A stretch of DNA of 64,000 nt from an uncultured Alphaproteobacteria bacterium (GTDB lineage: Bacteria; Pseudomonadota; Alphaproteobacteria; Rs-D84), in contig CATLAX010000002.1 in assembly GCA_949878575.1 (NCBI GenBank), positions 357,634 through 421,633 of the forward strand, given 5' to 3'. The notes beneath the pieces are model-generated. The model saw only the letters and a list, made by a program, of their open reading frames with translations, had not been told where the DNA came from and made no database searches. This document shows positions 1 to 64,000 of the stretch, in pieces (positions within the stretch are counted from its first letter, which is position 1; the number at the start of each line of letters is the position of its first letter). The position numbers and the translations under genes were made by a program.

Positions 1-110
1 GTCGGCGCGGGCGCCTCCTCGCAATGACAGACGGACCAGACTCGTTGTCATTGCGAGCGTAGCGAAGCAATCCAATAAAAAACGCCCCGGGCGGGGCGTT
101 TTAGTGTTTT
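1..110. repeat. Nested palindromic element (inverted repeat CGCAATGACA...TGTCATTGCG) fused to a GC hairpin (AACGCCCCGGGCGGGGCGTT) flanked by A-run and T-run; acts as infB terminator; second copy at 45690-45790
   Basis: 10-bp perfect inverted repeat read directly; same arrangement and >80% similar sequence found again at 45690-45790; hairpin followed by T-run on minus strand just after infB stop. Confidence 0.6.
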
Positions 111-114
111 TGTT

Positions 115-2508
115 TTACAACTGGGCGCGAATTTCTTCAACCTCGTAACATTCCACGCGGTCGCCTTCTTTCAAGTCGTTGTACTTGTCAAACGACATTC
201 CGAATTCAACGCCGCCGGACACTTCCTTAACCTCGTTCTTTTCACGGCGCAGTTCGCCAATTTTCCCATCGTATATAACAACGTTGTTGCGCAGCAGGCG
301 TACAAACGCGTCTTTCTTTACCGTACCCTCTGTCATGCGACAGCCGGCCACACGCGTTCCCTTGCCCACGGTGAACAACGCGATGACATCCGCATACCCG
401 ATAAAGTTTTCGCGACGTTCCGGCGCCAGTTTTCCGGACAGAATTTCCTTTATCTCGTCCGTGATGCGGTACACAACGCTGTGATAGCGGATGTCAACGC
501 CGCCGGCGCGCGCCATGTCGCGCACAGTGCTGTCGGCACGAACATTGAACGCGATAATCACCGCACCGGACGCTGTGGCCAGACGAATGTCGCCCTCTGT
601 AATCTGGCCGACACCCGCAGACAGGATTTCAACAGCGGCCTTGTCCGTGTTGATTTCACGCAGCATGTCTGTAATCGCCTCCACACTGCCCTGAACATCG
701 GCACGCAGAATAACCGGCAGGGTTAATTTCTTGTTTTCATCACGCTTTGCAAACAGTTCTTCCAGCGAAGAACGCTTTATCGCGTTGGCCTTGTCCTTTG
801 CCTTTTGAACGCGGTATGCGGCAACCTCGCGCGCCTGGGCGTCAGTTTCCATCACGCGCAGTTCGTCACCGGCGTTCGGCACGGAATCCAGACCCAAAAC
901 CACAACAGGCTGGCCCGGTTTTACAGACTTTACGCGCGCACCGGTGGAATCAACCAGACCGCGCACACGGCCGAACGTTTCACCGACGACAAACACGTCG
1001 CCTATCTTTAAAGTGCCCTGGCGGATTAAAACAGTCGCAACAGCCCCCAGGCCTTTTTCCATTTTCGCCTCTACCACGTACGCGACGGCCGGCATTTCTG
1101 CATCCGCCTTTAAATCCATCATTTCGGCCTGTAACAATATGGCGTCTTCCAGTTTGTCCAGACCTATCTTTTTCGTTGCGGAAATTTCAACGCACTGAAC
1201 GTCGCCGCCCATGTCCTCTACCTGAACCTCTTGCTGTAACAGGTCGGTCTTGACACGGGTCGGGTTCGCCTCTGGCAGGTCAATTTTGTTAATCGCAACA
1301 ATAAACGGAACCTTTGCCGCACGGATGTGATTTATAGCCTCTATGGTCTGGGGCATGATGGAATCGTTCGCGGCCACAACCAGAACAACAATGTCCGCCA
1401 TCTGGGCGCCGCGCGCGCGCATGGCCGTAAACGTTTCATGTCCCGGCGTATCCAAAAACGTTATCATTGCGCCGGATTTTGATTTAACCTCATACGCGGA
1501 AACATGCTGGGTTATGCCGCCGGCCTCGCGCGCGGCGACATTGGAATGACGAAACGCATCCAGCAACGACGTCTTGCCGTGGTCAACGTGGCCCACAACC
1601 GTCACAACCGGCGCACGCGGCGTTAAGTTTTCCGGATTGGGTTCGCGTTCCAGTATTTCCGCATACGGTTTTACATCAACGCGCTTTACCGTCGCACCGA
1701 ATTCCGCCGCAACCAGTTCCGCGGTATCGGCGTCAATAGACTGGTTCTGGGACGCCATCATGCCCATTTCCATCAACTTTTTAATAACGTTGCCGACCTT
1801 TTCCGCCATGGCCGCCGCCAAATCCTTTACGGTGATGGTATCGCCCAGGGTAACCTCATGCGAAACCTTTTGCGGGGCGGTGAACATTGCGCGCGCCTTT
1901 TCACGGAAACGCTTTAACGACGCCTCGGACCGGCGGCGGTTTGCACCGCGCAGGCCGATTTCGTCATCATCGTCGCCATCGCCGATAACAATGTCATGCA
2001 GCGATATTTTTCCACCCTTTTTAAAGTCTTTTTTATTGTGTCCGCCACGTGCGGGTCCGCGCATATCGTCGTCATCTGAGCCGCGAGAACTGCGCGGTGC
2101 GGGGGTGCTGAACGTTTTTTGCGCCGCCTTTGGCTTTTCCTGTGCGGGGGCCGCATCCTGTTCCGCGGGCGCGGCGGCAACGGGTGCCTCGCGCGCGGCC
2201 AGCTGTTCCTTGACCTGCTCATACTCGCGCGTTTCGCGTTCTATGTCCGCGGCGCGTGCGGCGGCCGCCGCGGCCTCGGCCGCGGCACGGGCGCGGCGTT
2301 CTTCCTCGCGGGCGCGGGCCGCCTCTAAAACGGCGCGCAGCTTTTCATCCGCCGCATTGCGCGGCGCCGCCGGCGCGGACGGTTCTTCGCGCAGTTCACG
2401 CGTGCCCGGCGCCACGACGCGACGACGGCGTTCAACAAAAACGGCATCGCCCTTTTTGCTTGCTACCTGGTCTATTGTTACAGACTTTCCAAGTGTTAAT
2501 GTTGCCAT
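115..2508 (-). CDS. infB: Translation initiation factor IF-2
   Basis: 797-aa ORF; GTP-binding domain motifs [25 protein letters not shown]; C-terminal IF-2 beta-barrel domains; follows nusA on same strand. Confidence 0.95.
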
Positions 2509-2567
2509 AAACTTATCCTCGCTTTGTTTTGCCGTGGCCGCGACGCACCGCGGGCGCGCATGTTTGT

Positions 2568-4106
2568 TTATTCCCCGTCCTGGGTGATGTTGTACGCAAC
2601 CTCGCGCGCTTTCATGATAACACGACCGGCCAGACGCGGCGACATCATGTCCTCGCCTAAAATTTCAACCAGTTCGTCAGACGCCAGATCCGCCAGATCA
2701 GACAAAGACTTTATCCCGTTTTCACCCAGTTTCATGATAACCGGACGCTTTATAAAGTCAAAGTTTAACAAATCATCCGTCATGCCGATTTTGTGGCCGG
2801 CATCCAGATAATCCTGCTCAATCTTGGCCAGGTACGCTTTTGCGCGCGTCTGCAGTTCCGCCGCTAATTCCGCATTAAAGCCCTCTATCGCCTCCAGCTC
2901 TGACGCGTCTACGAACGCGATTTCCTCTATCGTGCGGAAGCCTTCCGTAATTAACAGATGTGCAATCATTTCATCAACATCCAGACCACGGATAAACAGC
3001 TCAGTCTTTTCCTTAAATTCTTTGGCGCGGCGTTCCTGTTCCGCCTGTTCGTTCATCACGTCAATGTTCCATCCGGTCAACTGTGACGCCAGACGCACGT
3101 TCTGGCCGCGGCGACCGATGGCCAGCGACTGCTGGTCTTCCGTTACCACAACGGCGGCCGTGCGTGTGTCCTCGTCAACGATAATCTTTGCGACCTTTGC
3201 CGGCTGCATGGCGTTTACGATAAACACCGCCGGATCGTCGGAATACAAAATAACGTCAATCTTTTCGCCGTGGCATTCGTTAATAACAGGCTGAATACGC
3301 GTACCCTTGATGCCAACCGTCATACCGACCGCGTCAATGGACGGATCCTGGGTTTCAACGGCAATTTTTGCATGGCTGCCCGGGGCGCGTGACACGGACT
3401 TGATTTTTATAACCCCCTCGTAAATTTCCGGAACCTCCTGAACAAACAGCTTTTCCATAAACATGGGATGCGTGCGGGTTAAGAAAATCTGGGGGCCGGA
3501 ATTGCTGCGCGCAACATCCATTATCAGCGCACGAACGCGGTCGCCCACCGCCAGGCGTTCGCCCGGTATCAATTCCGAGCCTTTTATATAACCCTCGGCC
3601 TTGCCGTTGATGTCAACAAAAACATTTCCGAATTCAATGCGTTTCACAACGCCGGAAACGATGTCGCCGATGTTGTCCTTGAACTCTTCATACTGGCGGC
3701 CTTTTTCGGCATCACGCACGCGCGCGGTCATAATCTGCTTTGCCGTCTGGAACGCCATGCGGCCGAATTCCGGTTCCGGCAGCGGATCTTCCACCACGTC
3801 GCCAACCTGGGGATTCTTGGCGTATTTTTTAGCCTGATCCACCGTCAGCATCGTGCCGGCATCATAATCTTCGCCCGCCGCCTGGGGCGATGCAATAACT
3901 TCAAACAAACGCTTTACATGAATGGCGCCGTTTTTACGGTCAATGTTTGCCACGATGTTAAATTCCTCGCCATACTTGTGCTTTGCGATTTTGGCAATCG
4001 CCGCCTCCAGCGATTCTATTACAATTTCGCGGTCAATCAGCTTTTCCTGAGCCAAAGAGTCAATGGCCAACAGCAAATCCTGGCGCGGCATTGAAACAAA
4101 AGACAT
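2568..4106 (-). CDS. nusA: Transcription termination/antitermination factor NusA
   Basis: 512-aa ORF with NusA N-terminal domain, S1 and KH domains (…AQEKLIDREIVIESLEAAIAKIAKHKYG…) and acidic C-terminal repeats; directly upstream of infB. Confidence 0.95.
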   Translation of the reverse strand: MSFVSMPRQDLLLAIDSLAQEKLIDREIVIESLEAAIAKIAKHKYGEEFNIVANIDRKNGAIHVKRLFEVIASPQAAGEDYDAGTMLTVDQAKKYAKNPQVGDVVEDPLPEPEFGRMAFQTAKQIMTARVRDAEKGRQYEEFKDNIGDIVSGVVKRIEFGNVFVDINGKAEGYIKGSELIPGERLAVGDRVRALIMDVARSNSGPQIFLTRTHPMFMEKLFVQEVPEIYEGVIKIKSVSRAPGSHAKIAVETQDPSIDAVGMTVGIKGTRIQPVINECHGEKIDVILYSDDPAVFIVNAMQPAKVAKIIVDEDTRTAAVVVTEDQQSLAIGRRGQNVRLASQLTGWNIDVMNEQAEQERRAKEFKEKTELFIRGLDVDEMIAHLLITEGFRTIEEIAFVDASELEAIEGFNAELAAELQTRAKAYLAKIEQDYLDAGHKIGMTDDLLNFDFIKRPVIMKLGENGIKSLSDLADLASDELVEILGEDMMSPRLAGRVIMKAREVAYNITQDGE

Positions 4107-4272
4107 GCGTTTTCTCCTTATGTTGTTTTATGATGCCTTTATGATAAGGGCGGGGTCTTTCAACCCCGCCCTTAAAAAAACTTTTAAGAACAGTTTTATT
4201 ATGCGGTGCGAATCGTAAAAATGCAAGAAAAATTTGACGCTTAACCTTTTGGGCTTTATACTGGGCGTGATG

Positions 4273-5328
4273 AAAATTATAAACAGATATTTTTTGCGCC
4301 AACTGCTGATGGTGTTTGTGATGCTGCTGTTGGTTCTGACAGGACTGGCATGGATGGTGCAGATTATGTCCATGATGAAATTCCTGTTAAACTATGGGAT
4401 ACAGTTAACAAACTTTCTGGGGCTAACCATGCTAATGGTGCCTTTTATAGTATCCATCATCGTGCCGTTTGTTACATTTATCGCAATCATTTTTGTATAC
4501 AACAAGATGATCTCTGACAATGAAATAACCGTCATGGCCGCGTCCACACTGTCGCCGCGGCAACTGGCGCGGCCGGCATTGATTCTGGCGGCTGTGATGG
4601 CGGCGGCCCATTTTGCGCTAAACATGTGGGTCGTGCCGGCGTCCCAGGCGCGTTTTTACGACACCCAGTGGAATCTGCGCTATGGGCTGGCCCACATGAA
4701 ACTGCAGGAATCGGCCTTTACGGAAATGTCTGACGGTCTGGTTGTGTACGTGGACAAGGTGTCCGGCCATGATTTAAGCCAGGTAATGCTGTCGGACACG
4801 CGCGATGAAAACAACCAGATAACTATATTCGCCGAAAAGGGCAAGCTGGTGTCAACCGCGCGCGGTCTGTCCATAGTGATGACAAACGGTTCGTTAATGG
4901 CGTCCGGCGGCGCGACAACCGTCGGAACGTTTGAAAGTTTTGACATGGATTTAAATGTCGCGGACAAGGGCGGCGGCGGAAATTTCCGCGTGCGCCGCGT
5001 ACCGACGACGGAACTGTTGAAAACGCTGTTTGACGCGCCGAGCGAAAAACAGCACAAGGCGGTATTGTCGGAATTATCAACCCGCCTGTACAGCCCGGTT
5101 ATGAACCTGGTGCTGGCGGCGCTGTGCGCGGTTGTGCTGCTGCGTTCGTCGCTGCTGCGGCGCCGGGCCAGCTTTGCGCCGGCGGTGGCGGTTCTGGCCA
5201 TGGCGGTTGTAATGGCGGCGTTCATGTCTGCATCAAACATGGTGTCGTCTGTGACACAGTTTGTGGTGCTGGGGGCGGCAATCGGGTTGCTGTTGGCGGG
5301 AATATTGACTGTACTGTATAAAAAATGA
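4273..5328 (+). CDS. LPS export permease, LptF/LptG (YjgP/YjgQ) family
   Basis: MKIINRYFLRQLLMVFVMLLLVLTGLAW… typical LptF/LptG N-terminus, multiple TM helices; stop overlaps lptD start (ATGA). Start chosen at internal Met 4273; ORF opens at 4234. Confidence 0.8.
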   Translation, partial: KIINRYFLRQLLMVFVMLLLVLTGLAWMVQIMSMMKFLLNYGIQLTNFLGLTMLMVPFIVSIIVPFVTFIAIIFVYNKMISDNEITVMAASTLSPRQLARPALILAAVMAAAHFALNMWVVPASQARFYDTQWNLRYGLAHMKLQESAFTEMSDGLVVYVDKVSGHDLSQVMLSDTRDENNQITIFAEKGKLVSTARGLSIVMTNGSLMASGGATTVGTFESFDMDLNVADKGGGGNFRVRRVPTTELLKTLFDAPSEKQHKAVLSELSTRLYSPVMNLVLAALCAVVLLRSSLLRRRASFAPAVAVLAMAVVMAAFMSASNMVSSVTQFVVLGAAIGLLLAGILTVLYKK

Positions 5329-7340
5329 GAAAGACAAAATTTCTTTTTCTTGCATGTGTTTTGCCCACCGCCGCGGCGGCCGCCACCAGTGCGTTGAACG
5401 AACCGAAAACCATAATCGCTGACAAAATAGAATACGATATAAAATCCGAATCAATACAGACATCCGGCAAGACGGAAATTATAAACCAGTCGGGCCAGCG
5501 CATGACACTGCGCGACAGTTATATTTCCAAAGACGGCAGCGCGCTGGAAGGCGACGACATAAAACTGTGGCTGGGGCGGCACGTGTATCTGGATGCAAAA
5601 ACAGTTACCCGCGACGGCGACATAACAATAGCCAAGGACGCCACGTTCACCGCATGCGACGGATGCGATCCGTACGGGAACGCATGGACTATATCCGCCA
5701 CAACCGTGCGCCACAACATGGCGACAAGAATGCTGCGCTTTTACAATCCGGTGTACTGGATTTACAATGTTCCCGTATTCTGGTTTCCGATATTTGAAAT
5801 GCCGGATCCGGGGGTTAAGCACAAAACCGGATTTTTAATGCCTGACTTTGAATCCACCAACAAAATGGGCACGATGATAAACATACCTTTTTATGTTTAT
5901 CTGTCAGAAACCCAGGATTTAACAGTAACACTGGCATATTTAACCCAGGAGAACCCGCTGTTTAAGCTGGAACATCGTTTAAACGGCGAACATTCCCAGT
6001 ACCGCACACGCGGTTCTTTTACGCGCAACAAGGACGGCGACAACCGCTGGCACATATTTAACAACGATGTGATAGAGCTCGGCGAATACGCGCGCGCGAC
6101 AGTATTTTTAGAGCGGACATCGGACAAGACGTACCTGCAGAAATACGGTTTTTACAATTCACAGCCCTATCTTGATTCAGGCGGCCGCCTGGAACTGTTC
6201 GGGCAATCCGGATATGTTGTCGCGGACGCGCACGTGTTTCAGGAACTGCGCAGCACGGGCGGCCGGTATTCCACCCCGTCCGGCGACATTTTGCCAAACA
6301 TACGCGGCGTTTATCAGTCGGCCCCGATATACGAGGAAACATACCTGACATTCAACGCTGACGTTTTGGGCATATCGGGTTCCGGCACCGCGTCACAGCG
6401 TGTTGTCGGCGATGCGCGCATAACGTCACCGTGGACGCTGTGGGGTGGCAACCGCATCACGGCCAGTATGTCCGCCCGTTACGACGTATACAATTTTGAT
6501 CACGCCGAAATGGTTGACGGTCAGAAGTTCACGGGACTAAAAAACAGATTCCTGCCCAGCGGATATTTGGAATGGGGGCTGCCGCTGTACAGGCCGGCTA
6601 CCACATGGACCCAGGTAATAGAGCCCCGCGCGCGCATCACCGCAATGCCCCACACGTCCAAGGACCAGTTTGCGTTAAACAATGATTCCGCGGGCGCGTT
6701 TCTGTCTGACGCGACACTGTTTTCGGACAAGCGTTTTGCGGGGCTGGATCTGTGGGAAAACGGAAACTTTGCCGATTACGGCGTACGCTGGGCCGCGTTT
6801 AACAACATCAGCGGCAAAACGTTTGAAGTGTTTGCGGGCCAGTCCTATGATTTCACAGACCGTGCGGACACGGACCCCAACAGCGGATTTCACAACGGCG
6901 CATCCGACTATGTCGGCCGCATCGGTTACAACAACATGAAATGGTTTGACATTTCATCGCGCTTTCGCCTGGACAGGACGGATCTGTCACTGCGGCACAT
7001 GGAAACAACCGGCCGCATCGGCAGTGCCGGAACATACCTGTCACTGGGGCATATATGGTCACAACGCTTCATAGACGCCCAGACACTGGGCGACGACACA
7101 AACGAGGCGACAGTCGGCGCGGGATTAAAACTGACTGACAGATGGGCGCTGCAGTGGAACGGCATTTACAATCTGACGGCGGACGAATTCCACAGCCATA
7201 CGGGCGGGATATTCTATACGCATCCGTGCTATTACATGTCGTTGCAGTACCGGCGCGACAATTCCATCAAAGAAGACTATGTCGGAACGACCACGTTCCA
7301 GTTCAGATTCGGAATGAGTATTGACGGCCAGCATTATTAA
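5325..7340 (+). CDS. lptD: LPS-assembly outer membrane protein LptD (OstA)
   Basis: 671 aa, signal peptide, OstA-like N-terminal domain (IIADKIEYDIKSE…TGKTEI…), large beta-barrel, aromatic C-terminal region; conserved lptF-lptD-surA order. Confidence 0.85.
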   Translation: MRKTKFLFLACVLPTAAAAATSALNEPKTIIADKIEYDIKSESIQTSGKTEIINQSGQRMTLRDSYISKDGSALEGDDIKLWLGRHVYLDAKTVTRDGDITIAKDATFTACDGCDPYGNAWTISATTVRHNMATRMLRFYNPVYWIYNVPVFWFPIFEMPDPGVKHKTGFLMPDFESTNKMGTMINIPFYVYLSETQDLTVTLAYLTQENPLFKLEHRLNGEHSQYRTRGSFTRNKDGDNRWHIFNNDVIELGEYARATVFLERTSDKTYLQKYGFYNSQPYLDSGGRLELFGQSGYVVADAHVFQELRSTGGRYSTPSGDILPNIRGVYQSAPIYEETYLTFNADVLGISGSGTASQRVVGDARITSPWTLWGGNRITASMSARYDVYNFDHAEMVDGQKFTGLKNRFLPSGYLEWGLPLYRPATTWTQVIEPRARITAMPHTSKDQFALNNDSAGAFLSDATLFSDKRFAGLDLWENGNFADYGVRWAAFNNISGKTFEVFAGQSYDFTDRADTDPNSGFHNGASDYVGRIGYNNMKWFDISSRFRLDRTDLSLRHMETTGRIGSAGTYLSLGHIWSQRFIDAQTLGDDTNEATVGAGLKLTDRWALQWNGIYNLTADEFHSHTGGIFYTHPCYYMSLQYRRDNSIKEDYVGTTTFQFRFGMSIDGQHY

Positions 7341-7378
7341 GCCGTATATTAAAAGGAAACAGGAAAGAGGGAAACGAT

Positions 7379-8203
7379 ATGATAAAGAAGCTGTCTTGTG
7401 CAATATTAATGCTGGCCGCATTTACGGGCGCGCGCGCGGCAACGGTTGTTGCGACGGTCGGCGACACGCCGATTACGGATACGGACATAACGGCCCGGGT
7501 CAAGTTAATGGCGCGCCAGGGCCGTGCGCCGTCCGACAACAGACGCCAGGCGCTGCAGGGCATAATAGACGACAATGTAAAATTAAACTATGCAAAAAAC
7601 TTTAACGCGGTGCCGTCTGACGAAGATGTGCGCAAAGAATTAAAGCGCATGAACCTGGGCGACCTGTCGGCGTCAGAACGTGCGATGGCAATGTCCGCCG
7701 CGCGCGCCGAAATCGCATGGCAGGTGGTCGTCGCACGCACAATACTGCCGACGGTGTCCGCATCAAAAGAAGACATTGCGGCGGAACGGGCGGCACTGGC
7801 CGCGGCGCATGGCCTGCCGCTGGAAATGACGATTGTGCGCCTGGTTGACATACCGGACGATATTGCAAAAAAACTAACAAAACCAAAAAGCTGTGACGAT
7901 GCAATGGAAATGGCGCGCAAGCTGGGCGGGGCGCCGCAAAAGTTTACGGCCGTTCAATACGAACTGTCCGAAGACGTGCGCAAGCGTGTTTCAAATCTGC
8001 CGAAATTAACGTGGTCGCCGCGGGCGGACAATTCCGTACTGTTGGTGTGCGACACGAAAAAGACCAAGGAATACGGCGATTTGGACAAAATAATCAAACA
8101 GAACGCCATGTTCAAACAGGCGATGTTTATCGCCGACCAGCAGCTAAAACAGCTGCGCCGCAAGGCGGTGATTGTCATCAACGACGACAGGTATAAATTA
8201 TGA
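7379..8203 (+). CDS. surA: SurA-like periplasmic chaperone (N-terminal SurA domain only, no obvious PPIase domain)
   Basis: Signal peptide (MIKKLSCAILMLAAFTGARAA), SurA-N-like helical domain, position between lptD and rlmN; only 274 aa so likely a reduced SurA. Confidence 0.55.
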   Translation: MIKKLSCAILMLAAFTGARAATVVATVGDTPITDTDITARVKLMARQGRAPSDNRRQALQGIIDDNVKLNYAKNFNAVPSDEDVRKELKRMNLGDLSASERAMAMSAARAEIAWQVVVARTILPTVSASKEDIAAERAALAAAHGLPLEMTIVRLVDIPDDIAKKLTKPKSCDDAMEMARKLGGAPQKFTAVQYELSEDVRKRVSNLPKLTWSPRADNSVLLVCDTKKTKEYGDLDKIIKQNAMFKQAMFIADQQLKQLRRKAVIVINDDRYKL

Positions 8204-9315
8204 AACCGATTTTGTTTAATTTCAACGATGCCGAACTGGCGGCATTCGTAACAAACATGGGGCTGCCGAAATTTCGTGCGGCCCAAATTCGCGAATGGCT
8301 GCGGCGCGGCGCGCCTGATTTTGGGGCAATGAAAAACCTGCCGGCGGAATTGCGTCGCGATTTGGACGCCACTGCCCGGACGCTGCCGGTGCGGATTTTG
8401 CGGCGGCTGGATTCCACGGATGGTGAAACGACAAAATTTCTGCTGGAATTAAACGACGGCGAACAGATTGAATGCGTGTTAATGCGCACGACGTACGGCA
8501 ACAGCGTCTGCGTCAGTTCACAGGCCGGATGCGCCATGGGGTGCAAATTCTGCGCCAGCACTCTGCTGGGGCTGAAACGCAATTTAAGCGCATCGGAAAT
8601 CATGGCCCAGGTCTTGGTCGCCCAATGGGAACTGCGCCGCACACGCACGGACAAGACAGACGTACGTCCCAACGGGGACCCCAACAACGGCGATGTTTCC
8701 CATATTGTGATAATGGGTACGGGCGAGCCGTTGCAGAACACGGAAAACGTAATTGATTTCATAGAACGGGCCAACAGGGATTTGGGCATCGGATGGCGGC
8801 GCATCACGGTTTCAACGTGCGGCATTGTTCCGGGGATACGGCGGTTGATTGAATGGGGCCGGCCGATAAATCTGGCAATATCGCTGCATGCGCCGACAGA
8901 CGAGCTGCGCGGACAAATAATGCCCATAAACAACAAATACCCGCTGGCGGACGTACTGGCGGCGGCGGATGAATTTACCGCCCTGCACAACCGGCAGTTA
9001 ATGATAGAATACATATTACTGGGGCGGAAAAATTCCGACGGTGAAACGGAACTGTTCAACGCAACGCCACAGCATGCGGAAATGTTAAGCCGCCTGCTGG
9101 CCGGGAAAAACTGCATGGTGAACCTGATACCGTGGAACGCGGTTGACGAGCGTGATTTTGCGTCACCGTCCGGCAACGCCGTCCACAGATTTCAAGACAT
9201 ATTAATAAAAAACGGAATACATACGCGCATACGCCGCGAACGCGGCACTGACATCGGCAGTGCATGCGGCCAACTGCGCCTAAACAATGCAAAAAACAAA
9301 GGAAACAAGAAATGA
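8200..9315 (+). CDS. rlmN: 23S rRNA/tRNA (adenine-C2)-methyltransferase RlmN (radical SAM)
   Basis: CVSSQAGCAMGCKFCAST radical-SAM cysteine motif, RlmN-typical length and motifs; ATGA overlap with surA stop. Confidence 0.9.
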   Translation: MKPILFNFNDAELAAFVTNMGLPKFRAAQIREWLRRGAPDFGAMKNLPAELRRDLDATARTLPVRILRRLDSTDGETTKFLLELNDGEQIECVLMRTTYGNSVCVSSQAGCAMGCKFCASTLLGLKRNLSASEIMAQVLVAQWELRRTRTDKTDVRPNGDPNNGDVSHIVIMGTGEPLQNTENVIDFIERANRDLGIGWRRITVSTCGIVPGIRRLIEWGRPINLAISLHAPTDELRGQIMPINNKYPLADVLAAADEFTALHNRQLMIEYILLGRKNSDGETELFNATPQHAEMLSRLLAGKNCMVNLIPWNAVDERDFASPSGNAVHRFQDILIKNGIHTRIRRERGTDIGSACGQLRLNNAKNKGNKK

Positions 9316-9596
9316 CAATATACGAAAATCAATTAAAGTATCTGATACAGGACATGCACCGTATCGCGCATATCCGCGGGTTTAGCGATGCATTGCTGAT
9401 GCCGTTGGAATGGCGGCCGGCGGGCGGCATGACGCTGCTGCATGAATATGCGAACGGTGGCGCCGTTCTGGCCCCGGGCACGCACAGAACAACGATGAAT
9501 GATTTTATAAACGCATTCGGCGGATATATTGATGAAGAAAGCAACCTTAAATATTCCGCTGTCGCACAGCACGCACTACAAAGACTGGGGCGCTGA
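9312..9596 (+). CDS. Hypothetical protein (94 aa)
   Basis: ORF MTIYENQLKYLIQDMHRIAHIRGF…; start trimmed to the ATG overlapping rlmN stop; no recognisable family. Confidence 0.4.
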   Translation: MTIYENQLKYLIQDMHRIAHIRGFSDALLMPLEWRPAGGMTLLHEYANGGAVLAPGTHRTTMNDFINAFGGYIDEESNLKYSAVAQHALQRLGR

Positions 9597-9700
9597 TTAA
9601 AACAAATCCGCTTATGATTTATATAACACACCATAAATGCGGCCGGTTCGGTTATAATAAAGCGTTTGCAATATTGTTACCAGCGGATGCGTACGGAAAT

Positions 9701-9733
9701 AAAAAAATCCCCCGTTTGGGGGATTTTTTATTT
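9701..9733. terminator. Bidirectional rho-independent terminator (AAAAAAATCCCCCGTTTGGGGGATTTTTTATT)
   Basis: Perfect 8-bp GC stem with A-run upstream and T-run downstream; lies between convergent ORF 9312-9596 (+) and the HTH gene (-). Confidence 0.6.
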
Positions 9734-9952
9734 CCAGTACCGTAACAATTCCGGCGCCCACATCTGGATAACGCGGTATACCTGATACGGGGTCGGCGCA
9801 ATGCGCCCCTTTTCCATTTCATAGTACGCAATGCCGTGCACACCTATCTGGCGTCCGGCATGAAACGGGCTTAGTTTTGACCGGCGGCGGATTTTGTGCA
9901 TCCACAGCCCCAGGCTTTTATAAAATTCTTGTTCCGATTGTAATTTTTTCAT
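9728..9952 (-). CDS. Small XRE/Cro-type helix-turn-helix DNA-binding protein, copy 1 of a duplicated module
   Basis: 74-aa protein MKKLQSEQEFYKSLGLWMHKIRRRSKLSPFHAGRQIGVHGIAYYEMEKGRIAPTPYQ… with HTH_XRE-like signature (…Q..G…I..YE.G…P). The first ATG-GAG-GA of the tool ORF is better read as the GGAGGA RBS for the second ATG. An identical protein is encoded at 45239-45463. Confidence 0.7.
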   Translation of the reverse strand: MKKLQSEQEFYKSLGLWMHKIRRRSKLSPFHAGRQIGVHGIAYYEMEKGRIAPTPYQVYRVIQMWAPELLRYWK

Positions 9953-10169
9953 TTTTTCCTCCATGGTTTTTAGTTAATAAAAACACCGCCGTGATGAAAG
10001 GCGGTTGGAGGTTGATTACTACGAAAACGATAGTGCTGCTTATTCATATATATCACAGCCCTCCAACCAATTATGGAGTTAAAAAATGTTTTCAGAGGTA
10101 ATCACACCTCACACCGGTAATCGTCCGATGCGATAAAAACTATATCAAAATAAAATTAATATATGCAAA

Positions 10170-10200
10170 TAAAATCCCCCGTTTGGGGGGATTTTTATTA
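10170..10200. terminator. Hairpin terminator nearly identical to the one at 9701-9733 (AAAATCCCCCGTTTGGGGGGATTTTTATTA); terminates the large cysteine-rich gene
   Basis: Same GC stem/loop sequence as 9707-9724, A/T-run flanks; immediately after stop of ORF 10198-13686 (-). Confidence 0.55.
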
Positions 10201-13200
10201 GTCGGTCAGGGCCGTATCAATCAAATCGCCGTATTGCCCGACCATTTCGTTGCCGACCATACAGTTTAGATGGTTACCGACATCGGCCATAAAGGCGTCA
10301 TAGGCTTCTTTTTCAACCTTGTCCAGTTTGGCATCCTGGACGCTTTTGGTCGCCTGGTACGTCAGTATTCCACCAGCGGTGGCTGTAACCGCGCCACCAA
10401 CCAGATTTGTTATAGAACGGTTTCTGGCCGCTTTCTTTTTAGCGTCTTCATCGGGCTCCGCACTCAAACACGCCGCATGCAGTTTTTGCATAGCCGCATT
10501 AGCTGCCTTTTGCGCATCTTCAACAGCCTTTGACTTGGTGTTATAAGTTTTGTTCATCTCCGCCAAATTATCGTTATACGCTTTTACACTATCAGCATCA
10601 CTTTCGCATATCGAATATGTATACTGTACATCTGTCACATCCGAACGATCACAATCATCTGTTAAAGATATAGGTGTTCCTCTATGGTTCTTACAATTTT
10701 CAGGTTCGCCTTTTTTAAATTTAGCTCCACACGCAAACATACATGTTGTTTCTATCAGTGTAACTGTTTTGCCCGGATTTATAGCTTTTATTGTTGCTAT
10801 TCTGCGCGGATCTTGCAACGAAGTACAATTATCTGTTACGGTTTTTTCCTTGTCGGTTACAGCCGCCGGCATATCAGAAACAGCATTTTGATAGGCTATA
10901 TGTTTGTCGGTCACCTCACTGATAAGATCGGACATTTCCTCCTTTGCATCCCCTTTATTTTTGGAATACAGGTCTTTCAATTCACGGGCAGCTTTTACTG
11001 CACGAGTCATATAGGCGGATCTGTCTTCTGCCTTTGTTGATGTCATATAATTTGATGCGGCTGTTGTACATCTATTTACAATGTCACCGGCATCTTTAAT
11101 AGATGTGCTACCGTTTGTCCCCAGCAAACCGCCCAAGAAACCGCTGTTCTGCATTTTGTCCGTGGCAAAGCCACCCAGAACGCCGCTGCCAACCACGCCA
11201 GCCAGTGTCGTCCATGCTCTGGTGCGGCTGTTACCGCGGGCCGCATCACTGCGCGCGTCATCCGCAACCGAATTCGCCAGTTTTTCCAGCGCATCACCCG
11301 GTATCCATGAACCGCATGTAAACGCATCACCCGCCGCAAAGTATGCCGTTGACCAGTCAGAGCCCTTTGCTATAACGTCTTGGATCCGTTTGTCATCGGA
11401 CTGCAGCGTTACACGCACACGGCAGAACGATCCGTATATATCATTGCTGGCCGCGAACTGGTTCGGTTTCAGACCGGATACCGCATAACCCTTTGGCACC
11501 GTGTTTGATTTCAGCTTTACCCACAGGAACGTGCTGCCCAAATCATTTTTGCCCAGGATGCCGCCGTTGTTTGACGACATGCACTTGTTCTGTTCGCGTG
11601 TTAATTTCGCGTTGTACTTTGCCTGAGCCTCTTTTTCCAAATCATAAATCAGGTCTTTGAACAACGTGGACGCCGCCTGGGTTTCAACATACGTTGTGTA
11701 TGAAATCATCACAGGCTGGTCATAAATATTGCCCGCGGCATCAACCGTATAGCACACGCCCTGATCCGTGCCACCCTTTGACGTGCACAGCGCGTTGCCG
11801 TTTTCATCCACTGCCGCAACCTGTTCCGTGTTGGCGGTGATTGCCGTCGCGGCGCCGGCGTCAATCCAGCCTTCGCGTACGTTGCCGGCCCCGCCCCAGC
11901 TGGATGCGGACGAATTGTTCGCAATTTTCAACTTGTTGCGTTCAATGGCCAAATGTTCTTCGCATACTGACGCGGATTTTACCGTATCCAGGCACAGGCC
12001 AAGAACGATTGTGTAATCCAAAACGCCGCCCACCTTGTTCATGGATTTGTCAAAAGACGCCTCGCCGGTGTTGGTCAATGAAGAATACACATCCGTACGG
12101 TTACGATAGCAGTTCTGGTAATCCGCACCGCACATTGATTTTACGCAAGATGTCGCAACCGCCTGGCACTGGCGCTTCATCGTGGCGATGGCCGCGTCGC
12201 TGTAACTGCTGGCCAGGGTGGCGTTCAATGACGCAATCACGCCGATTGGGTCGTTGCCGCCTTCCTCATACTCAGGGAACAGCGTCGTAAACGCATCGTT
12301 GTTTATATATGTATAAGAATAGCTGCCCGTCTTGTTCGGGTTCGCCGCCGCATACTTGCAGTATGCGTCCGTGTTTACGACCGCCTCGCACCCGGTTTTC
12401 AATTCCGCGTACGTGGCGCTGTTGTTAATGGATTTGTCCTTGTTGCCGAACACCTGGCTGTAACAGGCCGCGCCGGAACCGGAACCGCAGATGCGCATTA
12501 CGCATGTCTTTATCGTGTCCGTGCATTTTTCCTTTGCCTTGGTGTCAAACTTGTCAACCAAATCGGCGATTTTTGCACGCATACCGGCATTCATGCGGGC
12601 GGCGTACGCCTCGTCGTAAATTTCTTCCTGATTATCCTCATCCTTTAACTGGGACGATGTCGGCATCTGGCCGTTGCCCAGAAACGTCGCATAGCAATAT
12701 TTGTTTGAACCGATTGTATCCATACAGGAATTCTTGATATATCCCGCGATGCTGGATTTGGATATAATATCCGTTCCAGCCAGCGACACCGGCAGGGCCG
12801 CAGTGCTTTCCGCCGTTGCGACGCCCTGATTAATTGACTCTACCAGGCTAACCGTCGTGGTTGTGCTGTTTTCATAGCATTTGTACGGATTTGTCGCACA
12901 CGCGTTCAAGATACACTGGTCAACAACCTTGTAACATGTTGAAACGGCGTTAACCGCGGCCAGCGCCGCGCCCTCTGCAATCATTTCGCCGATGCGCGAC
13001 GTGGCGGACGGCGTTGTGGACGTGTTCGCGGAACCGAACAGCTCAATCAATCCCTCTGACTGGCAGCGGGCCAGTGTGGAATCACAAAACACGCGCTGCT
13101 TTCTAAATTCCTTGTCCGTGGTACATAATTCAAAATCATTCCCGCAGACACTGTCCTTCTTTAAACATGCGGTATAGCGTTTTACACATGTGGACGTGTC

Positions 13201-13686
13201 GTATTTGTTGGATATGGCCGCACCGATAATTAACTGGCCCAGAACACTGCCGTCGGTCGGGTATGTGTAATCCGTAACCTCGCCATAACTGTTTTTAGAC
13301 GCAACCGTGGACAGCGCCGTGACAGTTCCCGTTCCAAACAGGCTGGATACTCCGGCGGTGCTGCACTGGGCCAGCGTGGACAAACACTGCGGCATTTTGC
13401 CGTGGAACAAAACCTTGGTCGTGCATTCTTCAAAGTCAGAGCCGCATGCGTCCCCACCCTTCATACAATTCGTGTACGCGTCAATGCACTCTGCATTCGC
13501 CAACAGGTTTGACGTCGTTGTCGTGGTGCCGCTGGTACTGGTGCCGGCGCCGGTAATGTATGACGTCATTGTCGGCATGCGCGACGACGCGGTGCCAATA
13601 ACACTGGGCCGCGCGGTCAGTGCATAAGATGCCTGAACCGTTGTCAAAACAGCCAGAAAACCAAACGATTTTGTAAAGAGACTCAT
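10198..13686 (-). CDS. Large (1162 aa) secreted cysteine-rich repeat protein, function unknown (candidate surface/adhesin or effector protein)
   Basis: N-terminal signal peptide (MSLFTKSFGFLAVLTTVQASYA), S/T-rich stretch, then two clear ~60-aa six-Cys repeats (C-x4-T-x-C-x6-C-x3-FE-x-CTT…C-x-STLA-x-C…LFG) and further paired-Cys modules; C-terminal Gly/Ala-rich hydrophobic segment. Confidence 0.7.
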   Translation of the reverse strand: MSLFTKSFGFLAVLTTVQASYALTARPSVIGTASSRMPTMTSYITGAGTSTSGTTTTTSNLLANAECIDAYTNCMKGGDACGSDFEECTTKVLFHGKMPQCLSTLAQCSTAGVSSLFGTGTVTALSTVASKNSYGEVTDYTYPTDGSVLGQLIIGAAISNKYDTSTCVKRYTACLKKDSVCGNDFELCTTDKEFRKQRVFCDSTLARCQSEGLIELFGSANTSTTPSATSRIGEMIAEGAALAAVNAVSTCYKVVDQCILNACATNPYKCYENSTTTTVSLVESINQGVATAESTAALPVSLAGTDIISKSSIAGYIKNSCMDTIGSNKYCYATFLGNGQMPTSSQLKDEDNQEEIYDEAYAARMNAGMRAKIADLVDKFDTKAKEKCTDTIKTCVMRICGSGSGAACYSQVFGNKDKSINNSATYAELKTGCEAVVNTDAYCKYAAANPNKTGSYSYTYINNDAFTTLFPEYEEGGNDPIGVIASLNATLASSYSDAAIATMKRQCQAVATSCVKSMCGADYQNCYRNRTDVYSSLTNTGEASFDKSMNKVGGVLDYTIVLGLCLDTVKSASVCEEHLAIERNKLKIANNSSASSWGGAGNVREGWIDAGAATAITANTEQVAAVDENGNALCTSKGGTDQGVCYTVDAAGNIYDQPVMISYTTYVETQAASTLFKDLIYDLEKEAQAKYNAKLTREQNKCMSSNNGGILGKNDLGSTFLWVKLKSNTVPKGYAVSGLKPNQFAASNDIYGSFCRVRVTLQSDDKRIQDVIAKGSDWSTAYFAAGDAFTCGSWIPGDALEKLANSVADDARSDAARGNSRTRAWTTLAGVVGSGVLGGFATDKMQNSGFLGGLLGTNGSTSIKDAGDIVNRCTTAASNYMTSTKAEDRSAYMTRAVKAARELKDLYSKNKGDAKEEMSDLISEVTDKHIAYQNAVSDMPAAVTDKEKTVTDNCTSLQDPRRIATIKAINPGKTVTLIETTCMFACGAKFKKGEPENCKNHRGTPISLTDDCDRSDVTDVQYTYSICESDADSVKAYNDNLAEMNKTYNTKSKAVEDAQKAANAAMQKLHAACLSAEPDEDAKKKAARNRSITNLVGGAVTATAGGILTYQATKSVQDAKLDKVEKEAYDAFMADVGNHLNCMVGNEMVGQYGDLIDTALTD

Positions 13687-13712
13687 TCTGCTCGCTCCAT
13701 ATTTTATATTTT

Positions 13713-13741
13713 ATTATATCATATAAAAGAGACGCAGACAA
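13713..13741 (-). promoter_or_regulatory. Candidate sigma70-type promoter for the cysteine-rich gene (TTGTCT-17-TATAAT on minus strand)
   Basis: Read on the minus strand: -35 TTGTCT, 17-nt spacer, -10 TATAAT, about 30 nt upstream of the ATG at 13686. Confidence 0.3.
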
Positions 13742-13767
13742 ACAAAATAATAAACTTTTGCGGTGTT

Positions 13768-14730
13768 TTATTCACCGTCATCCAGCACGGCGCGCAACGT
13801 CGCCATGTCATCCGGCAACGCGGCGCGGAAACGCATGGGCGCACCGCTGACGGGATGTGCAAATTCCAAAATTTCCGCATGCAGCATCTGGCCGTTGTGT
13901 TCGCGTAAAAATTCCAGCAGTTCCGGATTTTTCACCGTACCCAGTCGTGAGGCTCCGCGCCCGTAGAGCGGATCGCACAGCACCGGGAAACCGTGCGCGG
14001 ACAAATGAACGCGTATCTGGTGAGTGCGCCCTGTAAACAGCGTGCAACGCAGCGCCGCCACGCCCGCGCGCGGCCACACGTCCATTACGTTTACAGCCGT
14101 ATGCGCATCGCGGCCGCCTGTCTTTACCATGCTCATTTTCTGGCGGTTGCGTGACGAGCGCGCAATATTGCCGGTAATGTCCGCCCCGGTCCAGTTCGGC
14201 ACCCCCCATACAAACGCGACATATTTTCGCGTTAAATCGTGTGTGGAAAAAGTCTTTACCAAACCGCGGAACGCAGCATCAGATTTTGCAAAGACCATGA
14301 CACCGCTGGTGTCCTTGTCCAGCCGGTGCGCAACCCCCGGACGCGTCACCCCGCCAAGCGGCGACAACGGCGTGTGTGCCAGTATGTTCTGAACCAGCGT
14401 CCCGGTCTTGTTCCCGGCGGACGGATACATGACAACCCCGCGCGGCTTGTTCACGACGATGATATCGTCATCCTCGTACAAAATGTCCAAATCAAAATCG
14501 CTGGATATATTCTCAGACGCCACATCGGACGCACGGGCGGGCGGAATTTCAACAACAAATGTGTCGCCGGGGCGAACCTTGTCCGAAAAACGCACCTGGC
14601 GACCGTCGCGCGTTACAGAAAAACGCTGAATCTCGCTGCGCGAAAATTCCGGCATCTGGGCCGCCAAAAACTTGTCCAGACGCACACCCGCGGACGCAGA
14701 ATCCACTAAAAATTCACGAACATTTGTCAT
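13768..14730 (-). CDS. rluD: 23S rRNA pseudouridine synthase, RluA family (RluD/RluC-like)
   Basis: S4-like N-terminal domain then RluA-family catalytic motif (GVAHRLDKDTSGVMVFAKS); 320 aa. Confidence 0.85.
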   Translation of the reverse strand: MTNVREFLVDSASAGVRLDKFLAAQMPEFSRSEIQRFSVTRDGRQVRFSDKVRPGDTFVVEIPPARASDVASENISSDFDLDILYEDDDIIVVNKPRGVVMYPSAGNKTGTLVQNILAHTPLSPLGGVTRPGVAHRLDKDTSGVMVFAKSDAAFRGLVKTFSTHDLTRKYVAFVWGVPNWTGADITGNIARSSRNRQKMSMVKTGGRDAHTAVNVMDVWPRAGVAALRCTLFTGRTHQIRVHLSAHGFPVLCDPLYGRGASRLGTVKNPELLEFLREHNGQMLHAEILEFAHPVSGAPMRFRAALPDDMATLRAVLDDGE

Positions 14731-15203
14731 TTATAACTGTCCCAATCCGGCCCGCGCGTACATTTTGACATGTCTATGACGAAATCACGTTCACCCGTCA
14801 CCGGACAGGTTAAGACGCCTTCTGTGGCGGCCTCGTCCGCGTTGCGGGCGGCGTTGCGCCATGCAAACCGAATTTCCGTCGGCGCATGAACGCATGCGAT
14901 GCGCAAATTCCCGTCATGCTGGCCCGGGCGCGGCCCCAACCATACGCGCACAGACCCGCCCAGGCCATAGCACGGAAAACCGTCCAGATAATACAGAACC
15001 AGACCGCGCCCGATTATCTTGTTGTTATTTGCATACTTAAATTCCCCGCGGTATTCATGCAGCGACAGGCCCGTTACCGCCTGCCAGTCGGTACTGGTGG
15101 AAAAAACGCTGATACGCGGGGCGGGCGCCGGGGCGTTTGCACACAGCGCGGGCGACGCCGCAAGAACAGAACACAACAGGGCGGAACAAATTTTTTTCAT
15201 CAT
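14727..15203 (-). CDS. Hypothetical secreted protein (158 aa, signal peptide)
   Basis: MMKKICSALLCSVLAASPALCA signal peptide; 4-nt overlaps with the genes on both sides (translational coupling). Confidence 0.5.
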   Translation of the reverse strand: MMKKICSALLCSVLAASPALCANAPAPAPRISVFSTSTDWQAVTGLSLHEYRGEFKYANNNKIIGRGLVLYYLDGFPCYGLGGSVRVWLGPRPGQHDGNLRIACVHAPTEIRFAWRNAARNADEAATEGVLTCPVTGERDFVIDMSKCTRGPDWDSYK

Positions 15204-15718
15204 TGCATATCCGTTTGGTCTTTTAGTTCAACAGTTATTTTTTTCACCCCGTCCGTCGGCGCGGACAGGGTATGCGAAAAATCAACGGACGCGCCGGAAT
15301 CCAGCAACGTTGCAGACGGCATGAATTTCTGGCGTGCGATTTCCGCACCATCCGCGTCGCGTGAAACGATTATCAAATCCGGAACGCCATAAATATCAGC
15401 CGATCTGTTTGTCACGCGGCCGGAAACAACAAAATGCGCGGTGCCGGCCGCATCTATTACGGAACGGATTCCGGTCACAGTCGCAACCAGCGGTCGCGCC
15501 TCTTCCATTGCGCGCGCACGATGCCGCGCAACAACCGCCACGGAAAAAACTATCGCGGCCAACGCGGCCGTCGCCGCCGCAATCAGCATTAACCACGCAC
15601 CGCGGCGCCCGCGCGGAACCACCGTCCACGCGCGGCCGCACACCGCGCATTCAACACGCCCACGCACGGTCGCCGGCACACTGTATTCCGTTTTGCAAAA
15701 ATCACATGCTATCTTCAT
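15200..15718 (-). CDS. MJ0042-type zinc-ribbon plus DUF3426-like membrane protein
   Basis: N-terminal CxxC…CxxC zinc ribbon (MKIACDFCKTEYSVP…VECAVCGRAWTV), one TM helix, C-terminal beta-rich domain typical of DUF3426 proteins. Confidence 0.6.
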   Translation of the reverse strand: MKIACDFCKTEYSVPATVRGRVECAVCGRAWTVVPRGRRGAWLMLIAAATAALAAIVFSVAVVARHRARAMEEARPLVATVTGIRSVIDAAGTAHFVVSGRVTNRSADIYGVPDLIIVSRDADGAEIARQKFMPSATLLDSGASVDFSHTLSAPTDGVKKITVELKDQTDMQ

Positions 15719-15742
15719 ATTTACACCTTATACCACAAATGA

Positions 15743-17050
15743 CTATAAATTCAACCGGCGATATTTTGCACGGACTTTTTCCTGTATCTCGCTTATGGCG
15801 CGCATGTAATCCGCGGCGGTCGCGTTCTTGTTTGCCGCAACGGCCCCGAATATCTGCGCCGCCTGGGTGCCGGTGCCCTCGGCGGCGGACACGTACGGCA
15901 CCATGCGCCCCAGTTCGGACAAGGACAGGTCCAGAAAATTCGCCTTGCCGGCGGACGCATCCCAGTAATACTGTGAATTTACGGAATCTTCCAAACGCTT
16001 TTTTACAACCAGGCGCGGCGTAATTGAACCGGCAAACCCAACCGTTACAAACATTGCATCAATGCGTCCGTACGTCATGTCCAGCGTCTGATTTATTTTA
16101 AGCATGGCGACATCGCCGCCGTCATCAACGGACAGCCCCGCCAAAGTCATGTTTGTAACATACAGGTCGTCAACCGTCAGGCTTGAAAACTTTGCCGTAT
16201 CGGCCAAAGAGACATTGCCGGATATTTCCATGTTTTTGGAATCAGACGACAATGCGCCCGCAACGGTTGAAAACGACGCCGACAACTGCTTGTCAACAGA
16301 TGTTCGGTTTTGAAAAACAACCTTGTCCGCGACAATTTTTCCCACCCCCAGCGTTTCGTCAAAACTGATTGCGCGCCCGTTAACGAAAGCCCCGTCCAAA
16401 ATGTCATGTCCGCCCAAACTCAGCGCGGAGAGCATCGTCGCATCCGCACTGTCCGCGGACGGCACGCGCCACAGATACTTTGCATTGTCGCGCACAGCCC
16501 CGGTTGTTTCCACAATACCGTCCGCATCCGCCAACCCCAAATCCACCGTTGACGCGCGCCACGCGCCAAACGCCCCGTATGCGCGCCCGCGGTCCAAAAA
16601 TCCCATATTGTCGCCGCCCGTGTTTACAATTTCGCGCGTGCGCAGCGGACTGATTTTATCATCATTTAAAACAACCACGCCCTGCAACGTGGCAAGACCG
16701 CCGGCATCGGCCGATTTCAACACGCGCAGCTGGTATTCCGCGCCGCGCTGGGCGACCAGATCCGCCGACACGCCGTACGGCACCAAATCCGCCAGCGACA
16801 GGCGAACGATGTTTTTCCCGACCGGCGCCAGCAGTTCGTCGCGATTGGCGACAATATATCGTTCAAGCGCGGTCTGCACACCCTGCATCTGGCGCGTTAC
16901 GGCAACATTTTCCGCACGCCGCACCGCGTTTTCATGATATCTAAAAATGAACGGTATCACAATCATCGCCAGCGCAACGCTAAGCATCAGTTCAACCAGC
17001 ATTCCGCCCGCCTGATGCGGGGCGTTAAAAAACGTTTTTACTGTTTTCAT
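15743..17050 (-). CDS. Pilin-like paralog A: large protein with prepilin-type N-terminal hydrophobic helix
   Basis: Short basic leader ending in G-G then MLVELMLSVALAMIVIPFIF (class-III-signal-like, Glu near +5); a ~400-aa G/D/S/T-rich body sharing motifs with the next two genes; start chosen at Met 17050 (GGTGGAG RBS); ORF opens at 17080. Confidence 0.6.
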   Translation of the reverse strand: MKTVKTFFNAPHQAGGMLVELMLSVALAMIVIPFIFRYHENAVRRAENVAVTRQMQGVQTALERYIVANRDELLAPVGKNIVRLSLADLVPYGVSADLVAQRGAEYQLRVLKSADAGGLATLQGVVVLNDDKISPLRTREIVNTGGDNMGFLDRGRAYGAFGAWRASTVDLGLADADGIVETTGAVRDNAKYLWRVPSADSADATMLSALSLGGHDILDGAFVNGRAISFDETLGVGKIVADKVVFQNRTSVDKQLSASFSTVAGALSSDSKNMEISGNVSLADTAKFSSLTVDDLYVTNMTLAGLSVDDGGDVAMLKINQTLDMTYGRIDAMFVTVGFAGSITPRLVVKKRLEDSVNSQYYWDASAGKANFLDLSLSELGRMVPYVSAAEGTGTQAAQIFGAVAANKNATAADYMRAISEIQEKVRAKYRRLNL

Positions 17051-18242
17051 TGTCAAGCTCCACCCCGCCCCAGCCGGCATCGGTTATTTTTGAAAACTCA
17101 TTTTTTTTCACCGGCGCGGGATACTTTGCACGCTCTATGTTTAACTGTGAAAAACGTGGCGGCGTCGTGGACGGGAAAGTCCAACCACCGACCTTTAGCG
17201 GCGATTCCGTGGACATCAACAACTCGCCCGACAGAGTCAACCCGAAATTATCGTAAAAAACTATTTCATCCGCCGTAATAAACGGCGCCGCAACAGAACT
17301 AACAGAAATTCCGTCAAACCCGCTGATTGTGCGCGCAGTATCCGATTTTAAGGTCAAATCGCGCGCGACATTCACGCTGCGCCCAACGGTCGCACGGTCT
17401 GCAATTATCCGGCCGCGCGTCGTATAACCGCTGCCGTTTAACGTCTGGGCGGAAATGTTTTTAAACCCCGTCACGTCACCCGTAACACGCAGCGCCCCCA
17501 AATCCGCACGCCCGCCGTCAATGTTCGCACCGGACGAAAAATACGCGGCGTCCGCCATAACCTCCTGTGTTTCTATAAATGTGGCGGCGGCGGAATTTAC
17601 CTTTGCCGACTTTGCCGTAACGCCGCCAACATCGTAAACATTATGCCCGCCCATATTCAAATCGCGCATCATGACATTCAACATGTCTTCGCCGGACGTG
17701 CCGCGGTGCAGGTATTTTTCCGTGTCCATTCCGGAAACATCGCGCGACACCCTGTATATTATGTCGCCCGCGCTAAAATCAGGCGCCGTCACCGCCCATG
17801 ATGCGCCATACGCTATCCCATCAGATGCAACGACGGCCGCGTCAACCCCGATGCGCCGCGCAATATTTTCCGCACGCAGCACGTCACCACCGACATTAAA
17901 CGCCAGATACACATCCGTCACCGTCGCACCGGATACGGCATATTTGTCTATAAATCCGGCGACAGGCGCGCTTGAAATCATGGCCAAATCTTCGTCCGTC
18001 ATGCGAATCTGCGCCTCGTCCGGCCATGCGTCCGCATGCATGCGCACAAAGTTTAATGTGGCCCCGCGGACGTCAATTATATCTTTTGCCATTCGGGCAT
18101 CAGAGGCCATGCGCGCCGTCTGTAAAACCTGGCTGTATACGAACGGCGCGGCCATCGCAATTATGGCCATCGCCAACAGCACCTCCAGCATTCCGGCGCC
18201 GCATGATTCATCTTTAAAAATCAGCGTCTTACATGCAGCCAT
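17025..18242 (-). CDS. Pilin-like paralog B
   Basis: …ESCGAG-MLEVLLAMAIIAMAAPFVY N-terminus parallel to paralog A; shared internal motifs (DLNMGGHNVYDVGG etc.); overlaps upstream gene. Confidence 0.6.
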   Translation of the reverse strand: MAACKTLIFKDESCGAGMLEVLLAMAIIAMAAPFVYSQVLQTARMASDARMAKDIIDVRGATLNFVRMHADAWPDEAQIRMTDEDLAMISSAPVAGFIDKYAVSGATVTDVYLAFNVGGDVLRAENIARRIGVDAAVVASDGIAYGASWAVTAPDFSAGDIIYRVSRDVSGMDTEKYLHRGTSGEDMLNVMMRDLNMGGHNVYDVGGVTAKSAKVNSAAATFIETQEVMADAAYFSSGANIDGGRADLGALRVTGDVTGFKNISAQTLNGSGYTTRGRIIADRATVGRSVNVARDLTLKSDTARTISGFDGISVSSVAAPFITADEIVFYDNFGLTLSGELLMSTESPLKVGGWTFPSTTPPRFSQLNIERAKYPAPVKKNEFSKITDAGWGGVELDNENSKNVF

Positions 18243-19584
18243 CTCGTCCTTCCATCAAGCACTGTTTTATGTCTATCCTTTGTTCCAGACGATGCCAGTA
18301 GACATACTGGCAAATTATGTACTGCGACAGGCTGCGCTGATTATAATTGCCGTCCAAATCGGAAATCACATCCTTGCAGTCAACCATTTTCCCGGTATTG
18401 TCGGCCGGATCCGCAATAATTTCAAACGCACCGTTGTCAATGCCGTCAACGTACACGTCCGGCAGCACGGACGTCCCCGCCGGCCGCAAATCCAAAATAA
18501 CAGCACCTGTCCCCCCCGCCAGCAGCGCATCGGACGTCTGGTCCCGCATGGTGACATTTGACGCGACAAGGGTGTCCGTTTCCAGGCCGCTGCGCGAACT
18601 GTATTCCAATTCATCCGGACTGATGTAAACATCCTGGCCGCGGGCGGCGTTTATGTACGACGACACGTCCAGGCGTTCAACGGAAAAGTTCACACGGTCC
18701 GCCACGACATTCCCGCGCACATTCCATTTGCCGGGTCCGTTAAACCCCGTGCGACCGGACGTCATGGCAAAATCATAAACGGACGCCGCGCCGGCCACAA
18801 AATTACCAGTATCACCGAAACGCGCAATCGTGCGCGCATCCAGTCCGGACGCCGTCAAATTTCCCCGCGCCAGTGTCAGCGCCGCCTCGCCGGTGCGGCT
18901 TTGAAATATGGCGCGGTTCGCGGTCAGGCTGTCTATCTTGTTTTTTATTTTGCGCCCGTTTTCAGCCCCCGTCACAGACAGCGTGCCCGCCGTCATCGTA
19001 TCAAACACGCCGCGGCGCGCAACCACGGCACCGGCATTGTCAAGCACGAACCCGCCCATGTTTAAGTCCGTTAAGAAAGCCCCGGCGTCAATATCCGTTT
19101 CGTTACGGCGGACAACGTCAGAGAACCCATCGTCCAGGGCGATGCCGACACTGACCACGTCGCCGGATGCGTCCGCGTAAAAACCGATGCGCCGCGCCAG
19201 TTCCGCACGCGCCACCCCGGACAGATCGCCGCCGGACAGTTCCAGACGCGCCGATATTTCCGCATCGGTCTTGTTTATGACCAGCGCAATATCCTGGCCC
19301 AGCGCCGTGCGCGGCACAAACCCCAGCGGCAGGCCGTACGGTTCCAGCAAATCTGCAAAGTCATCACCCGTGACAACGGTTGTGTCATACCGGATATGGC
19401 GCGCGTTTTCACGAATAAAAATTCGCGCGGCGGTTGCGGCGACATCAACCTGGCGCGTGGTGGAATACATCTGGGCATCCCTGTCACCAACCGCCAGACG
19501 GGATGCAAAAAACGGAATAAACGCAAAAACCAGGGCCAGCGCCAGCAATGCCTGCAATAAAAAATTTCCGCTTTGCCTGGACAA
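18229..19584 (-). CDS. Pilin-like paralog C
   Basis: MSRQSG-NFLLQALLALALVFAFIPFF (6-aa leader ending in G, as in the type IV pilin at 21708); internal motif DLNMGGFVLDNAG shared with paralog B. Confidence 0.6.
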   Translation of the reverse strand: MSRQSGNFLLQALLALALVFAFIPFFASRLAVGDRDAQMYSTTRQVDVAATAARIFIRENARHIRYDTTVVTGDDFADLLEPYGLPLGFVPRTALGQDIALVINKTDAEISARLELSGGDLSGVARAELARRIGFYADASGDVVSVGIALDDGFSDVVRRNETDIDAGAFLTDLNMGGFVLDNAGAVVARRGVFDTMTAGTLSVTGAENGRKIKNKIDSLTANRAIFQSRTGEAALTLARGNLTASGLDARTIARFGDTGNFVAGAASVYDFAMTSGRTGFNGPGKWNVRGNVVADRVNFSVERLDVSSYINAARGQDVYISPDELEYSSRSGLETDTLVASNVTMRDQTSDALLAGGTGAVILDLRPAGTSVLPDVYVDGIDNGAFEIIADPADNTGKMVDCKDVISDLDGNYNQRSLSQYIICQYVYWHRLEQRIDIKQCLMEGRDGCM

Positions 19585-19743
19585 AATTCAATCCCCTCCG
19601 AACATACCCGCAGGATAGCAACAGAAAAAAAATATTGCAATCGGTTTTAAGATGCTTTAATCTGTGCCACGGACGCATGGCGGCAGCAAAGAAAATCCCC
19701 ATGCAGAGAAAAAGTATTTCCTGATAATCAAAGAAAAACATAA

Positions 19744-20040
19744 ATGCAGAACAAAAAAAATCAAACCTCTGTCGGCCAGATGATTCAACGTTGCCACAAA
19801 TGGCGTCAAAAAAGAAAACAGTACATGGATCAGGCGCGCCAGACAGCGGACGAAATAGAACGCGAACGCTTAATGCAGACGGCCGAACACTATGGCCGAA
19901 TCGTTGCCGCCGAACAGGGCAAAATTGATTCCACACGCGGCCCCGCGGACAAGACCGCCGCCCCCGCCCCGGCAGAAGAGGCGACCGATGCGGACGATGA
20001 TGAAAACGCGTTCCCCGATTTTATTTCAAATCTGAAATAA
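19744..20040 (+). CDS. Small charged protein, DUF4167-like (uncertain)
   Basis: …RLMQTAEHYGRIVAAEQ… resembles the conserved AE(N/H)Y…R core of alphaproteobacterial DUF4167 proteins; start uncertain. Confidence 0.4.
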   Translation: MQNKKNQTSVGQMIQRCHKWRQKRKQYMDQARQTADEIERERLMQTAEHYGRIVAAEQGKIDSTRGPADKTAAPAPAEEATDADDDENAFPDFISNLK

Positions 20041-20113
20041 CGTCCGGCCCCCGTCTTTTAATTGTTGAAATTTCACGTGCGTCTGCTATGCTTTTTCGCA
20101 AAGGAAGAATTGC

Positions 20114-21688
20114 ATGGATACGAATTATACCGTTTTGGCGCGCAAATACCGCAGTCAGGATTTTCAAACACTTATCGGCCAGGATGTTCTGGTAAAAACG
20201 CTGACCACGGCGATAAACACCGGCCGCATTGCGCATGCATATATTTTCACCGGAATACGCGGGACTGGAAAAACCAGCACGGCCAGAATTCTGGCAAAGG
20301 CGCTGAACTGCCTGTCGGGCGACCGTGCAACAGCCACACCGTGCGGCGTATGTGAAAACTGTCGTGCAATCGCCGCCGGGCAGCATATTGACGTAATGGA
20401 AATTGACGCCGCGTCACACACGGGCGTGGACAACATGCGCGATATTTTGGACGCCGCACAGTACCGCCCAACAAACGGCCGGTACAAGGTATACATCATA
20501 GACGAAGTGCATATGCTGTCCACATCCGCATTCAACGCATTGCTAAAAACACTGGAAGAACCGCCGGCGCACGTAATATTCATTCTGGCCACGACCGAAA
20601 TCCGCAAGGTTCCGGTTACCATTTTATCCCGGTGCCAGCGTTTTGATCTGGTGCGCGTGCCGGTTGAAACACTAAAAAAGCATTTTGCCTGGATTGCAGA
20701 GCAGGAAAAGGTAACCCTGTCGGACGAGGCGAACGAACTGTTGGCGCGCGCGGCGGACGGTTCCGTGCGCGACGGTCTGTCACTGTTGGACCAGGCGATT
20801 GCGCAAACCGGCGGCAATGTTGACGAGGCCGCGGTGTTAAGCATGTTAAAACGCGCCGACCGCGGCGTGGTGATTGACTTTATGAAAACACTGCTGTCCG
20901 GCGACGTGGCGGCGGCCCTGGCAAAGGCGGATACAATTTACAACAACGGCGCCGATTTGACCATGCTAATGTCTGATATGATGGAATGGACGCACTGGGC
21001 GACACGCATGCATCCGGCACTGCATGCGGGCGACGGCGCATCATCACCGTACACGGCGGACATGCGCGAACAAATGCGCGGCGTCATAGCAAAGACAAGT
21101 TTAAACACTTTGTCGCGCATATGGCAGGTGCTGGTCGCCGCAGTGCCGGAAATGCAGGCGGCAGGCAACCAGAAGCAATGCTTTGACATGCTGATTGTGC
21201 GCTGCATGCATATTGCGGAAATCCCCCCGATTTCCGAGTTGATGAAACAGGAATCGCCACGCACACCCGCGCCGCAAACGCCACAGGCACCCGGGACGCC
21301 GGCACCGCAATCCCCGGCCGCCACATCCGCACCGGCGCAGCAGACGACGCAGTGCCAGATAGCATCCGCCGTGGCGCTGGGCGATGCGCTGCAGCAGTCG
21401 CGCGAAATCCTGTTATACTCGTATTACAGCGGCAATATAGAGGTTTGTGAGTTTGCAGACGGCCATATAAAATATTTTGACCGCAAGGGCGATGCGGATT
21501 TCCCGCACCGTCTGGCGGAATGGCTGCTCAAAAAAACAGGCCACCCGTGGCAGCTGGAGCGCCAGGAGCAGTCACAGCACGCGCACACCATGACGGAACA
21601 GAAACAGGAAGAACTGGCCGCGGACCCCATGGTCGCCAGTGCAATGAACCTGTTTGCGGACGCGCAAATTTTAGGCGTCGGAAATTAA
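20114..21688 (+). CDS. dnaX: DNA polymerase III subunits gamma/tau
   Basis: AAA+ clamp-loader motifs (FTGIRGTGKTSTARILAKALNC, zinc-binding Cys cluster, SRC motif), 524 aa. Confidence 0.95.
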   Translation: MDTNYTVLARKYRSQDFQTLIGQDVLVKTLTTAINTGRIAHAYIFTGIRGTGKTSTARILAKALNCLSGDRATATPCGVCENCRAIAAGQHIDVMEIDAASHTGVDNMRDILDAAQYRPTNGRYKVYIIDEVHMLSTSAFNALLKTLEEPPAHVIFILATTEIRKVPVTILSRCQRFDLVRVPVETLKKHFAWIAEQEKVTLSDEANELLARAADGSVRDGLSLLDQAIAQTGGNVDEAAVLSMLKRADRGVVIDFMKTLLSGDVAAALAKADTIYNNGADLTMLMSDMMEWTHWATRMHPALHAGDGASSPYTADMREQMRGVIAKTSLNTLSRIWQVLVAAVPEMQAAGNQKQCFDMLIVRCMHIAEIPPISELMKQESPRTPAPQTPQAPGTPAPQSPAATSAPAQQTTQCQIASAVALGDALQQSREILLYSYYSGNIEVCEFADGHIKYFDRKGDADFPHRLAEWLLKKTGHPWQLERQEQSQHAHTMTEQKQEELAADPMVASAMNLFADAQILGVGN

Positions 21689-21707
21689 CTTCATGGAGGA
21701 AAAACAT

Positions 21708-22166
21708 ATGCGGCAGGAATCGGGACGTTCTTTGATAGAAATAATCGGAATAATGGCCATCGGCGCCATCATGACGGCCAGTGCGGTTTCACTTTACAAC
21801 ATGATACGCGGCAACCAGACACGCCGCATCGCCGCCGCCGAAATGCAGCAGATTGTCCGCGACACGCGCATGCTGATGGAAATGCGCGGCGACTATACCG
21901 GAATTTCCGTAGACTATCTGATTAAGGCCGGCGCATTAAAATCAGATGCGGCACCGCTGGGCGGGGCCTGGTCCGTCACCGCCGAAGAAGGCGGAAAAAA
22001 ATTTGCAATAAATTTAACCGCGCTGTCGGCGGGCGAATGCGATTACTTTATAACCGCCGCGCCCGCATGGGCGGCCCAGATTCGCGTAAACGGCATGCCG
22101 GCGGATTCCACCACCAGCAACTGTTTCTCGTCACGCACAAACGAAATATCCTTTATAGCGGAATAA
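21708..22166 (+). CDS. Type IV pilin / pseudopilin (class III signal peptide)
   Basis: MRQESG|RSLIEIIGIMAIGAIMTASAVS: 6-aa leader, Gly-1, Glu+5, hydrophobic helix; GGAGG RBS 8 nt upstream of the ATG at 21708; C-terminal Cys pair. Confidence 0.75.
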   Translation: MRQESGRSLIEIIGIMAIGAIMTASAVSLYNMIRGNQTRRIAAAEMQQIVRDTRMLMEMRGDYTGISVDYLIKAGALKSDAAPLGGAWSVTAEEGGKKFAINLTALSAGECDYFITAAPAWAAQIRVNGMPADSTTSNCFSSRTNEISFIAE

Positions 22167-22844
22167 ATGACACGCAAAACCGTCTTTTTATTGCTGGCAA
22201 TGATGCTTTCCGGATGCACCCCGTATGTCAGTCCGCCGCGTGACACATGGCGGACTTATCTGCGGGGCGCATCCATGTCGGATATGACGGACGGCGCGCG
22301 CGTTGCAAAACGTCCCGTTTATATGGGCGCCGGCGGACGCCTGATGGGCGACGTGGTAAATGTTGCACCGGGCGCAGAATACGGCGACAAGGTTGCGAAC
22401 GACAACATGTACGCGGTGGCGTACATGGCTGATTTGGAATACGAACTGTACGACGCCCTGCGCAAGCCGGGCATATCCGTTCAGCGGGCCGGCACGGACG
22501 TGGTCGTTATTTTGGTGCGCGACGCCATAATGGAAATGGACGTTGCGGAAATTTCAGACACCGGCGCTGACACACTGCAAACAATATCAAAAATATTAAA
22601 CAAGTATGATGCCACGTTCATTGAAATCGCCGGGTATACGGACGCAATGCGCGACACCGCGGCCGCGACGGCACTGTCCGGCGACATGGCGATGCGAACT
22701 GGCGTGTTCATGGCCCGTCACAGGGTAAATCCCGTGCGCATGTTTATTGTCGGCCGCGGCGCCGCGCGCCCGATTGCCGCCCAGGACGACATAGGCCGCC
22801 TGACGAACAGACGAATTGAAATGCGCATCGCACCGGCGCGATAG
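22167..22844 (+). CDS. OmpA/MotB-family peptidoglycan-binding lipoprotein
   Basis: Lipobox LLAMMLSGC; C-terminal OmpA-like domain (…IAGYTDAMRDTAAATALSGDMAMRTGVF…NRRIEMRI); start abuts pilin stop. Confidence 0.7.
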   Translation: MTRKTVFLLLAMMLSGCTPYVSPPRDTWRTYLRGASMSDMTDGARVAKRPVYMGAGGRLMGDVVNVAPGAEYGDKVANDNMYAVAYMADLEYELYDALRKPGISVQRAGTDVVVILVRDAIMEMDVAEISDTGADTLQTISKILNKYDATFIEIAGYTDAMRDTAAATALSGDMAMRTGVFMARHRVNPVRMFIVGRGAARPIAAQDDIGRLTNRRIEMRIAPAR

Positions 22845-22919
22845 TGAAAAAATAGCCTTTTACTTTTACTTTTTTATTGTTATACTGCGAACATCAAACT
22901 AAACAGAAAGGATGGAAAA

Positions 22920-23594
22920 ATGGCAAACAAGACATCAGCTACGGGGACGGCCCCAGTGGTTGTCAAATACAAGAAATTCGGCATTGTTGCGGCGGCGGTC
23001 GTTGCGGTCGGCGTTATCGGAATCTGTGCGGTGTTCGCACTAAACCGCGGGCGCAGCGGCAGTCTGGAATCCGCGATGGAGGTTGTGACATCAGACGCGG
23101 CGGCCGGCGGCGACTTGCGCGTGGCGGTAATCCGCATGGACGCGATACAGGGCGGCGCCGTGGCATTGAAAGATTTGCGCAAGCAAAAAGAGTCTTATGA
23201 AACCCGGCTGCGCGACGAATTGACACGCGAACAAAAGGCGCTGGAAAAAGAAAAGGCGGAAATTGAAAAATCCCAGGACGTGCTGTCACGCGATGCGTTG
23301 CAGCGCCGCGTGGTTGACTATCAAAACCGCGTTGCAAAGCTGCAGCAGGATTTGAACGACCGCGCACAAAGCATTGAAGTGTCTTTCCAGAAAGCGTTAA
23401 ACGACGTCCAGGAACAGCATCTGGATCCGATTATAGAGGCGACGATTGCAAAAAAGAACCTGTCGCTGGTTATTGACGGCCGCTTTGCACGCGTCGGACC
23501 GAATACGGAAAATCTGGACATCACGGACCAGGTGGTAGAGGCGCTGAACAGAAAAGTATCCTCTGTCAAAATGGAAACGCCAAAGGGTTTCTAA
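22920..23594 (+). CDS. OmpH/Skp-like periplasmic chaperone
   Basis: N-terminal TM/signal, long coiled-coil K/E/Q-rich region typical of Skp/OmpH. Confidence 0.65.
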   Translation: MANKTSATGTAPVVVKYKKFGIVAAAVVAVGVIGICAVFALNRGRSGSLESAMEVVTSDAAAGGDLRVAVIRMDAIQGGAVALKDLRKQKESYETRLRDELTREQKALEKEKAEIEKSQDVLSRDALQRRVVDYQNRVAKLQQDLNDRAQSIEVSFQKALNDVQEQHLDPIIEATIAKKNLSLVIDGRFARVGPNTENLDITDQVVEALNRKVSSVKMETPKGF

Positions 23595-23611
23595 CCGCAA
23601 CGGCAAAAACG

Positions 23612-23642
23612 AAAAAGGCGCAGATTCTGCGCCTTTTTTTTC
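23612..23642 (+). terminator. Rho-independent terminator (AAAAAGGCGCAGATTCTGCGCCTTTTTTTT)
   Basis: GC stem-loop plus T8 run directly after the Skp-like gene. Confidence 0.65.
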
Positions 23643-23703
23643 GCACGGCCCGCGGGCGATGACACACATTGCACGCGACAACCACAGATTAAAGGCATCG
23701 CCA

Positions 23704-25059
23704 TTAATCATACGGATTATCAGATTTTTGGTACTCTATTACAACAGGCAAGTGTTCCCAGTGCAGTTCTGTCGCAATTCCGCGCCGCAGATAACGCGTA
23801 TAGGATTCCGGAATATCGGACGCACCGCCGACATTTATCGTAATTTTCATCGGATGGCGTCCTGTCTGGCGCGCAAACTTGATTTTCATGGGCCGCTTTA
23901 ACCGCGACATCGGCGGCTGGCGCGACGCGACCAGCCGTTCCACGATTCTGTTTAACAGACTGGTCGGGACATCGGTGTTTGAAATATCCCACTGCTGATA
24001 AACACGGCGGAACATGTTTTGAACACCTGTGCCGGTTTCGGCCGATATGGCCAGTATCATGGGCTTTATAATCTGGTGAAAAGAATTTGCAAACTGATGC
24101 TTTAACCGCAACAGTTTTTCATCACGGATTTCCGGTGCGACCAAATCCCATTTGTTTAATGCAACGCACAAAATCTTGCCCGCATCAAAAACGCGCGCCG
24201 CAATCCCCAGCGCCTGGTTTTCAATGTTGCGCGTGGCATCCACGACCAGTATGACAACATCTGATTTTGCAATCGCGTCCAGTGATTTTAACGCCGACAG
24301 CGTTTCAACATCATCCGTCACCCCCGCCTTGCGGCGCAGGCCGGCGGTATCCATCAACACAATGTCGCGGCCGTAAAAGCGCGCGGGTATTTTAACGGTA
24401 TCGCGCGTAACGCCGGGCGCGTCGCGCACTATCTGGCGCACCTCGCCCAGCACGCGGTTTACCAGCGTTGACTTGCCCACGTTAGGCTGGCCCAGGATTG
24501 CGATTTTCACCCGCGAATCCGGCTGAACATCGGAGCGCTCCGCATCCGCTGTGGCGGCGTCATAACCCGCAATCTTGTCCAAAAATTCATAAATCCGGTC
24601 AAAGCCCTGCTTATGTTCTGCGGACACGGCGACCGGCGCGCCAAAACCCAGTTTGTAAAATTCATGCAAATCCGACGTGCGGCGCGCGGATTCCGTCTTG
24701 TTCGCCAGCAGCAGCACGGGGGCCTTTGTATTGCGGCGAACAGTGCGCGCCCATTCCAAATCATCCGCCATCAGACCGGCGCGGCCGTCAACAACGAACA
24801 AGACCACATCGGCGTCCGCAATCGCATGCGTCGCCATTTGTGTTGAATCCGATGCAATGCCGTCACGCGCACGTTCCAGACCGGCCGTGTCTGTTATACT
24901 GTACGGCCGGGCCGCAAACACGCCGGAAATATTGTCGCGCGTCACGCCCGGGCGGTCATGAACCAGCGCATCGCGCGTTCCCGTCAGCGCATTGAACAAA
25001 GTTGATTTTCCGGTATTAGGCCGGCCGGCAATAGTTACTTTTATCATTGTTTTTTCCAT
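23704..25059 (-). CDS. der: Ribosome-associated GTPase Der (EngA), two tandem GTPase domains plus KH-like domain
   Basis: Two Walker A motifs (GRPNTGKSTLFN and GQPNVGKSTLVN), 451 aa. Confidence 0.95.
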   Translation of the reverse strand: MEKTMIKVTIAGRPNTGKSTLFNALTGTRDALVHDRPGVTRDNISGVFAARPYSITDTAGLERARDGIASDSTQMATHAIADADVVLFVVDGRAGLMADDLEWARTVRRNTKAPVLLLANKTESARRTSDLHEFYKLGFGAPVAVSAEHKQGFDRIYEFLDKIAGYDAATADAERSDVQPDSRVKIAILGQPNVGKSTLVNRVLGEVRQIVRDAPGVTRDTVKIPARFYGRDIVLMDTAGLRRKAGVTDDVETLSALKSLDAIAKSDVVILVVDATRNIENQALGIAARVFDAGKILCVALNKWDLVAPEIRDEKLLRLKHQFANSFHQIIKPMILAISAETGTGVQNMFRRVYQQWDISNTDVPTSLLNRIVERLVASRQPPMSRLKRPMKIKFARQTGRHPMKITINVGGASDIPESYTRYLRRGIATELHWEHLPVVIEYQKSDNPYD

Positions 25060-25107
25060 TGATTTTTTTCAATTATATAGCAAAATTATAAATAATCAAA
25101 TCCAAGG

Positions 25108-25713
25108 GTGGGCATCATGATGGCAAAAGCAAAAAAATGGATGAAACACATTCGCAACATAATTGTGAACCCGCGGCGTTTTTTCACAAAAATTGTCGCC
25201 GACGGCAATATGGAAGAATCCATGTTAAAGGCCTTTATGTACGGATTACTGGGCGGCATTTTGGTTCTGGGGCTGCGCTTAATCGGCGGTGCGACGGTTA
25301 CAATCGGCGCCGTGTTTTCGGCAATTATCATCGTGCCTGTTCTGGCGGTGGCAATGCTGTTCGTAATGGGGGGCTTAATGATGCTGGTGTCGGAAATAAC
25401 CGGCGGCGAACGCGACTGGGAAATAGCGATTAAGGGTCTGGCCTCTGTATTCTTTATTTATCCCGCAATTTTGGTTTTAAACGCACTGGCGTTCAACTGC
25501 ACATCCATGTGGATTATCAGCATCGCTGTTGACGCATACGTGATGTTTCTGTTTTACAACATCGCCCTGTACTGCATGCGCGGGCGGCGCGCGAACGTTA
25601 TCGCAGTGATTGCAATATTTACACTGTTTATGGTGACGGTTTATGCCACCGATTACCGCATAGGGTGGTTTATGCTGAAAAACACGGGCGCCACGCTGGC
25701 ATGCCTGATGTAG
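25108..25713 (+). CDS. Integral membrane protein (Yip1-like topology, uncertain)
   Basis: About 5 TM helices after a short basic N-terminus; no catalytic motif recognised. Confidence 0.45.
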   Translation: MGIMMAKAKKWMKHIRNIIVNPRRFFTKIVADGNMEESMLKAFMYGLLGGILVLGLRLIGGATVTIGAVFSAIIIVPVLAVAMLFVMGGLMMLVSEITGGERDWEIAIKGLASVFFIYPAILVLNALAFNCTSMWIISIAVDAYVMFLFYNIALYCMRGRRANVIAVIAIFTLFMVTVYATDYRIGWFMLKNTGATLACLM

Positions 25714-25725
25714 CGAACAGAACAA

Positions 25726-25760
25726 ATAAAAAAAAGCGGGGTGACCCGCTTTTTTTTATT
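25726..25760. terminator. Bidirectional terminator (A-run, AGCGGGGTGACCCGCT, T-run)
   Basis: Between convergent membrane-protein gene (+) and porin gene (-). Confidence 0.6.
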
Positions 25761-26775
25761 AAAACGTCAACCGCAGTCCGGCGGCAACAAACGGCGTCTT
25801 GCTGGATACGCCGATTGACGTCCAACCGTCAACATTGGCGCTGTATTTATAACGGAAAGAACCTATTACCGTATTGTCCGTATAACGCTCGTCCCCGTCA
25901 TGCCATATGCCGACGGACGACAATATGTAAGACAGCGACAGGCTGTAATTCAAAATATCATAACTGACCCCGGCGCCGGCGGACAACCCGTCGGATGCAG
26001 GCGACAACGCGTCATGGTCGTATATTGCGCGGCCGTTTACGCCGAACATCCAGCTGTTGTATTGGACATTCACGCCGACCGCACCCTGGGCGCGCCACGC
26101 GGCTGTCAAATTCGGTGCATAAGGCTCTGCGGAAAAATCGTCCGGATTGTCTATAAAAGATGCAGCGACGGAAAACGCCGTTTTGGTTTTGCCGGCCGGG
26201 CGCCGAAATTTCGCCCCCGCATCCAACGCATAGTCAAAACCCTTGGCGAATGTTGCGACAGAAACGCCGTACTGGGCGCCGGAAATGGGATTGGTTACCA
26301 TGTTCAAACGCAACGACTGGTCGCCGCTGTCTATGATTCCGTCGGATATAACGGGGCCACCCGGATTAATCTTTTTATAAAACAAAGGATTGTCGTTTAC
26401 GCGCATCGCCCCGACATCCGGCAACCCCAGCCCCAGTTTCCCCGCGGCGGATTCCGTCATGCCCAGTTCAACACGGCCGTAATCACGCGACTGCCAGAAC
26501 ATGAACAGATCGTCTATGTATTCATCGGAATCAACCGTCTGGGCGTCAATGGCGTAAACCAGCCCCATGCGGCTGCCGCCGGCGTCATAATTCCCCTCGC
26601 CCCGGATGCGCCAGTCGCCCAGGAAATCCGGCTTTCTGTCATCCGCATCTATCATGCCGGCACTGCCGTATCCGCTGAGCTTTAATTCGGCCCCGTCGTG
26701 ACGCCACGAAAATGCGGACGCATATCCGGGAACCGCCGCCGTCAGCACAGCCAGCAATATTGTTTTTCGCATCAT
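25759..26775 (-). CDS. Outer-membrane beta-barrel porin-like protein
   Basis: Signal peptide, alternating amphipathic strands, C-terminal …GLRLTF aromatic terminus; 4-nt overlap with the rpoH stop. Confidence 0.6.
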   Translation of the reverse strand: MMRKTILLAVLTAAVPGYASAFSWRHDGAELKLSGYGSAGMIDADDRKPDFLGDWRIRGEGNYDAGGSRMGLVYAIDAQTVDSDEYIDDLFMFWQSRDYGRVELGMTESAAGKLGLGLPDVGAMRVNDNPLFYKKINPGGPVISDGIIDSGDQSLRLNMVTNPISGAQYGVSVATFAKGFDYALDAGAKFRRPAGKTKTAFSVAASFIDNPDDFSAEPYAPNLTAAWRAQGAVGVNVQYNSWMFGVNGRAIYDHDALSPASDGLSAGAGVSYDILNYSLSLSYILSSVGIWHDGDERYTDNTVIGSFRYKYSANVDGWTSIGVSSKTPFVAAGLRLTF

Positions 26776-27680
26776 TTGTCCTCTCCTGCCTGCTTTAAAA
26801 TTTCGTTGCGCAGTTTTGAATACGCACGCTCTTCTATCTGGCGGACGCGTTCGCGCGATATGTTGTATTTTTTTGCCAGCACCTCCAGCGTGGCGACCGG
26901 GTCTGACAAACGGCGAGCAACCAAAATTTCGCGGTCGCGTTCCGGCAACTCGGCCAGTGCCGACTGCAACATTTCATACCCCCGGCGCCGCATCTGCGCG
27001 TTTTCCAGCATCACTGCCACGTTGTCCGCACTGTCCGGCATGTTTGACAATATGTCGCCGCCGGATGCGTCGTCACTGCGCGCGGGCGCATTCAGCGACA
27101 CGTCGCGGGCAGACATGCGCACAGCCATGCGGCGCACGTCACCGTCCGGCACCCCCAGATATTCCGCGACCGCACGCGTCTGGTCGTCCGACATGTTCCC
27201 GTCCATTATCCCCAGCGCCCTTTTCGCGCGCGCCAGATTGAAAAACACGCGCTTTTGATTCGCAGATGTTCCTATCTTTACAACAGACCAGTTGTTTAGG
27301 ATTGTTTCATACATTTCCGCCTTTATCCAGAACATGGCGTATGTTGAAAACCTAAATCCGCGCTGCGGGTCAAATTTCTGCAGCGCCTGCATTAAACCCA
27401 TGTTTCCGCTGGCGATTAATTCCGGAATGGGAACGCCGTAATTTTTAAAATCATACGCCACGGACACAACCAGCCGCAGATGACTGGCGACCAGGCTTTC
27501 CGCCGCGGCCATGTCACGGTCGCGAACCCATCGCGTTGCGTATTCATACTCCTCGCTGGCGGACAGAACCGGAAACTTTTGTATTTCTTGAATATACCCG
27601 GTCAAAGACCCCGCATCCGGAATGTTTGTTAGTGATGAATTTTTCACCGCCGGCAAAGCGTTCTTGATTTGCTTTTTCAT
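26772..27680 (-). CDS. rpoH: RNA polymerase sigma-32 heat-shock factor
   Basis: Regions 2-4 of sigma70 family plus the RpoH box (QKRVFFNLARAKR). Confidence 0.9.
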   Translation of the reverse strand: MKKQIKNALPAVKNSSLTNIPDAGSLTGYIQEIQKFPVLSASEEYEYATRWVRDRDMAAAESLVASHLRLVVSVAYDFKNYGVPIPELIASGNMGLMQALQKFDPQRGFRFSTYAMFWIKAEMYETILNNWSVVKIGTSANQKRVFFNLARAKRALGIMDGNMSDDQTRAVAEYLGVPDGDVRRMAVRMSARDVSLNAPARSDDASGGDILSNMPDSADNVAVMLENAQMRRRGYEMLQSALAELPERDREILVARRLSDPVATLEVLAKKYNISRERVRQIEERAYSKLRNEILKQAGEDK

Positions 27681-27745
27681 AACTTTTATAGTATAGCAAT
27701 AAAATAAGATTTATCAAGAGTCCAGACAAACGAAGGAGATTTTGC

Positions 27746-28396
27746 ATGGCATCCATTCTGGAAAGAAACAAAAAAATAAAGGCTCCCAAAAAAACGCGCG
27801 AAGATTATGCCGAAGACGCCCTGTATCGTGAGGTATGGGAAGAGGTTAACAATGAAAAGACGCAGCGTTTTATTAAGAAATATTACCGCTATATGATTGC
27901 CGGCGCGCTGGTTATACTAATTGCGGCGGTGGCGGTTCAAATCGGTGTTCGCATGCACCGTGACGCGCGCATCGCCGCGGCCGAAAATTACGAGACCGCC
28001 GTCATGAACGCTGATGCCAAGGCACTGGCCGCAATCGGCCAAAACGGCGGCGACGCCACGGCTGATTTGGCGCTGTTTCAGGCGTACATGATTGACGGGG
28101 ACGAGGCGAAACTGGAACACCTGGCGGAAAAGGGGAACACGCGTGATTTCCGCGACATGGCCCGCATGCATGTAATCGGACTGCGCGGTGACAAAATGAC
28201 CGGCAAAGAGGTTGAAAAATACCTGCATCCGCTGGATACAAAATCATCGCCGTATTACTATGTATCCCGCTTAAGCCTGGCGCAAAAATACCTGGCAGAA
28301 GGCAACAGGGACGCCGCGGACAAATGGCTGGATAAAATTATAAACGATCCGGATGCCCCGGCATCAATTTCGGCGGCGGCAGCGACACTAAAATAA
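27746..28396 (+). CDS. YfgM-like membrane-anchored TPR protein
   Basis: Basic N-terminus, single TM helix, helical TPR-like C-terminal domain; sits upstream of a BamB-like gene as yfgM does. Confidence 0.5.
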   Translation: MASILERNKKIKAPKKTREDYAEDALYREVWEEVNNEKTQRFIKKYYRYMIAGALVILIAAVAVQIGVRMHRDARIAAAENYETAVMNADAKALAAIGQNGGDATADLALFQAYMIDGDEAKLEHLAEKGNTRDFRDMARMHVIGLRGDKMTGKEVEKYLHPLDTKSSPYYYVSRLSLAQKYLAEGNRDAADKWLDKIINDPDAPASISAAAATLK

Positions 28397-28420
28397 CAAC
28401 AGACAAAGGCGGACAAATAA

Positions 28421-29149
28421 ATGCGTAGGCTTGCAGCGGCATCTTTAATACTGTTAACCATCGGTGCGTGTACAAAACACGACCCCATTCTGCCGGGGCT
28501 GCGCACGTCCATATTTGACGAGAACCAGTTTCTGCGGGCGGGCGTTGACGTGCCGGCACTGCCGCAGGCGGCGGTAACAGCGGAAAATACGGACTGCCCG
28601 TACCGCCAGGATTCGTCAAACATAATCTGGGACGGGGATAAAAAAATATTCAGCGGATTCCCAACCAGCAATTCTGTCAAAAGCGCACAGCAACCCGTCT
28701 GTGCCGGAAATTATGTAATTGCGGGCCTAACCACCGGAGAGGTTGTAAAGGTAAACCCGCGCAACCGTCAAATCGCATGGATTGCGGATGTTTTCCGCCC
28801 CAGCAACATGACCGGCGGCGCATCCGTACTGGATATAGTGGCGCCTGTCATTGTCAACGGCGATGCTGTTTACGCCGGCGGCATGGGTGACGCTTTTTGT
28901 CGCATAAACCTGTCAAACGGGAATAAAAAATGGTGCGCCCCGATAAGCGTTTCCGCACCGTTTATAATTGCCCCCCCGGCCGCATTTGTAATGGGCACCA
29001 ACGGCACGCTGTATGCGGTGCGCCTGTCAGATGGCGCCGTGCACTGGCAGAGGGATGTTGGAAAATGCGACCGCATTGAATACAAAGACAGTATCGTAAC
29101 GGCGTGCAGAAAAAAGATAAACGCCGCAACGGGCGAGCCTGTAAAATAA
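28421..29149 (+). CDS. BamB-like PQQ-repeat lipoprotein (short, 242 aa)
   Basis: Lipobox LLTIGAC; PQQ/beta-propeller-like repeats (…GTLYAVRLSDGAVHWQRDV…); shorter than canonical BamB. Confidence 0.5.
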   Translation: MRRLAAASLILLTIGACTKHDPILPGLRTSIFDENQFLRAGVDVPALPQAAVTAENTDCPYRQDSSNIIWDGDKKIFSGFPTSNSVKSAQQPVCAGNYVIAGLTTGEVVKVNPRNRQIAWIADVFRPSNMTGGASVLDIVAPVIVNGDAVYAGGMGDAFCRINLSNGNKKWCAPISVSAPFIIAPPAAFVMGTNGTLYAVRLSDGAVHWQRDVGKCDRIEYKDSIVTACRKKINAATGEPVK

Positions 29150-29160
29150 TAAAACACAAA

Positions 29161-29192
29161 TTAAAATCCCGCAAATTCGCGGGATTTTTATA
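29161..29192 (+). terminator. Terminator (AAAATCCCGCAAATTCGCGGGATTTTTAT)
   Basis: Stem-loop plus T-run after the BamB-like gene. Confidence 0.55.
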
Positions 29193-29403
29193 TTGCCGCA
29201 TATTGCGATTATATACGCAGGCACATTCCCTTATACCGCTGTTGTTACCACCCCTTATGCATTACCTTATTGTGAAACAAACCATATTTTGCACCACGGG
29301 GCGTGGCAATCGGTGCACGCTGTGACATCAATATTCCGTACGTATCAACAAACCGCGGCGACCGCGGTTTTAATCGTTTATCAGCAATGCTTAAAATATA
29401 AAC

Positions 29404-29438
29404 AAAAAACGCACCGGCATTCGCCGGTGCGTTTTTTA
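29404..29438. terminator. Bidirectional terminator of the CCGGCA-N3-GCCGG family (AAAAAACGCACCGGCATTCGCCGGTGCGTTTTTTATT)
   Basis: 11-bp stem flanked by A6 and T6; immediately downstream of ybaB (minus). Confidence 0.65.
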
Positions 29439-29447
29439 TTGCAACAT

Positions 29448-29747
29448 TTATTCCGGCATGGGCATTCCGGCCGTGGCCTCGCCCATTACGCGGTCAATCG
29501 CATTATCCGCTTTTTCCTTTGCATCACGGAACGCGGCCGCCACCGCCGCCGTAATTGCGGCCGCATCGCGCGACGCCAGCTCTTCGCTGATTTTCAAATC
29601 CTTTAAATCATACTTGCCCGTCATTGAAACAATGCATGCGCCGCCCTCTGCAATGCCGCGTACAACGGTTTTATCCAGCAACGCCTGCGCGGCGGCAACC
29701 TTGTCCTGCAGTACGCGCGCCTGTTCCATAAAAGAATCCATATCCAT
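29448..29747 (-). CDS. ybaB: Nucleoid-associated protein YbaB/EbfC
   Basis: 99 aa, YbaB-family sequence (…MEQARVLQDKVAAAQ…IVSMTGKYDLKDLKI…). Confidence 0.85.
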   Translation of the reverse strand: MDMDSFMEQARVLQDKVAAAQALLDKTVVRGIAEGGACIVSMTGKYDLKDLKISEELASRDAAAITAAVAAAFRDAKEKADNAIDRVMGEATAGMPMPE

Positions 29748-29799
29748 TTTTTATCTCCTGAAATTGCGGCGCGCGTGATGCGCGCCGTTCGTTCATTTG

Positions 29800-31977
29800 T
29801 TATTTTGCGTCAACCTCTGCACCGGTTTTCTGGTCAATACCGACCATGGACATGCGGGTTTTGCCGCGCTTGTCCGCGCCCAGATATTTTACAAACACCT
29901 TGTCGCCTTCCTTGTAACCGGCATCTTCTATCTTTTCAAGGCGCTTGCCCGTGATTTCTGAGATATGAACCATCGCCTCAAACCCGTTCATGATTTTTAC
30001 AAACAGGCCGAAATCCTTCATCCCGGATATTACACCTTCGTAAATCTTGCCAACCTCAGGTTCTGCAACAATGTCCTTGATGCGACGAATGGCCTCGTCC
30101 GCGTCTTCTTTTGCCACAGCCATGATTTTGACCGTACCGTCGTCTTCCAGGTCAATGTTCGTGTTTGTTTCACGTGTCAACGCCTGAATGACGCTGCCGC
30201 CTTTGCCTATTACCTCGCGAACTTTGTCTGGGTTTATTTTGATGGTGTACGTCTGGGGTGCGAATTCCGAAACAGAAGCACGGGGTGCGGAAATCGCCGC
30301 ATTGATTTTGCCCAGGATGTGCATACGTCCGGCCTTTGCCTGTTCCAGCGCACGCGCCATAATTTCAAACGTAATGGACGTGATTTTAATATCCATCTGC
30401 AGTGCGGTGATACCGCGATCGGTACCTGTCACCTTAAAGTCCATATCGCCCAAATGGTCTTCGTCGCCCAGAATATCGGTTAAAACGGCGTAATCGTCAC
30501 CCTCTTTAATCAGACCCATTGCGATACCCGCGACGGGGCGCGTCAACGGCACGCCGCCGTCCATCATGGCCAGGGTCGCGCCGCATGTCGTCGCCATGGA
30601 CGACGAACCGTTGGATTCCAGAATGTCTGATACAACGCGGATAACATAGTCAAACTCTGCGCGTGTCGGAACCATCGGATGCAGCGCGCGCCACGCCAGG
30701 TTGCCATGCCCCAGTTCACGGCGCGACGGTGATTTCAAACCCTTGCATTCGCCGACGGAATAGCCCGGGAAATTATAGTTCAAGAAGAAATCCTTTTCCT
30801 CTGACCCGTCCAGTGTTTCAATCGGCAAAGCATCCTTGCCCCCGCCCAGTGTCAAAGACACCAGCGCCTGCGTTTCGCCGCGGGTAAACAGTGCGGACCC
30901 GTGTGCACGCGGCAGCACGCCCAGTTCTATTTCTATCGGGCGCACGGTTTTCGTATCACGGCCGTCAATACGCGGCTTTCCCGCCAGAATATTGCCGCGC
31001 ATGATGCGTGCGGTTATGTTTTCAATAATTTCATCCGCCCATGATTCCAAAGTGGATGCGGCCGTCGTGGTTTCCGGCAGCACTTCCGGTATCAATGCCT
31101 TGGCCGCGGCATGAATTTCGCCCAAGGTATCCAAACGTGCCAGCTTTTCCTTTATCGCCAGCGCGTTTTCAATATCACCGGCAAAGCGTTCAAACGCACC
31201 TTCCATGGCGATGTATTCCGCAGATTTTTCAGGCGTGGCCCAGCGTTCCTTGCCTGCAATTTCCACCAGTTCGTTAATAGCGTTTATAACCGCCTGCTGT
31301 GCGTCAAAACCAAACTTAACGGCGCCCAGGGTCGTTTCCTCGTCCAGTTCGCCAATCTCTGATTCAACCATCAGCACGCCGTCCTTGGTCGCGGCCACGA
31401 CCAGGTCCATTTCAGAATCCTCTGTAAATTTGCGTGACGGATTCAGCACATACGCACCGTCCGCATACCCCACGCGCGCCGCACCGATTGGCCCAGCAAA
31501 CGGCACCCCGGACAATGCCAGCGCCGCAGACGACGCAATCATTGCCAAAATATCGGGCTGGTTCTTTTTGTCGTATGAAAACACCTGAGCGATAATTTGA
31601 ACCTTGTTCTTAAAGGTTTCCGGAAACAGCGGGCGAATCGGACGGTCAATTAACCGCGCCGTCAATGTTTCGGCTGTTGACGCCTTGCCCTCGCGACGGT
31701 CGCGCGAACCCGGAATACGACCCGCGGATGCGTATTTTTCCTGATAGTCAACGGTTAACGGAAAGAAATCCTGGCCTTCCACTGCGGTCTTTTCCGCACA
31801 CACGGTCGCCAAAACCATTGTGCCGCCCATCGTGGCCAGCACCGCGCCGTTGGCCTGCTTTGCCAGTCTGCCCGTTTCCAGACGCAGCACTTCGTCACCA
31901 TAGGGAACCTCAACCACAACGGGGTTGTTTAAACGCGCCGCGCTGTCGTTTTCTTTGTTTGATTTTCCAAAAAACAT
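29800..31977 (-). CDS. pnp: Polyribonucleotide nucleotidyltransferase (PNPase)
   Basis: 725 aa; two RNase PH domains, KH and S1 domains; unmistakable PNPase N-terminus. Confidence 0.95.
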   Translation of the reverse strand: MFFGKSNKENDSAARLNNPVVVEVPYGDEVLRLETGRLAKQANGAVLATMGGTMVLATVCAEKTAVEGQDFFPLTVDYQEKYASAGRIPGSRDRREGKASTAETLTARLIDRPIRPLFPETFKNKVQIIAQVFSYDKKNQPDILAMIASSAALALSGVPFAGPIGAARVGYADGAYVLNPSRKFTEDSEMDLVVAATKDGVLMVESEIGELDEETTLGAVKFGFDAQQAVINAINELVEIAGKERWATPEKSAEYIAMEGAFERFAGDIENALAIKEKLARLDTLGEIHAAAKALIPEVLPETTTAASTLESWADEIIENITARIMRGNILAGKPRIDGRDTKTVRPIEIELGVLPRAHGSALFTRGETQALVSLTLGGGKDALPIETLDGSEEKDFFLNYNFPGYSVGECKGLKSPSRRELGHGNLAWRALHPMVPTRAEFDYVIRVVSDILESNGSSSMATTCGATLAMMDGGVPLTRPVAGIAMGLIKEGDDYAVLTDILGDEDHLGDMDFKVTGTDRGITALQMDIKITSITFEIMARALEQAKAGRMHILGKINAAISAPRASVSEFAPQTYTIKINPDKVREVIGKGGSVIQALTRETNTNIDLEDDGTVKIMAVAKEDADEAIRRIKDIVAEPEVGKIYEGVISGMKDFGLFVKIMNGFEAMVHISEITGKRLEKIEDAGYKEGDKVFVKYLGADKRGKTRMSMVGIDQKTGAEVDAK

Positions 31978-32136
31978 GCGTTTTTCTCCATTTTTTTAGT
32001 TAGTTTCATGCGGAGAAAAATCATTCATTTCTGTATTCCGGCAAAAATACAGGAAAGAACAATTTTCATCCCCGCACACGCATGATTATAGATTATATTT
32101 GTGTGTTTGCAAATAAAATAACGGCAGACGGCCAAC

Positions 32137-32874
32137 TTACTCGGCCGCATCCTGATACAAACGAATATATTCAAACACGGTCTTCATAATCAGGCCGCCC
32201 ATGCCCTTTTTATCCAAAAAGCGCCGCGCACGCATCAAATCGGCGTGCATGTCACAGTATGCCGCACTTTCCCAGTCTATAAACGCGACAATATCGCCGG
32301 TTTCCGGATTTACGACAAAATTGCCGCCGATGTCGTTGTGGTACCATCCGTAAAACATTCCGGGCGCCCCGGCATCGGCCGGTTTTAAGTGGCGGATTGC
32401 GGCCGGATCACTGCGCCCGATGCTAAAAATAAACGCGGCCAGCTGTGACGCAATCTTATCCTCGTGCAGGGCGATTGTTTTGGCATCCATTTCCGCCAGG
32501 GTTTTACCCGGCAAAAATTCATACTTTAACACGTCCATGCCTTCAAACCGCAGAATCTCCATTTCCGGAATATGCACGGGAGATACGCCGCGAAACGCGT
32601 CCGCAAACATTTTTTCACGCCGCGGGGTGTCCGCCTTGGCCGCAACCAACGGAAACTTGTATGCAATTTTATTATCCAAAACGACGATTATCTTTTTCAT
32701 TCCACCATGACCGGAATACGTGCGAACGCGCGCGTTCGCACGCCTGGCGTGACGGCGGGCGAAATCTATGTACTTTTGTATGTCGTAATTCAGGCGCGTG
32801 CGCACCCGGTGCCGCATTCGCCGGCCCGGGATAAATCCGCACACAATGTTCACAGCAGTCTGTTTTAATCCCAT
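32137..32874 (-). CDS. Kinase-fold phosphotransferase (APH/choline-kinase-like), start uncertain
   Basis: Catalytic-loop-like HNDIGGNFVV and IDWE motifs; 1-nt TAATG overlap with sspB stop supports the long form; alternative start at Met 32700. Confidence 0.5.
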   Translation of the reverse strand: MGLKQTAVNIVCGFIPGRRMRHRVRTRLNYDIQKYIDFARRHARRANARVRTYSGHGGMKKIIVVLDNKIAYKFPLVAAKADTPRREKMFADAFRGVSPVHIPEMEILRFEGMDVLKYEFLPGKTLAEMDAKTIALHEDKIASQLAAFIFSIGRSDPAAIRHLKPADAGAPGMFYGWYHNDIGGNFVVNPETGDIVAFIDWESAAYCDMHADLMRARRFLDKKGMGGLIMKTVFEYIRLYQDAAE

Positions 32875-33359
32875 TATTTTTTCCTGTTCTTGCGAAATTC
32901 GTCCAATGACACCACGCGCCCCGGATCCGGCACGGTCGCCCCCCTGTCGTCCAGCGGCAGTTCCATGTCGTTGTCCGCCGCAGGGCTGGCCTTTGGATGA
33001 AACGACAGCATAAAGTCAACGGACGGGTCCTTGAATTCAACCAGTGCGGAAAACGGCACGCGAATAAAGAACGGCCGGCCGTCAAAGGTCAACTGTACCC
33101 CGAACTCCTTGTCAGACACATGCAGGTTGGTATATGAATACTGCAACACAATGGTCATAATATCGGGATAGCGTATACGCAGAAAATCCGGCAAAGACAC
33201 GCCGGCCTCGCGCGTTTTGAACGTAATGAAAAAGTGCGTTCCATCGCCCAGACCGTTAATCTGCGCATGGGTCAGCGCGTCTTTGACCACGGTCTTTAAC
33301 GCATTGTCCAGTAATGTTTGATAATCAATCCTGCTCATATTTTTATCCCCGTACATCAA
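32874..33359 (-). CDS. sspB: ClpXP adaptor SspB (alphaproteobacterial type)
   Basis: …HFFITFKTREAGVSLPDFLRIRYPDIMTIVLQYSYTNLHVSD… closely matches the SspB-alpha core (HFYITFKT…ERYPEEMTIVLQHQF). Confidence 0.75.
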   Translation of the reverse strand: MMYGDKNMSRIDYQTLLDNALKTVVKDALTHAQINGLGDGTHFFITFKTREAGVSLPDFLRIRYPDIMTIVLQYSYTNLHVSDKEFGVQLTFDGRPFFIRVPFSALVEFKDPSVDFMLSFHPKASPAADNDMELPLDDRGATVPDPGRVVSLDEFRKNRKK

Positions 33360-34420
33360 ACTATATTATTTATAACGCCATCGTTGCAAGAAACAAATAA
33401 CGCGTCCGGCACGTCCGCAAATACGCGCGCATCCAGCCCCGTCGCCCACACCTGGGCATCGGCCGCCCCCAGCGCCGCAAACAACGCACCGCGCGCCGCG
33501 GCGTCCAGATGGGCCGCCGCCTCGTCCAGCAGTATTACGGGGCGCCGCGATGTTTTGGTATGCATCAGCCTTGCATGCGCCAAAATCAAATCCAGTAAAG
33601 TTGACTTCTGCTGGCCGGTGCTGGTGATATGCGCCGGCAGGTTCAGCCGTTTGTTAAACACACCAAAATCAGACTTGTGCGGGCCGTCAACAACCATTTT
33701 ATCCGCAACCAGACTGCGGTTTTCATGCAGGTATTCGCGATATTCATCCTCGGCCGACGGGCCGCGCGTCAGGACCATGTTTTCAACCATGCCCGCAACG
33801 GACACGGCGGCCCCGGCCAGGAAATAATTAACCTCGCCCGCGTATTGAATACGTGCGGCGGCAACGGCAACCGCGGCGGCGGCAATCTGCAAATCCAGCG
33901 CATCCAGCCACCGGTCGTCCGCACCGCTTTTTATTGCGGCCGCGCGTTCAGACATCAATTTTGAAAACCGCGCCACGCGCCCGCCGTGCGCACCGTCAAA
34001 CGCCGCCGCCAAACGGTCAAAGAACGCCCGACGGTCAGATGCGCCGTCCACGAACAGGCGGTCCTCGCGCGGGGTAACCCACACCACGCGAACACGCCCC
34101 CCCAGCGACGACAACGCCGCCGCGTCCCCGTCAACGCGCGCGCGACGGTTTGCGTCGCCGGCGGCATAAGTTACGGCGATTTCCGTATCATCGGCCAGCA
34201 CCCCGTGCACAGAAAACCCGCCAGGACCGCCAAAGCGTGCAATGTCCGGCATTGCGGCGCCGCGCATTCCGCGGTCGCCGGCCAGGATTGATATAGCCTC
34301 CAGCACGGCGGTCTTGCCCGCGCCGTTGGGGCCGGTAATGATAATATTGCGGTGCGCGCCCGCATCAATGCGGCCGAATTCATGATTCCTAAAATCTGTC
34401 AGTGTCAGGCGCGTTATCAT
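33356..34420 (-). CDS. recF: DNA replication and repair protein RecF
   Basis: MITRLTLTDFRNHE… GPNGAGKTAVLEAI Walker A, ABC-type signature; start set at internal Met (ORF opens at 34669). Confidence 0.9.
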   Translation of the reverse strand: MITRLTLTDFRNHEFGRIDAGAHRNIIITGPNGAGKTAVLEAISILAGDRGMRGAAMPDIARFGGPGGFSVHGVLADDTEIAVTYAAGDANRRARVDGDAAALSSLGGRVRVVWVTPREDRLFVDGASDRRAFFDRLAAAFDGAHGGRVARFSKLMSERAAAIKSGADDRWLDALDLQIAAAAVAVAAARIQYAGEVNYFLAGAAVSVAGMVENMVLTRGPSAEDEYREYLHENRSLVADKMVVDGPHKSDFGVFNKRLNLPAHITSTGQQKSTLLDLILAHARLMHTKTSRRPVILLDEAAAHLDAAARGALFAALGAADAQVWATGLDARVFADVPDALFVSCNDGVINNIV

Positions 34421-34477
34421 AAACGCGATGTTACAATAAAAACCGCACCACATGCAAATTTTTGTTACAGGCATCAT

Positions 34478-34512
34478 AAAAAAACGCCGCCGAAATATTT
34501 CCCGGCGGTGTT
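34478..34512 (-). terminator. Rho-independent terminator after the VirD4-like gene (hairpin then T7 on minus strand)
   Basis: CGGCGG/CCGCCG stem with the loop followed by TTTTTTT on the minus strand; lies between the VirD4-like stop and the recF start. Confidence 0.55.
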
Positions 34513-34515
34513 TGG

Positions 34516-36726
34516 CTATCCCAGATTTCTTGTCTCGTGCGTCTGGGGGTCGTATATGCGCGGCGCGCCGCCATACCCCATTGCCGCATGATGCGACGGG
34601 ATTAAAAATTCCGGCAACGGCGACGATTCCCCCATCGCCATGTATCCCGCCAGGCGCGGATCCTGCCACGCCTGTTGATGATCGGCCTCAATCGGGCGGT
34701 TATAAAACCCCTGGAATATGACCAGCTGTTTTTTCTTGTCCAGCTTCATGATGTCCATAGGCGTGTACAGCAATTCTTCGCCGGTTTCCTCTTTTTCCTT
34801 GCCATCCGGGCCTTTAACCGTCTTTATCTTCATCTTGTACCCCATCATGTCCGAGAAGCGTTTTGCCGTATCCGGGTCGTTCTGGCGCAGGACTATTTTG
34901 GCCGCGGTTGTGGATATGATTGTCGCGGCGGCATCCTGGCCGTATTTTTCCGCAATCTGGTGCAAATCCTGGCCTATAATCAGGTATGATATTTTTTGGC
35001 CGCGCCCCAGGTCGGGTCCCTGAATCACCGCCTGCAGCTTTTGCATTTTGGGCATTTCATCCAACAGGAACAGCACCGGATACGGGCCCAAGCGCTGGCC
35101 GTCGCGAACGGTTTCCGGCGCGTTGGCCAGCAGATACGACGACATTAACTCTATAAATATTCCGGTAATGGGATTCAACGCCTCGGCATCAACCATGTTG
35201 ATGGACAGGTATACCGTCACGGGCTTGATTTTTCCGTCACGCGGGTCAACCAGGCCGCGCATATCTGAAAAATGGAAATCAGAATGGCTGGTGCGGTTGC
35301 GCACGGCCGCGTTTCTAAATATGGACAATCCGGCCATCATTGTTGACAGAATACTGCCGCGTTCCTTGTCCGGGGTGTTGGCCAGCTGCGTTAATTCCAA
35401 AATCGCGCGGTGGGCGTATGAATAACGGCGCGCCTCTTCCACCGCGGCCAAAAACAAATCCTTCATCGGATCCGCCATCATCACCATCTGGTCGCCCTGG
35501 CGGCGGCGGTTTTCCAAATCCTGGGCGATGGCAATCTGCGACGCGTTCAGCCAGTCCAGAATCATGGACAGCGACGCCTCTTTGCCCTTCCACGCGGGCG
35601 GTATGTTTTCCCACGTGCCGATATGAACATAGTTCATCGCGTTTAATTCCCCGCGCGCCAACAGCGCACTGGCCGCGTATGCGTTCGGATCGTTTATCAT
35701 CGCCAGATAATAGTCCGACAGAACGGTCGCATCCTCTGCATCAAACGTGCCGGCGGAAATGCGCGAATAGAAATAATCGTCAGCCTTGGCCCGCTCTATC
35801 TTTGACACGATGAACTGAACCATCCCGGACAACGCCGCGCGCCCGGATATTGTCCAGTGCGGATCCGCGGACGAACTCTGCTTGTCCGCAATCAGAACGT
35901 TGCAGATTGAATCAATGTACAAGTCACGCTGTTCGGTGTTAAACGGCACGTGTTCAGGCGACAGCGGATTCCACGACGGATAATATATGCCGCGTTCCGG
36001 ATCATCCTGGCCCGCCCAGTTCATAATGAACACCGGCCCAACCGTCGCACGGTACGCGGACGATTTCTGTTTCAATTCCGGTTTCGGATCGTTGATAATC
36101 ATTGAAACGTTCGGACAGTCAAATATTGTCGGCAAAACGACACCCTGTGTTTTACCGGTCCCGGGGGGCGCCACGCACAATGCGGACAGACATTCATCCA
36201 TCATCAGCGGCTTTTTCTTAAAATAGCCCAGCACCATCATGAACCCATCCCACAGACCCATTTTCTTAATGTCTTCCAGCGTCGCCTTGTTGGATGATTT
36301 TGCATCAAACTTGTCATTGCCGTGCGGATTAAATTCCTTTACCAACGTGGCGTCCGCCAGGAAATAATACGCAATTATCGGCAACAGCGGCGCCATGCAC
36401 GGCAGGTCGGTCCGCGCAACGCACCGGCCAATCCACGCCGGGATTTCCGCCACCACCGACATCCCCAGCGTTGTCACCATGTTGCCTAAATATATCCACA
36501 TCCACCGCCACGACGCCGGCGAAAAGCCGTAACGCCAGAAATGTTCTATTATAAACGACAAAGCAAACGCCAGCGCCGCCGCGCACCATATGCCGATGGC
36601 CCAGCGCAGCTGCCAAAATATGGATGCCAGCGGCGTGCGTTCGTGTTCCTTGTACGCGCTGGACTTGAAAATATTGAGACCCTTGGACGAACCGCCGGCC
36701 GATAAAATCTTGAACTTCTCTGCCAT
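34516..36726 (-). CDS. virD4: Type IV secretion coupling protein (VirD4/TraG/TraD family ATPase)
   Basis: 736 aa; N-terminal TM helices; Walker A CVAPPGTGKTQGVVLPT; Walker B LFLLDEMPKM; overall TraG/VirD4 architecture. Confidence 0.85.
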   Translation of the reverse strand: MAEKFKILSAGGSSKGLNIFKSSAYKEHERTPLASIFWQLRWAIGIWCAAALAFALSFIIEHFWRYGFSPASWRWMWIYLGNMVTTLGMSVVAEIPAWIGRCVARTDLPCMAPLLPIIAYYFLADATLVKEFNPHGNDKFDAKSSNKATLEDIKKMGLWDGFMMVLGYFKKKPLMMDECLSALCVAPPGTGKTQGVVLPTIFDCPNVSMIINDPKPELKQKSSAYRATVGPVFIMNWAGQDDPERGIYYPSWNPLSPEHVPFNTEQRDLYIDSICNVLIADKQSSSADPHWTISGRAALSGMVQFIVSKIERAKADDYFYSRISAGTFDAEDATVLSDYYLAMINDPNAYAASALLARGELNAMNYVHIGTWENIPPAWKGKEASLSMILDWLNASQIAIAQDLENRRRQGDQMVMMADPMKDLFLAAVEEARRYSYAHRAILELTQLANTPDKERGSILSTMMAGLSIFRNAAVRNRTSHSDFHFSDMRGLVDPRDGKIKPVTVYLSINMVDAEALNPITGIFIELMSSYLLANAPETVRDGQRLGPYPVLFLLDEMPKMQKLQAVIQGPDLGRGQKISYLIIGQDLHQIAEKYGQDAAATIISTTAAKIVLRQNDPDTAKRFSDMMGYKMKIKTVKGPDGKEKEETGEELLYTPMDIMKLDKKKQLVIFQGFYNRPIEADHQQAWQDPRLAGYMAMGESSPLPEFLIPSHHAAMGYGGAPRIYDPQTHETRNLG

Positions 36727-36758
36727 TGTGTTATGATTATATCAGAAAAAAACACAAA

Positions 36759-37415
36759 ATGAAAAACATTCCGCGAATTTTTGTCGGCGACGACGTGACA
36801 CCGGGCGCGGTCATGCCCGCACCGCGCGATGCGGCGCACTATCTGTCGCGCGTCATGCGGCGCCGCGATTTTCTGGCCTTTGGCGCTGGCGCGGAATACA
36901 ACGCGGTATTAAGCGACGACGACAAGACGTTTATAATCGGGGACAAAACCGCGCACAGCGACCCGTCCGGCAACGTGACACTGATGTTCGCCCCGATTAA
37001 ACGAACGGACGATTTAATAAACATGGCGACCCAGATGGGCGCCGCAGCACTGCAGCCCGTGATTACAGAACGCACAGTTGCATCCCACACAAACTGGGCC
37101 CGCATGCGCAAAATCGCGGTTGAGGCGGCAGAACAGTCAAACAGAAACAGCGTGCCGGAAATATTGCCGCCGGTATCGTTTACGGATTTGGATTTGGCCG
37201 GCATCGCATTTGCGGATGAACGCGCGGCCCACGGCGCGACGCCGCCCGTGCGGGCGCGCACATCGCGCGTTCTTGTCGGGCCAGAGGGCGGATTTTCCCC
37301 CGCGGAATTCGCCGCACTGGATGCGGCCGGGGCGCATGGAATATCACTCGGGACGACAATACTGCGGGCGGAACTGGCCGCGGCGGTCGCACTGTCACGG
37401 ATAACAACGGAATGA
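36759..37415 (+). CDS. rsmE: 16S rRNA (uracil1498-N3)-methyltransferase RsmE
   Basis: PRIFV… N-terminus and C-terminal SPOUT motif VLVGPEGGFSPAE; start at internal Met. Confidence 0.85.
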   Translation: MKNIPRIFVGDDVTPGAVMPAPRDAAHYLSRVMRRRDFLAFGAGAEYNAVLSDDDKTFIIGDKTAHSDPSGNVTLMFAPIKRTDDLINMATQMGAAALQPVITERTVASHTNWARMRKIAVEAAEQSNRNSVPEILPPVSFTDLDLAGIAFADERAAHGATPPVRARTSRVLVGPEGGFSPAEFAALDAAGAHGISLGTTILRAELAAAVALSRITTE

Positions 37416-38113
37416 AGACACGCATTGCAAAATTTATTGCGGACGCCGGCGCCGCGTCACGGCGCGAGGCGGAAAACCTAATCGCCGCCGGCGCGGTTGC
37501 CGTAAACGGTGCGGTAATTGACACGCCCGTGTTTTTCATAGATACGGACAGCGACACCGTGACAATCGCCGGAAAAAGGATAGAGCCGCGCGCGACATCG
37601 CGCCTGTACGCATTTCACAAACCCATAAACACAATGACCACCGCACGCGACCCGCGCGGGCGCAAGACTGTTTACGACTGTCTGGCGCCGGAATATAAAA
37701 ATCTGAAATATGTCGGACGTTTGGATTACAAAACGACGGGCCTGTTGCTGCTGACGAACGACGGTGATTTGGCGCGGCGGCTGACACTGCCAAGCTCGCA
37801 CATAGAACGCACGTACATCGCAACCGTAAACGGCGGCGACCTGTCCGGACTGGACGCGGCGCGGCGCGGCATCACCGTTGACGGCGTGAATTACCGCCCG
37901 ATGCAGATTGACGTTATTGACACAAGCACCCTGCGCGTTGTCGTGACAGAGGGAAAAAAGAACGAGGTGCGCATCGTACTGCGCGCATGCGGCGCACCGG
38001 TGCGCCATCTGCGGCGCATATCGTTCGGGCCGATAAGACTGGGCAACATGGCGCCGGGCCAAATAAAACCCGTGCCACAGAAAACGATTGACGAACTGTT
38101 AAAATCTCTCTAA
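37412..38113 (+). CDS. Pseudouridine synthase, RsuA/RluB family (S4 domain plus catalytic domain)
   Basis: MKTRIAKFIADAGAASRREAENLI… S4 domain; GRLDYKTTGLLLLTNDG catalytic motif. Confidence 0.8.
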   Translation: MKTRIAKFIADAGAASRREAENLIAAGAVAVNGAVIDTPVFFIDTDSDTVTIAGKRIEPRATSRLYAFHKPINTMTTARDPRGRKTVYDCLAPEYKNLKYVGRLDYKTTGLLLLTNDGDLARRLTLPSSHIERTYIATVNGGDLSGLDAARRGITVDGVNYRPMQIDVIDTSTLRVVVTEGKKNEVRIVLRACGAPVRHLRRISFGPIRLGNMAPGQIKPVPQKTIDELLKSL

Positions 38114-38136
38114 TATTCCATTTAAGGAAGGGAGAT

Positions 38137-39249
38137 TTGCATATGAAAAAAAACACCTCTAAAAAGAATCCGGCCCCGCGCAAGGCGGCCCTGCCGGCAA
38201 AGGCGGATGTCCAGGCAACACCTGTAAAGACCTCTAACGGTTCATGGTCGCTGTCCATTTACATCTATTGGTTCATAATCCTGTTTTTTATCGCGGCCAC
38301 GTTCTATATACTGGGGCGCAGCCACGGTTCAATCCGCGCATCCGGCGACAATGTTGAGATAACAGAGGAAGCGTTGCTGCAATCCGGCGACTATTATGAA
38401 AGCGGAAAAACAAAACTGTTATCTGGTGATGTTGACGCCGCAGTTACGGATTTGACCGCGTCAATAGAGGCGTCTGACGAGAACATAGATGCATACATCC
38501 TGCGTGGCGAGGCGTATATGCAGGCCGGCAATTATGACGCCGCAATGGATGATTTCAACACCGCTCTTGACAAAGACGAACAAAACGCCGTGGCGTATTA
38601 CGACCGCGCGCTGTTAAACACCCGTCTGGAAAATTATGCGGCGGCATTAAACGACATAAACAGCGCAATGGCCATGCGCGCCGCACGTCCGAACGACATT
38701 CTGCAGATGCGCGACCTGTATGCGCGCCGCGGACAGCTGAACCTGTGGCTAAAGAACTGGGAAGGCGCGGTTGCGGATTATACAAACTCGCTGGCGTTGC
38801 CGGACGGCGTTGTATCACCGCGCGTTTACGCCGAACGTGCAGAGGCGTTCACAGCCCTGAACCAGTACGAGGCGGCAATCAACGACTATGCGACGGCCGT
38901 ACGCGTAATAGCGGAACAGATACAGGGCGTAACATCGGCGGATGAACGCGAATCCTTGTCGGCCAACGCGATGAGCTATTTTGAAAAATCGGCCGCGCTG
39001 AACCTGAAACTGGGCAACATTGACGCGGCGCGCACGGATTTGAACGAGGCGGCGACCATTGCGGTTGCATTAAACGACACGGAAAGCGTTAATCGTTTGG
39101 GCGGCCTGATTGCCGAAATGGATCAGACCGTAACACCGCAGACAGAAACGGTTGCAACGGAACCCGTCCAGGAAACAGCACCGGAATTTCCTGCTGAACC
39201 CGCACCTGCGGATGTGCCACAGGAAGCACCGGCCCCCGAAATGGTATAA
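38137..39249 (+). CDS. Membrane-anchored TPR-repeat protein
   Basis: Basic N-terminus, TM helix, multiple TPR-like A/Y/N-rich repeats, acidic C-terminus. Confidence 0.6.
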   Translation: MHMKKNTSKKNPAPRKAALPAKADVQATPVKTSNGSWSLSIYIYWFIILFFIAATFYILGRSHGSIRASGDNVEITEEALLQSGDYYESGKTKLLSGDVDAAVTDLTASIEASDENIDAYILRGEAYMQAGNYDAAMDDFNTALDKDEQNAVAYYDRALLNTRLENYAAALNDINSAMAMRAARPNDILQMRDLYARRGQLNLWLKNWEGAVADYTNSLALPDGVVSPRVYAERAEAFTALNQYEAAINDYATAVRVIAEQIQGVTSADERESLSANAMSYFEKSAALNLKLGNIDAARTDLNEAATIAVALNDTESVNRLGGLIAEMDQTVTPQTETVATEPVQETAPEFPAEPAPADVPQEAPAPEMV

Positions 39250-39261
39250 ACAACGACCAAT

Positions 39262-39293
39262 AAAAAACACCGGCAATGCCGGTGTTTTTTATT
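39262..39293. terminator. Terminator, CCGGCA-N-TGCCGG family (AAAAAACACCGGCAATGCCGGTGTTTTTTATT)
   Basis: Perfect stem with A/T-run flanks after the TPR gene. Confidence 0.65.
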
Positions 39294-39392
39294 ATTTATT
39301 GCGCCGCCGCCGTTAACCCGTGAAAAAAAACGGGCGCCGTATTCGCTGCCCGTTTTTATACTTTGTGCTGGTTAATGCACAAAACGTATTTT

Positions 39393-40790
39393 CTATTCGT
39401 CGTCGGATTTTGCAACCGCGTCTTTTTTTGCCTGGTCGGACTGCAAATAACCCTCCAGCCAGTGATTGTCAAACTTTAGCTTTCTTACATCGCCGTTGTT
39501 TAACAATTTGCGCTGCAGCGGGATTGTGGTTTTCACCCCTTCTATCACGAATTCATCCAGCGCACGCTGCGCGCGCATGATGCATGATGTACGCGATGTC
39601 GCATGAACAATTAGCTTTGCAATCATGGAATCGTACGTCGGCGGGATTGTGTATCCGGTATAAACGGCGCTGTCCACACGCACACCCATTCCGCCGGACG
39701 GCGCATACAGCGTAATTTTTCCGGGATTGGGAATAAAGTTTTCCGGATCTTCGGCATTGATACGGAATTCCATCGCATGACCGTGCGGAATAACGTTTGA
39801 CTGGGTATACCCCAGCTTTTCACCGGCCGCAACGCGAATCTGTTCGCGGACCAGGTCAACGCCGTACACCATCTCTGTCACGGGATGTTCAACCTGCAGA
39901 CGGGTGTTCATTTCCAGAAAATAAAACTTTCCGTTTTCAAACATGAACTCAAACGTGCCGGCGTTGGTATACCCCATTTTTTTCGCCGCCGTCTTGCAGA
40001 TTTCAATCATGTCGTCGCGCTGTTTCTGGGTCAGCGCCGCCGCCGGGCATTCCTCCATCACCTTTTGGTTCTTGCGCTGCAAAGAACAGTCGCGTTCGCC
40101 GAATATAACGACGTTTCCGTGTTTGTCGCCCAGAACCTGAAATTCAATATGGCGCGGATGCAGCAGCAGCTTTTCCATATACAGCGTGTCGTCGCCAAAT
40201 CCGGATTTCGCCTCCTGCTTTGTAATCTGAAACGCCTCTGCCATTTCGCCGGCGCTGTGCACCGGGCGCATGCCGCGCCCGCCGCCGCCGGCAGACGCCT
40301 TTAACATAACAGGATAGCCTATCTTTTCCGCCGCGGCCAACGCATCTTCCAGCGTTTCAACCGCACCGTCCGACCCCGGCACCACTGGCAGACCGCATTC
40401 AATAGCGGTGCGTTTAGCATTAACCTTGTCGCCCATTTTTTCAATCATGTCGGCATCGGGCCCTATCCATATCAGGCCGTGGTTGGCAACCTTGCGGGCG
40501 AAATCGGCCCGTTCTGACAAGAACCCGTAACCGGGATGGATTGCATCCGCATTTGTCAGCAGCGCCGCCGTTAAAATCGCCGATTCATTCAAGTAAGAAT
40601 CACGCGACGGCCCCGGCCCGATACATACGGATTCATCCGCCAACTGCACATGCATGGCGTTTCTGTCAACCGTGGAATACACGGCAACCGTGCGTATGCC
40701 CATATCACGGCATGCACGGATTATGCGCAGGGCAATTTCCCCGCGGTTTGCGATTAAAACTTTCTTTATCTGTGACATGGTCTTATTCAA
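39393..40790 (-). CDS. accC: Acetyl-CoA carboxylase biotin carboxylase subunit
   Basis: 465 aa ATP-grasp; MSQIKKVLIANRGEIALRIIRAC… classic AccC. Confidence 0.95.
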   Translation of the reverse strand: MNKTMSQIKKVLIANRGEIALRIIRACRDMGIRTVAVYSTVDRNAMHVQLADESVCIGPGPSRDSYLNESAILTAALLTNADAIHPGYGFLSERADFARKVANHGLIWIGPDADMIEKMGDKVNAKRTAIECGLPVVPGSDGAVETLEDALAAAEKIGYPVMLKASAGGGGRGMRPVHSAGEMAEAFQITKQEAKSGFGDDTLYMEKLLLHPRHIEFQVLGDKHGNVVIFGERDCSLQRKNQKVMEECPAAALTQKQRDDMIEICKTAAKKMGYTNAGTFEFMFENGKFYFLEMNTRLQVEHPVTEMVYGVDLVREQIRVAAGEKLGYTQSNVIPHGHAMEFRINAEDPENFIPNPGKITLYAPSGGMGVRVDSAVYTGYTIPPTYDSMIAKLIVHATSRTSCIMRAQRALDEFVIEGVKTTIPLQRKLLNNGDVRKLKFDNHWLEGYLQSDQAKKDAVAKSDDE

Positions 40791-41226
40791 TTACAATCAA
40801 TGGTTGGTCAAATTCAACAGCCTGGCCGTCAGAGACCAGAATTTCTTTGACAACACCGTCCTTGTCGGACTTAATCGGATTAAATGTTTTCATCGCCTCT
40901 ACCAATGCGACGGTGTCGCCGGCCTTGATGCTGGCCCCGACGGTTGTGAACGGTTTTGCACCCGGTTCTGGCGCCAGATACGCAACACCCACCATCGGCG
41001 ATTTCAACGCATAGCCAGACACCGCGTTCTGGGCGGGTTCACTGTTTGTCTGTTTTGCCTCTGTCGCGACGGGGAAACACGGCATGGCCGCAGCGGCCGC
41101 CTGTTTTGACAAATGAATATGCTTACGATAAACGCCGAACAAAAACTGACGTTCCAGTTCCAGTTCTGTTATGCCCATTTCATCCATAATCTTTGACATG
41201 GATTCTACTGTTGCACGAAAAGACAT
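40783..41226 (-). CDS. accB: Biotin carboxyl carrier protein
   Basis: C-terminal EAMKTFNPI biotinyl-lysine motif; start set at MSFRATV (ORF opens at 41373). Confidence 0.9.
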   Translation of the reverse strand: MSFRATVESMSKIMDEMGITELELERQFLFGVYRKHIHLSKQAAAAAMPCFPVATEAKQTNSEPAQNAVSGYALKSPMVGVAYLAPEPGAKPFTTVGASIKAGDTVALVEAMKTFNPIKSDKDGVVKEILVSDGQAVEFDQPLIVIE

Positions 41227-41287
41227 CTTTTTAAATCCTTTGTTCTTATAAACTCTTTGGCAAATTTTACCACAATCGGCCCGCTTG

Positions 41288-41503
41288 TCAAGGAACGGGG
41301 TCGTACCCCATGCCGCCGCCCGGCCGGCACCGCATAATGCGCCGTATCCCCAGCACGCCGCCGCGCACAACACCGTATTTTTTTATGGCAATGGCGGTAT
41401 ATTCACTGCAACTTGGGGTAAAGCGGCATGCAGCACGCCCGCCGATAAACGGCGAAATCATCATCTGATAACCGCGGATAAGCAAAATTGCAATTTTAGA
41501 CAT
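41288..41503 (-). CDS. yidD: Membrane protein insertion efficiency factor YidD
   Basis: 71 aa, YQMMISPFIGGRAACRFTPSCSEYTAIAIKKYG is the YidD signature. Confidence 0.85.
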   Translation of the reverse strand: MSKIAILLIRGYQMMISPFIGGRAACRFTPSCSEYTAIAIKKYGVVRGGVLGIRRIMRCRPGGGMGYDPVP

Positions 41504-41831
41504 CCAGGCGCCCCAGATAGCGCAGCGCCTTTTTCATCGCGACACGCCCGTCCGTGCGCGAGGCCTTTAAAATATCGCGGCGCGATATGAAAATATAATC
41601 ACGATCCGGACGCATCCATTTTTCATTATACGCAATCCAATCACGCAGCAAGCGCTTTGCCCGGTTGCGGTCAACAGCATGGCGGAACATGCGTTTCGTC
41701 ACGACCAGGCCATACTGCGGATCATCGGCCAGGCGCGCCGCACGCATGCGGATAAGAAACAGGGAACTGCGCGCCGTATGGTCGGTTTCCGCGATAAGAA
41801 AATCTTTATGTTGTTTTATTGTATTACGCAT
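41496..41831 (-). CDS. rnpA: RNase P protein component
   Basis: 111 aa basic protein with the RnpA RNR motif (VDRNRAKRLLRD); adjacent to yidD as usual; no rpmH seen upstream. Confidence 0.85.
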   Translation of the reverse strand: MRNTIKQHKDFLIAETDHTARSSLFLIRMRAARLADDPQYGLVVTKRMFRHAVDRNRAKRLLRDWIAYNEKWMRPDRDYIFISRRDILKASRTDGRVAMKKALRYLGRLDV

Positions 41832-41861
41832 GAACTGAATATTACCACAATATGCGGATAG

Positions 41862-43005
<1,144 letters not shown>

Positions 43006-43007
<2 letters not shown>

Positions 43008-43282
43008 AAACGCCGGCATTTGCCGGTGTTTTTTTATTTGTTCCGCGACCCCGTAAACAATACAAAATCATGCACAAGGACCCGGTAAAAACAGTTTTGG
43101 TTATTTTCCCCGCAATTTGCAACAAAAAGCACAAAAGGCCGGTGTTTGCCGGCATTTTGTTAATAATATCAACCATCGTGGCAACATGCACGAAACCGTC
43201 GTTTGGCCCGGCCCAATCACCACATGCACCGGCAATATAAAACATGCGAAAAAGGCCGGCAAACGCCGGTCTTTTTCTTTTA
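43006..43282. repeat. Array of three related GC hairpins (CCGGCATTTGCCGG / CCGGTGTTTGCCGG / CCGGCAAACGCCGG), each with A/T-run flanks
   Basis: Three terminator-like hairpins read at about 43009-43030, 43138-43158 and 43254-43271 within a 280-bp non-coding stretch between mreB and pal. Confidence 0.5.
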
Positions 43283-43307
43283 AGCAATAACTGTTGTCAA
43301 CAGACTA

Positions 43308-43727
43308 TTATTTAACAGTTGTTGTTGCGTTACGATTCCATTTCCATACGGATTCGCCACTGCCCTGAACCAGGGGACGTTCCTTGCCATAGGAAATTGT
43401 GGAAATACGTTTTGCGTCAACACCGTCTTTGACGATAACGTCTTTGGCGGCATTTGCACGACGCGCACCCAGTGCCAGGTTGTATTCCGTTGAACCGCGT
43501 TCGTCGCAGTTACCAGCAATCTGGATTTTGGTGTCTTCGTGATTTTTCATATACAGCGCCTGGCCCAGCAGGTTGTTTTTCGCTTCTTCGGATATTTCGG
43601 AAGAATTGAACGCAAAGAATACGCGCTGATCGTTCAGATCGGCCGGTTCTGTGATTTTTGTTGACGAATGACATGCCGCCAGCATACCCGCAGCCGCCGC
43701 CAACATAGCAAAGTTTTTAATTTTCAT
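43308..43727 (-). CDS. pal: Peptidoglycan-associated lipoprotein Pal (OmpA-like)
   Basis: Lipobox GMLAAC; OmpA-like domain (NCDERGSTEYNLALGARRANA). Confidence 0.8.
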   Translation of the reverse strand: MKIKNFAMLAAAAGMLAACHSSTKITEPADLNDQRVFFAFNSSEISEEAKNNLLGQALYMKNHEDTKIQIAGNCDERGSTEYNLALGARRANAAKDVIVKDGVDAKRISTISYGKERPLVQGSGESVWKWNRNATTTVK

Positions 43728-43804
43728 GAAAATACTCCCTTGAGTTTCTGTTGCTCGTGGTCTAGTCTATAACAAAACATTGGAAAAATCAAGGGAAAAC
43801 ACTT

Positions 43805-44614
43805 ATGAATATTGAAGCGCTGCGCGATCTGCATCTGGCCGGGGTTAAGTGGGAAATTACAGAACTGCCCCGCCCCGCCGCCGTGGCAATGGCCGCCGCC
43901 GCGCGCGCGGCAGAGGCGGCCGCAAAAAACGCGCCCGCCGTGAAATCCGTCGCAGACGACATTCAAATACCGGACAGTGCGCGAACACCCGTATTTTCAT
44001 CCGGCCCCGTCGTGGTGCCCAGTATTGCGCCGCTGTCGCCGGACACCGCACGGGCCGCCGCCGCACGACCCGTGGACGCAACGGCATTATGCCGCATGAT
44101 TGCGGAATTTAATCATCCGCTGCGCATAACCGCCCGTAACACGGTTCCGCCACATGTTGCGGACGCACCGTCCGGCCTGATGATAATAACGGACATTCCC
44201 GGCGCGGATGACGACGCGGCGGGCCAAATACTGACGGGGCGTGCGGGCGAACTGTTGAACAAAATGATGGGTGCAATCGGTCTGGGACGGGAAAACGTGC
44301 ACATCATGCCTGTTTTGTTCTGGCGCACACCCGGCGGGCGGGCCCCTGCGCGCGGGGAACTGGATTTGGCGCGGCCATTTGTAGACCGCATGATTGAATT
44401 AACATCGCCGCGCGTGATTATAACGATGGGGACGCTGGCCACGACGGAAATCGCGCATGTTGATTTGGCAAAAAATCACGGCGTCGTGCAGAACATTGAC
44501 GGCCGCGCCGTCATGCCGATTTTTCACCCGAATTATCTGCTGTTAAAACCCGCGGCAAAGCGTGACGCATGGACGGCGCTGCAGGCGGTGCAAAATTTGT
44601 TGAAAAACGCCTAA
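43805..44614 (+). CDS. Uracil-DNA glycosylase superfamily protein (family 4/5-like)
   Basis: C-terminal UDG-like fold motifs (…ITDIPGADDDAAGQILTGRAGELLNKMM…, …HPNYLL); long Ala/Pro-rich N-terminal extension. Confidence 0.65.
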   Translation: MNIEALRDLHLAGVKWEITELPRPAAVAMAAAARAAEAAAKNAPAVKSVADDIQIPDSARTPVFSSGPVVVPSIAPLSPDTARAAAARPVDATALCRMIAEFNHPLRITARNTVPPHVADAPSGLMIITDIPGADDDAAGQILTGRAGELLNKMMGAIGLGRENVHIMPVLFWRTPGGRAPARGELDLARPFVDRMIELTSPRVIITMGTLATTEIAHVDLAKNHGVVQNIDGRAVMPIFHPNYLLLKPAAKRDAWTALQAVQNLLKNA

Positions 44615-44658
44615 GAATAAATAATAATTCAAAACGTAACGATACAAAGGAGCATACG

Positions 44659-45213
44659 ATTAAACCTTCATTTAACCGTTCCGCGACCCGCGACATGGGT
44701 CCGCGCATGAATAATCGCATTTTTGCAAAATCCGTACAGGTAATTAGCGACACAGGCCAAAATTTGGGTATCATGCCCACGCCCCAGGCGTTGGCGATGG
44801 CCATGGATGCAGGTCTGGATTTGGTGGAAATAAACGCCAACGGCACGCCGCCCGTGGTAAAAATAATGGATTACGGCAAATTCAAATACGACCAGAAAAA
44901 ACGTGCGAACGAGGCGCGCAAGAACCAGAAAACGGTTGAGATGAAGGAAGTATGGGTAAAGCCTTTTATTGAAGAAAACGATTTGAACATCAAAATGAAA
45001 AAGGTGTTTGAATTTTTAGACGGCGGAAACAAGGTTAAGATTGCGGTCATGACGCGCGGGTCAAAGAAAGTACTGGCCCGGGGCAAGGATGCGGTGCCGG
45101 AACTGTTTGCACGCATTATGGAAATTGTTGGTGAACGCGGAACATTGGAATCCAAATCAAAACCGGATGAACGCACCAAGTCAATAATTGTCGCCCCGAC
45201 AAAGGCGAAATAA
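44659..45213 (+). CDS. infC: Translation initiation factor IF-3 with non-canonical ATT (AUU) start
   Basis: IF-3 N- and C-domains (…VKIMDYGKFKYDQKK…); AAGGAG RBS at 44647-44652, 6-nt spacer, then in-frame ATT at 44659; the tool ORF 44569 is a spurious upstream extension. Confidence 0.85.
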   Translation: MKPSFNRSATRDMGPRMNNRIFAKSVQVISDTGQNLGIMPTPQALAMAMDAGLDLVEINANGTPPVVKIMDYGKFKYDQKKRANEARKNQKTVEMKEVWVKPFIEENDLNIKMKKVFEFLDGGNKVKIAVMTRGSKKVLARGKDAVPELFARIMEIVGERGTLESKSKPDERTKSIIVAPTKAK

Positions 45214-45220
45214 AAAAATC

Positions 45221-45250
45221 CCCCGAACGGGGGATTTTTTATTTCCAGTA
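45221..45250. terminator. Bidirectional terminator (AAAAAAATCCCCCGAACGGGGGATTTTTTATT); a loop variant of the 9701-9733 hairpin
   Basis: Same stem as copy 1 with a different loop; lies between infC (+) and HTH copy 2 (-). Confidence 0.6.
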
Positions 45251-45463
45251 CCGTAACAATTCCGGCGCCCACATCTGGATAACGCGGTATACCTGATACG
45301 GGGTCGGTGCAATACGCCCTTTTTCCATTTCATAATACGCAATGCCGTGCACACCTATCTGGCGTCCGGCATGAAACGGGCTTAGTTTTGACCGGCGGCG
45401 GATTTTGTGCATCCACAGCCCCAGGCTTTTATAAAATTCTTGTTCCGATTGTAATTTTTTCAT
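45239..45463 (-). CDS. Small XRE-type HTH protein, copy 2 (identical protein to 9728-9952)
   Basis: Identical 78/74-aa translation; nt identity about 97-98% including about 200 bp of 5' leader. Confidence 0.7.
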   Translation of the reverse strand: MKKLQSEQEFYKSLGLWMHKIRRRSKLSPFHAGRQIGVHGIAYYEMEKGRIAPTPYQVYRVIQMWAPELLRYWK

Positions 45464-45689
45464 TTTTTCCTCCATGTTTTTTTAACTAAAAACACCGCCG
45501 TGATTAAAGGCGGTTGGAGGTTGATTACTACAAGATAATAGTGCTGTTTATTTATGTATATCACAGCCCTCCAACCGGTTGTGGAGTTTTTATATCTTGG
45601 AGGTAATCACACCTCACACCGGTAATCGTCCGGTGCGATGCGAATTATACCGGATTATTTTCGTGTTTGCAAATAATTACTGGATTGCC

Positions 45690-45790
45690 ACGGTCGCTAT
45701 GCTCCCTCGCAATGACAGTCGTACCGGAAATCATTGTCATTGCGAACGCAAGTGAAGCAATCCAGTAAAAAACGCCCCGGGCTGGGATTT
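45690..45790. repeat. Second copy of the nested palindromic element (outer IR ACTGGATTGC…GCAATCCAGT, inner IR CGCAATGACA…TGTCATTGCG) plus GC hairpin
   Basis: Inverted repeats read directly; homologous to 1-110; immediately downstream (minus strand) of the radical-SAM gene stop. Confidence 0.55.
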
Positions 45791-46782
45791 TATCGCTCGT
45801 TAAAACGCCATCCCTGTAACAGACGGGCGCGCGTTTCTTCGCGCCACGTGGCCTTTACCAAATCCACACGGGTATACAGCAACGACTTTGGTCCGTGTGC
45901 GGTATGCCATTTTGTTGAAATCTTGCGTCCTGAATTTTCGCCCAGCGTTACCCGCCCCGCACTGTCAAACGCAATCAAAGACATACCGTCGGCGGATAAA
46001 AACTGAAACTGTGGAAAATCAGAATGATGCGCCCATTCCATGCCACGCGCACGGCCGCCGTCAAGCAACGTTCCTTTTGAATAGTGCAATAAAATCTGGT
46101 CATCGACGATTGGCAACGAACGCATATTTGCCAAATCACCGACCAAAACTTCGTCTATAGTGTGACCACTTGAGCGTAACTGTTCCAATAATGCCGGAAA
46201 CATATCAACATGATTGTTAAAACCGGAAATATGAATAACAACGTTGGTATTTGGCATTTTGGCCAGGCGCGATATCACCGCGGCATTATTTTCTAATGCA
46301 TTTTTATGATACCTGTCCAGCGACAGCGAAATCTGCAATGAATACGGTTTGTGTGACGATATTACATGATGCAAATCCTGCAATATACTCTCGCCAAATC
46401 CGGCACGCACCCACGCGGCGTTGGTCTTTATATCGGTACCAATGCCCAAATCAAGACTGTGGTTCAATAATGTCGGCACATAATCGGCCGGTCCAAAGCG
46501 GTATGCCGACATAATTTCCCCGCCTGTAAACACAACATTATTTGAAAATGACTGGTCGGAATGCGCCTGGTCCAAATAAGAGCATATGGTACGGGCCGGA
46601 ATAAATGTCCGAGGATTCTTCGGCCCCGAACATTCACAGCAATGAGGGCACCGGTACCAACAATAATTTGTTGTTTTAAACACCAATACATACTTCGTAT
46701 GACGCAGTATGTTCCCCATGGGGAAATGCCGGTCGCGCCAGTTTAGGTATTTATAAATAATGCTCACAGGTATAAAATTCAT
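45790..46782 (-). CDS. Radical SAM domain protein, function unknown (lower GC than neighbours)
   Basis: CxxxCxxC motif NYCWYRCPHC and glycine-rich VVFTGGEI motif; 330 aa; AT-rich codon usage by eye. Confidence 0.7.
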   Translation of the reverse strand: MNFIPVSIIYKYLNWRDRHFPMGNILRHTKYVLVFKTTNYCWYRCPHCCECSGPKNPRTFIPARTICSYLDQAHSDQSFSNNVVFTGGEIMSAYRFGPADYVPTLLNHSLDLGIGTDIKTNAAWVRAGFGESILQDLHHVISSHKPYSLQISLSLDRYHKNALENNAAVISRLAKMPNTNVVIHISGFNNHVDMFPALLEQLRSSGHTIDEVLVGDLANMRSLPIVDDQILLHYSKGTLLDGGRARGMEWAHHSDFPQFQFLSADGMSLIAFDSAGRVTLGENSGRKISTKWHTAHGPKSLLYTRVDLVKATWREETRARLLQGWRFNER

Positions 46783-46832
46783 GTGCCACCTTTTTTGACA
46801 AAAGATAGCACACGACCCGATTTTGTCAATAA

Positions 46833-48050
46833 TTATTCATATCGCAGACTGTCAATCGGGTTTAGTTTGGCCGCCTTTAACGCCGGCACCACCCCGGACG
46901 CCAGTCCCACAATCACCGCAACAGACACCGACAGCACCACCGGCCAGATTGAAAACGGCACGTTGTATCCCAGGATAAGACGCCCCACCCCCTGGGACAG
47001 GCCCACCCCCAGAATCAGCCCCGTCATTGAGCCGATAAAGGATATGAATATGGATTCTGACAGGAACTGTATTATTATCTGGCGTTCACGGGCGCCGATG
47101 GCCTTGCGCACGCCGATTTCACGCGTACGTTCCGCAACAGACACCAGCATCATGTTCATAATGCCGATTGAACCCACCAACAGTGACACCGCCGCAATCG
47201 CAATCAGCAGCATTTTTAAATACCCCGTAACGGTGTTCATTGTTTCCATAACCTGTTTCATGTCCATAATCTGGAAATCATCCGCGGCGTCGTCCTTTAA
47301 CCGGTGCCGGTCGCGCAACAGTGCGGTTATCTGGTTTGTTGCCACGGTATTGTCTGCATCCGGATACAGTTTTAATGCAATCATGCCGACCGCGTTCGGA
47401 AAACGGCTGCCCTGCAGGCGCTTTTTTAATGTTGTTATCGGAATTATTATCATGTCGTCCTGGCTGCCCATGGCGGAATCGCCCTTTGCCCGGGTCATGC
47501 CTATTACGACAAAAGGCGTGTTTTGAACACGTATAACCTGGCCCACGGGGTCCGCCGGCAGGTCCAGTTCTTTTGCCGTTGTGGGCCCGATTACGGCATA
47601 TGTGGCCGCATTACGCACGGCTGCGTCGTCAAAGAACGTTCCCTTGTCCATTTCAACGTTTTGAACCGTCGTATAGGCGGGATACGCCCCGACCATGGAC
47701 GTGGCCCAGTTTTTATTGCCATAGACCACCTGGGCCGCGCTGTTCTGAACAGGCGTTATCGCCATAACATCCGGCAGGCGTCCTATAAATTCCGCATCAT
47801 CCGTGGTTAAGGTCTGGCGGTTGCCACTGCGCACGCCGCCCGTTTGCGCCGCACCGGCGCGAATCATAATAGTGTTCGTCCCCAGGGATGAAAACTGGTC
47901 CGTTATCTGCCGTTGCACGGTTTCACCCACGGCAACCATTATAACCACCGCCATAACGCCGATAACAATGCCCAGAACCGTTAAAAACGAGCGCATCTTG
48001 TTCCCGGAAACGGAAAGCCATGATTCCTTAAAAATATCGTTAAACGTCAT
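46833..48050 (-). CDS. MacB-type ABC transporter permease (FtsX family)
   Basis: N-terminal TM helix, large periplasmic domain, C-terminal 3-TM FtsX domain. Confidence 0.85.
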   Translation of the reverse strand: MTFNDIFKESWLSVSGNKMRSFLTVLGIVIGVMAVVIMVAVGETVQRQITDQFSSLGTNTIMIRAGAAQTGGVRSGNRQTLTTDDAEFIGRLPDVMAITPVQNSAAQVVYGNKNWATSMVGAYPAYTTVQNVEMDKGTFFDDAAVRNAATYAVIGPTTAKELDLPADPVGQVIRVQNTPFVVIGMTRAKGDSAMGSQDDMIIIPITTLKKRLQGSRFPNAVGMIALKLYPDADNTVATNQITALLRDRHRLKDDAADDFQIMDMKQVMETMNTVTGYLKMLLIAIAAVSLLVGSIGIMNMMLVSVAERTREIGVRKAIGARERQIIIQFLSESIFISFIGSMTGLILGVGLSQGVGRLILGYNVPFSIWPVVLSVSVAVIVGLASGVVPALKAAKLNPIDSLRYE

Positions 48051-48065
48051 TGTTTCCCCCCGGGG

Positions 48066-48791
48066 CTACAGATTACGGTCGCTTTTCGGCATGGGGCCGT
48101 CGTAATTTATATGGCCGTCGCGAATATGAATTAGCCGCGACGCATACTTTGCAATGTCAAATTCATGGGTAATCATGACAATCGTAATGCCCATGTCGTG
48201 ATTTAGCTGCTTAAAGAATTTCAAAATTTCGTTACCCATTTTACTGTCCAGGGCGCCGGTCGGCTCGTCCGCCAAAATCAATTTCGGGTCGCCGGCCAGG
48301 GCGCGCGCAATCGCGACGCGCTGCTTCATTCCGCCCGACAGCTGCGTCGGCAGATAATTTTCAAATTTTTCCAGTCCCACGCGCTTTAACATTTCGCGCG
48401 CGCGCCGCACGCGTTCCGACATCGGCAGCCCGCGGTACATCAGCGGCAACATCACGTTGTCCAGCACCGTCCGCTTTGCCAACAGATTAAACTGCTGAAA
48501 AACAAAGCCTATGTGCTGGTTGCGAATCACGGCCAGTTCGTCCGCAGACAGGCCCGTAATATTCCTGCCGTACAGTTCGTACGTCCCGCCTGACGGCGTG
48601 TCCAGCGCACCTATGATATTCATGCACGTTGATTTTCCGGAACCAGACGGCCCCATAATCGCCACAAATTCGCCGGCATGAACGTCAAAGGTTATGTCAA
48701 ACAAAACCTGCTGGGCGCCGCCGACCTCTAACGGGAAAATCTTCGTGATGCTTTTCAGCGATATTATAATTTCCGGTTTTTTGCTTTTCAT
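48066..48791 (-). CDS. ABC transporter ATP-binding protein (MacB/LolD type)
   Basis: Walker [13 protein letters not shown] signature LSGGMKQR, Walker [12 protein letters not shown]; start set at [13 protein letters not shown]. Confidence 0.85.
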
Positions 48792-48813
48792 ATGCCGCAC
48801 CGCCTTTGTCACA

Positions 48814-49995
48814 TTACATCGGGCCGCCCGGACCACGGCCGCCGCCATTGCGCTTGGCCCCGGTGGCGCCGGCGGAATCCATTCCCGCACGCCCGACGAT
48901 TATACGGTCGCCCTGCACTATTTCATCAGAGACAACCTCTGTCTCCGTCGCGGTTACCAACCCCTTTTCAAACGGGACCAGTGTCGCCTGTTCGCCCCGC
49001 AACAACGCCAGGTGTGTTTTAGGCGTCGCATCGCCCGGATTTTCCACTATTCCTTCAAAACTGCGCAGCAACAGGGCCGCATTCTGAACCTTCCAAACAT
49101 CGTGCTTTTCCGTTACGATGATTGTTACAAACGCCGTCATGCCCGGCATCAAGCGCAAATCGGAATTGTCAACATCTATCACCACCGTGTATACCACAAC
49201 GTTTGACGTTGTTGTCGGCGACAGGCGTATCTGGCGAACCACGCCTTCAAATGTCTGGGTCGGGTACGCGTCAACGGTGAATGTCACCGCCTGGCCTTCC
49301 TTTATTACGCCAATATCCGCCTCTGACACGGATGTTTCTATCTGCATACTGGTCAAATCTTCGGCTATTTCAAACAAATCAGGCGTCTGGAAAGATGCGG
49401 CGACCGTCTGGCCTTTGTCCACCTTGCGCGATATGACTGTGCCGTCCACGGGCGACGTAATCGTCGCATAGCCCAGGTTTGTCACAGCACGGTCGTACTG
49501 CGACTGGGCCCGTTTAACAGACTGTTCCGCCTGTTCATAGGTTGTCTGCGACTGCTCCATTTCCGCACGCGCGATATAGCCGTCGTTGTACAGGGTCTTG
49601 TTGCGCTTATATTCATTGCGGGCATAATTACGCTGGGACACGGCGGAATCAAGGGATGCTTTTGCCTCGTCCACGGACGCCTGCAGAACGGACGGCTCTA
49701 TTTTCAACAGCAAGTCGCCCTTTTTAACCTTTGAATTGTAATCCACGTACAGCTCGTCAATCGTACCGGATACCTGGGAACCGACACTGACCGTGTTTAC
49801 GGGCTTAATCTCGCCGGTGGCGGTCACAACCTGGCGCAGTTCACCCTTGTTTATCGGCAGGGTTACAAAGTCACCTTTTTTGGATTTGCCGCCGCCAAAT
49901 ATCAGCATCGCGCCAACAACAACCGCCGCCAGAATCAAAACCCACCATTTTCTGCGCCACAGCCATTTAAAAACGGCCTTTATTTTATTTTTCAT
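48814..49995 (-). CDS. HlyD/MacA-family periplasmic adaptor subunit
   Basis: N-terminal TM anchor, coiled-coil hairpin, barrel domains typical of membrane fusion proteins. Confidence 0.85.
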   Translation of the reverse strand: MKNKIKAVFKWLWRRKWWVLILAAVVVGAMLIFGGGKSKKGDFVTLPINKGELRQVVTATGEIKPVNTVSVGSQVSGTIDELYVDYNSKVKKGDLLLKIEPSVLQASVDEAKASLDSAVSQRNYARNEYKRNKTLYNDGYIARAEMEQSQTTYEQAEQSVKRAQSQYDRAVTNLGYATITSPVDGTVISRKVDKGQTVAASFQTPDLFEIAEDLTSMQIETSVSEADIGVIKEGQAVTFTVDAYPTQTFEGVVRQIRLSPTTTSNVVVYTVVIDVDNSDLRLMPGMTAFVTIIVTEKHDVWKVQNAALLLRSFEGIVENPGDATPKTHLALLRGEQATLVPFEKGLVTATETEVVSDEIVQGDRIIVGRAGMDSAGATGAKRNGGGRGPGGPM

Positions 49996-51322
49996 AATCT
50001 ATACCCTCCTGTTCCAGTTCGGCCTTTATTTCCCCCACAGCCAGCGCAACCGCCGCCCGTTTTGTAAACAAATCATATTTGGCCGCGTTGTTCTGCTTTT
50101 GCGCGTCAACCAGTTCCGACTGCGCCGTCTGCCAGTCCAGCATGGTCGCACGCCCCACCTTGTACATGCCGGCGGTGACCTTTTCGCTTTCCGTTGCAGA
50201 CTGCAACAGTGTTTCCGTCTGGGTCAAAACCTTTTGCGCCGTTTTATAGTTCTGATACGCCGTAAATATATCCAGCGCGGCATTATCCGCCGCCGCACGC
50301 TCAGACTCTTTGGCACGGTCATAGTTCGCCTCGGCCGAACGCACGCCATAATAATTTGCAAAACCCGCAAAAATAGGCATGGATGCACGGATACCGATAC
50401 TGCCGGAAACCTTGTGCCCGTCGTTTGCAAACGAATCCAATTCCGTATCGTTCCAGGAAATGGAGCCGGTCGCAGAAATACTGGGCAAATTCTTTAAAAA
50501 AGACGCATTTCGCCGGTGCCAGGCCGCATCCTTGTTCGCGGTCGCACGCAGCAAATCGGGACGGCTGCGCCGGGCGGCCTCCAGCAGCTCGTCAATGCTT
50601 TTGTTTTCCGTTGTACGCCCGAAATTTGACGGCATGTCCTGAATCACAATATCCTGGTCGGCGGGAAACGACAATTTTGACAACAGTGTTCCCTTTGCGA
50701 TTTCACGGTTGTTTTTCGCCCGCTCCAGCGCCAGCTCACGACTGGCCAGGGTTGTTTCCGCCTTTAACACATCTGCCTTGGCGACAGAGCCGGCCTTGTA
50801 CTTCTTTTGCGCCATGTCGCGCGCGGTCTGGGCCACTGTCCGCAGTGAATCAGCACTGGCCACGTCCGCATCCGCGTTAAGCAGCGCATAATACGCCCCG
50901 ATTACACCGTATACGTAATCCTGAATACTTTCGTCATAATCAAAACCGGTGGCACGCCATGTCGCGGCCAAAGTATTTAAATCCGCCAGACGTTTTCCAA
51001 AATCAAAAATCAGATAAGACGCCGACAATGACGCCCCGTAATTCCAATCGCCCCAGTCTTTGTTGCGGTAATCGCGACCCGCACTGGCCCCGGCGGAAAT
51101 ACTCGGCAAATAACCGGCATAACCCGCGTTTTTTGAAAAGCGCGCCGATTCGGCCGCCAAATATGCGGATGTTGTTTGTGGATTCCGGCACAGCCCCAGC
51201 TCTATTACCTCTTGCAGTCCCAGCGGCGTTTCCGGCAAAGTTTGGCGCGTGGCGCAATTTTCAACAGGCGCGCCAAACGCAGATAATGGCAAAAAACATG
51301 CCAATAATGTAAACTTTCTCAT
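49985..51322 (-). CDS. TolC-family outer membrane efflux channel
   Basis: Signal peptide, tandem coiled-coil plus beta repeats, 445 aa; heads the efflux operon. Confidence 0.85.
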   Translation of the reverse strand: MRKFTLLACFLPLSAFGAPVENCATRQTLPETPLGLQEVIELGLCRNPQTTSAYLAAESARFSKNAGYAGYLPSISAGASAGRDYRNKDWGDWNYGASLSASYLIFDFGKRLADLNTLAATWRATGFDYDESIQDYVYGVIGAYYALLNADADVASADSLRTVAQTARDMAQKKYKAGSVAKADVLKAETTLASRELALERAKNNREIAKGTLLSKLSFPADQDIVIQDMPSNFGRTTENKSIDELLEAARRSRPDLLRATANKDAAWHRRNASFLKNLPSISATGSISWNDTELDSFANDGHKVSGSIGIRASMPIFAGFANYYGVRSAEANYDRAKESERAAADNAALDIFTAYQNYKTAQKVLTQTETLLQSATESEKVTAGMYKVGRATMLDWQTAQSELVDAQKQNNAAKYDLFTKRAAVALAVGEIKAELEQEGIDYEK

Positions 51323-51385
51323 ACTTTTAACTCTCTATCCTGAGCGACATTATATCACAAATCGTCAAAAACGCGAAATTTTCTG

Positions 51386-51414
51386 TTGAATTGATGTTAA
51401 TTTTTGCCTAGTAT
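51386..51414 (+). promoter_or_regulatory. Candidate promoter for tRNA-Cys (TTGAAT-17-TAGTAT)
   Basis: -35 at 51386-51391, 17-nt spacer, -10 at 51409-51414; tRNA begins 9 nt downstream. Confidence 0.4.
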
Positions 51415-51423
51415 GGGTGCACC

Positions 51424-51497
51424 GGCCTGGTGGCAGAGTGGTTATGCAGAGGACTGCAAATCCTTGTATGCCGGTTCGATTCCGACCCAGGCCTCCA
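51424..51497 (+). tRNA. tRNA-Cys (GCA)
   Basis: 74 nt; 7-bp acceptor GGCCTGG/CCAGGCC; anticodon loop CTGCAAA; TTCGATT T-loop; encoded CCA. Confidence 0.9.
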
Positions 51498-51500
51498 AAA

Positions 51501-51534
51501 TAAAACGCCCCGAACGGGGCGGTTTGTTTTTTGT
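51501..51534 (+). terminator. Terminator after tRNA-Cys (AAACGCCCCGAACGGGGCGGTTTGTTTTTT)
   Basis: GC stem-loop plus T-run. Confidence 0.6.
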
Positions 51535-51577
51535 GTTTCATTTGTTTTCCGCAATTAAAAACATCTATATTTTGATA

Positions 51578-51612
51578 AAAAAATTGCCGGCATTTGCCGG
51601 CATTTTCATATG
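51578..51612. terminator. Terminator downstream of parB (GCCGGCATTTGCCGGCA hairpin with A/T-runs)
   Basis: Hairpin immediately after the parB stop (minus strand). Confidence 0.55.
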
Positions 51613-51615
51613 TTT

Positions 51616-52488
51616 TTATTCACACAATTTTTCAACCAGTTCCTGCATCTGAACACGGGTTGTGAACGATAAAACAAACTGACCCGCGCCACCGCGACGC
51701 TCCACCAAACGCACAGGTACCCCCAGTGCCGCCTTTATCCGCGATTCGATGTCACGACGCGTTTCATCGTCTATTGTTTTTGATGTAAACGCCCGGCTTT
51801 TTCCGGAACGACCGCCCTGCTTTACCATCTGCGCAATATCCGCAACCGGTATTTTTTCTGCAACTATTCTTTTGGCCAGCGCCTCTTGATTATCCGCCAC
51901 CGCAATGGTGCGCGCCGCAGACGCGGAAAGTTCGCCCCGCTCCACCATTTCCTTGACCGGCGCATCCAGCGAATTTAAGCGCATTATGTTTCTGATATAG
52001 CTTTCGGACTTTCCAATCAAACGCGACACATCCGCTAAATCATAACCGCACTTGTCCATTAGATTCTGGTATGCGGCGCCCTCTTCTATCGGGTTAAGAT
52101 TTTCACGCTGAACATTTTCAATCAGCGCTATTTCCATGGCGTTTTCATTGCTAAGCGTTTTAACCAGGGCCGGAATTTCCGCCAGACCGGCCAAACGACT
52201 GGCACGGAAACGCCGTTCACCAGCGACAATTTCATACATATACGGACGCCCCGTTACGGCACGCACCAAAATCGGCTGCAAAACGCCCTTCTCTTTTATT
52301 GACGCGGCCAGCTCTGCCAGTTCATCGTCCGTAAAAGTTTTACGCGGCTGATCGGGATTTGCACCAATCTGCACCAACGGAATATGTTTTACCACAACGC
52401 GCTCGGCCCCGGTTAACATGGATATGTCCGGTATGGCGCTCATCTCCTTGCTTAAATCACCCAATCCCTTGCCCAAAAACTTAGACAT
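51616..52488 (-). CDS. parB: Chromosome partitioning protein ParB
   Basis: ParB N-terminal box, HTH and dimerisation domains; start at MSKFLGKGLGDL with AAGGAGG RBS (ORF opens at 52674); overlaps parA stop. Confidence 0.9.
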   Translation of the reverse strand: MSKFLGKGLGDLSKEMSAIPDISMLTGAERVVVKHIPLVQIGANPDQPRKTFTDDELAELAASIKEKGVLQPILVRAVTGRPYMYEIVAGERRFRASRLAGLAEIPALVKTLSNENAMEIALIENVQRENLNPIEEGAAYQNLMDKCGYDLADVSRLIGKSESYIRNIMRLNSLDAPVKEMVERGELSASAARTIAVADNQEALAKRIVAEKIPVADIAQMVKQGGRSGKSRAFTSKTIDDETRRDIESRIKAALGVPVRLVERRGGAGQFVLSFTTRVQMQELVEKLCE

Positions 52489-53260
52489 TTTTGCCTCCTT
52501 CGCTGCGCTGTACCACCTCTGTCGCGACACGCAGATACGCCTGGGCGCCGGTGGAGTTAAAATCGTAAAACAATGCCGGCTTGCCGTGGCTGGGCGCCTC
52601 TGACACGCGCACATTGCGCGGAACAACCGTTTTAAACACCTTGTCGCCGAATGATTCACGTACGTTGTCGTCAACCTCCCGCGTTAGGCCGTAACGCCGG
52701 TCATACATCGTCAGCAGCACACCCAGAATTTCCAATTCCGGATTCCATTCCGCACGCACGGCCTTTATCGTGTTCATTAACAGCTGCACCCCCTCCAACG
52801 CAAAGAATTCACACTGTAGTGGAATAATCACCTCGTTCGCGGCCGTCAATGCATTAATCGTCAACTGGCCCAATGCAGGGGGACAATCCAGCAAAATATA
52901 ATCATAATGCTGTAAAATCGGCGCCAGCGCATCACGCAAGCGAAACGCCCGGTTTTCAACATCCAACAAATCTATTTCCAACCGCGCCAAGGCCTGGGAC
53001 GCCGGCATTAAATGCAACCCCGGAACCGCCGTGGACAAAATATTGTCTGCGGCAGGCGCCGTACCCATTATCACGCCGTAAACACTTTGCCGGCACGATT
53101 CGCGCACGAAACCCAATCCGGTTCCGGCATTGCCCTGTTGATCCAAATCAATCAACAGCACGCGCTTTTTTATCGCCGCCAGTGATGCGCCAATATTAAT
53201 TGCAGTTGTGGTCTTGCCCACGCCCCCCTTTTGATTTGCAAATGCTATTATCTTTGTCAT
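52481..53260 (-). CDS. parA: Chromosome partitioning ATPase ParA (Soj)
   Basis: Deviant Walker A NQKGGVGKTTTAINI; 259 aa. Confidence 0.95.
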   Translation of the reverse strand: MTKIIAFANQKGGVGKTTTAINIGASLAAIKKRVLLIDLDQQGNAGTGLGFVRESCRQSVYGVIMGTAPAADNILSTAVPGLHLMPASQALARLEIDLLDVENRAFRLRDALAPILQHYDYILLDCPPALGQLTINALTAANEVIIPLQCEFFALEGVQLLMNTIKAVRAEWNPELEILGVLLTMYDRRYGLTREVDDNVRESFGDKVFKTVVPRNVRVSEAPSHGKPALFYDFNSTGAQAYLRVATEVVQRSEGGKNV

Positions 53261-53410
53261 TCTTCCTTTCCGATATTTTTCGTTTTTAGAGTATAAAATC
53301 CCCCAGCACCAGTCAAGGCATTAAAATATAAAAATATTTTCTGTATAAAAACATTGAAAAACAATAAGTTATACAATATTTCATATGAAACAAAACGAAT
53401 CGCCCGTTTT

Positions 53411-53439
53411 TTTGACAAACATCACATCTTGTGCTATCC
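53411..53439 (+). promoter_or_regulatory. Near-consensus sigma70-type promoter (TTGACA-17-TATCCT)
   Basis: -35 TTGACA at 53411-53416, 17-nt spacer, -10 TATCCT at 53434-53439; about 30 nt upstream of the AAGGAG RBS and GTG start. Confidence 0.45.
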
Positions 53440-53468
53440 TTAATAGGATATATTTAAGGAGAAAGATT

Positions 53469-54419
53469 GTGAAAATTAAATTTAAAAAGCTATTCAAATG
53501 GTCTTTGCCTGCAATTATTATAACAACCGGCGCGTTCGTTTCTTCGCACACATCCGCCAACATTCAAAACAAGGAAGAAGTACAAAAAGCGGCAACAACC
53601 ATAAAAGACAACCGTCCGGAAATAAGAATCAGATATGATACCATTTATCTTACGGAAGAATATCTGGATACAAATAAAAGCATCAATCTGGGACTATTCT
53701 TACCAACCGACAACAGCGTCAGCATGAAACATTTTGTTCCGGTTGACAGCACAAAACGCGTAATGAATTTTGCCCAAACCCACAACAGCCAGCGCGCGGC
53801 TATTTTGCGTCACGAGCTGGAGCACGGCCGCAAGGCGCACCTGTGGGCAAACACAGAAGACAGGGCGCCGTTCGTACGCGGCCAGATAGCATGCATGAAC
53901 GAGGTTATGGCCCCGGCCGGAGAGGTTATAGAAAGCGCCGAGAACGAATGGCTGACCGGCATTCCGACCCAGGGTCCGGACATGTTGAAAAAAACAACCA
54001 GCGCCATTTTAGACGAAAACAGAAAAACACCTTTTGGCTTAATGGGCGGGGTTGACTTTACAAACCAGAAAATTGCGGATATTGTTTTAAAATACGCAAT
54101 AGATAAATATATCAGGGAGTTTAACCGCGGCGTTTACAAATGGCCTGTACGAAAAAAACTGGACGCGAACAGAAAACATATCAATTACAAACCAAACAAA
54201 GAATGCAATCCCATGGACAAAATAATGTTCTTTCCGGAAAGCGGCGACTGGAGCCAGATGTTTGCATACAAAACCAAAAGCGGCAAAAATATAAACATAT
54301 GGAAAAGTGCATCAGAAAAAATGCGCCGCGAGGTACGGGAACGTGTTGATTCTGCGACAAACTCATTACTAAAGCCCGGCGAATACTTAACTGCTTTTAA
54401 AACACCGGAAAAAAAGTAA
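53469..54419 (+). CDS. Secreted hypothetical protein with HExxH zinc-metalloprotease-like motif (lower GC)
   Basis: GTG start after AAGGAG RBS gives signal peptide VKIKFKKLFKWSLPAIIITTGAFVSSHTSA; HELEH motif in …AAILRHELEHGRKAHLW…; AT-rich codon usage. Confidence 0.6.
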   Translation: MKIKFKKLFKWSLPAIIITTGAFVSSHTSANIQNKEEVQKAATTIKDNRPEIRIRYDTIYLTEEYLDTNKSINLGLFLPTDNSVSMKHFVPVDSTKRVMNFAQTHNSQRAAILRHELEHGRKAHLWANTEDRAPFVRGQIACMNEVMAPAGEVIESAENEWLTGIPTQGPDMLKKTTSAILDENRKTPFGLMGGVDFTNQKIADIVLKYAIDKYIREFNRGVYKWPVRKKLDANRKHINYKPNKECNPMDKIMFFPESGDWSQMFAYKTKSGKNINIWKSASEKMRREVRERVDSATNSLLKPGEYLTAFKTPEKK

Positions 54420-54430
54420 AATTAAAAACT

Positions 54431-54468
54431 TACCGGTAATTTCATGTGAAATTACCGGTGTTTTTGTA
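54431..54468. terminator. Long perfect hairpin terminator (ACCGGTAATTT-CATGTG-AAATTACCGGT then T-run); overlaps the 3' end of rsmG
   Basis: 11-bp stem read directly; follows the HExxH gene stop. Confidence 0.55.
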
Positions 54469-55012
54469 TAATTATTATAAAACCGTCACCGGTCTTTGAC
54501 GGAATAAGATCATAATCAAAAGAATATTTCTTTTTGGCCTCTTTAACCTCAGCCTCTATTTCCCGGCCTTTTAATAAAAAAAGCCGGCATTTTGTTTTAA
54601 AAACATAATCCAAAATTTTTACAAGTGGCGCAAATGCACGTGCTGTAAATATTGTGTTGCCGGCATTTACCGGTGTTTTCGCAATAAAATCTTCAACCCG
54701 GCCGTGATAAATCGTTAAATTATCCAGGGCCAGATTTGTTTTTACATCATTCAAAAAGGCGACCTTTTTACCGATTGATTCAATACATGTCACGCGCCAG
54801 CCCAAAATAGCCAGCACAACACCGGGAAAACCGGCACCACTGCCCAAATCTATGATATTTGCATCCCGCGGCAAAACATCCGCCAACTGGGCACTGTCGG
54901 CAAAATGCCGCGTTTCAATATCTTTTAACGTACTGGGCGCAACCAGGTTCATCTTTTCAGACCACCGGCGCAGCATCGCAGCATACTGTTCAAATTTCAC
55001 TTTATTATTCAT
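54452..55012 (-). CDS. rsmG: 16S rRNA (guanine527-N7)-methyltransferase RsmG (GidB)
   Basis: SAM-binding motif IIDLGSGAGFPGVVLAI; 186 aa. Confidence 0.9.
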   Translation of the reverse strand: MNNKVKFEQYAAMLRRWSEKMNLVAPSTLKDIETRHFADSAQLADVLPRDANIIDLGSGAGFPGVVLAILGWRVTCIESIGKKVAFLNDVKTNLALDNLTIYHGRVEDFIAKTPVNAGNTIFTARAFAPLVKILDYVFKTKCRLFLLKGREIEAEVKEAKKKYSFDYDLIPSKTGDGFIIIIQKHR

Positions 55013-55039
55013 AAGGTTTATTGTAGCATAATATTTGTC

Positions 55040-56656
55040 ATGAAAAAAATAGAAACTTTATTTGTTGGAACCGGTCTGATTGTCGCATTGGCGGCGGCCG
55101 GAATTTTGGTTTGGAATTCATTGGCACCACGCGGCGCCACGCAACCGCACCAGTATCCCACGACAAAATACGGTGCGTTTTTGGCGGCCCAGCACGCCAT
55201 TTATGTAAATGATTTTGAGCGGGCGGCGGAATTTTCATCCGTTTTGTCCGACAAGGATTATGCCGTCGTTCAAAACACCCGCATGATGTCAGAGTTTTTA
55301 AGCGGACGCATGCCTGCGGACGCAAAAAAGCTGAGCGATGAAAAAAATGCGGCGGCAGGACTGATTTATGATGCGTATCTGGTCGGGCAGGGTGACTGGG
55401 AATCATTGTACAAACGGCATAAAAAAGACATGTCGGCATTGTCAGCACCACTGCGCATATGGTCGTCGGTCGCAACGGGACGCAGCGACGATGCGCTAAA
55501 ATTTGTTGAAAAACTGCCGACAAATGAATCATGGAAGGCGTTCATGCGCGGGCAAATTCACGCACAAAGCGGCGACAATGCGGCGGCCGCCAAAGAATTT
55601 GCCACCGTGGCGCCAGATTTTATGAACATAAACGATTATTTGTATGTAATGTCGTTTTACCGTCACAACAACATGGACAAAGATGCAGACAAACTGCGCC
55701 GTGAATTCACATCGCGACCGGGCGGAATGTACATGCTGGATTACGATTTTGTACCCGACTGGTCACAGTACGCCGGGAACAACAACGCACTGGCGTTCAG
55801 TCTGGTTCAAAACGTGTCGCACACCCAGATTATGATGTATTCCGATCTGGCGCTGTTGCTGTTGCGGTTTGCTCAGCTGGCCGGACCGGAATACGCGGCA
55901 TCGGGCGATGCGGTCAACTATTACCTGGGCCAGTATTTTTATAACAATTCCGGAGATTGCGAAAAATATTTCGGCATGATAGACACCCACAGTCCGTTTT
56001 ATCTGTTTGGTGTTTTGCGCATGACGGACAAAGACGGCGACTTTGACAGACTGGCCGCGGCGTTTGAACAAAACCCGCTGTTCGTGCCGGGCGCAAACAG
56101 GTTAATTGCGCATTATATAGCAACCGGGAACCGCCGCGGCGCCATGCGCGTGGCGGAACGCGCGATGGAAAATGAAAACATAACACCGGCCGGCCGGGGC
56201 TATTTCCTAAAATCGCGCGCGCATATAAACTTTGTGTTCGGCGACACGGCCGCAGCCCAGGCAGATTTAAGGGCGGCGTCTGACGCATTGCCGATGGACG
56301 GTGAAATTCTGGCGCTGCAGGCAAAGATATGGGCGGCGGAAAACCGTGAGATAGAAAACGCGTACGAATACGCAATGGGTCTGGTGCGTCAAAACCCGAC
56401 TGATGTGGCCGCATGGGATGTACTGGGGCGGGTTGTCGCCGTCCGCGAAGGGGCGCCGGCCGCACTGGAATTAATATCGCGCGTGGGCGAAATATCAAAT
56501 TCATGTTCGTCGCTGTTTGAACAGCTGGGGGACCTGTACGTCCAGACGGGGAATACAAAGCTGGCCCGGGATGCATACTCGCGCGCCATTGATCTGGCCG
56601 ACGACGGTCTGACCGTTGTGCCGGTGGTTGAAAAAAAGATAAGGAATTTAAAATGA
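55040..56656 (+). CDS. Large TPR-like repeat protein with N-terminal TM/signal anchor
   Basis: 538 aa, helical repeat content, hydrophobic N-terminus; 4-nt overlap with gpsA start. Confidence 0.55.
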   Translation: MKKIETLFVGTGLIVALAAAGILVWNSLAPRGATQPHQYPTTKYGAFLAAQHAIYVNDFERAAEFSSVLSDKDYAVVQNTRMMSEFLSGRMPADAKKLSDEKNAAAGLIYDAYLVGQGDWESLYKRHKKDMSALSAPLRIWSSVATGRSDDALKFVEKLPTNESWKAFMRGQIHAQSGDNAAAAKEFATVAPDFMNINDYLYVMSFYRHNNMDKDADKLRREFTSRPGGMYMLDYDFVPDWSQYAGNNNALAFSLVQNVSHTQIMMYSDLALLLLRFAQLAGPEYAASGDAVNYYLGQYFYNNSGDCEKYFGMIDTHSPFYLFGVLRMTDKDGDFDRLAAAFEQNPLFVPGANRLIAHYIATGNRRGAMRVAERAMENENITPAGRGYFLKSRAHINFVFGDTAAAQADLRAASDALPMDGEILALQAKIWAAENREIENAYEYAMGLVRQNPTDVAAWDVLGRVVAVREGAPAALELISRVGEISNSCSSLFEQLGDLYVQTGNTKLARDAYSRAIDLADDGLTVVPVVEKKIRNLK

Positions 56657-57513
56657 TTGCCGGGGTCATAGGGGCGGGCGCATGGGGAACCGCATTGGCG
56701 ATTACGGCCGCACGCGGCGGCACGGATGTTGTTTTGTGGTCGTACGACGGCGCAGTCAAAGATTTTGAAGGCGTAACCGCGCCGGACAATATCACCGTTA
56801 CATCAGACATGGCGAATTTGGCCGGGTGCGACGTGTGGCTGATTGTGACGCCGGCCGCGTTTTTTCGTGAAACAGTCCGGCTGGCGGGAAAATTTTACCG
56901 CGGCGCGCCCGTTATTATCTGCACCAAGGGCGCAGAATGCGCCACAGGTGAATTCATGTCTGAAATACTGGCGACAGAGCTGCCCGGGTGCCGTGAATTC
57001 GGCGTACTGTCCGGGCCACAGTTCGCGGCAGAGGTTGCACGCGGCATGCCGACAGGATCAACCCTGGCCGGGACGCCTGCGGCGTGCGAAATCGGCGCGC
57101 GGGTTTTGCACCGGCTGTACCTAAGCCTTAGTGATGATGTTATCGGGGCGGAAATGTGCGGGGTTGGCAAAAATGCTGTTGCGTTGATATGCGGATACGC
57201 GCATCGCACGGCCGGTGAAAACGAACGCGCGATGATACTGACCCGCGCCTGGGGCGAGGTGGTAAGCATAGGCCTGGCATGCGGGGCGCAAACGCGAACA
57301 TTTTTAGATCTGTGCGGCATCGGCGACCTGTTTTTGTCCGCAACATCCACAACATCGCGTAATTTTTCCGCCGGGCTTGCCATTGCGGACGGCCGCCGGC
57401 CAGAGGGTACGGTTGAAGGGATTTACGCCCTGTGCGGTCTGCTGGCGCGGGCGGCGGAATTAAATGTTCCAACCCCGGTGTTAAGCGGGATGCGCGAAAA
57501 ATTAAAATTATAA
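56653..57513 (+). CDS. gpsA: NAD(P)H-dependent glycerol-3-phosphate dehydrogenase
   Basis: Rossmann GxGxxG (IGAGAWGTALA) and GpsA-like C-terminal domain; 286 aa, somewhat short. Confidence 0.8.
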   Translation: MIAGVIGAGAWGTALAITAARGGTDVVLWSYDGAVKDFEGVTAPDNITVTSDMANLAGCDVWLIVTPAAFFRETVRLAGKFYRGAPVIICTKGAECATGEFMSEILATELPGCREFGVLSGPQFAAEVARGMPTGSTLAGTPAACEIGARVLHRLYLSLSDDVIGAEMCGVGKNAVALICGYAHRTAGENERAMILTRAWGEVVSIGLACGAQTRTFLDLCGIGDLFLSATSTTSRNFSAGLAIADGRRPEGTVEGIYALCGLLARAAELNVPTPVLSGMREKLKL

Positions 57514-57612
57514 AAAACACACGAAAAGTCCGGCAAATGCCGGATTATTTATTGCTTTTTTTTATTAAATCCTGTATCTTGCCGGATAAGAAAACATATA
57601 AGGGAATCAAAC

Positions 57613-57813
57613 ATGGAATCCGAAAAACTGTCTTTTGAAGACGCATATCGCCAGCTAATGGAACTGGTAAAGAAAATGGAGGGCGGCGAACTGCCACTGG
57701 CGGCGTCTGTCGCGGCGTACGAACAGGGAATAAAGCTAAAGGCTTACTGTGAGCAGCTGCTAAAAGAAGCGGAATTAAAAATAGAAACCCTGAAGGTCGG
57801 GGCAAATCAGTAA
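57613..57813 (+). CDS. xseB: Exodeoxyribonuclease VII small subunit
   Basis: 66 aa; LSFEDAYRQLMELVKKMEGGELPL is the XseB signature. Confidence 0.8.
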   Translation: MESEKLSFEDAYRQLMELVKKMEGGELPLAASVAAYEQGIKLKAYCEQLLKEAELKIETLKVGANQ

Positions 57814-57835
57814 TTTATATAAAACGGACAAAACT

Positions 57836-60388
57836 GTGGCGGATAAAAACAAACTTAGTCCCGTAATGCAACAATACGTTGACATGAAGGCGGAAAACCC
57901 TGATGCATTGTTAATGTTCAGGCTGGGCGATTTTTATGAGGCTTTTTTTGACGACGCCCGCCAGATCAGCGAAACGCTTAGCCTGGTGCTGACGACGCGC
58001 GGAACAGGCGGCAGCAGCTCGGATATTCCGATGTGCGGCATTCCGTGGCACGCGGCTGACAATTATTTCGGCCGTTTGGTGCGCGCCGGGTTCAAGGTCG
58101 CACTGGTAGAGCAAATGGAAACCCCCGCCCAGGCAAAGGCCCGCGGCCACAAGTACATAGACCGCAAGGTCATACGTGTTTTAACCCCCGGAACATTAAC
58201 GGATGAAAATCTGCTGCAGCCGAAAAATTCCAATTTTCTGGTTGCGGTCGTACCGGCGGACGGCGTGTTTGATATTGCCGGATGCGATATTTCCACGGGT
58301 GAATTCTTTATCGGGACAAGCGCCAACCCAACAGACGACATGGCCCGCATAAACCCGGCCGAAATAATATACCCGGCCGCCGCCGCGGAAACAGACGAGA
58401 TTCAGCGCCTGCGCGACATGTTCAAAACGTCGCCAGTGTACGAAAAACTGTACATGCGCGCGGACATAGACACCATCGTCAGCCGCGTTTTCGGCGGCGC
58501 CGCGCCATCCGACAGACGCCCGTGCGACGCAATAGCGTTAATGGCGGGGTATCTGTTCAACACCCAGCGCGGTGCGGACATCACGTTTCGCACCCCCAGC
58601 CGGTTTAATTCCGGAACCCAGCTGTTAATAGATTCCGCCACATGGAAAAGTTTGGAAATTGACGCACCATTAAACGACGGCGGGGCGTGCCTGCTGGACG
58701 TGCTGGACGAAACAAAGACGGCGGCCGGCGCACGGCGCCTGCGCGGATATTTGCGGACACTGACCGGCGACATGGAAGAAATACGCCGCCGCCAGGAACA
58801 TGTCGGACATTTGATGCTAAATCCGGACATCATGGGCGCATTGGCGACGCGTCTGGGCGCCGTGCCGGATATTGCACGCAGTTTGACGCGACTGCTGTCC
58901 AACCGCGGAACACCGCGCGACATGCGCCATATTGCCGATTTTATGATAGGGCTGCCGAATATTAAAATGACGGGCATGCGCCTGGATGAAACACTGGCGG
59001 TACGGTTCGCGGAAATAGACACCCACGACGCGCTGGCGGCGCAACTGCGCAGTGCATTGGCGGACAGCCTGCCCACGATGCTGCGCGACGGCGGCGTCAT
59101 ACGCGACGGTTTTGACCCGGCACTGGACAACATGCGCGGGCTGGCCCACGGGGCAAAGGAAACAATCGCCGCACTGCAGGCGGAATATTCCGCATCAACC
59201 GGTATCGCGACGCTAAAGATAAAATACAACAATATCCTGGGCTATTTCATAGAGGTGCCGTCCACACGCGCCGACGCCATGATGCAGCCCAACAGCGGAT
59301 TTATTCACCGCCAGACAATGGCCGGCAACATACGCTTTACGACAGAACGCCTGATTAACCTGGACAACGACGTACGCAGTGCCGGCGAACGCGCCGCGGG
59401 GATAGAGATGGATATCATATCGTCTTTTATAGAAAAAATTCGCGCCGTCGCGAACAGTCTGCTGGACGCATCAGAACTGATTGCGGACGCTGATGTATGG
59501 TATTCCCTGGCCGCGGTTGCAATGCGGTATTCATGGTCGCGCCCGGACATGACGCGCGGCCGCGATTTTGACATCGTTGGCGGCAGACACCCGGTGATAG
59601 AGGCGACGCTGCGCAAAAAAGCGGACAATTTTGTAAAGAACGACTGCGTGCTGGACACACGGCCGATTGCATTGATAACCGGGCCAAACATGGCCGGTAA
59701 ATCAACATATCTGCGCCAGAACGCATTGCTGGTTGTACTGGCGCACATGGGGTCGTTTGTACCGGCGACGCGGGCCCGCATCGGAATATGCGACCAGTTG
59801 TTCAGCCGTGTCGGCGCATCGGACAATCTGGCCGCGGGACAATCCACGTTTATGGTTGAAATGACGGAAACCGCAAACATTCTGCGACGCGCCACGGACA
59901 GGTCGTTCATAATATTTGATGAAATAGGGCGGGGCACCGCCACATACGACGGCATGGCCATCGCCCAGGCGGTTTTGGAATTCTTGAACGACATGGCGCC
60001 GCGCACACTGTTTGCGACACATTATCATGAATTGACCGCACTGGCCTCTGATTGCGACGGCGGACTGGCAAACGTGTCGTGTTTAACCATTGACGTGCGC
60101 GAACACAACGATGAAATCGTGTTTTTGCACAAGATTATACCGGGTGTGGCAAACCGTTCTTATGGCATCCACGTTGCGCGCATGGCCGGCATGCCGGAAA
60201 CGGTTGTCGCCCGCGCAGGCGATGTTTTGTCCGCCCTGGAACAGTCACACGGCGCGCCGTGCGCGGCCGCGCCATTGTCCATAGCAACACCGGTACCGGA
60301 TGCGGGTGCGGCGGAAAAAAAGAAAACGGCGACGCACGTTGCGCAGCCTAAAAAGGGCGACGCCCCCCAGCTTAGCCTGTTTGGATAA
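57836..60388 (+). CDS. mutS: DNA mismatch repair protein MutS (GTG start)
   Basis: 850 aa; mismatch-binding N-terminal domain, Walker A GPNMAGKSTYLRQ, C-terminal domains. Confidence 0.95.
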   Translation: MADKNKLSPVMQQYVDMKAENPDALLMFRLGDFYEAFFDDARQISETLSLVLTTRGTGGSSSDIPMCGIPWHAADNYFGRLVRAGFKVALVEQMETPAQAKARGHKYIDRKVIRVLTPGTLTDENLLQPKNSNFLVAVVPADGVFDIAGCDISTGEFFIGTSANPTDDMARINPAEIIYPAAAAETDEIQRLRDMFKTSPVYEKLYMRADIDTIVSRVFGGAAPSDRRPCDAIALMAGYLFNTQRGADITFRTPSRFNSGTQLLIDSATWKSLEIDAPLNDGGACLLDVLDETKTAAGARRLRGYLRTLTGDMEEIRRRQEHVGHLMLNPDIMGALATRLGAVPDIARSLTRLLSNRGTPRDMRHIADFMIGLPNIKMTGMRLDETLAVRFAEIDTHDALAAQLRSALADSLPTMLRDGGVIRDGFDPALDNMRGLAHGAKETIAALQAEYSASTGIATLKIKYNNILGYFIEVPSTRADAMMQPNSGFIHRQTMAGNIRFTTERLINLDNDVRSAGERAAGIEMDIISSFIEKIRAVANSLLDASELIADADVWYSLAAVAMRYSWSRPDMTRGRDFDIVGGRHPVIEATLRKKADNFVKNDCVLDTRPIALITGPNMAGKSTYLRQNALLVVLAHMGSFVPATRARIGICDQLFSRVGASDNLAAGQSTFMVEMTETANILRRATDRSFIIFDEIGRGTATYDGMAIAQAVLEFLNDMAPRTLFATHYHELTALASDCDGGLANVSCLTIDVREHNDEIVFLHKIIPGVANRSYGIHVARMAGMPETVVARAGDVLSALEQSHGAPCAAAPLSIATPVPDAGAAEKKKTATHVAQPKKGDAPQLSLFG

Positions 60389-60405
60389 AACACGTGGGGT
60401 GCACA

Positions 60406-61275
60406 ATGAACGGCTGGATTATTTTGGACAAGGACAGCGGCCTTTTCAGCCGCACGGCCGGCGCTCGCGTTGCACGCATGTTCGCAGAAAAAAAATTTGG
60501 TCATATCGGAACGCTTGACCCGATGGCCACGGGCGTGCTGCCAATCGCACTGGGGGCCGCCACAAAAATGATTCCGTTTATAGAGGATGCGCACGCCCCG
60601 GTAAAGGAATACCTGTTTTCATTACAGTTCGGATTTGAAACGGATACGCTGGATATAACGGGGAACGAAACCGGGCGCGACAATGTCATTCCGGACGAAG
60701 ATGCGGTGCGCGCCGCGGTGGCATCCATGCACGGCGACATAATGCAGACGCCGCCGGCGTATTGCGCGGTGCATGTGGCGGGCAGGCGGGCGTATGAAAT
60801 TGCACGCACCGGCAAAATTCCGGAAATAGCCCCGCGGCCCGTTCATATTTTTGACCTGGCATACACCGGGCGCCGCGGTCCGTCGTGGCATTTCAAGGTG
60901 CGGTGCAGCCGCGGCACATACGTTCGCGCAATCGCACGCGACATCGCGCACGCCGCCGGCGCCGTTGCCACGGTTGACATGATACGGCGCACGACATCCG
61001 GCGGATTTGACTTAAAAAACGCCGTCACGCTTGATTTTTTGGAAAATCTGTTTAATAATGGTGGCGACATCGGGAAATATCTGATGTCGGCGGATTACGG
61101 ACTGGGGGACATTCCGGTCTGTTGTCTGGACGACAAATCGGCCGCACTGTACATAAACGGCGGGTTTGTTGAAACGGCGGGTGCGAACGGGCTGCGCCGC
61201 GTGTACAATGCGGGTAACTTTATCGGCATGGGCACGGTGGCGGACGGCATATTGCGCCCAAAAAGAACATTATGA
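60406..61275 (+). CDS. truB: tRNA pseudouridine(55) synthase TruB
   Basis: HIGTLDPMATGVLPIALG catalytic motif; PUA-like C-terminus. Confidence 0.9.
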   Translation: MNGWIILDKDSGLFSRTAGARVARMFAEKKFGHIGTLDPMATGVLPIALGAATKMIPFIEDAHAPVKEYLFSLQFGFETDTLDITGNETGRDNVIPDEDAVRAAVASMHGDIMQTPPAYCAVHVAGRRAYEIARTGKIPEIAPRPVHIFDLAYTGRRGPSWHFKVRCSRGTYVRAIARDIAHAAGAVATVDMIRRTTSGGFDLKNAVTLDFLENLFNNGGDIGKYLMSADYGLGDIPVCCLDDKSAALYINGGFVETAGANGLRRVYNAGNFIGMGTVADGILRPKRTL

Positions 61276-61293
61276 AAAACAAAAGGGAAAACA

Positions 61294-61566
61294 ATGTCCA
61301 TTACAAAAGAAAAAACAGCGGAACTGGTAAAATCGTATAAAACGACCGATACCGACAACGGCGGCAGTGCAGAGGCCCAGGTTGCAATTCTGACGGAACG
61401 CATCCGCAACTTGACAGAACATATGAAGGCCAATCACAAGGACCAGCATTCAAAACGCGGTCTGTTGCTGATGGTAAACCGCCGCAAGAAACTGTTGGCG
61501 TACATCAAGAAAAACGATGTGGCAAAATACGAAGAACTGATTAAGAAGTTGGGTCTGCGTAAATAA
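61294..61566 (+). CDS. rpsO: 30S ribosomal protein S15
   Basis: 90 aa (…[38 protein letters not shown]…). Confidence 0.95.
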
Positions 61567-61567
61567 T

Positions 61568-61600
61568 AAAAGCGCCGGCAACCGCCGGCGTTTTTCTTTT
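61568..61600 (+). terminator. Terminator after rpsO (AAAAGCGCCGGCAACCGCCGGCGTTTTTCTTTTT)
   Basis: 8-bp GC stem plus T-run. Confidence 0.65.
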
Positions 61601-61801
61601 TATGGATTTTCATCATACCCCGGCCGCCCGATTTATTGTGGCCTGTTCCACCCGCGTGGCGCGTCGTGACATGTACAATCTCCATAATAAAAAACCATCG
61701 GAAACATTTCAGATGGTTGGATTTTGATTTTCGTGGCGGATGTTTAAGTCCGACAGCGGAATTCCCGCTGCAATATTAATTGTACTTTGAAATATTTAAT
61801 A

Positions 61802-61829
61802 TTGCAATCGCAATTTTCTTTGTTATAAT
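61802..61829 (+). promoter_or_regulatory. Candidate promoter for tRNA-Val (TTGCAA-16-TATAAT)
   Basis: -35 at 61802-61807, 16-nt spacer, consensus -10 TATAAT at 61824-61829, 11 nt upstream of the tRNA. Confidence 0.45.
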
Positions 61830-61840
61830 CGGGGGCGAGC

Positions 61841-61917
61841 GGATGTGTAGCTCAGTTGGTTAGAGTATCTCCTTGACATGGAGGGGGTCGTTGGTTCGAG
61901 TCCAATCACATCCACCA
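61841..61917 (+). tRNA. tRNA-Val (GAC)
   Basis: 77 nt; acceptor GGATGTG/CACATCC; anticodon loop TTGACAT; TTCGAGT T-loop; encoded CCA. Confidence 0.9.
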
Positions 61918-61932
61918 GATTTTCAAAAACGT

Positions 61933-61957
61933 GACGCCCGGCGGCGTCTGTTTTTAT
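61933..61957 (+). terminator. Short hairpin plus T-run after tRNA-Val (GACGCCCGGCGGCGTCTGTTTTTAT)
   Basis: 6-bp GC stem and T5 between the tRNA and the metG RBS. Confidence 0.4.
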
Positions 61958-61975
61958 ATAAACCGGAGGCATAGC

Positions 61976-63979
61976 ATGGCAGACAAAAAAAAGGTTTTGA
62001 TTACATCGGCATTGCCGTATGTGAACGGCGAACTGCACCTGGGGCATCTGGTCGGGTGCTGGCTGCCCAGTGACGTGTACGCCCGTTTCTGCCGTGCGCG
62101 CGGGCGCGACGTATTGTACGTATGCGGCGCGGATGAACACGGCACGCCCGCCGTTGTCGGCGCCGCCAAAGAAAACATGCCTGTTTTGGAATACAACAAC
62201 AAGTATTATGAAAAACATCTGCGCGCGGTGCGAGATTTTGACCTGTCGTTTGATCTGTACGGGCGCACGCACACGGATTTGCAGGAAAAATTAATTCATG
62301 ATTTGTTTGCGCGTCTGGATGCGCGCGGTTTAATAGAAGAACGCGAAACCATTCAGCCGTTTTCCATTGACGACAACATGTTTTTGGCCGACCGACAACT
62401 GGTCGGCACATGCCCAAAATGCGGATACGACCGCGCCCGCGGCGACCAGTGCGACAAATGCGGCGCCACGTACGAGGCAACGGATCTAATCCGCCCGCGG
62501 TCAACGATTTCCGGATCTGACAAAATTGAAATGCGCCCGACAAAGAATCTGTTTTTTCTGGCGTCAAAGGTACAGCCGCAGTGGCGGCATTGGTTAAAAA
62601 CACATGCGCCGAAATGGTCAAAAACCGCGGGCGCCATCGCGATGGGGTGGGCCGCGGACGAACTGTTTGACACGTCAATCACGCGCGATTTGCCGTGGGG
62701 CATTCCGGTAAACAAGCCCGGATACGAAGACAAGGTGTTTTACGTCTGGTTTGACGCACCGTGGGGATATGTTTCCATTTCACAGGCCGCAAACCCGGAC
62801 TGGGCGTCATGGTGGAAAAATCCGGACACCCATTACGCACAGTTCATGGGCAAAGACAACGTGAAATTTCACGCCGTGTTTTTCCCGGAACAGCAACTGG
62901 CGGTGGACGACGGCTGGAAAACGGTGGACATGTTGAAATCCATGAACTTTTTGAACTTTGAAGGCGGGAAATTCTCCAAATCGGAAAAACGCGGCATATT
63001 TCTGGACGCCGCGCTAAGCGTCGCGCCCGCGGACGCGTGGCGGTACGCTTTGCTGGCATCCGCCCCGGAAACGGACGACACGGATTTTACCATTGACCGG
63101 TTTGTTGACATCGTGAACAAGGATTTAAACGGCATGCTGGGGAATTTTGTTTCGCGCACGACCAAACTGGCGGACAAGAATTTCGGGCCGCGCGTGCCGG
63201 CGGCGGGCGAATGGGATGCCGGACTGGCCGCGGCGGTGGACGCAAAAATCGCGGAATTGACCACCGCACTTGACGCATGCGAATTCCGCGCGGCCGTGGT
63301 CGCACTGCGCGGGCTCTTTGCCATCGGCAACGAATACATGACGGAAAAGGCGCCGTGGGCGATGGTCAAAAACGGCGACATGGACGCGGCCGGGGCGGTG
63401 TTGAACAACTGTTTCCAGTTAATTGACCTGTACGGGCGCGTCGCCGCCCCGTTTATCCCGAACGCCGCCGGCAAAATCCGCAACGTTTTCGCGGCGCCGC
63501 ACGATCTGTCGTGGCCGGACGCGTTTGCGCGCCGCATTGCGGACGGTGAACAGTTTACGGTGCCGGAAAATTTATTTGAACGCATTGACGATGCGCGCCG
63601 CGCGGAATTAGCAGAAAAATTCGCACCGAAAAAAGACGACGCGCCGCGCCCGGTTGTTGCAAAAATCGTTGCCGCGGCGCCGCATCCGACACGTGAAAAT
63701 TTACAGATTTTAACGGTTGACGACGGCACGGGCCGCGCGTTGCAGATTGTTTGCGCGGCACCGAATGCGTGCGCGGGGATGCTGTCCGTTCTGGCGCCGG
63801 TGGGATGCAGAATACCGGGACAGAAAAAGCCCATCTCACAGCGCACCGTCGCAGGCACGGAAAGTTTCGGCATGATGTGCAGTGCGGCAGATCTGGGGCA
63901 GGGCGACAACAACGAAAAAATAATAGAATTAACGGCAGAGAGTAAAATAGGGACGGAATACAACCCAGGGGACAAATAA
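61976..63979 (+). CDS. metG: Methionyl-tRNA synthetase
   Basis: HLGH motif (PYVNGELHLGHLVG), zinc knuckle, KFSKS motif, C-terminal tRNA-binding domain; start at MADKKK with GGAGG RBS. Confidence 0.95.
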   Translation: MADKKKVLITSALPYVNGELHLGHLVGCWLPSDVYARFCRARGRDVLYVCGADEHGTPAVVGAAKENMPVLEYNNKYYEKHLRAVRDFDLSFDLYGRTHTDLQEKLIHDLFARLDARGLIEERETIQPFSIDDNMFLADRQLVGTCPKCGYDRARGDQCDKCGATYEATDLIRPRSTISGSDKIEMRPTKNLFFLASKVQPQWRHWLKTHAPKWSKTAGAIAMGWAADELFDTSITRDLPWGIPVNKPGYEDKVFYVWFDAPWGYVSISQAANPDWASWWKNPDTHYAQFMGKDNVKFHAVFFPEQQLAVDDGWKTVDMLKSMNFLNFEGGKFSKSEKRGIFLDAALSVAPADAWRYALLASAPETDDTDFTIDRFVDIVNKDLNGMLGNFVSRTTKLADKNFGPRVPAAGEWDAGLAAAVDAKIAELTTALDACEFRAAVVALRGLFAIGNEYMTEKAPWAMVKNGDMDAAGAVLNNCFQLIDLYGRVAAPFIPNAAGKIRNVFAAPHDLSWPDAFARRIADGEQFTVPENLFERIDDARRAELAEKFAPKKDDAPRPVVAKIVAAAPHPTRENLQILTVDDGTGRALQIVCAAPNACAGMLSVLAPVGCRIPGQKKPISQRTVAGTESFGMMCSAADLGQGDNNEKIIELTAESKIGTEYNPGDK

Positions 63980-64000
63980 TGAAAAATATAAACATATACG

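Follow-up and report, generated by a model that had tools for sequence, protein, structure and literature searches.

What does a gene for a type IV coupling protein (T4CP) do when it stands by itself among the housekeeping genes of a very small bacterial genome? The question is raised by a gene at 34516..36726 (minus strand) in a 64-kb stretch of DNA, hereafter the window, from Candidatus Enterousia, a member of the alphaproteobacterial order Rs-D84. These bacteria occur widely in the guts of humans, poultry and ruminants; their genomes measure 0.75-1.0 Mb and are without most biosynthesis and standard transporters, and it has been proposed that they depend on a partner (PMC12306168). No description of a type IV secretion system (T4SS) in Enterousia or Rs-D84 was found in the literature searched.

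The gene starts with ATG, is intact and encodes 736 residues. Its product belongs to the T4CP superfamily (VirD4/TraG/TrwB), as profiles, membrane anchor, Walker motifs and fold all show. Three Pfam families match it far beyond chance: T4SS-DNA_transf (PF02534; E 2.5e-48, 165.5 bits against a cut-off of 20.1), TraG-D_C (PF12696; E 2.8e-19, 69.7 bits against 22) and TrwB_AAD_bind (PF10412; E 9.4e-18, 64.7 bits against 20.5). The N-terminal membrane domain (residues 1-131; 36334..36726, minus strand) was delimited from hydrophobic windows and from the helices of an AF2 model: a sequence scan finds hydrophobic segments at residues 40-64 and 110-129, the predicted membrane anchor, and the model places N-terminal helices at 23-66, 70-85, 95-104 and 108-131. 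Sequence and orthologue alignment locate a Walker A motif, APPGTGKT (residues 186-193; 36148..36171, minus strand), and a Walker B motif, LFLLDE (residues 552-557; 35056..35073, minus strand). The model (pLDDT 83) has the TrwB-type fold, that is, a RecA-like nucleotide-binding domain into which an enlarged all-alpha domain is inserted (residues ~264-478; 35293..35937, minus strand; also covered by the TrwB_AAD_bind match).

The best PDB fold matches of the model (Foldseek) are Helicobacter pylori Cagbeta (8DOL; E 8e-19), R388 TrwB (1E9R, 1E9S, 1GL6; E 1e-12) and Legionella DotL (6SZ9; E 1e-6), with a target TM of 0.74-0.76 in the top matches (TrwB). All three share with the Enterousia protein the RecA-like domain, the inserted all-alpha domain and the N-terminal membrane anchor, but their sequence identity to it is only 13-15%, and phmmer against the PDB gives no match at E 0.01. 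Both the all-alpha domain (~215 residues) and the membrane region (~130) appear larger than those of TrwB. The protein falls into no NCBIfam subfamily tested (VirD4, NF010472 and NF010424; IncP/Ti TraG, NF010450, NF010453 and TIGR02767; F-type TraD, TIGR02759; CD1115), every score lying below the curated cut-off: 91 and 63 bits against 728 and 681 for the VirD4 models, 141 against 250 for the CD1115 family and 104.5 against 674 for IncP TraG. With scores so far below every equivalog cut-off, the protein is not closely related to any coupling protein characterised so far. The original prediction of a VirD4/TraG-type coupling ATPase with transmembrane helices and Walker A and B motifs therefore holds at the level of the superfamily; the kind of protein is already known, and the Enterousia T4CP, judged by its sequence, appears to add a divergent member to it.

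The gene has transcription signals of its own. It is divergent from rsmE, encoding a 16S rRNA methyltransferase (36759..37415, plus strand; Pfam Methyltrans_RNA, E 1.4e-33), and the spacer between the two ATG codons (36726 and 36759) is 32 bp long (36727..36758). Nine nucleotides upstream of the T4CP start codon lies a predicted extended -10 element, TGATATAAT (36744..36736, minus strand), which scores 10/12 in a promoter scan and includes the TG. In a comparison of the rsmE-T4CP spacer, TTCTGATATAAT was conserved at 95% or more across 46 species, and a 26-bp deletion marks the clade of the window. Directly 3' of the stop codon is an intrinsic-terminator-like hairpin with a T-run (34508..34487, minus strand; 9 pairs, 6 of them GC, then CGTTTTTTTA), and beyond it comes recF (33356..34420, minus strand, ATG at 34420; Pfam SMC_N). 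This layout is as originally described, but only one side of it proves to be a feature of the locus. In 85 loci compared, rsmE adjoins the T4CP gene in essentially all, and the order on the TPR-rluB-rsmE side is conserved; the downstream side displays more than 20 different housekeeping neighbours among species, so that the adjacency of recF, which lies outside the system, is peculiar to the window genome.

No other transfer gene is nearby, as had been claimed. None of the ~57 ORFs of the window carries a VirB, Tra, relaxase, integrase or transposase domain, and a tblastn search of the 64 kb with plasmid VirB2-B11 and MobA returned the T4CP as the only match. The other genes of the window are housekeeping genes, and so are those in about 7.5 kb more to the right of its edge, through rpsO, in strains sharing the gene order; a conjugative operon just past that edge, which would have made the gene an ordinary mobile-element gene, is absent from these 7.5 kb. 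Several candidates were considered and rejected. Window ORFs without a Pfam match (10198-19936 and others) show no T4SS type with Pfam and NCBIfam, and three large ORFs that might have been VirB proteins are prepilin-like instead. Two co-oriented genes found downstream of the T4CP gene in 19 species encode a weak-TPR protein and an LpoB-like lipoprotein.

A lone coupling protein gene could be what is left of a conjugative element or plasmid that once integrated and is now in decay, as was suggested at first: T4CPs typically ride mobile elements, and this one has no other transfer gene beside it in the window. What is known of its distribution makes this reading very improbable. The gene occurs in at least 587 GTDB species-representative genomes, full length and at the same rsmE junction. 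The best 80 of these at least 587 loci are 70-90% identical and come from genomes named Ca. Enterousia or uncultured Alphaproteobacteria. All 85 orthologues compared are full length (728-789 aa), and in all 85 the motifs APPGTGK[T/S] (Walker A) and LFxxDEMP (Walker B) are intact. Residues D556, E557, M558 and P559 are invariant in 77 orthologues, and K192 and D556 remain so down to 30% identity. The median dN/dS is 0.077 (189 orthologue pairs). The gene is thus a conserved core gene of Ca. Enterousia under strong purifying selection. It was not recently acquired either: the comparison of base composition that had been proposed revealed no contrast with the neighbours (GC 0.543, GC3 0.688). The flanks are housekeeping in every species compared, and no integrase, relaxase, transposase or tRNA is adjacent, the only tRNAs of the window being at 51.4 and 61.8 kb.

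If the gene is not debris, a partner for its product might be sought elsewhere in the genome. In one relative of the window genome, VirB4 and VirB3 are encoded on the same contig as the T4CP, 5.6 kb from it; this VirB4 has 805 aa and matches plasmid VirB4 with an E value of 5e-123. Enterousia VirB4 forms more than 120 clusters with 78-96% identity, the longest contigs carrying them match in size those of the T4CP clusters, and a VirB3 HMM matches 68 Enterousia loci (E ~1e-8). The order virB3-virB4-c3 recurs in about 80 loci, amid housekeeping genes. The product of c3, the gene downstream of virB4, is restricted to the Enterousia clade, is sometimes duplicated and carries an HExxH motif; its confident structure model has no PDB fold match and the protein has no Pfam match, so that it is recognisable neither as VirB5 nor as VirB8. 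It is probably a secreted or periplasmic protein. The sampled Enterousia sequence (20-35% of a genome) showed one VirB4 and no other. By analogy with its congeners, the window's own genome probably carries virB4 too.

For both the T4CP and VirB4 of Enterousia, the three best relatives on plasmids are the same, with 31-32% identity (~31% over residues 135-712 for the T4CP), namely those of megaplasmids of Sphingomonadales and Hyphomicrobiales: Erythrobacter aureus, Sphingosinicella p1 and Microvirga pMVF16-3. In these plasmids, the relatives sit in canonical virB2-B11-virD4 operons. That the nearest plasmid relatives are common to both proteins suggests that the two descend from the same T4SS lineage. 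Together with the position of virB3-virB4-c3 among housekeeping genes, this supports the view, put forward originally, that a stand-alone virD4 points to a genome with scattered T4SS loci. The word "orphan" fits the gene as far as its local isolation goes, but overstates it otherwise, since VirB3 and VirB4, at least, are present in the genus.

The remaining subunits were looked for with HMMs and hhalign profiles for VirB2, B5, B6, B8, B9, B10 and B11 built from four plasmid operons, HMMs of four sequences being weak for the poorly conserved VirB subunits. No credible match was obtained among 2856 ORFs and 140 ORF families from 167 Enterousia loci. The search for virB2-B11 and a relaxase that had been recommended uncovered VirB3 and VirB4 in congeners, but none of these seven subunits, nor a relaxase, an oriT-associated gene or a MobA-like sequence, whether in the window or across the ~170-300 kb of unique sequence sampled from Enterousia, which amounts to 20-35% of a genome. 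The lone VirB8 profile match was truB, at 34% probability, and VirB11-like matches in relatives were a 545-aa PilB/GspE-type T2SSE ATPase adjoining a PilO-like gene. A type IV pilus-like system is indeed conserved in Enterousia, with three prepilin-like proteins (405-451 aa), a PAP_PilO-like protein and this 545-aa ATPase.

We consider it probable, at roughly 65%, that the T4CP is a functional coupling protein, most likely serving a dispersed, conjugation-derived T4SS directed toward a partner cell. It would be an ATPase anchored in the inner membrane, presumably hexameric, which picks up its substrates in the cytoplasm and hands them on to a type IV secretion channel. Its gene is a vertically inherited chromosomal core gene of Ca. 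Enterousia that has a conserved promoter and a terminator of its own, the promoter lying back to back with rsmE. The remaining machinery is not beside it; virB3, virB4 and c3, at minimum, form a separate conserved module amid housekeeping genes. The T4CP would work with this VirB3/VirB4 module, and a complete channel presumably exists in Enterousia. A single VirB/D4-type conjugative system appears to be the common source of the T4CP and VirB4; after its domestication, the frequent rearrangement that such small genomes undergo may have dispersed it. Export of proteins, possibly of nucleoprotein, into or onto a partner cell on which the metabolically dependent Enterousia rely would be the likeliest role; substrate and target are both putative.

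The gap left by the channel subunits invites another explanation, according to which the outer-membrane channel was lost in genome reduction and the T4CP, VirB3, VirB4 and c3 persist as an exapted inner-membrane ATPase module. Such a module might drive transport jointly with the type IVb-like pilus, or it might work at the inner membrane as a translocase of the FtsK kind, for DNA or for protein. It would account for the recovery of VirB3, VirB4 and the T4CP without VirB6-B11 in the sampled sequence, for a c3 product devoid of Pfam or PDB fold match and for the presence of a conserved pilus-like system in the same genomes. Yet the sample covers 20-35% of a genome and was searched with profiles of low sensitivity, and the outer membrane of these cells is fully retained (lptD, bamB, skp, tolC and lpxC/D/K are present), which makes a canonical T4SS channel feasible; we regard this explanation as unlikely. 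The more specific proposal that Enterousia keep just the inner-membrane energising core (VirD4, VirB4 and VirB3 plus c3) without the canonical VirB6-B10 channel, possibly coupled to the conserved type IVb-like pilus with giant PilV-like pilins, so as to form a minimal hybrid translocon with which to feed on a partner cell or inject into it, is doubtful indeed, and we know of no precedent for a T4SS/pilus hybrid of this kind.

Alternatively, the domesticated system could have kept its ancestral cargo, the T4CP coupling a chromosomal relaxase-DNA complex to the T4SS rather than serving effector secretion. The gonococcal genetic island of Neisseria provides a model, with conjugation-like DNA export or release by a T4SS. 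The nearest relatives of the Enterousia protein, T4CPs of plasmid virB/virD4 operons, two of which have a MobA/MobL relaxase in the stretch examined, would fit, as would Pfam domains that include TraM-recognition and DNA-binding type regions. The lack of any relaxase, oriT-associated gene or MobA-like sequence in the window and sampled loci speaks against it, and a genome of 0.8 Mb that is metabolically dependent would more plausibly retain a device for host interaction, which leaves DNA transfer rather improbable. As for a HerA/FtsK-like ATPase of anti-phage defence, the fold is distantly similar to that of HerA ATPases from defence complexes (E ~1e-6), and there is a weak PADLOC mad8 match (23 bits). 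However, T4CP structures fit far better (E 1e-19 to 1e-12), the mad8 match spans the P-loop region only and is equalled by VirB4, no neighbour is of defence type and the gene belongs to the core genome rather than to an island; a defence role has next to no probability.

The preferred reading, a coupling protein of a dispersed T4SS, calls for comparison with the rvh system of Rickettsiales, which delivers effectors that bind the coupling protein RvhD4 (PMC11077975). Both lineages are host-dependent Alphaproteobacteria with reduced genomes and a chromosomal, vertically inherited T4CP, and in both, as far as congeners of the window genome show, the genes of the T4SS lie in several separate places between housekeeping genes and are retained under selection. 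The Enterousia protein is nevertheless below the VirD4 NCBIfam cut-offs and so is not an equivalog, and its gene stands alone with its own promoter and terminator. In Rickettsiales, rvhD4 normally ends the rvhB8-B11 cluster or operon, and the analogy with intracellular alphaproteobacteria drawn originally is for this reason looser than stated. Furthermore, Rs-D84 is a gut lineage, not intracellular as far as known, and the hallmark duplications of rvh (B4, B6, B8 and B9) were not seen in the sampled 20-35% of a genome, where only c3 is sometimes duplicated. The Enterousia system thus resembles rvh in being scattered and is not a member of it. By sequence, the T4CP and VirB4 are closest to the proteins of the plasmid VirB/D4 operons, but there the T4CP gene is the last of a contiguous virB2-B11 operon, whereas it is solitary and chromosomal in the window genome. 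These operons lie close to genes for a DnaB-like helicase, primase, Rad52 and single-stranded DNA-binding proteins, with the MobA/MobL relaxase of two of the three accompanied by a topoisomerase close by.

Within so stripped a genome, a T4CP that is divergent yet strongly conserved, together with VirB3/VirB4, provides a concrete candidate for the device behind the partner dependence of Enterousia. It would parallel rvh in Rickettsiales and the secretion systems needed by epibiotic Patescibacteria. The finding offers testable targets, such as effectors binding the T4CP and its localisation at cell-cell contacts. It would further illustrate how a conjugation-derived operon splits into single genes with their own promoters in an often-rearranging genome. 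For annotation, the lesson is that an apparently orphan virD4 should not pass for mobile-element debris. A relative 47% identical to the T4CP of the window is annotated from a Rickettsiales metagenome-assembled genome.

The gene for the type IV coupling protein (T4CP) is an ATG-initiated ORF of 736 codons on the minus strand (34516..36726), as the original prediction had it, and the motifs claimed for its product were all found: Walker A (APPGTGKT, residues 186-193), Walker B (LFLLDE, residues 552-557) and hydrophobic segments at the N-terminus. The stop codon is followed directly by a strong hairpin resembling a terminator, with a T-run (34508..34487), and then by the recF start codon (ATG at 34420). 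On the other side, the divergent rsmE begins at 36759, 32 bp from the T4CP ATG (36726), where about 30 bp had been estimated. The composition of the gene is similar to that of its neighbours (GC 0.543, GC3 0.688). A Pfam and NCBIfam scan of the ~57 ORFs of the window found ordinary chromosomal housekeeping genes (including infB, nusA, lptFG, lptD, rlmN, dnaX, der, an RpoH-like sigma factor, bamB, pnp, sspB, recF, rsmE, rluB, accBC, mreB, infC, macAB-tolC, parB, gidB, gpsA, mutS, truB, rpsO and metG) and no VirB, Tra, relaxase, integrase or transposase domain. In tblastn searches of the window with VirB2-B11 and MobA from two plasmid operons, T4CP was the sole match, and tRNA genes occur only at 51.4 and 61.8 kb. 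The reported lack of virB/tra genes nearby thus holds. Nor is there a conjugative operon, which would contradict an orphan gene, in the 7.5 kb past the right edge, where strains with the same gene order carry queH, fabD, fabG, mnmG and an Mrr-like nuclease gene.

T4CP matches three Pfam families well over their gathering thresholds: T4SS-DNA_transf (E 2.5e-48), TraG-D_C (E 2.8e-19) and TrwB_AAD_bind (E 9.4e-18). It falls far under the cut-offs of every NCBIfam equivalog and subfamily model (141 vs 250 for the CD1115 family, 104.5 vs 674 for IncP TraG, 91 vs 728 for VirD4). Judged by its sequence, it is thus a coupling protein at the superfamily level, outside all curated subfamilies, so that the label 'VirD4/TraG-type' is right in a loose sense but not as membership of either family. 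In the AF2 model (pLDDT 83, pTM 0.72), residues 23-131 form a helical membrane region and residues ~264-478 a large all-alpha domain, which lies between the two pieces (~150-260 and 486-690) of the nucleotide-binding domain; a short C-terminal tail ends the chain. Among PDB folds, the model comes closest to Cagbeta (E 8e-19), TrwB (E 1e-12, target TM <=0.76) and DotL; a sequence-only search of the PDB gave no match.

Relatives 79-92% identical to T4CP form more than 120 protein clusters, every one from uncultured Alphaproteobacteria. Among GTDB species-representative genomes, the gene was found at 587 or more loci; the 80 best matches (70-90% identity), from the guts of humans, chickens, sheep, deer, buffalo and yak, bear the name Candidatus Enterousia or are classed as uncultured Alphaproteobacteria. 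In Enterousia (order Rs-D84), genomes measure ~0.75-1.0 Mb and are without respiration, the TCA cycle, most biosynthesis or standard transporters, and an obligate symbiotic or parasitic lifestyle has been proposed for it (PMC12306168). T4CP is full length in 85 of 85 orthologous loci (728-789 aa in the 77 extracted genes; the whole query covered by tblastn in the other eight). APPGTGK[T/S] is kept in all 85 and LFxxDEMP in all 77 aligned genes. Over 189 pairs whose dS fell within 0.05-1.5, the median dN/dS is 0.077; where proteins are identical, their genes still differ at synonymous sites. T4CP is a core gene under constraint and not the remnant of an element.

The TPR-rluB-rsmE block, divergent from T4CP, is present in essentially all species compared. 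The 3' side shows more than 20 differing neighbours across 85 Enterousia species, housekeeping throughout (porin-rpoH, bamB, infB-nusA, pnp, sspB-recF, accCB, infC, macB, der, pheST, ileS and others); therefore, the adjacency to recF is an accident of the window genome. A recurrent rearrangement breakpoint borders the 3' end of T4CP (34487..34516 in the window; the same position in the related loci L001-L086). Enterousia genomes are extensively shuffled in blocks, with the rsmE side of T4CP fixed. In 46 species, TTCTGATATAAT stands almost unchanged in the T4CP-rsmE spacer, 9 nt ahead of the T4CP ATG; it is an extended -10 element and suggests that T4CP has a promoter of its own and a very short leader. 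A 26-bp deletion in the window's subclade shortened this spacer from ~58 to 32 bp. Overlapping divergent promoters may explain why the junction is never broken. In 19 species, genes for a weak-TPR protein (~420 aa) and an LpoB-like lipoprotein (~246 aa) come next after T4CP in the same orientation (loci L011, L012, L016, L022, L024, L030, L033, L040, L041, L043-45 and others); neither gene is in the window.

T4CP is solitary within the window but no true orphan, since VirB3 and VirB4 are encoded elsewhere in congeners. In L009, an Enterousia species whose T4CP is 88% identical, tblastn found an 805-aa VirB4 homologue (31% identity to plasmid VirB4 over 800 aa, E 5e-123), with 5.6 kb between the virB4 stop codon and the T4CP start; a VirB3-like gene precedes it (Pfam VirB3, E 2.7e-4). 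Enterousia VirB4 forms more than 120 clusters (78-96% identity) and is as widespread in the clade as T4CP, several clusters of the two proteins having longest contigs of identical size (418,380; 344,892; 201,727; 11,957 bp). A conserved module recurs in 80 additional metagenomic virB4 loci (63-92% identity; contigs of 935 kb at most): a SufD-like gene, with ychF divergent from it, then virB3, virB4 and c3, all flanked by variable housekeeping genes; a VirB3 HMM matches the small ORF in 68 loci (E ~1e-8). The c3 gene (12419..13036 in L093, and in ~77 other loci) always follows virB4 and is duplicated in some loci. It encodes a secreted protein of ~205 aa with conserved cysteines and an invariant HEDxH motif, fitting the HExxH pattern. 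c3 is clade-restricted (793 relatives), with no match in Pfam and, for its confident AF2 model (pLDDT 87), none among PDB folds.

The top three plasmid matches coincide for VirB4 and T4CP (Microvirga pMVF16-3, Erythrobacter aureus and Sphingosinicella p1; 31-32% identity). On those plasmids, virB4 and virD4 lie within contiguous virB2-B11-virD4 operons, which points to one ancestral VirB/D4-type system that would have been domesticated and then scattered. An exhaustive search gave 4510 T4CP relatives. Intermediate relatives, among them proteins at 47-51% identity (one from a MAG annotated Rickettsiales) and at 36-39%, likewise lie amid housekeeping genes, and the 10 kb around them hold neither a VirB nor a relaxase domain; solitary chromosomal placement is therefore old in this lineage. 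In the 36-39% branch, T4CP is immediately preceded, in the same orientation and with a gap of 2-5 bp, by a pentapeptide-repeat gene (330-345 aa; 9006..9998 in L090, 8958..9995 in L091/L092), whose product may be a partner or regulator.

We favour, with a probability of about 0.65, a dispersed, chromosomally fixed type IV secretion system (T4SS) in which T4CP would serve as substrate receptor and ATPase, and which would deliver macromolecules to a partner on which Enterousia depends. The family, fold, motifs and selection of T4CP and the existence of VirB3 and VirB4 are demonstrated; that T4CP works with the VirB3/VirB4 module, that the channel is complete and what it carries are inferred. The search for virB2-B11 bore out VirB3 and VirB4, but VirB2, B5, B6, B8, B9, B10 and B11 had no credible match by HMM and profile-profile comparison (2856 ORFs, 167 Enterousia loci; four-sequence profiles, weak for these subunits), in a sample of ~170-300 kb of unique sequence, 20-35% of a genome, which does not establish their absence. 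Worth naming, if rather unlikely, is an exapted ATPase core at the inner membrane that would do without a canonical channel and may be tied to a type IVb-like pilus. A domesticated DNA-transfer system, recalling the MobA/MobL relaxase found in two of the three plasmid relatives (in the stretch examined), seems less probable still. The remnant of an integrated conjugative element, offered as the alternative in the original prediction, was rejected on the full length, intact motifs, low dN/dS and conserved rsmE-side order, and a mobile-element remnant is very improbable. A defence ATPase is hardly credible, the PADLOC match being weak and to the P-loop only.

In its logic, the proposed dispersed secretion system most resembles the Rickettsiales vir homolog (rvh), a scattered, vertically inherited T4SS of reduced alphaproteobacterial genomes whose coupling protein binds effectors (PMC11077975). 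The Enterousia T4CP falls outside rvh as well as the curated VirD4 families and, unlike rvh, its gene is wholly alone, with its own putative promoter and terminator. It would thus be a divergent, lineage-specific coupling protein of a scattered T4SS, new for an abundant gut clade as far as the searched literature shows: neither PMC12306168 nor the rest of that literature mentions a T4SS in Enterousia/Rs-D84.

Matches resembling VirB11 proved to be a PilB/GspE-type ATPase (545 aa) belonging to a distinct pilus system. Three large ORFs lying side by side (451, 405 and 445 aa; 15743..19584, minus strand, in the window; also L060 14061..21368 and L093 19163..22415), without Pfam or NCBIfam match, each have a prepilin-like N-terminus (G|xxxxE/Q, then a hydrophobic helix), and in relatives they adjoin genes for a PAP_PilO-like protein and the 545-aa T2SSE ATPase. 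Together, these genes look like a type IVb-like pilus; in size and N-termini, the three ORFs are reminiscent of the R64 thin-pilus PilV adhesins.

Typical Enterousia loci also occur in public records labelled 'Muribaculaceae bacterium' (L040, OZ246409.1) and 'Bacteroides fragilis' (L044, CAVGNU010000002.1), probably mislabelled or contaminated bins; OZ246409.1 (716,531-bp 'chromosome 1') may be a complete Enterousia chromosome. In the window, cumulative GC skew reaches its minimum at ~54-55 kb (region ~52700..55100), where GC falls to 0.42-0.45 next to gidB and parB, the latter accompanied by parA in relatives. The origin of chromosomal replication probably lies here, at a distance of ~18 kb from the T4CP gene. 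On the minus strand, 10198..13686 encodes a secreted, Cys-rich protein of 1162 aa that is unmatched in Pfam and NCBIfam; it carries a signal peptide and, at the C-terminal end, a hydrophobic segment, and is possibly a surface or adhesin protein.

Follow-up and report, generated by a model that had tools for sequence, protein, structure and literature searches.

The RNAs Brt1-9 of Bartonella henselae have lengths of 194-203 nt, are highly expressed, have a terminator-like end, and each of them is located directly 5' of one of the small XRE genes trp1-9 (PMC5387305). Together, Brt and Trp control the adhesin BadA (Tu et al. 2016, PMC5387305). Brt was reported to be specific for Bartonella (PMC5387305).

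The window analyzed here is a stretch of 64,000 nt of DNA from an uncultured alphaproteobacterium. It contains two copies of a cassette in which a gene for a small helix-turn-helix (HTH) protein is preceded by a leader. The closest analogue of this leader-HTH arrangement is the Brt/Trp tandem, which follows the same logic, while homology was not detected. Both systems are alphaproteobacterial, both are present in several copies per genome (the window has two leaders, and related genomes have up to ten or more), and in both a highly structured RNA of about 150-200 nt with its own promoter ends terminator-like directly 5' of a small XRE HTH gene. A link to the cell surface or to adhesins also exists in both cases, i.e., BadA in Bartonella and secreted cysteine-rich and InlB-repeat proteins under the same leader here. 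In contrast, the Trp proteins comprise 108-152 aa, compared to about 70-95 aa for the XRE proteins described below, and the Enterousia leader also directly precedes genes for secreted proteins. The 5' sequence of Brt is unrelated to the leader of the window. The covariance model of the leader family (R1) was applied with filters off to two plasmid-borne Brt-like Bartonella loci, the 5' 32 nt of which match Brt1 at 97-100%, and the best score was 8.4 bits at a place off the Brt position. The comparison suggests that host-associated Alphaproteobacteria may repeatedly use a regulatory design in which a structured leader is combined with a small XRE gene.

The second group of related systems are the terminator-type riboswitches and attenuators. 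As in these, an intrinsic terminator is located 3' of a covarying, pseudoknotted, sensor-like domain and just 5' of the Shine-Dalgarno sequence and the start codon, and a candidate mutually exclusive pairing overlaps the terminator stem. Unlike in these, the downstream genes (regulators and secreted proteins) suggest no metabolite, there is no Rfam match, and the sequences that would take part in the switch do not vary and are similar to Shine-Dalgarno and anti-Shine-Dalgarno sequences.

The interval between infC and the radical-SAM gene

The second copy of the cassette is located between infC and a radical-SAM gene, and the interval has the following features:

45213, plus strand: end of infC (ORF)
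45219-45233, both strands: bidirectional intrinsic terminator hairpin, TCCCCCGAACGGGGG followed by a T-run (sequence, inverted-repeat search)
45239-45475, minus strand: predicted XRE-type HTH gene from the first ATG (78 aa), likely start at 45463 (74 aa)
45486-45637, minus strand: structured 5' leader RNA of about 150 nt (covariance model, covariation, folding)
45488-45514, minus strand: terminator of the leader, ACCGCC, 9-nt loop, GGCGGU and U-run (sequence, family conservation)
45672 to 45644, minus strand: sigma-70-like promoter TTGCAA-17-TATAAT for the leader-HTH transcript (sequence)
45677-45768, both strands: nested palindromic repeat, REP/MITE-like (inverted-repeat search)
45769-45789, minus strand: degenerate hairpin, separate from the palindrome, directly 3' of the radical-SAM stop codon
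45790-46782, minus strand: radical-SAM gene with a CX3CX2C motif (ORF, homologues)

A preliminary description of this DNA had placed the HTH gene between infC on one side and the palindrome plus the radical-SAM gene on the other side, and all parts that it described are present in the sequence. Its minus-strand order of radical-SAM gene, palindrome, leader, HTH gene and terminator was also confirmed, with the degenerate hairpin (45789-45769) as an additional element after the radical-SAM gene. The palindrome itself exists as well, but it had been placed at 45690-45790, about 15-20 nt off its actual position.

The hairpin at 45219-45233 is common to infC (plus strand) and the convergent HTH ORF (minus strand), and it lies inside the duplicated unit. 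Its counterpart in copy 1 is found at 9708-9722, and the homologous cassette in a related locus (L008) is closed by the same hairpin. The degenerate hairpin at 45769-45789 is a remnant or variant of a CGCCCC...GGGGCG terminator, which is intact at 77-108 of the window and in relatives. The conserved region 5' of the HTH ORF has a length of about 200 nt and contains the promoter, its untranslated part has about 150 nt, and the leader terminator lies 13 nt 5' of the Shine-Dalgarno sequence.

Copy 1 of the cassette was localized by repeat search and with the covariance model, and its promoter is weaker than that of copy 2. It is composed as follows:

9696-10178, minus strand: copy 1 of the cassette
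9708-9722, minus strand: terminator
9728-9964, minus strand: HTH gene
9977-10132, minus strand: leader

The identity between the two copies is 92.5% over 439 nt (9696-10134 versus 45207-45639), far beyond chance, and the duplicated region has a length of about 440-480 bp. The encoded HTH protein is identical in both copies, and thus the four differences within the ORF segment (98.3% identity) are all silent. The terminator segments are 90.6% identical, the leader segments 78-89% and the promoter segments 59.5%, and the sequence beyond the promoter is unrelated. The repeat stops in the HTH promoter, and neither the radical-SAM gene nor the gene for a cysteine-rich protein of 1162 aa on the side of copy 1 belongs to it. 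Copy 2 had been said to mirror copy 1. This holds true for the gene order, but not for the palindrome, in place of which copy 1 has a simple hairpin (10168-10199). Two near-identical hairpins flank copy 1. The 94-aa ORF that follows rlmN near copy 1 is an orphan with a single cluster of 99% identity, and rlmN was not found in any of the relatives' loci examined.

In three hybrid contigs (L002, L005, L007), the sequence on the radical-SAM side of copy 2 continues into that on the rlmN side of copy 1, with a crossover within a 141-nt stretch that is identical between the copies. They could reflect a real deletion or excision of 35.5 kb, in which case the lost segment would contain mreB, infC, accBC and rnpA. 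An A-R-B-R-C assembly graph yields the same path, and the junction is probably an assembly artefact, i.e., a path error.

The radical-SAM gene has 163 homologues, the identity of which falls smoothly from 98% to about 40%. Where a source name is given for a homologue, it reads Alphaproteobacteria, apart from one entry each for Candidatus Enterousia merdequi and Muribaculaceae. The motif CWYRCPHC (CX3CX2C) is present in the window protein, its match to Pfam PF04055 is weak and below the cut-off (E 0.0038), and PF04055 is carried by many of its homologues. The gene stands at the end of a tolC-macA-macB-macB cluster. The gene order in six relatives, given with the identity of the radical-SAM protein (rSAM), is as follows:

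L009, rSAM 82%: tolC-macA-macB-macB, a small cysteine-rich gene (minus strand) and rSAM, facing infC and udg
L013, rSAM 65%: tolC-macA-macB-macB-rSAM, facing infC and udg
L011, rSAM 74%: rSAM after macB, facing accC
L135, rSAM 52%: rSAM after macB, facing gpsA
L136, rSAM 43%: rSAM facing gpsA
L066, no rSAM, infC 94% identical: macB faces infC directly

The stop codons of the radical-SAM gene and infC are separated in L009 and L013 by only one bidirectional terminator of about 24 bp, and this represents the empty site. The comparison of synteny that the preliminary description had proposed thus revealed that the infC stop faces the radical-SAM stop without an HTH insertion in these two relatives, and the view of the HTH module as a discrete, duplicated and inserted unit was supported. 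A joint insertion of the radical-SAM gene was not supported; this gene is present at the infC site in both of them. None of the five relatives that carry the radical-SAM gene (L009, L011, L013, L135, L136) has an HTH gene beside it. The radical-SAM gene is absent from the repeat, linked to macB, and free of an HTH neighbor in the relatives, and is therefore a gene of the lineage that is associated with the macAB cluster. Judged from this gene order, it is an ancestral resident of the locus and not cargo. Only about 575 bp between the radical-SAM gene and infC (45214-45789), comprising palindrome, promoter, leader, HTH gene and terminator, appear to have been added, a polarity that rests on six relatives, among which the close relative L066 also lacks the radical-SAM gene.

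The only close homologue of the HTH protein (68% identity) is encoded in L008, downstream of a pyruvate:ferredoxin oxidoreductase gene. Its cassette contains two palindromes as well as the same leader and the same terminator as the cassette of the window. Convincing target-site duplications were not found at the junctions of the window cassette. Both junctions read ...TTTTTTA, but this is the T-run of the terminator on each side, and the palindrome is present on one side only. A transposase or recombinase gene was not found inside the cassette.

The leader RNA family and its downstream genes

The leader is a structured RNA, and its five helices, including a pseudoknot, show strong covariation. 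It consists of P1, GRGG, P2, P3, a CUCCAAC/GGUUGGAGG hairpin, P4, the P5 pseudoknot, AACCUCCAACC and the terminator. In the family (about 100 aligned leaders) the order of the 5' half is promoter, P1, GRGG, 5' strand of P2, 5' strand of P3, an optional hairpin, CUCCAAC and GGUUGGAGGG. The 3' half continues with P4, CUAU/CAAU, the 3' strand of P3, AUAG/AUUG, the 3' strand of P2, AACCUCCAACC, the terminator with its U-run, the Shine-Dalgarno sequence and the start codon. The hairpin loop of P4 is conserved as GAAUA...AAUAA, and the TATAAT column is conserved just 5' of P1 throughout the family alignment.

The covariation was quantified with an alignment that had not been fitted to the structure, i.e., a plain MAFFT alignment of 99 leaders, and 500 shuffles as well as partners slid by 1-3 columns were used as controls. 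On this alignment 90% of the cells were paired, compared to 74.6% after shuffling and 33-49% with slid partners. Double-sided changes were found 715 times versus 229 times in the shuffles, and none of the 500 shuffles reached 715. The pairing was 94.9% versus 74.1% for the alignment fitted to the covariance model. Double-sided changes occurred at every or nearly every pair of P1-P4 and at three of the four pairs of P5. The pseudoknot P5 covaries, e.g., at pair 378-399, where 61 sequences have UA and 35 have AU. G-U pairs are frequent (e.g., 59 GU versus 34 AU at pair 39-414) and fit the strand of the HTH gene only. The two copies of the window differ throughout P3 and both are complementary (CAAGAUA/UAUCUUG versus GAAAAC/GUUUUC).

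The minimum free energy (MFE) folds of both window leaders, with -52.6 and -51.3 kcal/mol, are identical with the covariation fold including the full terminator. The same was true for 90 of 91 family leaders, and the terminator stem was present in 90 of the 91 folds. Terminator stem and U-run are conserved across the family, between the structured domain and the ORF. A leader peptide was also considered and was rejected: an ORF with ATG or GTG lies within P4 in copy 1 and in L008, but neither in copy 2 nor in most family members.

The pattern GGTTGGAGG-N35-65-CCTCCAACCGCC, which was built from three leaders, was scanned against species-representative genomes. At least 118 matches were obtained, nearly all of them in alphaproteobacterial metagenome-assembled genomes (MAGs) from the gut. 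The source labels among the matches listed are Candidatus Enterousia, uncultured Alphaproteobacteria or proteobacterium, and Rickettsiales bacterium, and RUG12675 carries at least 10 matches. Because the search pattern fixed both GGTTGGAGG and CCTCCAACCGCC, their invariance is partly due to construction. The covariance model R1 recovered the window leaders with 134.2 bits (45486-45637, E 4e-40) and 131.3 bits (copy 1), and nothing above 23 bits was found in the rest of the window. In 100 related loci it yielded 103 matches, 95 of which score at least 67 bits, and some loci hold clusters of three. Several of these matches lack the exact pattern; they soften the bias introduced by the anchors only a little.

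The leader family occurs in Candidatus Enterousia (GTDB order Rs-D84) as well as in MAGs of other uncultured gut Alphaproteobacteria, and no Rfam 15 model matches it. With Rfam 15, only tRNAs reached the gathering score in the window and in 17 related loci, and a search of the leader region at E<=10 yielded only noise. A full-text literature search with the motif and palindrome strings retrieved only unrelated primers and papers and no description of the elements. Members of Rs-D84/Candidatus Enterousia inhabit the gut, are uncultured, and have genomes of less than 1 Mb (PMC12306168).

The leader is located 15-60 nt 5' of a same-strand ORF that has its own Shine-Dalgarno sequence. Among the 111 pattern matches listed, same-strand ORFs with a start within 100 nt downstream of the leader encode 90 distinct proteins. 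Two classes were observed among the matches listed, i.e., about 40 small XRE proteins of 70-95 aa and about 38 proteins with a signal peptide, which are mostly cysteine-rich orphans, and both classes co-occur in the same genomes. Listeria-Bacteroides (InlB B-repeat) domains are present in a few proteins of the second class. When nine secreted proteins and the cysteine-rich 1162-aa protein of the window were scanned with Pfam, only occasional matches to Flg_new (InlB B-repeat) were obtained.

The HTH protein of the window belongs to the first class. Its ATG at 45463 is preceded by a GGAGG Shine-Dalgarno sequence at a distance of 6 nt and coincides with the position at which the homologues start, and the protein therefore probably comprises 74 aa. 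It has no match in Pfam or NCBIfam at E<=0.01. A word-indexed search of 5.8 billion proteins yielded two clusters of homologues, and an exhaustive HMMER search yielded seven. The AlphaFold2 model (pLDDT 87) is a five-helix bundle, for which the best Foldseek matches were P22 c2, HipB and C.BclI, with TM scores of 0.52-0.65, a probability of about 1.0 and E values of only >=0.025. The protein could be aligned with 27 small proteins associated with the leader. 25 of these 28 sequences match Pfam HTH_31 (best E 1.3e-10), and the profile of the alignment matches solved XRE structures (best E 1.8e-9). Judged from this profile and the predicted fold, the protein is a divergent regulator of the XRE/Cro-C1 type. 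It shares the predicted five-helix bundle and the G..R and E.G signature positions with the XRE/Cro-C1 family (HTH_3/HTH_31), but it is too divergent for the thresholds of Pfam and NCBIfam.

Proposed attenuation and alternative explanations

The best explanation for the whole, in which we have good confidence, is that a complete transcription unit of about 575 bp was added in this species between two ancestral, convergent genes. It is composed of a dispersed palindromic repeat, the promoter, the structured leader, the gene for the 74-aa XRE protein and a terminator. Transcription attenuation is the likely mechanism. The structure, the conservation, the position and the terminator sequence of the leader are the observed basis of this proposal, in which the switch and its signal are postulated. 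The promoter would fire, the leader would fold into a compact pseudoknotted structure with an intrinsic terminator at its 3' end, and most transcripts would stop before the HTH gene. A signal, which might be a small molecule, a protein, the ribosome or temperature, would then shift the fold of the leader. As a candidate for this shift, the invariant GGUUGGAGG could pair with CCUCCAACC, which would take 3 nt from the terminator stem and would lead to read-through and translation.

As the covariation fold with its terminator is the MFE fold in all but one of the family leaders, premature termination is the default prediction. In the window copies, the candidate antiterminator fold with the GGUUGGAGG:CCUCCAACC pairing has -52.3 and -49.6 kcal/mol and is thus nearly isoenergetic. 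Family-wide it is on average 10.9 kcal/mol worse than the terminator fold, and therefore the switch would either depend on a strong factor from outside or work otherwise. Both sequences are invariant, and therefore covariation cannot probe their pairing.

In a wider reading, the leader would represent a new class of riboswitch-like attenuators that respond to a ligand or a factor, and it would be the backbone of a lineage-wide regulon of the host-associated Rs-D84, which couples secreted or surface cysteine-rich proteins to XRE regulators, and Brt/Trp would be a convergent or very distant counterpart. We put this forward tentatively, as a possibility with somewhat less than an even chance. If it were true, genomes of less than 1 Mb would contain a regulon with ten or more leader copies. 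Independent of this reading, an abundant and well-supported orphan RNA offers a handle on the control of secreted and surface proteins in Rs-D84, and the few orphan RNAs that resemble riboswitches would be joined by a new candidate.

Several alternatives have to be weighed against the attenuator unit. The preliminary description had interpreted the upstream gene and the HTH gene as one transferable module that targets sites next to translation genes. The same order of upstream gene, hairpin or palindrome, leader, HTH gene and terminator at both copies and the absence of the HTH cassette from the relatives would fit to such a module, but the repeat ends already in the HTH promoter, and the radical-SAM gene is vertically conserved without HTH gene in five relatives, usually behind macB. 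In addition, the L008 homologue follows the pyruvate:ferredoxin oxidoreductase gene, and other leader cassettes are found in many unrelated contexts. A joint transfer with cargo is thus very improbable. The proximity to translation genes looks incidental; the cassette lies at convergent gene ends beside strong terminators. For annotation this means that gene order, taken by itself, can wrongly suggest a mobile module with cargo; here, the cargo is ancestral and the cassette is new. Just as improbable is that the HTH protein is the antitoxin of a toxin-antitoxin system or the remnant of a phage or restriction-modification controller. The structural matches include HipB, HigA, C.BclI and P22 c2, as such an origin would predict, but the cassette has no partner ORF and is monocistronic between promoter and terminator, and the homologues are likewise solitary across about 40 loci.

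Two further alternatives concern the leader itself. It could be mainly a free-standing, trans-acting sRNA that pairs with Shine-Dalgarno regions via CCUCC, with the control of the downstream gene being secondary. Such a role was proposed for Brt1 of Bartonella, where the Brt RNAs are abundant and the trp genes are barely transcribed (PMC5387305). The leader is equipped with a promoter and a terminator of its own, 90/91 leaders have the terminated fold as their MFE fold, and two motifs that contain CUCC resemble anti-Shine-Dalgarno sequences. However, these motifs are base-paired in the supported fold and not exposed in loops, and the leader is invariably located 15-60 nt 5' of an ORF on the same strand, which has a Shine-Dalgarno sequence of its own. 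We therefore regard a primarily trans-acting function as unlikely. It is extremely improbable that the conserved region acts solely at the level of DNA, as an array of operators or promoters for the HTH protein, without any function as RNA. XRE proteins bind to palindromic DNA, the region contains dyad symmetries, and the palindromic element abuts the -35 box. However, operators predict neither compensatory changes that preserve pairing over a distance of 150 nt nor the frequent, strand-specific G-U pairs, and the same leader also precedes genes that do not encode HTH proteins.

The palindromic element

The outer arms of the palindrome have a length of 12 nt (45677-45688/45757-45768) and the inner arms of 11 nt (45707-45717/45735-45745), and both are 100% complementary. 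In the palindrome family, the outer stem CTGGATTGC/GCAATCCAG is conserved and is followed by an asymmetric internal loop, the inner stem TCGCAATGACA/TGTCATTGCGA and a variable loop. Its members occur in both orientations, and also in arrays, and are scattered over many related genomes. A partial copy and a terminator are present at the edge of the window:

1-96: partial palindrome copy, cut by the window edge, 85% identity over 82 nt
77-108: intact CGCCCCGGGCGGGGCG terminator beside the partial palindrome, downstream of a gene that ends near 118

As RNA, the palindrome folds at -45.8 kcal/mol, and it may therefore serve the upstream operon as a putative terminator or insulator, or it may be a putative operator of the HTH protein. 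It resembles REP/BIME or MITE repeats, which are also short, imperfectly palindromic, intergenic and dispersed in both orientations, sometimes in arrays, and the members of the window palindrome family are often located beside terminators. In contrast to these repeats, the palindrome family is preferentially found directly 5' of the -35 box of HTH-type cassettes. In the window, the palindrome end GCAATCCAGTAA abuts the -35 box, and the same junction was found in several species. A palindrome was present within 270 nt upstream of 12 of the 34 HTH-type leaders, compared to none of the 35 leaders of the signal-peptide type and to a background of 7% per 270-nt window. The preferred site directly 5' of the HTH-type -35 box suggests a regulatory or insulating role of the palindrome.

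Contigs joining the two cassette copies and the orphan genes beside copy 1

In three assemblies of the window's species (loci L002, positions 8694-11765, L005 and L007), the radical-SAM side of cassette copy 2 runs straight into the side of copy 1 that carries rlmN and a 94-aa ORF. The crossover point lies inside a 141-nt stretch that is identical between the two copies. The junction either stems from an assembly path produced by repeat collapse or shows that 35.5 kb was really deleted or excised between the direct repeats. Two orphan genes are neighbours beside copy 1:

9312-9596, plus strand, 94-aa orphan ORF after rlmN
10198-13686, minus strand, 1162-aa cysteine-rich orphan protein with a signal peptide

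The short ORF is known from the window's species only. The large protein had no Pfam match, and among the fetched loci there was just one weak partial match, in L032 (32% identity over 108 aa).

Leader relatives and other leader cassettes

The covariance model built on the leader family also gave a weak match in the window (23.4 bits, E 1e-5), which may be a leader relative in minimal or decayed form:

61686-61773, minus strand, leader-like match with, in this order, a P1-like hairpin, CCAACC, a terminator with a U-run, GGAG and an ORF of about 19 codons

In a relative with 82% identity (locus L009, positions 5121-5851), a diverged leader (31 bits) was found upstream of a 170-aa Ephrin_rec_like cysteine-rich gene, which has macB on one side and the radical-SAM gene on the other. 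L009 further contains a full leader and an 83-aa HTH_3 gene, both after the pal-like gene. In locus L050 (5731-6195) of another relative, whose infC is 85% identical, a convergent leader cassette again comes after infC; the ORF that it drives encodes 50 aa and is not of the HTH type, and xseB lies next. Convergent gene ends seem to be repeated settling places of leader cassettes.

The radical-SAM gene

The product of the radical-SAM gene is weakly similar to peptide-modifying enzymes of the YydG and sactipeptide types, and the gene is conserved as the last one after a macAB-tolC-type exporter (45790-51322, minus strand). This hints at a candidate function in the export of a modified peptide.

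Nested palindromes and terminator-type hairpins

A second copy of the nested palindrome was present at the window edge, downstream of a minus-strand gene ending near 118:

1-108, edge-truncated nested palindrome joined to an intact CGCCCCGGGCGGGGCG terminator

The two parts meet in GCAATCCAnTAAAAAACGCCCCGGGC both here and at 45757-45782, and, thus, the palindrome and the CGCCCCGGGCGGGGCG-type hairpin recur together. In locus L089 (41-423), a tandem array within 400 bp comprises at least three to four of the palindromic elements.

Two near-identical hairpins (AAAATCCCCCGTTTGGGGGATTTTT, 91% identical) at 9701-9732 and 10168-10199 flank cassette copy 1, and the hairpin that follows the radical-SAM gene (45769-45789) resembles a cross between the CGCCCC and ATCCCCC types. 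These hairpins may be the trace of recombination at terminator hairpins. Repeat family D2 comprises nine copies of a terminator-like GCCGGCA-type hairpin of about 37 nt (43006-43285 and six other sites), three of which lie close together between mreB and the pal-like gene.

What the first reader, a model, noticed from the sequence alone, without database searches (positions are those of the whole stretch)
45790..46782. Low-GC radical-SAM enzyme of unknown function appended to a MacAB-TolC-type efflux operon
The gene has the CxxxCxxC motif (NYCWYRCPHC) and a GGE-type SAM-binding motif. Its GC is visibly lower (about 40-45% by eye) than that of the flanking housekeeping genes. It lies 50 nt downstream of a four-gene efflux operon (TolC-like, HlyD-like, ABC ATPase, FtsX/MacB permease) on the same strand. 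It is followed by the palindromic element and HTH module copy 2. Radical-SAM maturases combined with MacB- or peptidase-type ABC exporters are a hallmark of RiPP and bacteriocin loci. No precursor peptide was identified, so this is speculative. It could equally be a horizontally acquired modification enzyme, for example viperin-like or antibiotic-resistance-related.
Basis: partly seen in the sequence, partly recalled or inferred. Interest (0 to 1): 0.6.

Follow-up and report, generated by a model that had tools for sequence, protein, structure and literature searches.

The report
Lineage-specific orphan radical SAM enzyme
The gene is a real but uncharacterised radical SAM enzyme that a whole group of gut Alphaproteobacteria inherits vertically and transcribes from its own promoter; it is neither a horizontally acquired gene nor part of an antibiotic-peptide cluster with the neighbouring efflux pump.

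Summary
A 330-aa ORF (45790-46782, minus strand) carries CxxxCxxC and GGE motifs and lies 50 nt downstream of a TolC/HlyD/ABC/MacB operon. Its GC is 46.3%, against a gene mean of 53.5%.

The interpretation does not hold.
- The low GC is a family trait: the gene is below its locus GC in 68 of 68 orthologous loci, across genomes of 33-53% GC.
- The gene is single-copy in 66 species genomes of gut and rumen Alphaproteobacteria (Ca. Enterousia and relatives), always in one housekeeping block.
- It is next to MacB in only about 40% of them. In the closest relatives an opposite-strand gene separates the two.
- A conserved TTGACA/extended -10 promoter precedes it in every context.
- The flanking gaps are usually 120 nt or less, so there is no room for a conserved precursor peptide.

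It matches no curated family. Its closest relative by sequence profile and by predicted fold is the peptide epimerase EpeE/YydG, but it lacks EpeE's auxiliary-cluster cysteines and the Cys223 H-atom donor.

Best reading: a stand-alone, single-cluster radical SAM enzyme with an EpeE-like fold and a cysteine-free twitch-like C-terminal domain. It probably modifies a peptide or protein encoded elsewhere, but the substrate is unknown.

Modest interest.

The parts
45790..46782 (-). Radical SAM enzyme gene, 330 aa; a member of an unnamed family restricted to gut and rumen Alphaproteobacteria
   Evidence: ORF. At least 163 homologues at 38-98% identity. 66 species-level loci. AF2 model with pLDDT 92.3 and pTM 0.90. 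dN/dS 0.16-0.26 against close orthologues.
46633..46668 (-). Codons for residues 39-50, NYCWYRCPHCCE: the CxxxCxxC ligands of the radical SAM [4Fe-4S] cluster (C41, C45, C48) plus invariant H47, C49 and E50
   Evidence: Invariant in all 38 aligned sequences. The same C..C.HCC pattern aligns with EpeE/YydG. These are the only cysteine columns conserved in the family.
46516..46527 (-). Codons for T86-G87-G88-E89, the GGE SAM-binding motif
   Evidence: Invariant. Aligned with FTGGE of EpeE.
45919..45972 (-). Codons for residues 271-288 (AFDSAGRVTLGENSGRKI): the most conserved C-terminal block, a beta-hairpin in the model; a twitch-like element without cysteines
   Evidence: Near-invariant columns F272, D273, G276, L280, G281, E282, I288. 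Strands 268-272, 277-280 and 288-291. A271 and E282 align with cysteines in the distant homologue P0136. The window protein has no cysteine after the GGE motif.
46802..46829 (-). Predicted promoter of the rSAM gene itself: TTGACA, 16 nt, TG-extended TATCTT, lying inside the 50-nt macB-rSAM gap
   Evidence: Consensus scan, 10 of 12 matches with TG. The same TTGACA-N16-19-(TG)nTAnnnT arrangement is found upstream of 44 of 68 non-redundant orthologues in most context classes (11 of 18 macB, 16 of 24 pal, 6 of 6 divergent abc, 2 of 6 pnp); background is 0.7% of random 90-nt windows. Predicted only; not shown experimentally.
46779..46815 (-). 16-bp hairpin that covers the Shine-Dalgarno sequence and AUG of the rSAM gene; its left arm overlaps the -10 box, so it can form only in read-through RNA from macB
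   Evidence: MFE -23.9 kcal/mol, z = -5.9, 0 of 200 shuffles as stable. Conserved in the window, L001/L002 and L008-L010 but not in more distant orthologues. Its function is inferred.
46833..51322 (-). Neighbouring tripartite MacB-type efflux operon (TolC/OEP, HlyD-type adaptor, ABC ATPase, MacB_PCD+FtsX permease); a neighbour by synteny, not shown to be a functional partner
   Evidence: Pfam and NCBIfam. Variable adjacency across orthologous loci.
45207..45649 (.). Strain-specific insertion between the rSAM gene and infC: copy 2 of a ~450-bp repeat carrying a 78-aa HTH ORF (45239-45475, minus strand); not part of the rSAM unit
   Evidence: Repeat families D1, D7, D9 and D10. Relatives have only 22-27 nt between rSAM and infC.

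Best explanation
The gene encodes a vertically inherited, single-copy, lineage-specific radical SAM enzyme of gut and rumen Alphaproteobacteria (Candidatus Enterousia and relatives). It is transcribed from its own sigma-70-type promoter as an independent unit. Its position after the MacAB-TolC-type operon reflects conserved, rearrangement-prone synteny near parAB and rsmG, not an operon or a biosynthetic cluster.

Mechanism. One [4Fe-4S] cluster bound by C41, C45 and C48 would reductively cleave SAM, which is held by the GGE, DIKTN and SLSLDxYH motifs, to give a 5'-deoxyadenosyl radical that abstracts a hydrogen atom from the substrate. There is no auxiliary cluster, so the enzyme has no auxiliary cluster of its own to pass electrons on. 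A redox-neutral or SAM-consuming outcome (epimerisation, rearrangement or similar) is therefore more likely than an oxidative cross-link.

Substrate. The closest sequence and fold relatives are peptide-modifying enzymes, and the most conserved element is the twitch-like beta-hairpin. I therefore infer that the substrate is most likely a polypeptide (a protein or peptide encoded elsewhere and conserved in this lineage) rather than an adjacent RiPP precursor.

Status of each step. Shown: motifs, predicted fold, taxonomic distribution, synteny, purifying selection, absence of auxiliary cysteines, GC pattern. Predicted from sequence: the promoter. Inferred: cluster binding and SAM cleavage (from superfamily knowledge), the polypeptide substrate, and the redox-neutral outcome.

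The confidence given applies to the core claim (an orphan, vertically inherited, independent radical SAM enzyme that is not a RiPP or HGT module). The polypeptide-substrate part alone I put at about 0.35.
For: - Motifs and invariant residues. Only the CxxxCxxCC cysteines are conserved, and the window protein has no cysteine after the GGE motif.
- No member hits SPASM, Fer4_12 or Fer4_14; 36 of 38 hit PF04055.
- The PDB profile search finds only EpeE/YydG (E = 4e-8, residues 37-208).
- AF2 model: pLDDT 92.3. Foldseek: EpeE E = 1e-10, TM 0.52-0.55 over 293-324 columns, then SuiB, SkfB, DesII, SpeY, PqqE and anSME.
- 66 loci, all from Alphaproteobacteria MAGs of gut or rumen, one match per locus.
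- Conserved housekeeping block with variable immediate neighbours.
- Own promoter in 44 of 68 loci, against a background of 0.7%.
- An opposite-strand gene lies between macB and the rSAM gene in the closest relatives.
- GC is lower than the rest of the locus in 68 of 68 loci.
- dN/dS is 0.16-0.26.
- Distant homologues are also stand-alone genes among housekeeping genes.
Against: - No substrate was identified, so the polypeptide assignment rests only on the nearest relatives, which share about 12% identity and TM 0.55.
- DesII, SpeY and BtrN, which act on small molecules, are also among the fold hits.
- The enzyme lacks the Cys H-atom donor that EpeE needs for epimerisation.
- The promoter is a consensus prediction.
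- About 40% of orthologues do sit beside a MacB-type transporter, in two orientations, so a functional link cannot be fully excluded.
- Whether every genome of the clade carries the gene was not tested.
Confidence: 0.75

Rival explanations
1. The enzyme acts on a small molecule or a lipid or envelope precursor rather than on a polypeptide. An example would be a sugar, nucleotide-sugar or lipid intermediate of outer-membrane or cell-wall biogenesis, in the manner of DesII, BtrN or SpeY, or of lipid-modifying radical SAM enzymes.
For: - DesII (E = 5e-6), SpeY, BtrN and GDGT-MAS appear among the fold hits.
- The upstream co-directional neighbour is an envelope gene in four independent arrangements: pal (~25 loci), bamD with divergent murJ (5 loci), skp (1 locus) and macB (~17 loci). 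gpsA is a frequent downstream neighbour.
- A lineage-wide single-copy gene suits a metabolic or structural role.
Against: - The best sequence and fold matches are peptide-modifying enzymes.
- The gene has its own promoter and so is not co-transcribed with those neighbours.
- The neighbours may simply reflect origin-proximal synteny.
- No pathway genes travel with it.
Confidence: 0.25
2. One reading: the enzyme is a RiPP or bacteriocin maturase whose product is exported by the adjacent MacAB-TolC-type pump, as in the darobactin darABCDE or epeXEPAB/yydFGHIJ loci.
For: - The nearest characterised relatives are RiPP maturases.
- The ABC ATPase hits the darobactin exporter model DarD weakly (226 bits, cutoff 375).
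- The gene is adjacent to a MacB-type transporter in about 23 of about 60 loci, in two orientations.
Against: - No conserved short ORF lies next to the gene. The clusters of small ORFs found are out-of-frame shadows of neighbouring genes.
- Gaps are 5 and 38 nt in L004, 236 and 3 nt in L006, and 55 and 26 nt in L008.
- In most loci the neighbour is not a transporter.
- An opposite-strand gene lies between macB and the rSAM gene in the closest relatives.
- The gene has its own promoter.
- No leader peptidase, RRE or SPASM domain is present.
- The DarB permease model scores 20.9 against a cutoff of 700.
- Single-copy, clade-wide conservation is not what the usually patchy distribution of bacteriocin clusters would predict (my general knowledge, not tested here).
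Confidence: 0.06
3. The gene is a horizontally acquired accessory module, for example a viperin-like antiviral enzyme or a Cfr-like resistance methyltransferase, as signalled by its low GC.
For: - GC is 46.3% against 53.5% (z = -1.9) and codon usage is atypical (z = -1.6).
- There is a weak PADLOC pVip hit (24.6 bits, E = 4e-6).
- A repeat with an HTH gene is inserted next to it.
Against: - The GC deficit is present in 68 of 68 orthologous loci and scales with genome GC.
- infC, pal and rsmG are equally low.
- Synteny is conserved and there is a single copy.
- No relatives occur in viral contigs, and the BFVD hits are generic.
- No NCBIfam viperin hit appears for the window protein at E <= 0.1.
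- No viperin, Cfr or RlmN structure is in the top 50 Foldseek hits.
- The HTH insertion is strain-specific and separate from the gene.
Confidence: 0.02

Closest known systems
EpeE / YydG, radical SAM peptide epimerase of Bacillus subtilis (PDB 8AI1-8AI6; NCBIfam TIGR04078)
   Same: - It is the best and only significant PDB sequence-profile hit (E = 4e-8) and shares C..C.HCC.SS.P, FTGGE, N..W and S.D.YH.
- It is the best fold match over nearly the whole length (E = 1e-10, TM about 0.55, 293-324 columns).
- The size is similar, at about 320-330 aa.
   Different: - The TIGR04078 score is 19.5 bits against a cutoff of 300, and identity is about 12%.
- There are no C-terminal cysteines, hence no auxiliary [4Fe-4S] cluster and no Cys223-type H-atom donor (features from PMC13012085).
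- There is no adjacent precursor, protease or dedicated exporter operon.
- It occurs in Alphaproteobacteria as a clade-wide single-copy gene.
SPASM/twitch radical SAM RiPP maturases (SuiB, SkfB, PqqE, anSME)
   Same: Radical SAM core followed by a C-terminal beta-hairpin domain; Foldseek E = 1e-7 to 1e-3.
   Different: No SPASM or twitch cysteine motif and no Pfam SPASM hit in any of 38 members. No RRE or leader-binding domain. TM is only 0.36-0.49.
Darobactin locus darABCDE (a MacB-like tripartite exporter plus the radical SAM/SPASM enzyme DarE)
   Same: A gene order of MacB-type ABC exporter genes followed by a radical SAM gene. The ATPase resembles DarD (226 bits).
   Different: - The DarD (cutoff 375) and DarB (20.9 against 700) cutoffs are not met.
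- No DarE-type hit is listed for the window protein at E <= 0.1.
- There is no darA-like precursor.
- The adjacency is not conserved.
Prokaryotic viperins (pVip)
   Same: Weak PADLOC hit to the N-terminal radical SAM core (24.6 bits).
   Different: No NCBIfam viperin hit for the window protein; distant homologues score 19-34 bits against a cutoff of 180. No viperin structure is among the top fold hits. The gene is not in a defence island and is vertically inherited.

Membership tests
Radical SAM superfamily | CxxxCxxC motif providing three Cys ligands to a [4Fe-4S] cluster | tested here: met
   C41, C45 and C48 are invariant in 38 sequences. Cluster binding itself was not tested.
Radical SAM superfamily | GGE SAM-binding motif and a partial (beta/alpha)6 TIM-barrel core | tested here: met
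   TGGE 86-89 is invariant. The AF2 model has alternating strands and helices over residues 31-237. All top fold hits are radical SAM enzymes.
Radical SAM superfamily | Pfam PF04055 gathering threshold | tested here: inconclusive
   The window protein scores 17.9 bits against a cutoff of 29.5. 36 of 38 family members hit at E <= 0.01, with a best E of 1.1e-8.
YydG/EpeE radical SAM peptide epimerases (TIGR04078) | Curated equivalog score cutoff (300 bits) | tested here: not met
   19.5 bits. Distant homologues score 20-44 bits.
YydG/EpeE radical SAM peptide epimerases (TIGR04078) | Auxiliary [4Fe-4S] cluster in an extended twitch (T-SPASM) domain | tested here: not met
   Feature taken from PMC13012085. 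The window protein has no cysteine after residue 67, and there is no conserved cysteine column outside CxxxCxxCC.
YydG/EpeE radical SAM peptide epimerases (TIGR04078) | Cysteine H-atom donor (Cys223) opposite SAM | tested here: not met
   There is no cysteine in the C-terminal two thirds of the window protein. Only C49, next to the cluster ligand, is conserved.
YydG/EpeE radical SAM peptide epimerases (TIGR04078) | Operon with a precursor peptide (EpeX/YydF), a protease and an ABC exporter | tested here: not met
   No conserved small ORF, and the gaps are too short in most loci. No protease is present. The MacB adjacency is variable.
SPASM/twitch radical SAM maturases | C-terminal Cys-rich motif (Cx9-15Gx4C...CxxCx5Cx3C) binding one or two auxiliary clusters | tested here: not met
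   No Pfam SPASM, Fer4_12 or Fer4_14 hit in 38 members and no conserved cysteines. A hairpin of similar position is retained; its flanking positions A271 and E282 align with cysteines in P0136.
RiPP biosynthetic gene cluster | Adjacent precursor peptide gene conserved with the maturase | tested here: not met
   1191 small ORFs from 74 loci were clustered; every recurring cluster is an alternative-frame shadow of a neighbouring gene or a hairpin repeat. Gaps were measured. The gap ORFs in the window lie in strain-specific DNA.
Prokaryotic viperin (pVip; NF038283) | Curated score cutoff (180 bits) and a viperin-type C-terminal nucleotide-binding extension | tested here: not met
   The window protein gives no hit at E <= 0.1 in NCBIfam. 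PADLOC gives 24.6 bits over the N-terminal core only. No viperin structure is in the top 50 fold hits.
Housekeeping radical SAM families (QueE, HemW/HemN, MoaA, RlmN/Cfr, NrdG, PflA) | Curated NCBIfam cutoffs | tested here: not met
   Only NrdG2 appears, at 14.2 bits against 131; the others are absent at E <= 0.1.
MacAB-TolC-type tripartite efflux pump (neighbouring genes) | MacB_PCD+FtsX permease, ABC ATPase, HlyD-type adaptor and OEP outer-membrane channel | tested here: met
   Pfam E-values of 5e-46 and 3e-21 (MacB_PCD and FtsX), 6e-33, 2e-23 and 6e-56. ATPase and permease are separate genes, so the fused E. coli MacB equivalog cutoff is not reached (236-241 against 966 bits).

The most novel reading that the evidence does not exclude
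The enzyme is a cluster-less descendant of the EpeE-type peptide epimerases that was recruited as a housekeeping protein-modifying enzyme. It would install a D-amino acid or another radical modification in a conserved cellular protein, perhaps an envelope or outer-membrane biogenesis protein given the recurrent pal, bamD, skp and macB neighbours. It would do so throughout an entire order of gut Alphaproteobacteria, using a non-cysteine H-atom donor or an external reductant.
Probability: 0.1. Interest if true: 0.75.

Novelty: new variant of a known kind. Interest (0 to 1): 0.3.

Why it matters
If characterised, this family would show what an EpeE-like radical SAM scaffold does once it has lost its auxiliary cluster and its cysteine H-atom donor. 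It would also identify a function that is conserved in, and so far seen only in, an uncultured group of gut and rumen Alphaproteobacteria.

In practical terms, the result removes a false lead. The locus is not a bacteriocin or RiPP cluster, nor a recently acquired resistance or defence gene. Low GC next to an efflux operon is here a conserved trait of the family.

Tried and rejected
- Paralogue idea: the ~330-aa unannotated protein between parA and rsmG in relatives is unrelated to the rSAM protein (BLASTP E = 2.3).
- Small-ORF clustering over 450 nt upstream and 400 nt downstream in 74 loci gave only shadows of neighbouring genes and hairpin repeats.
- Rfam scan of 44500-47500: nothing reaches a gathering score; the best hit is 29 bits against 55.
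- Viral contigs: no relative. BFVD fold search: generic radical SAM matches only. The phage DNA collection has no match to the 314-nt gap.
- The PHROGs and PADLOC hits are weak and cover only the N-terminal core.
- Correlating rSAM identity with neighbour identity as a test of vertical descent was uninformative, because most orthologues sit at 40-45% identity.
- I first took the element after the stop codon (45751-45791) for a terminator. It does not fold better than shuffled sequence (z = 0.2) and was not found by the terminator scan, so I withdrew that claim.
- The start-codon hairpin is not a family-wide feature; it is conserved only in close relatives.
Full report
**1. What is in the sequence.**
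- The ORF at 45790-46782 (minus strand) is real: 330 aa with an ATG start. It contains NYCWYRCPHCCE (residues 39-50) and TGGE (residues 86-89).
- The four genes upstream on the same strand are a TolC-like OEP, a HlyD-type adaptor, an ABC ATPase and a MacB_PCD+FtsX permease. The gap to macB is 50 nt.
- The gene's GC is 46.3% and its GC3 is 48.9%. The means for 53 window genes are 53.5% and 60.7%, giving z = -1.9 and -2.2.
- It is not uniquely low. In the same window infC is 46.2%, pal 47.9% and rsmG 41.4%.

**2. Family assignment.**
- Pfam gives only a sub-threshold Radical_SAM hit (17.9 against 29.5 bits).
- NCBIfam gives nothing near any cutoff. The best hit is YydG at 19.5 against 300 bits, and QueE, HemW, MoaA, RlmN and Cfr are absent.
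- PADLOC gives a weak pVip hit over the N-terminal core (24.6 bits), and PHROGs gives only generic hits.
- The protein nevertheless has at least 163 homologues at 38-98% identity. Almost all come from uncultured gut Alphaproteobacteria, and none has a functional name.
- In a 38-sequence alignment the invariant positions are C41, C45, H47, C48, C49, E50, T86-G-G-E89, D117, K119, T120, S152, S154, D156, H159, G243-R-A245 and a C-terminal block F272-D-x-x-G-R-V-T-L-G-E-N-S-G-x-K-I288.
- The only conserved cysteine columns are the four of CxxxCxxCC, and the window protein has no cysteine after the GGE motif.
- No member hits a SPASM or auxiliary-cluster Pfam model, while 36 of 38 hit PF04055.

**3. 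Structure and nearest relatives.**
- AlphaFold2 run with the family alignment gives a confident model (pLDDT 92.3, pTM 0.90). It shows a partial TIM barrel over residues 31-237, followed by three short strands and a long terminal helix.
- A profile search of all PDB sequences finds only EpeE/YydG (E = 4e-8), with aligned C..C.HCC.SS.P, FTGGE, N..W and S.D.YH motifs.
- Foldseek against the PDB also ranks EpeE first (E = 1e-10, TM 0.52-0.55, 293-324 aligned columns). SuiB, SkfB, DesII, SpeY, PqqE, HydE and anSME follow.
- According to PMC13012085, EpeE is defined by a radical SAM cluster, one auxiliary [4Fe-4S] cluster in an extended twitch domain, Cys223 as the H-atom donor, and the epeXEPAB operon with the precursor EpeX.
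- The window protein fails the auxiliary-cluster, Cys223 and operon criteria as well as the curated score. It resembles EpeE but is not a member of that family.
- An exhaustive profile search of 1.84 billion representatives finds only 336 proteins at E <= 1e-3.
- The more distant full-length homologues align over the whole length (hhalign probability 100%, E = 1.8e-57) and also belong to no curated family.
- In one of them (P0136), cysteines flank the C-terminal hairpin where the window family has A271 and the invariant E282. This suggests a twitch-like element that has lost its ligands.

**4. Genomic context across relatives.**
- A scan of one genome per species found 66 loci. All are gut or rumen Alphaproteobacteria MAGs (Candidatus Enterousia and relatives), with one match per locus.
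- I annotated the flanks with window proteins as probes and with Pfam. The gene always lies in one housekeeping block containing infC, UDG, pal, parAB, rsmG, a TPR protein, gpsA, mreB, accBC and pnp.
- Its immediate neighbours vary by arrangement:
  - macB co-directional upstream: about 17 loci
  - abc-macB divergent: 6 loci
  - pal upstream: about 25 loci
  - pnp divergent: about 10 loci
  - bamD upstream, with murJ divergent: 5 loci
  - skp, FKBP, sspB, mreB or accC upstream: 1-2 loci each
- In the closest relatives (82-86% identity) an opposite-strand 170-aa gene lies between macB and the rSAM gene. Co-transcription with the pump is impossible there.
- The gaps on both sides are usually 120 nt or less, for example 5 and 38 nt, 236 and 3 nt, or 55 and 26 nt.
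- Clustering 1191 flanking small ORFs gave only out-of-frame shadows of the neighbours and hairpin repeats. A conserved adjacent precursor gene is therefore excluded.
- The window's 314-nt downstream gap and HTH gene belong to a ~450-bp repeat (its other copy is at 9696-10144). This repeat is inserted only in this strain, since relatives have 22-27 nt between rSAM and infC. The short ORFs in it are therefore irrelevant to the enzyme.
- Distant homologues are likewise stand-alone genes among housekeeping genes of small-genome bacteria.

**5. Independent transcription.**
- The 50-nt gap contains TTGACA, 16 nt, then a TG-extended TATCTT.
- The same arrangement, TTGACA-N16-19-(TG)nTAnnnT at a fixed distance from the start codon, occurs in 44 of 68 non-redundant orthologues. 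It is seen in 11 of 18 macB, 16 of 24 pal, 6 of 6 divergent-abc and 2 of 6 pnp loci. The pattern matches 0.7% of random 90-nt windows from the same loci.
- Most of the remaining loci still have TTGACA at -34 to -36.
- A strong hairpin (-23.9 kcal/mol, z = -5.9) covers the SD and AUG in the window. Its left arm overlaps the -10 box, so it could form only in read-through RNA from macB. It is conserved only among close relatives.
- Both features suggest insulation from the pump operon. This is an inference, not an experimental result.

**6. Horizontal transfer.**
- In 68 of 68 loci the gene's GC is below that of the rest of its locus (mean -3.9 points), in genomes ranging from 33% to 53% GC. The deficit is thus a conserved trait of the family that tracks genome composition.
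- The gene is under purifying selection (dN/dS 0.16-0.26).
- It is also the fastest-evolving protein of its block, at a mean of 45% identity against 55-93% for its neighbours.
- No relatives occur in viral contigs.

**7. What it most likely does.**
- Established knowledge of the superfamily lets one infer that C41, C45 and C48 bind a [4Fe-4S] cluster that cleaves SAM to a 5'-deoxyadenosyl radical for H-atom abstraction.
- Without an auxiliary cluster, a redox-neutral or SAM-consuming reaction is more plausible than an oxidative cross-link.
- The nearest relatives act on peptides, and the most conserved element is the twitch-like hairpin. I therefore favour a polypeptide substrate encoded elsewhere, at about 0.35.
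- A small-molecule, lipid or envelope substrate is the main rival, at about 0.25. It is hinted at by the recurrent pal, bamD, skp, macB and gpsA neighbours and by the DesII, SpeY and BtrN fold hits.
- The RiPP-with-MacAB reading (about 0.06) and the HGT, viperin or Cfr reading (about 0.02) are largely contradicted.

**8. Verdict.**
- The gene is an orphan radical SAM family: EpeE-like in core and fold, lacking an auxiliary cluster, clade-restricted, vertically inherited and independently transcribed.
- It is a new variant of a known kind. Uncharacterised radical SAM families are common and no function could be assigned, so the interest is modest (0.3).

Noticed in passing
window 9696-10144 and 45207-45649: A ~450-bp direct repeat (88-97% identical) carries a 78-aa HTH ORF (weak HTH_31 hit) plus ~170 nt of upstream sequence, bounded by a TCCCCCG...CGGGGGA hairpin. 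Copy 2 is inserted between the rSAM gene and infC only in this strain, which suggests a small mobile or duplicating regulator module.
   Followed up: partly
window 46779-46815 (-): A 16-bp hairpin (-23.9 kcal/mol, z = -5.9) sequesters the SD and AUG of the rSAM gene and overlaps its -10 box. It is conserved in the window, L001/L002 and L008-L010 only. It may act as an insulator or translational block for read-through from macB.
   Followed up: partly
L001 5139-5651 (-); L079 4122-4634 (-); also L002, L010, L080, L081: The closest relatives carry an opposite-strand 170-aa gene with an Ephrin_rec_like Pfam hit between macB and the rSAM gene. It is absent from the window, where only 50 nt remain.
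   Followed up: no
orthologous loci L017-L073, upstream of the rSAM start codon: In many orthologues the predicted -10 box ends only 5-10 nt before the annotated ATG. Either the mRNA is leaderless or the start codons are set too far upstream.
   Followed up: no
window 29407, 39262, 43006, 43132, 43249, 51580, 57523, 61568 (37-nt copies); also 61-101, 45751-45791, 51484-51524: Families of GC-stem/T-run hairpin elements (for example AAAAACGCCGGCATTTGCCGGTGTTTTTT) recur in intergenic regions and are probably intrinsic terminators. The copy just after the rSAM stop codon is degenerate and does not fold (z = 0.2).
   Followed up: partly
window 53385-54419 (+): A 344-aa ORF with the second-lowest GC in the window (42.9%), lying between parA and rsmG. 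Its homologues in relatives have no Pfam hit and are variably present, inverted or duplicated (two copies in L067).
   Followed up: no
window 45790-46782 versus L079 5001-5987; macB 46833-48050 versus L079 2879-4096: Between the same two genomes the rSAM gene has a higher dN/dS (0.16) but a much lower dS (0.50) than macB (0.058 and 1.16). This is unexplained; it could reflect composition or codon constraints, or recombination.
   Followed up: no
P0136, P0139 (distant homologues); window residues A271 and E282: P0136 has cysteines flanking the C-terminal hairpin at the positions that align with A271 and the invariant E282 of the window family. P0139 has cysteines in a similar arrangement by eye in its raw sequence. 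This hints that an ancestral twitch-type cluster site was lost.
   Followed up: partly
L031, L048, L050, L051, L065 (bamD-rSAM); L030 (skp-rSAM); ~25 loci (pal-rSAM): The upstream co-directional neighbour of the rSAM gene is repeatedly an outer-membrane or envelope gene in independent arrangements, even though the gene has its own promoter. This may be a functional hint or merely synteny.
   Followed up: partly

Follow-up and report, generated by a model that had tools for sequence, protein, structure and literature searches.

The gene lying between parA and rsmG in this genome, here called gene X, probably codes for a gluzincin-type zinc metallopeptidase that is exported and represents an undescribed family, gained once and inherited in place. 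In the window, the whole stretch of 64,000 nucleotides that was analyzed, gene X (53469..54419, + strand; 316 aa, GTG start, TAA stop) is flanked on the left by parA (52481..53260, - strand) and on the right by rsmG (54452..55012, - strand; stop codon at 54452-54454). Both flanks were confirmed by Pfam, and gene X lies on the strand opposite to both, as the initial annotation had described. No paralog was found within the window. The longest frame at this position is open from 53385 to 54419 (+); ATG 53385, which falls inside a predicted parS site (parS1) and would yield a spurious 344-aa ORF, was rejected as the start. GTG 53469 was taken as the start because it is chosen by gene callers and because an MKFKK N-terminus is found family-wide. 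The expression signals proposed earlier were all present, with a sigma-70-type promoter (53412..53440, +) composed of TTGACA (53412-53417), a 17-nt spacer, an upstream TG and TATCCT (53435-53440), followed by a Shine-Dalgarno AAGGAG (53456..53461, +) 7 nt ahead of the GTG. Promoter-like sites showed no excess in this AT-rich stretch (5 found vs 4.4 expected from shuffles); it is the recurrence of TTGACA at the equivalent place in 17 of 18 orthologous loci that makes the promoter of gene X credible. The distance from parS1 to this element is 8 to ~40 bp, with 8-13 bp typical of most lineages and 21 bp found in the window.

An exhaustive HMMER search retrieved about 60 clusters of ~300-aa relatives of the gene X product, and the family emerged only in this way, with word-index searching giving 3 matches with the single protein and 9 with a profile. 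The product had no match in Pfam, NCBIfam, PHROGs, PDB sequences, plasmids or phages, and no profile of Pfam or NCBIfam reached its curated threshold. Divergent members, among them P0066 as the most distant homolog, likewise gave no hits when scanned with Pfam. Across the family alignment, which comprised 53 diverse members with 23-51% identity to the gene X product, profile comparison returned isolated single-member matches only (E 0.003 or weaker), among them one to M48 and one to M35. A contig scan with patterns from a 3-sequence alignment returned no relative, these patterns being too specific to show absence from GTDB representatives; a second contig scan used ParA in place of the gene X patterns. 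The gene X product most likely belongs to a family not previously described.

The residues preserved across this family are those expected of a metallopeptidase active site. Only H115, E116, H119, E145, E152 and Y223 are invariant in the 53-member alignment, with A148 conserved in at least 90% of its members. The HELEH motif (H115-E116-L-E118-H119; 53811..53825, +), in a predicted helix (109-121), would supply two zinc ligands and the general base. Its presence was correctly reported in the initial annotation, which misplaced it about 110 residues into the mature protein; it begins at position 115 of the precursor, or ~85 residues past the mature N-terminus. The possibility that this HExxH might be fortuitous is answered by its invariance across the ~60 clusters. 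A third zinc ligand, for which a downstream search had been suggested, is proposed in the invariant E145, which stands in an ExxA context (E145-V-M-A148-P-A-G-E152; 53901..53924, +) in the next predicted helix (134-163), together with the invariant E152. As a rule in gluzincins, the Ser/Gly-turn residue, most often Ala, follows the third-ligand Glu at a distance of three residues (PMC6414381, PMC9002140). The pattern HExxH-x(24-27)-Exx[A/S]xxxE was matched by 86 of 87 full-length sequences, the turn position being Ala in 83 and Ser in 3, and P0066 retains HEIDH-x24-EISA..E. The invariant Y223 (54135..54137, +) is a candidate transition-state stabilizer.

The predicted secondary structure pointed in the same direction. 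An AlphaFold2 model built on the 53-sequence alignment (pLDDT 89.3, pTM 0.84) replaced a run on a 3-sequence alignment that was unusable (pLDDT 48.6), and it placed the HExxH residues at pLDDT >95. The predicted order consists of strands 53-61, 75-78 and 83-91, a helix at 96-107, the HExxH helix at 109-121 and the E145/E152 helix at 134-163; in the model, this succession of sheet, backing helix, active-site helix and glutamate helix fits that of gluzincins. The structural similarity to zincins that had been anticipated was not borne out by Foldseek, which gave no significant match to a solved zincin or other PDB structure (best E = 0.57 in PDB and 0.044 in BFVD); collagenase G/H, anthrax lethal factor and phage "peptidase" entries appeared only among the insignificant matches. 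Alignment of the family profile with an approximate thermolysin sequence in hhalign paired the HExxH alone (probability 1.3%), a result that counts neither for nor against a relationship. The helical C-terminal half (residues 171-309) has no recognized counterpart.

Comparison with known peptidases places the gene X product near, and outside, established families. It shares with the M4 enzymes (thermolysin and aureolysin; clan MA(E)) an HExxH helix followed by a helix bearing the third-ligand Glu in Exx[A/S], a small beta-sheet and backing helix ahead of the active-site helix (predicted on the gene X side), an invariant downstream Tyr, and export of the protein. It differs from M4 in lacking detectable sequence or significant fold similarity, and its helical C-terminal half is unmatched there. 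The spacing between His and Glu is also longer, with 25 intervening residues vs 19 in thermolysin, and the second invariant Glu lies 7 residues past the ligand, in contrast to an Asp 4 residues past it in M4. A parallel in size and distribution is the elastinase FP0506 of Flavobacterium psychrophilum, a small lineage-restricted gluzincin lipoprotein with demonstrated elastinase activity, which was modelled through HHpred on the M48-like PDB entry 3C37 (PMC6414381). Proteins of the FP0506/3C37 type and the gene X product are both ~250-300 aa long, exported through a signal peptide or as lipoproteins, equipped with HExxH and an invariant ExxA, confined to one bacterial clade, and assignable to no MEROPS family by sequence. 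Unlike FP0506, the gene X product has no PDB match at all, comes from an unrelated host clade, and has an activity that is predicted only. Metzincins (HExxHxxGxxH plus a Met-turn) have the HExxH in common with gene X, which reads HELEHGRKAH; assignment to this group was rejected, as neither its Gly nor its third His stands in register or is conserved, the family consensus being HExEHARKAxL.

That neither fold nor sequence comparison gave a significant peptidase match, that the large C-terminal half has no recognized counterpart and that gene X is dispensable in some strains would all suit an exported zinc-binding protein with a zincin-like scaffold that is not a protease, such as a non-peptide hydrolase, an inhibitor, or a protein for adhesion or metal binding. 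We regard this as unlikely, given that invariance extends beyond the metal ligands to the general base E116, and that E116, the ExxA turn residue and the invariant Tyr together make up the full catalytic set expected in an active gluzincin; pseudo-enzymes have usually lost the catalytic Glu. For the peptidase that we favor, we infer zinc binding, proteolysis, a final cellular location and a substrate along the following lines. The precursor would be exported via Sec and cut by signal peptidase I after about A30 in this genome. The mature domain of ~33 kDa would then bind Zn2+ through H115 and H119 of the active-site helix and E145 of the following helix, with E116 activating the hydrolytic water. 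A148 would serve as the "Ser/Gly-turn" residue, supporting roles at the metal site and in the transition state would fall to E152 and Y223, and the edge of the small N-terminal sheet would accommodate the substrate.

The export signal noted at first reading was also recognized here by inspection. The predicted Sec signal peptide (residues 1-30; 53469..53558, +) consists of MKIKFKKLFK, then WSLPAIIITTGAFV, then SSHTSA, with predicted cleavage before N31, and thus shows the charged n-region, hydrophobic h-region and small c-region residues of a Sec signal. An N-terminal hydrophobic segment of 12-20 residues after a positive N-terminus (Kyte-Doolittle window >=1.6) was found in 48 of the 53 family members. 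Several members have L-A-G/A-C lipoboxes (LAGC or LAAC), and a Cys ends the hydrophobic segment in about a third of the relatives; judging from this motif, those Cys-bearing relatives may be lipoproteins.

Comparative data suggested that gene X is an old resident of its locus. Each of the 25 loci compared, with identities as low as 25%, carried it in the same parA-rsmG slot. None of the other alphaproteobacterial parA loci retrieved had it, those of five close relatives among them, so that the view of the gene as an insertion into this neighborhood holds relative to other alphaproteobacteria and to those five. In 80 of 100 bootstraps, a single clade united the X-bearing lineages with one lineage lacking the gene (L008) and left out the other X-lacking relatives. 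This distribution suggests one old gain, one loss (in L008) and a deletion allele within the species. In our proposed scenario, gene X would have been inserted once, into the short stretch separating two parS sites already in place between parA and rsmG, in an ancestor belonging to the Candidatus Enterousia / Rs-D84-like gut alphaproteobacteria, and would since have been inherited there, transcribed from its conserved near-consensus promoter and occasionally lost.

The initial annotation had instead proposed that a strongly expressed secreted effector or predation hydrolase was recently dropped into the partition locus by horizontal transfer. The absence of gene X from the other parA loci, its strong promoter and signal peptide, and its GC content below the window average are in keeping with such an event. 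The lower GC content is real (0.438 vs 0.53 for the window) but is not specific to the gene: rsmG is lower still (0.414; GC3 0.39), and gene X and rsmG both fall 2-11 GC points under parA in every related lineage compared. Low GC was therefore rejected as a mark of foreign DNA, as a core gene is equally AT-rich and the dip occurs in all lineages. The contrast between the P0002 and P0003 lineages (dS 0.90 for gene X, 0.05 for parA) is compatible with allele exchange inside the clade; uneven dS, however, spans the whole neighborhood in other pairs and is sometimes lowest in gene X, and an X-specific recombination hotspot, an idea that arose from P0002/P0003, was not upheld. The locus carries no mobility genes or repeats of the mobile-element type (integrase, transposase, tRNA, direct repeats), its flanking repeats being the putative parS sites, which are present also in genomes without gene X, and no relatives were found among plasmids, phages or PHROGs. 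A predatory role also lacks a basis, with the nearest genomes being gut metagenome-assembled genomes (MAGs) of the Candidatus Enterousia / Rs-D84 group with reduced genomes and fermentative metabolism, in which nothing points to predation. The constant slot across 25 of 25 loci largely refutes recent acquisition, which we consider very improbable; the pattern matches one old gain.

The family evolves rapidly under constraint. Purifying selection acts on the gene X protein, whose rate of change is ~3-4 times that of ParA and RsmG, and the dN/dS values of gene X (0.06-0.27) imply that it is functional; the same values led us to reject a hypervariable gene under positive selection. A frameshifting deletion of 388 bp (53944..54331, +), carried by strains of 98.4% identity and reducing the product to 171 aa, indicates that gene X is dispensable. 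Such an allele within the same species, together with the loss in L008, could be read as the sign of a decaying or non-functional remnant, were it not for intact ~300-aa ORFs in ~60 clusters, the low dN/dS, the invariance of the catalytic-type residues and the conservation of the promoter. These selection and conservation data refute that reading for the window allele, and we find it hardly credible.

Judged by its palindromes, gene X is bracketed by two putative parS sites, with parS1 just upstream of the -35 element and parS2 at the 3′ end. The first, TATTTCATATGAAACA (53377..53392), contains ATG 53385 and matches 13 of 16 positions of TGTTNCACGTGAAACA, the consensus of chromosomal parS in ParABS systems (PMC7022226). 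The second, AATTTCATGTGAAATT (54438..54453), abuts and overlaps the rsmG stop codon. Their core, TTTCAYRTGAAA, has exactly two occurrences in 64 kb vs 0.04 expected, and 84 of the first 90 alphaproteobacterial loci retrieved share this 12-bp core. Of the 24 X-bearing loci covering the stretch, 21 have the parS1 core in place and the remaining 3 a near-match; the core is in place also in 5 of 5 X-lacking relatives. Both positions are conserved in X-bearing and X-lacking relatives alike, the two sites being 49-200 bp apart in the latter. Like known parS, the sites of this clade are 16-bp palindromes adjoining parAB and rsmG; they differ in their center, which is CATATG, CATGTG or CACATG in 52 of 56 clade sites vs CACGTG in 147 of 158 sites elsewhere. 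Unlike known chromosomal parS, the pair brackets a protein-coding gene together with its promoter.

The long hairpin terminator described at the 3′ end of rsmG is real as a hairpin and does overlap that gene. In this lineage only, parS2 is lengthened by ACCGGT arms into a palindrome of 28-30 bp (54431..54460) that resembles a bidirectional terminator, with folding energies of -20.4 kcal/mol (z = -6.8) and -19.6 kcal/mol. The features of a terminator, a GC-containing hairpin followed by a U-run, are present in the window. A conserved terminator hairpin was rejected in favor of parS, as the strong fold is absent from four orthologous loci, in which the equivalent region gave -3.7 to -8.9 kcal/mol (not significant). 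On these comparisons, the "terminator" appears to be primarily a parS site, extended here into a hairpin.

The placement of parS1 8 to ~40 bp upstream of the conserved -35 element and of parS2 at the 3′ end of gene X, wherever both cores were detected, raises the question of whether the promoter or transcription unit of gene X is controlled by, or modulates, the loading of ParB at parS. Expression would then follow the segregation or replication of the chromosome, with the chemistry of the product being secondary. ParB bound at parS can modulate neighboring genes in other bacteria (PMC4488948, PMC7022226). Such a link is doubtful, however, in that the parS sites and their placement relative to parA and rsmG are older than gene X and an exported product cannot contact DNA; the juxtaposition may be incidental because both sites occur in X-lacking relatives and pre-date the gene. 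A specific version, in which parS1 lies in the UP-element/activator zone and ParB loading at an origin-proximal centromere sets the expression of an exported, fast-evolving protease, has a slim chance of being correct; if true, it would couple host- or partner-directed enzyme secretion to chromosome replication and segregation in a reduced-genome gut symbiont. The parS-gene-parS layout offers a clean natural case for the effect of ParB occupancy on an embedded promoter.

The enzyme that we favor for gene X, an exported gluzincin-type peptidase inherited in place, would, if active, found a new gluzincin family whose C-terminal half lacks a recognized counterpart, in a group of proteins that no current database profile annotates. 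The locus is not a horizontally transferred virulence islet, and the main practical gain is a better annotation together with a testable enzyme hypothesis. The family is restricted to a clade of gut alphaproteobacteria about which little is known, and in which the members described so far have genomes of <1 Mb. A clade-specific exported enzyme placed behind a consensus promoter in such a genome is a plausible handle on how these bacteria feed or interact with their host or partners.

The predicted anatomy of gene X, the HExxH-encoding gene between parA and rsmG, agreed with the initial annotation apart from minor corrections. The open reading frame (53385-54419, + strand) lies between parA (52481-53260, - strand) and rsmG (54452-55012, - strand), both identified with Pfam and NCBIfam, and gene X has a lower GC content (0.438) than the window (0.53). 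Public-assembly gene callers start it at GTG 53469, yielding a 316-aa product with HELEH at residues 115-119 and a ribosome-binding site, AAGGAG, 7 nt 5' of the GTG; the promoter scan located TTGACA and, after a spacer of 17 nt, TATCCT preceded by a TG, at 53412-53440 (+). Some NCBI/ENA records carry a 344-aa version (P0005) that opens at ATG 53385. This ATG forms the centre of parS1, the predicted ParB-binding site upstream of X, and the family alignment, with its family-wide MKFKK N-terminus, favors GTG 53469.

No match to X was found in Pfam, NCBIfam, PDB sequences, or PHROGs, nor in plasmids or phages (tblastn) or viral contigs, and tests against the first three of these resources placed it in no existing peptidase family. 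A word-indexed search recovered only two relatives (50% and 48% identity), and an exhaustive HMMER search of 1.84 billion cluster representatives recovered 60 clusters of relatives, 48 of them with E < 1e-30 and nearly all encoding proteins of ~300 aa. X founds a family absent from current profile libraries. Six columns alone were invariant in an alignment of 53 sequences that are 23-51% identical to X: H115, E116, H119, E145, E152, and Y223. Near-invariant columns included E118, A120, K122, R137, and A148. The motif HExxH-x(24-27)-Exx[A/S]xxxE was present in 86 of 87 full-length sequences, a partly redundant set whose single exception is a chimeric fragment, with the turn position occupied by Ala 83 times and by Ser three times. 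In gluzincins, both histidines of HExxH are metal ligands and its glutamate is the general base, while the third-ligand glutamate lies on the next helix, three residues ahead of a "Ser/Gly-turn" residue that is most commonly Ala (PMC9002140, PMC6414381). Judged by its residues, the HExxH...Exx[A/S] arrangement of the X family corresponds to this gluzincin pattern. A metzincin assignment was rejected, as the HExxHxxGxxH extension is not conserved in the family. Of the homologs, P0066 (E = 2.5e-5; L112 645-1634) is the most distant; it keeps the motif as HEIDH...EISA...E outside the par locus, flanked by a DSPc dual-specificity phosphatase gene and a Ser-hydrolase/polA block; this retention in an unrelated context suggests that a wider superfamily may exist.

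AlphaFold failed to model X with three sequences (pLDDT, 48.6), and with 53 sequences returned a model with a pLDDT of 89.3 and a pTM of 0.84. In this model, residues 1-29 are disordered, followed by strands (53-61, 75-78, and 83-91), a helix (96-107), a helix bearing HExxH (109-121), and a helix (134-163) presenting E145, A148, and E152 on one face; the C-terminal half is mostly helical, with Y223 located where helices 200-219 and 224-231 meet. Gluzincins share this predicted succession, in which a sheet and a backing helix precede the active-site helix and the glutamate helix; the metal-site geometry is inferred. In 48 of the 53 family members, the N-terminus is rich in Lys and leads into 12-20 hydrophobic residues and then a polar linker. 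The X protein of the window carries a signal-peptidase-I-like c-region (SSHTSA, then N31), and in about one-third of the members a Cys closes the hydrophobic segment, in some cases within canonical lipoboxes (LAGC, LAAC). These N-terminal features indicate that the product is likely to exit the cytoplasm, after which it may be retained in the periplasm, anchored by a lipid, or released. Just past parB (~46800-51322), genes for a MacB-like ABC transporter, a membrane-fusion protein, and a TolC-like outer-membrane protein were observed; MacB-type transporter genes also occur within a few kb in related loci, with looser linkage.

A 12-bp palindrome, TTTCAYRTGAAA, which forms the core of the parS consensus described for chromosomes, TGTTNCACGTGAAACA (PMC7022226), occurs exactly twice in the window (53379-53390 and 54440-54451; 0.04 expected from shuffles), the full sites spanning 53377-53392 and 54438-54453; of the first 90 loci fetched, 84 have it close to parA. 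Nearly all X-bearing loci have one copy just 5' of X and the other in the gap separating the stop codons of X and rsmG; the upstream copy deviates from the exact core in L100 and L106, and the pair brackets X wherever both exact cores were detected, at matching positions in L001-L005 and L086-L111. In the rsmG-parA spacer of five relatives lacking X (L006-L010, ~4660-4895), the members of the same pair are separated by 49-200 bp, so X sits exactly between two pre-existing predicted parS sites. Of 56 parS sites in the Rs-D84-like loci, 52 have CATATG, CATGTG, or CACATG at the centre, and CACGTG is found in 147 of 158 sites elsewhere (L011-L085), suggesting that the shifted centre co-evolved with the ParB of this clade. 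The long terminator proposed initially does form a hairpin (54431-54460; 13-bp stem; -20.4 kcal/mol; z = -6.8) overlapping the rsmG stop codon, but it proved to be parS2, the downstream parS site, extended by ACCGGT arms in this lineage alone; in four orthologous loci the folding was weaker (-3.7 to -8.9 kcal/mol) and not significant. The hairpin in the window may still serve as a bidirectional transcription terminator.

The count of promoter-like sites near X was no higher than chance for such an AT-rich stretch. Across lineages, TTGACA lies 8 to ~40 bp 3' of parS1 in 17 of 18 (mostly 8-13 bp; 21 bp for the window), with a TATAAT-like hexamer 16-17 nt after it. The ATG of X follows the -10 hexamer by 6-9 nt in at least nine lineages (seen in L004, L086/L101, L091, L092/L094, L097/L099, L100, and L106), a gap that implies a leaderless mRNA there. 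In three lineage groups (the window, 53441-53471; L002; and L103/L105), X is preceded by a 5' leader that carries a Shine-Dalgarno sequence, and all three start with GTG. Given the conserved TTGACA just 3' of it, parS1 would occupy the zone used by upstream activators or by the C-terminal domain of the RNA polymerase alpha subunit, and ParB can modulate parS-adjacent genes in other bacteria (PMC4488948, PMC7022226). The juxtaposition may be incidental because both parS sites are older than X. The stretch from the parA start to parS1 includes a further conserved element, CGATTCGGTCAAG(R) (~53300-53320), which recurs at equivalent positions in L002, L004, L086-L090, and L006-L010 irrespective of X; it holds TTGACC or TTGACT on the parA strand and is therefore probably the parA -35 box.

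X had been regarded as a horizontally acquired gene on the basis of its position and low GC content. In 25/25 recovered loci, however, parB and parA (both leftward) are followed by X (rightward), then rsmG (leftward) and a TPR gene (rightward); seven lineages came from exact-protein look-up and eighteen loci from scanning metagenome contigs, among them human-gut contigs as long as 935 kb. Conservation in this position is the very outcome that the initial annotation had named as refuting its reading, and horizontal acquisition is rejected accordingly. The slot is kept even by homologs with 25% identity to X, and ParA is 75-82% identical across these loci. X and rsmG are both 2-11 GC points under parA in the seven lineages compared; with a core gene equally low in all seven, the GC dip is no mark of foreign DNA. 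The GC (0.414) and GC3 (0.39) of rsmG are the lowest of any gene in the window (against ~0.53 and ~0.6), and its GC is also under that of its neighbors in related genomes.

Ranked by ParA (73-84% identity), the closest GTDB genomes are MAGs of gut origin, recovered from the cecum of roe deer, the rumen of buffalo, and horse faeces, among them a Candidatus Enterousia sp. Enterousia is placed in Rs-D84, an uncultured order of fermentative bacteria with genomes <1 Mb (PMC12306168). The five nearest lack X and have an rsmG-parA spacer of 185-343 bp. Neighbor-joining on ParB, ParA, RsmG, and the TPR protein grouped all X-bearing lineages with X-lacking L008 (80/100 bootstraps), leaving L006/L007, L009, and L010 outside, and one gain followed by one loss is the simplest history suggested by these sequences. 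X is under purifying selection (dN/dS, 0.06-0.27); at large divergence its dN is 0.45-0.70, compared with 0.21-0.31 in the TPR gene, 0.10-0.20 in parA, and 0.11-0.18 in rsmG. Strains 98.4% identical to the window have lost 388 bp of X (~53944-54331) through a frameshifting deletion edged by GCGCCG.GAG microhomology (L109, 5464-5475; L110; L111); its 171-aa product (P0004) occurs on 10 contigs. X is therefore dispensable, as this allele segregates within the window's own species. Between L003 and L004 (P0002/P0003 lineages), nucleotide identity was 94-100% in parA, 41-55% at the X 5' end, and 91-98% in rsmG (dS, 0.05, 0.90, and 0.32 for parA, X, and rsmG, respectively), a mosaic compatible with recombination; uneven dS across the whole neighborhood was seen in other pairs too.

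Nothing found pointed to the predation role initially suggested for X. Collectively, X is a real and expressed-looking protein, predicted to be exported, with a complete gluzincin sequence signature and predicted helix order, and we lean toward its acting as a zinc peptidase of the gluzincin type. The gene is an old resident of the slot between the two parS sites, inherited vertically within a clade of gut Alphaproteobacteria, and no recent import.
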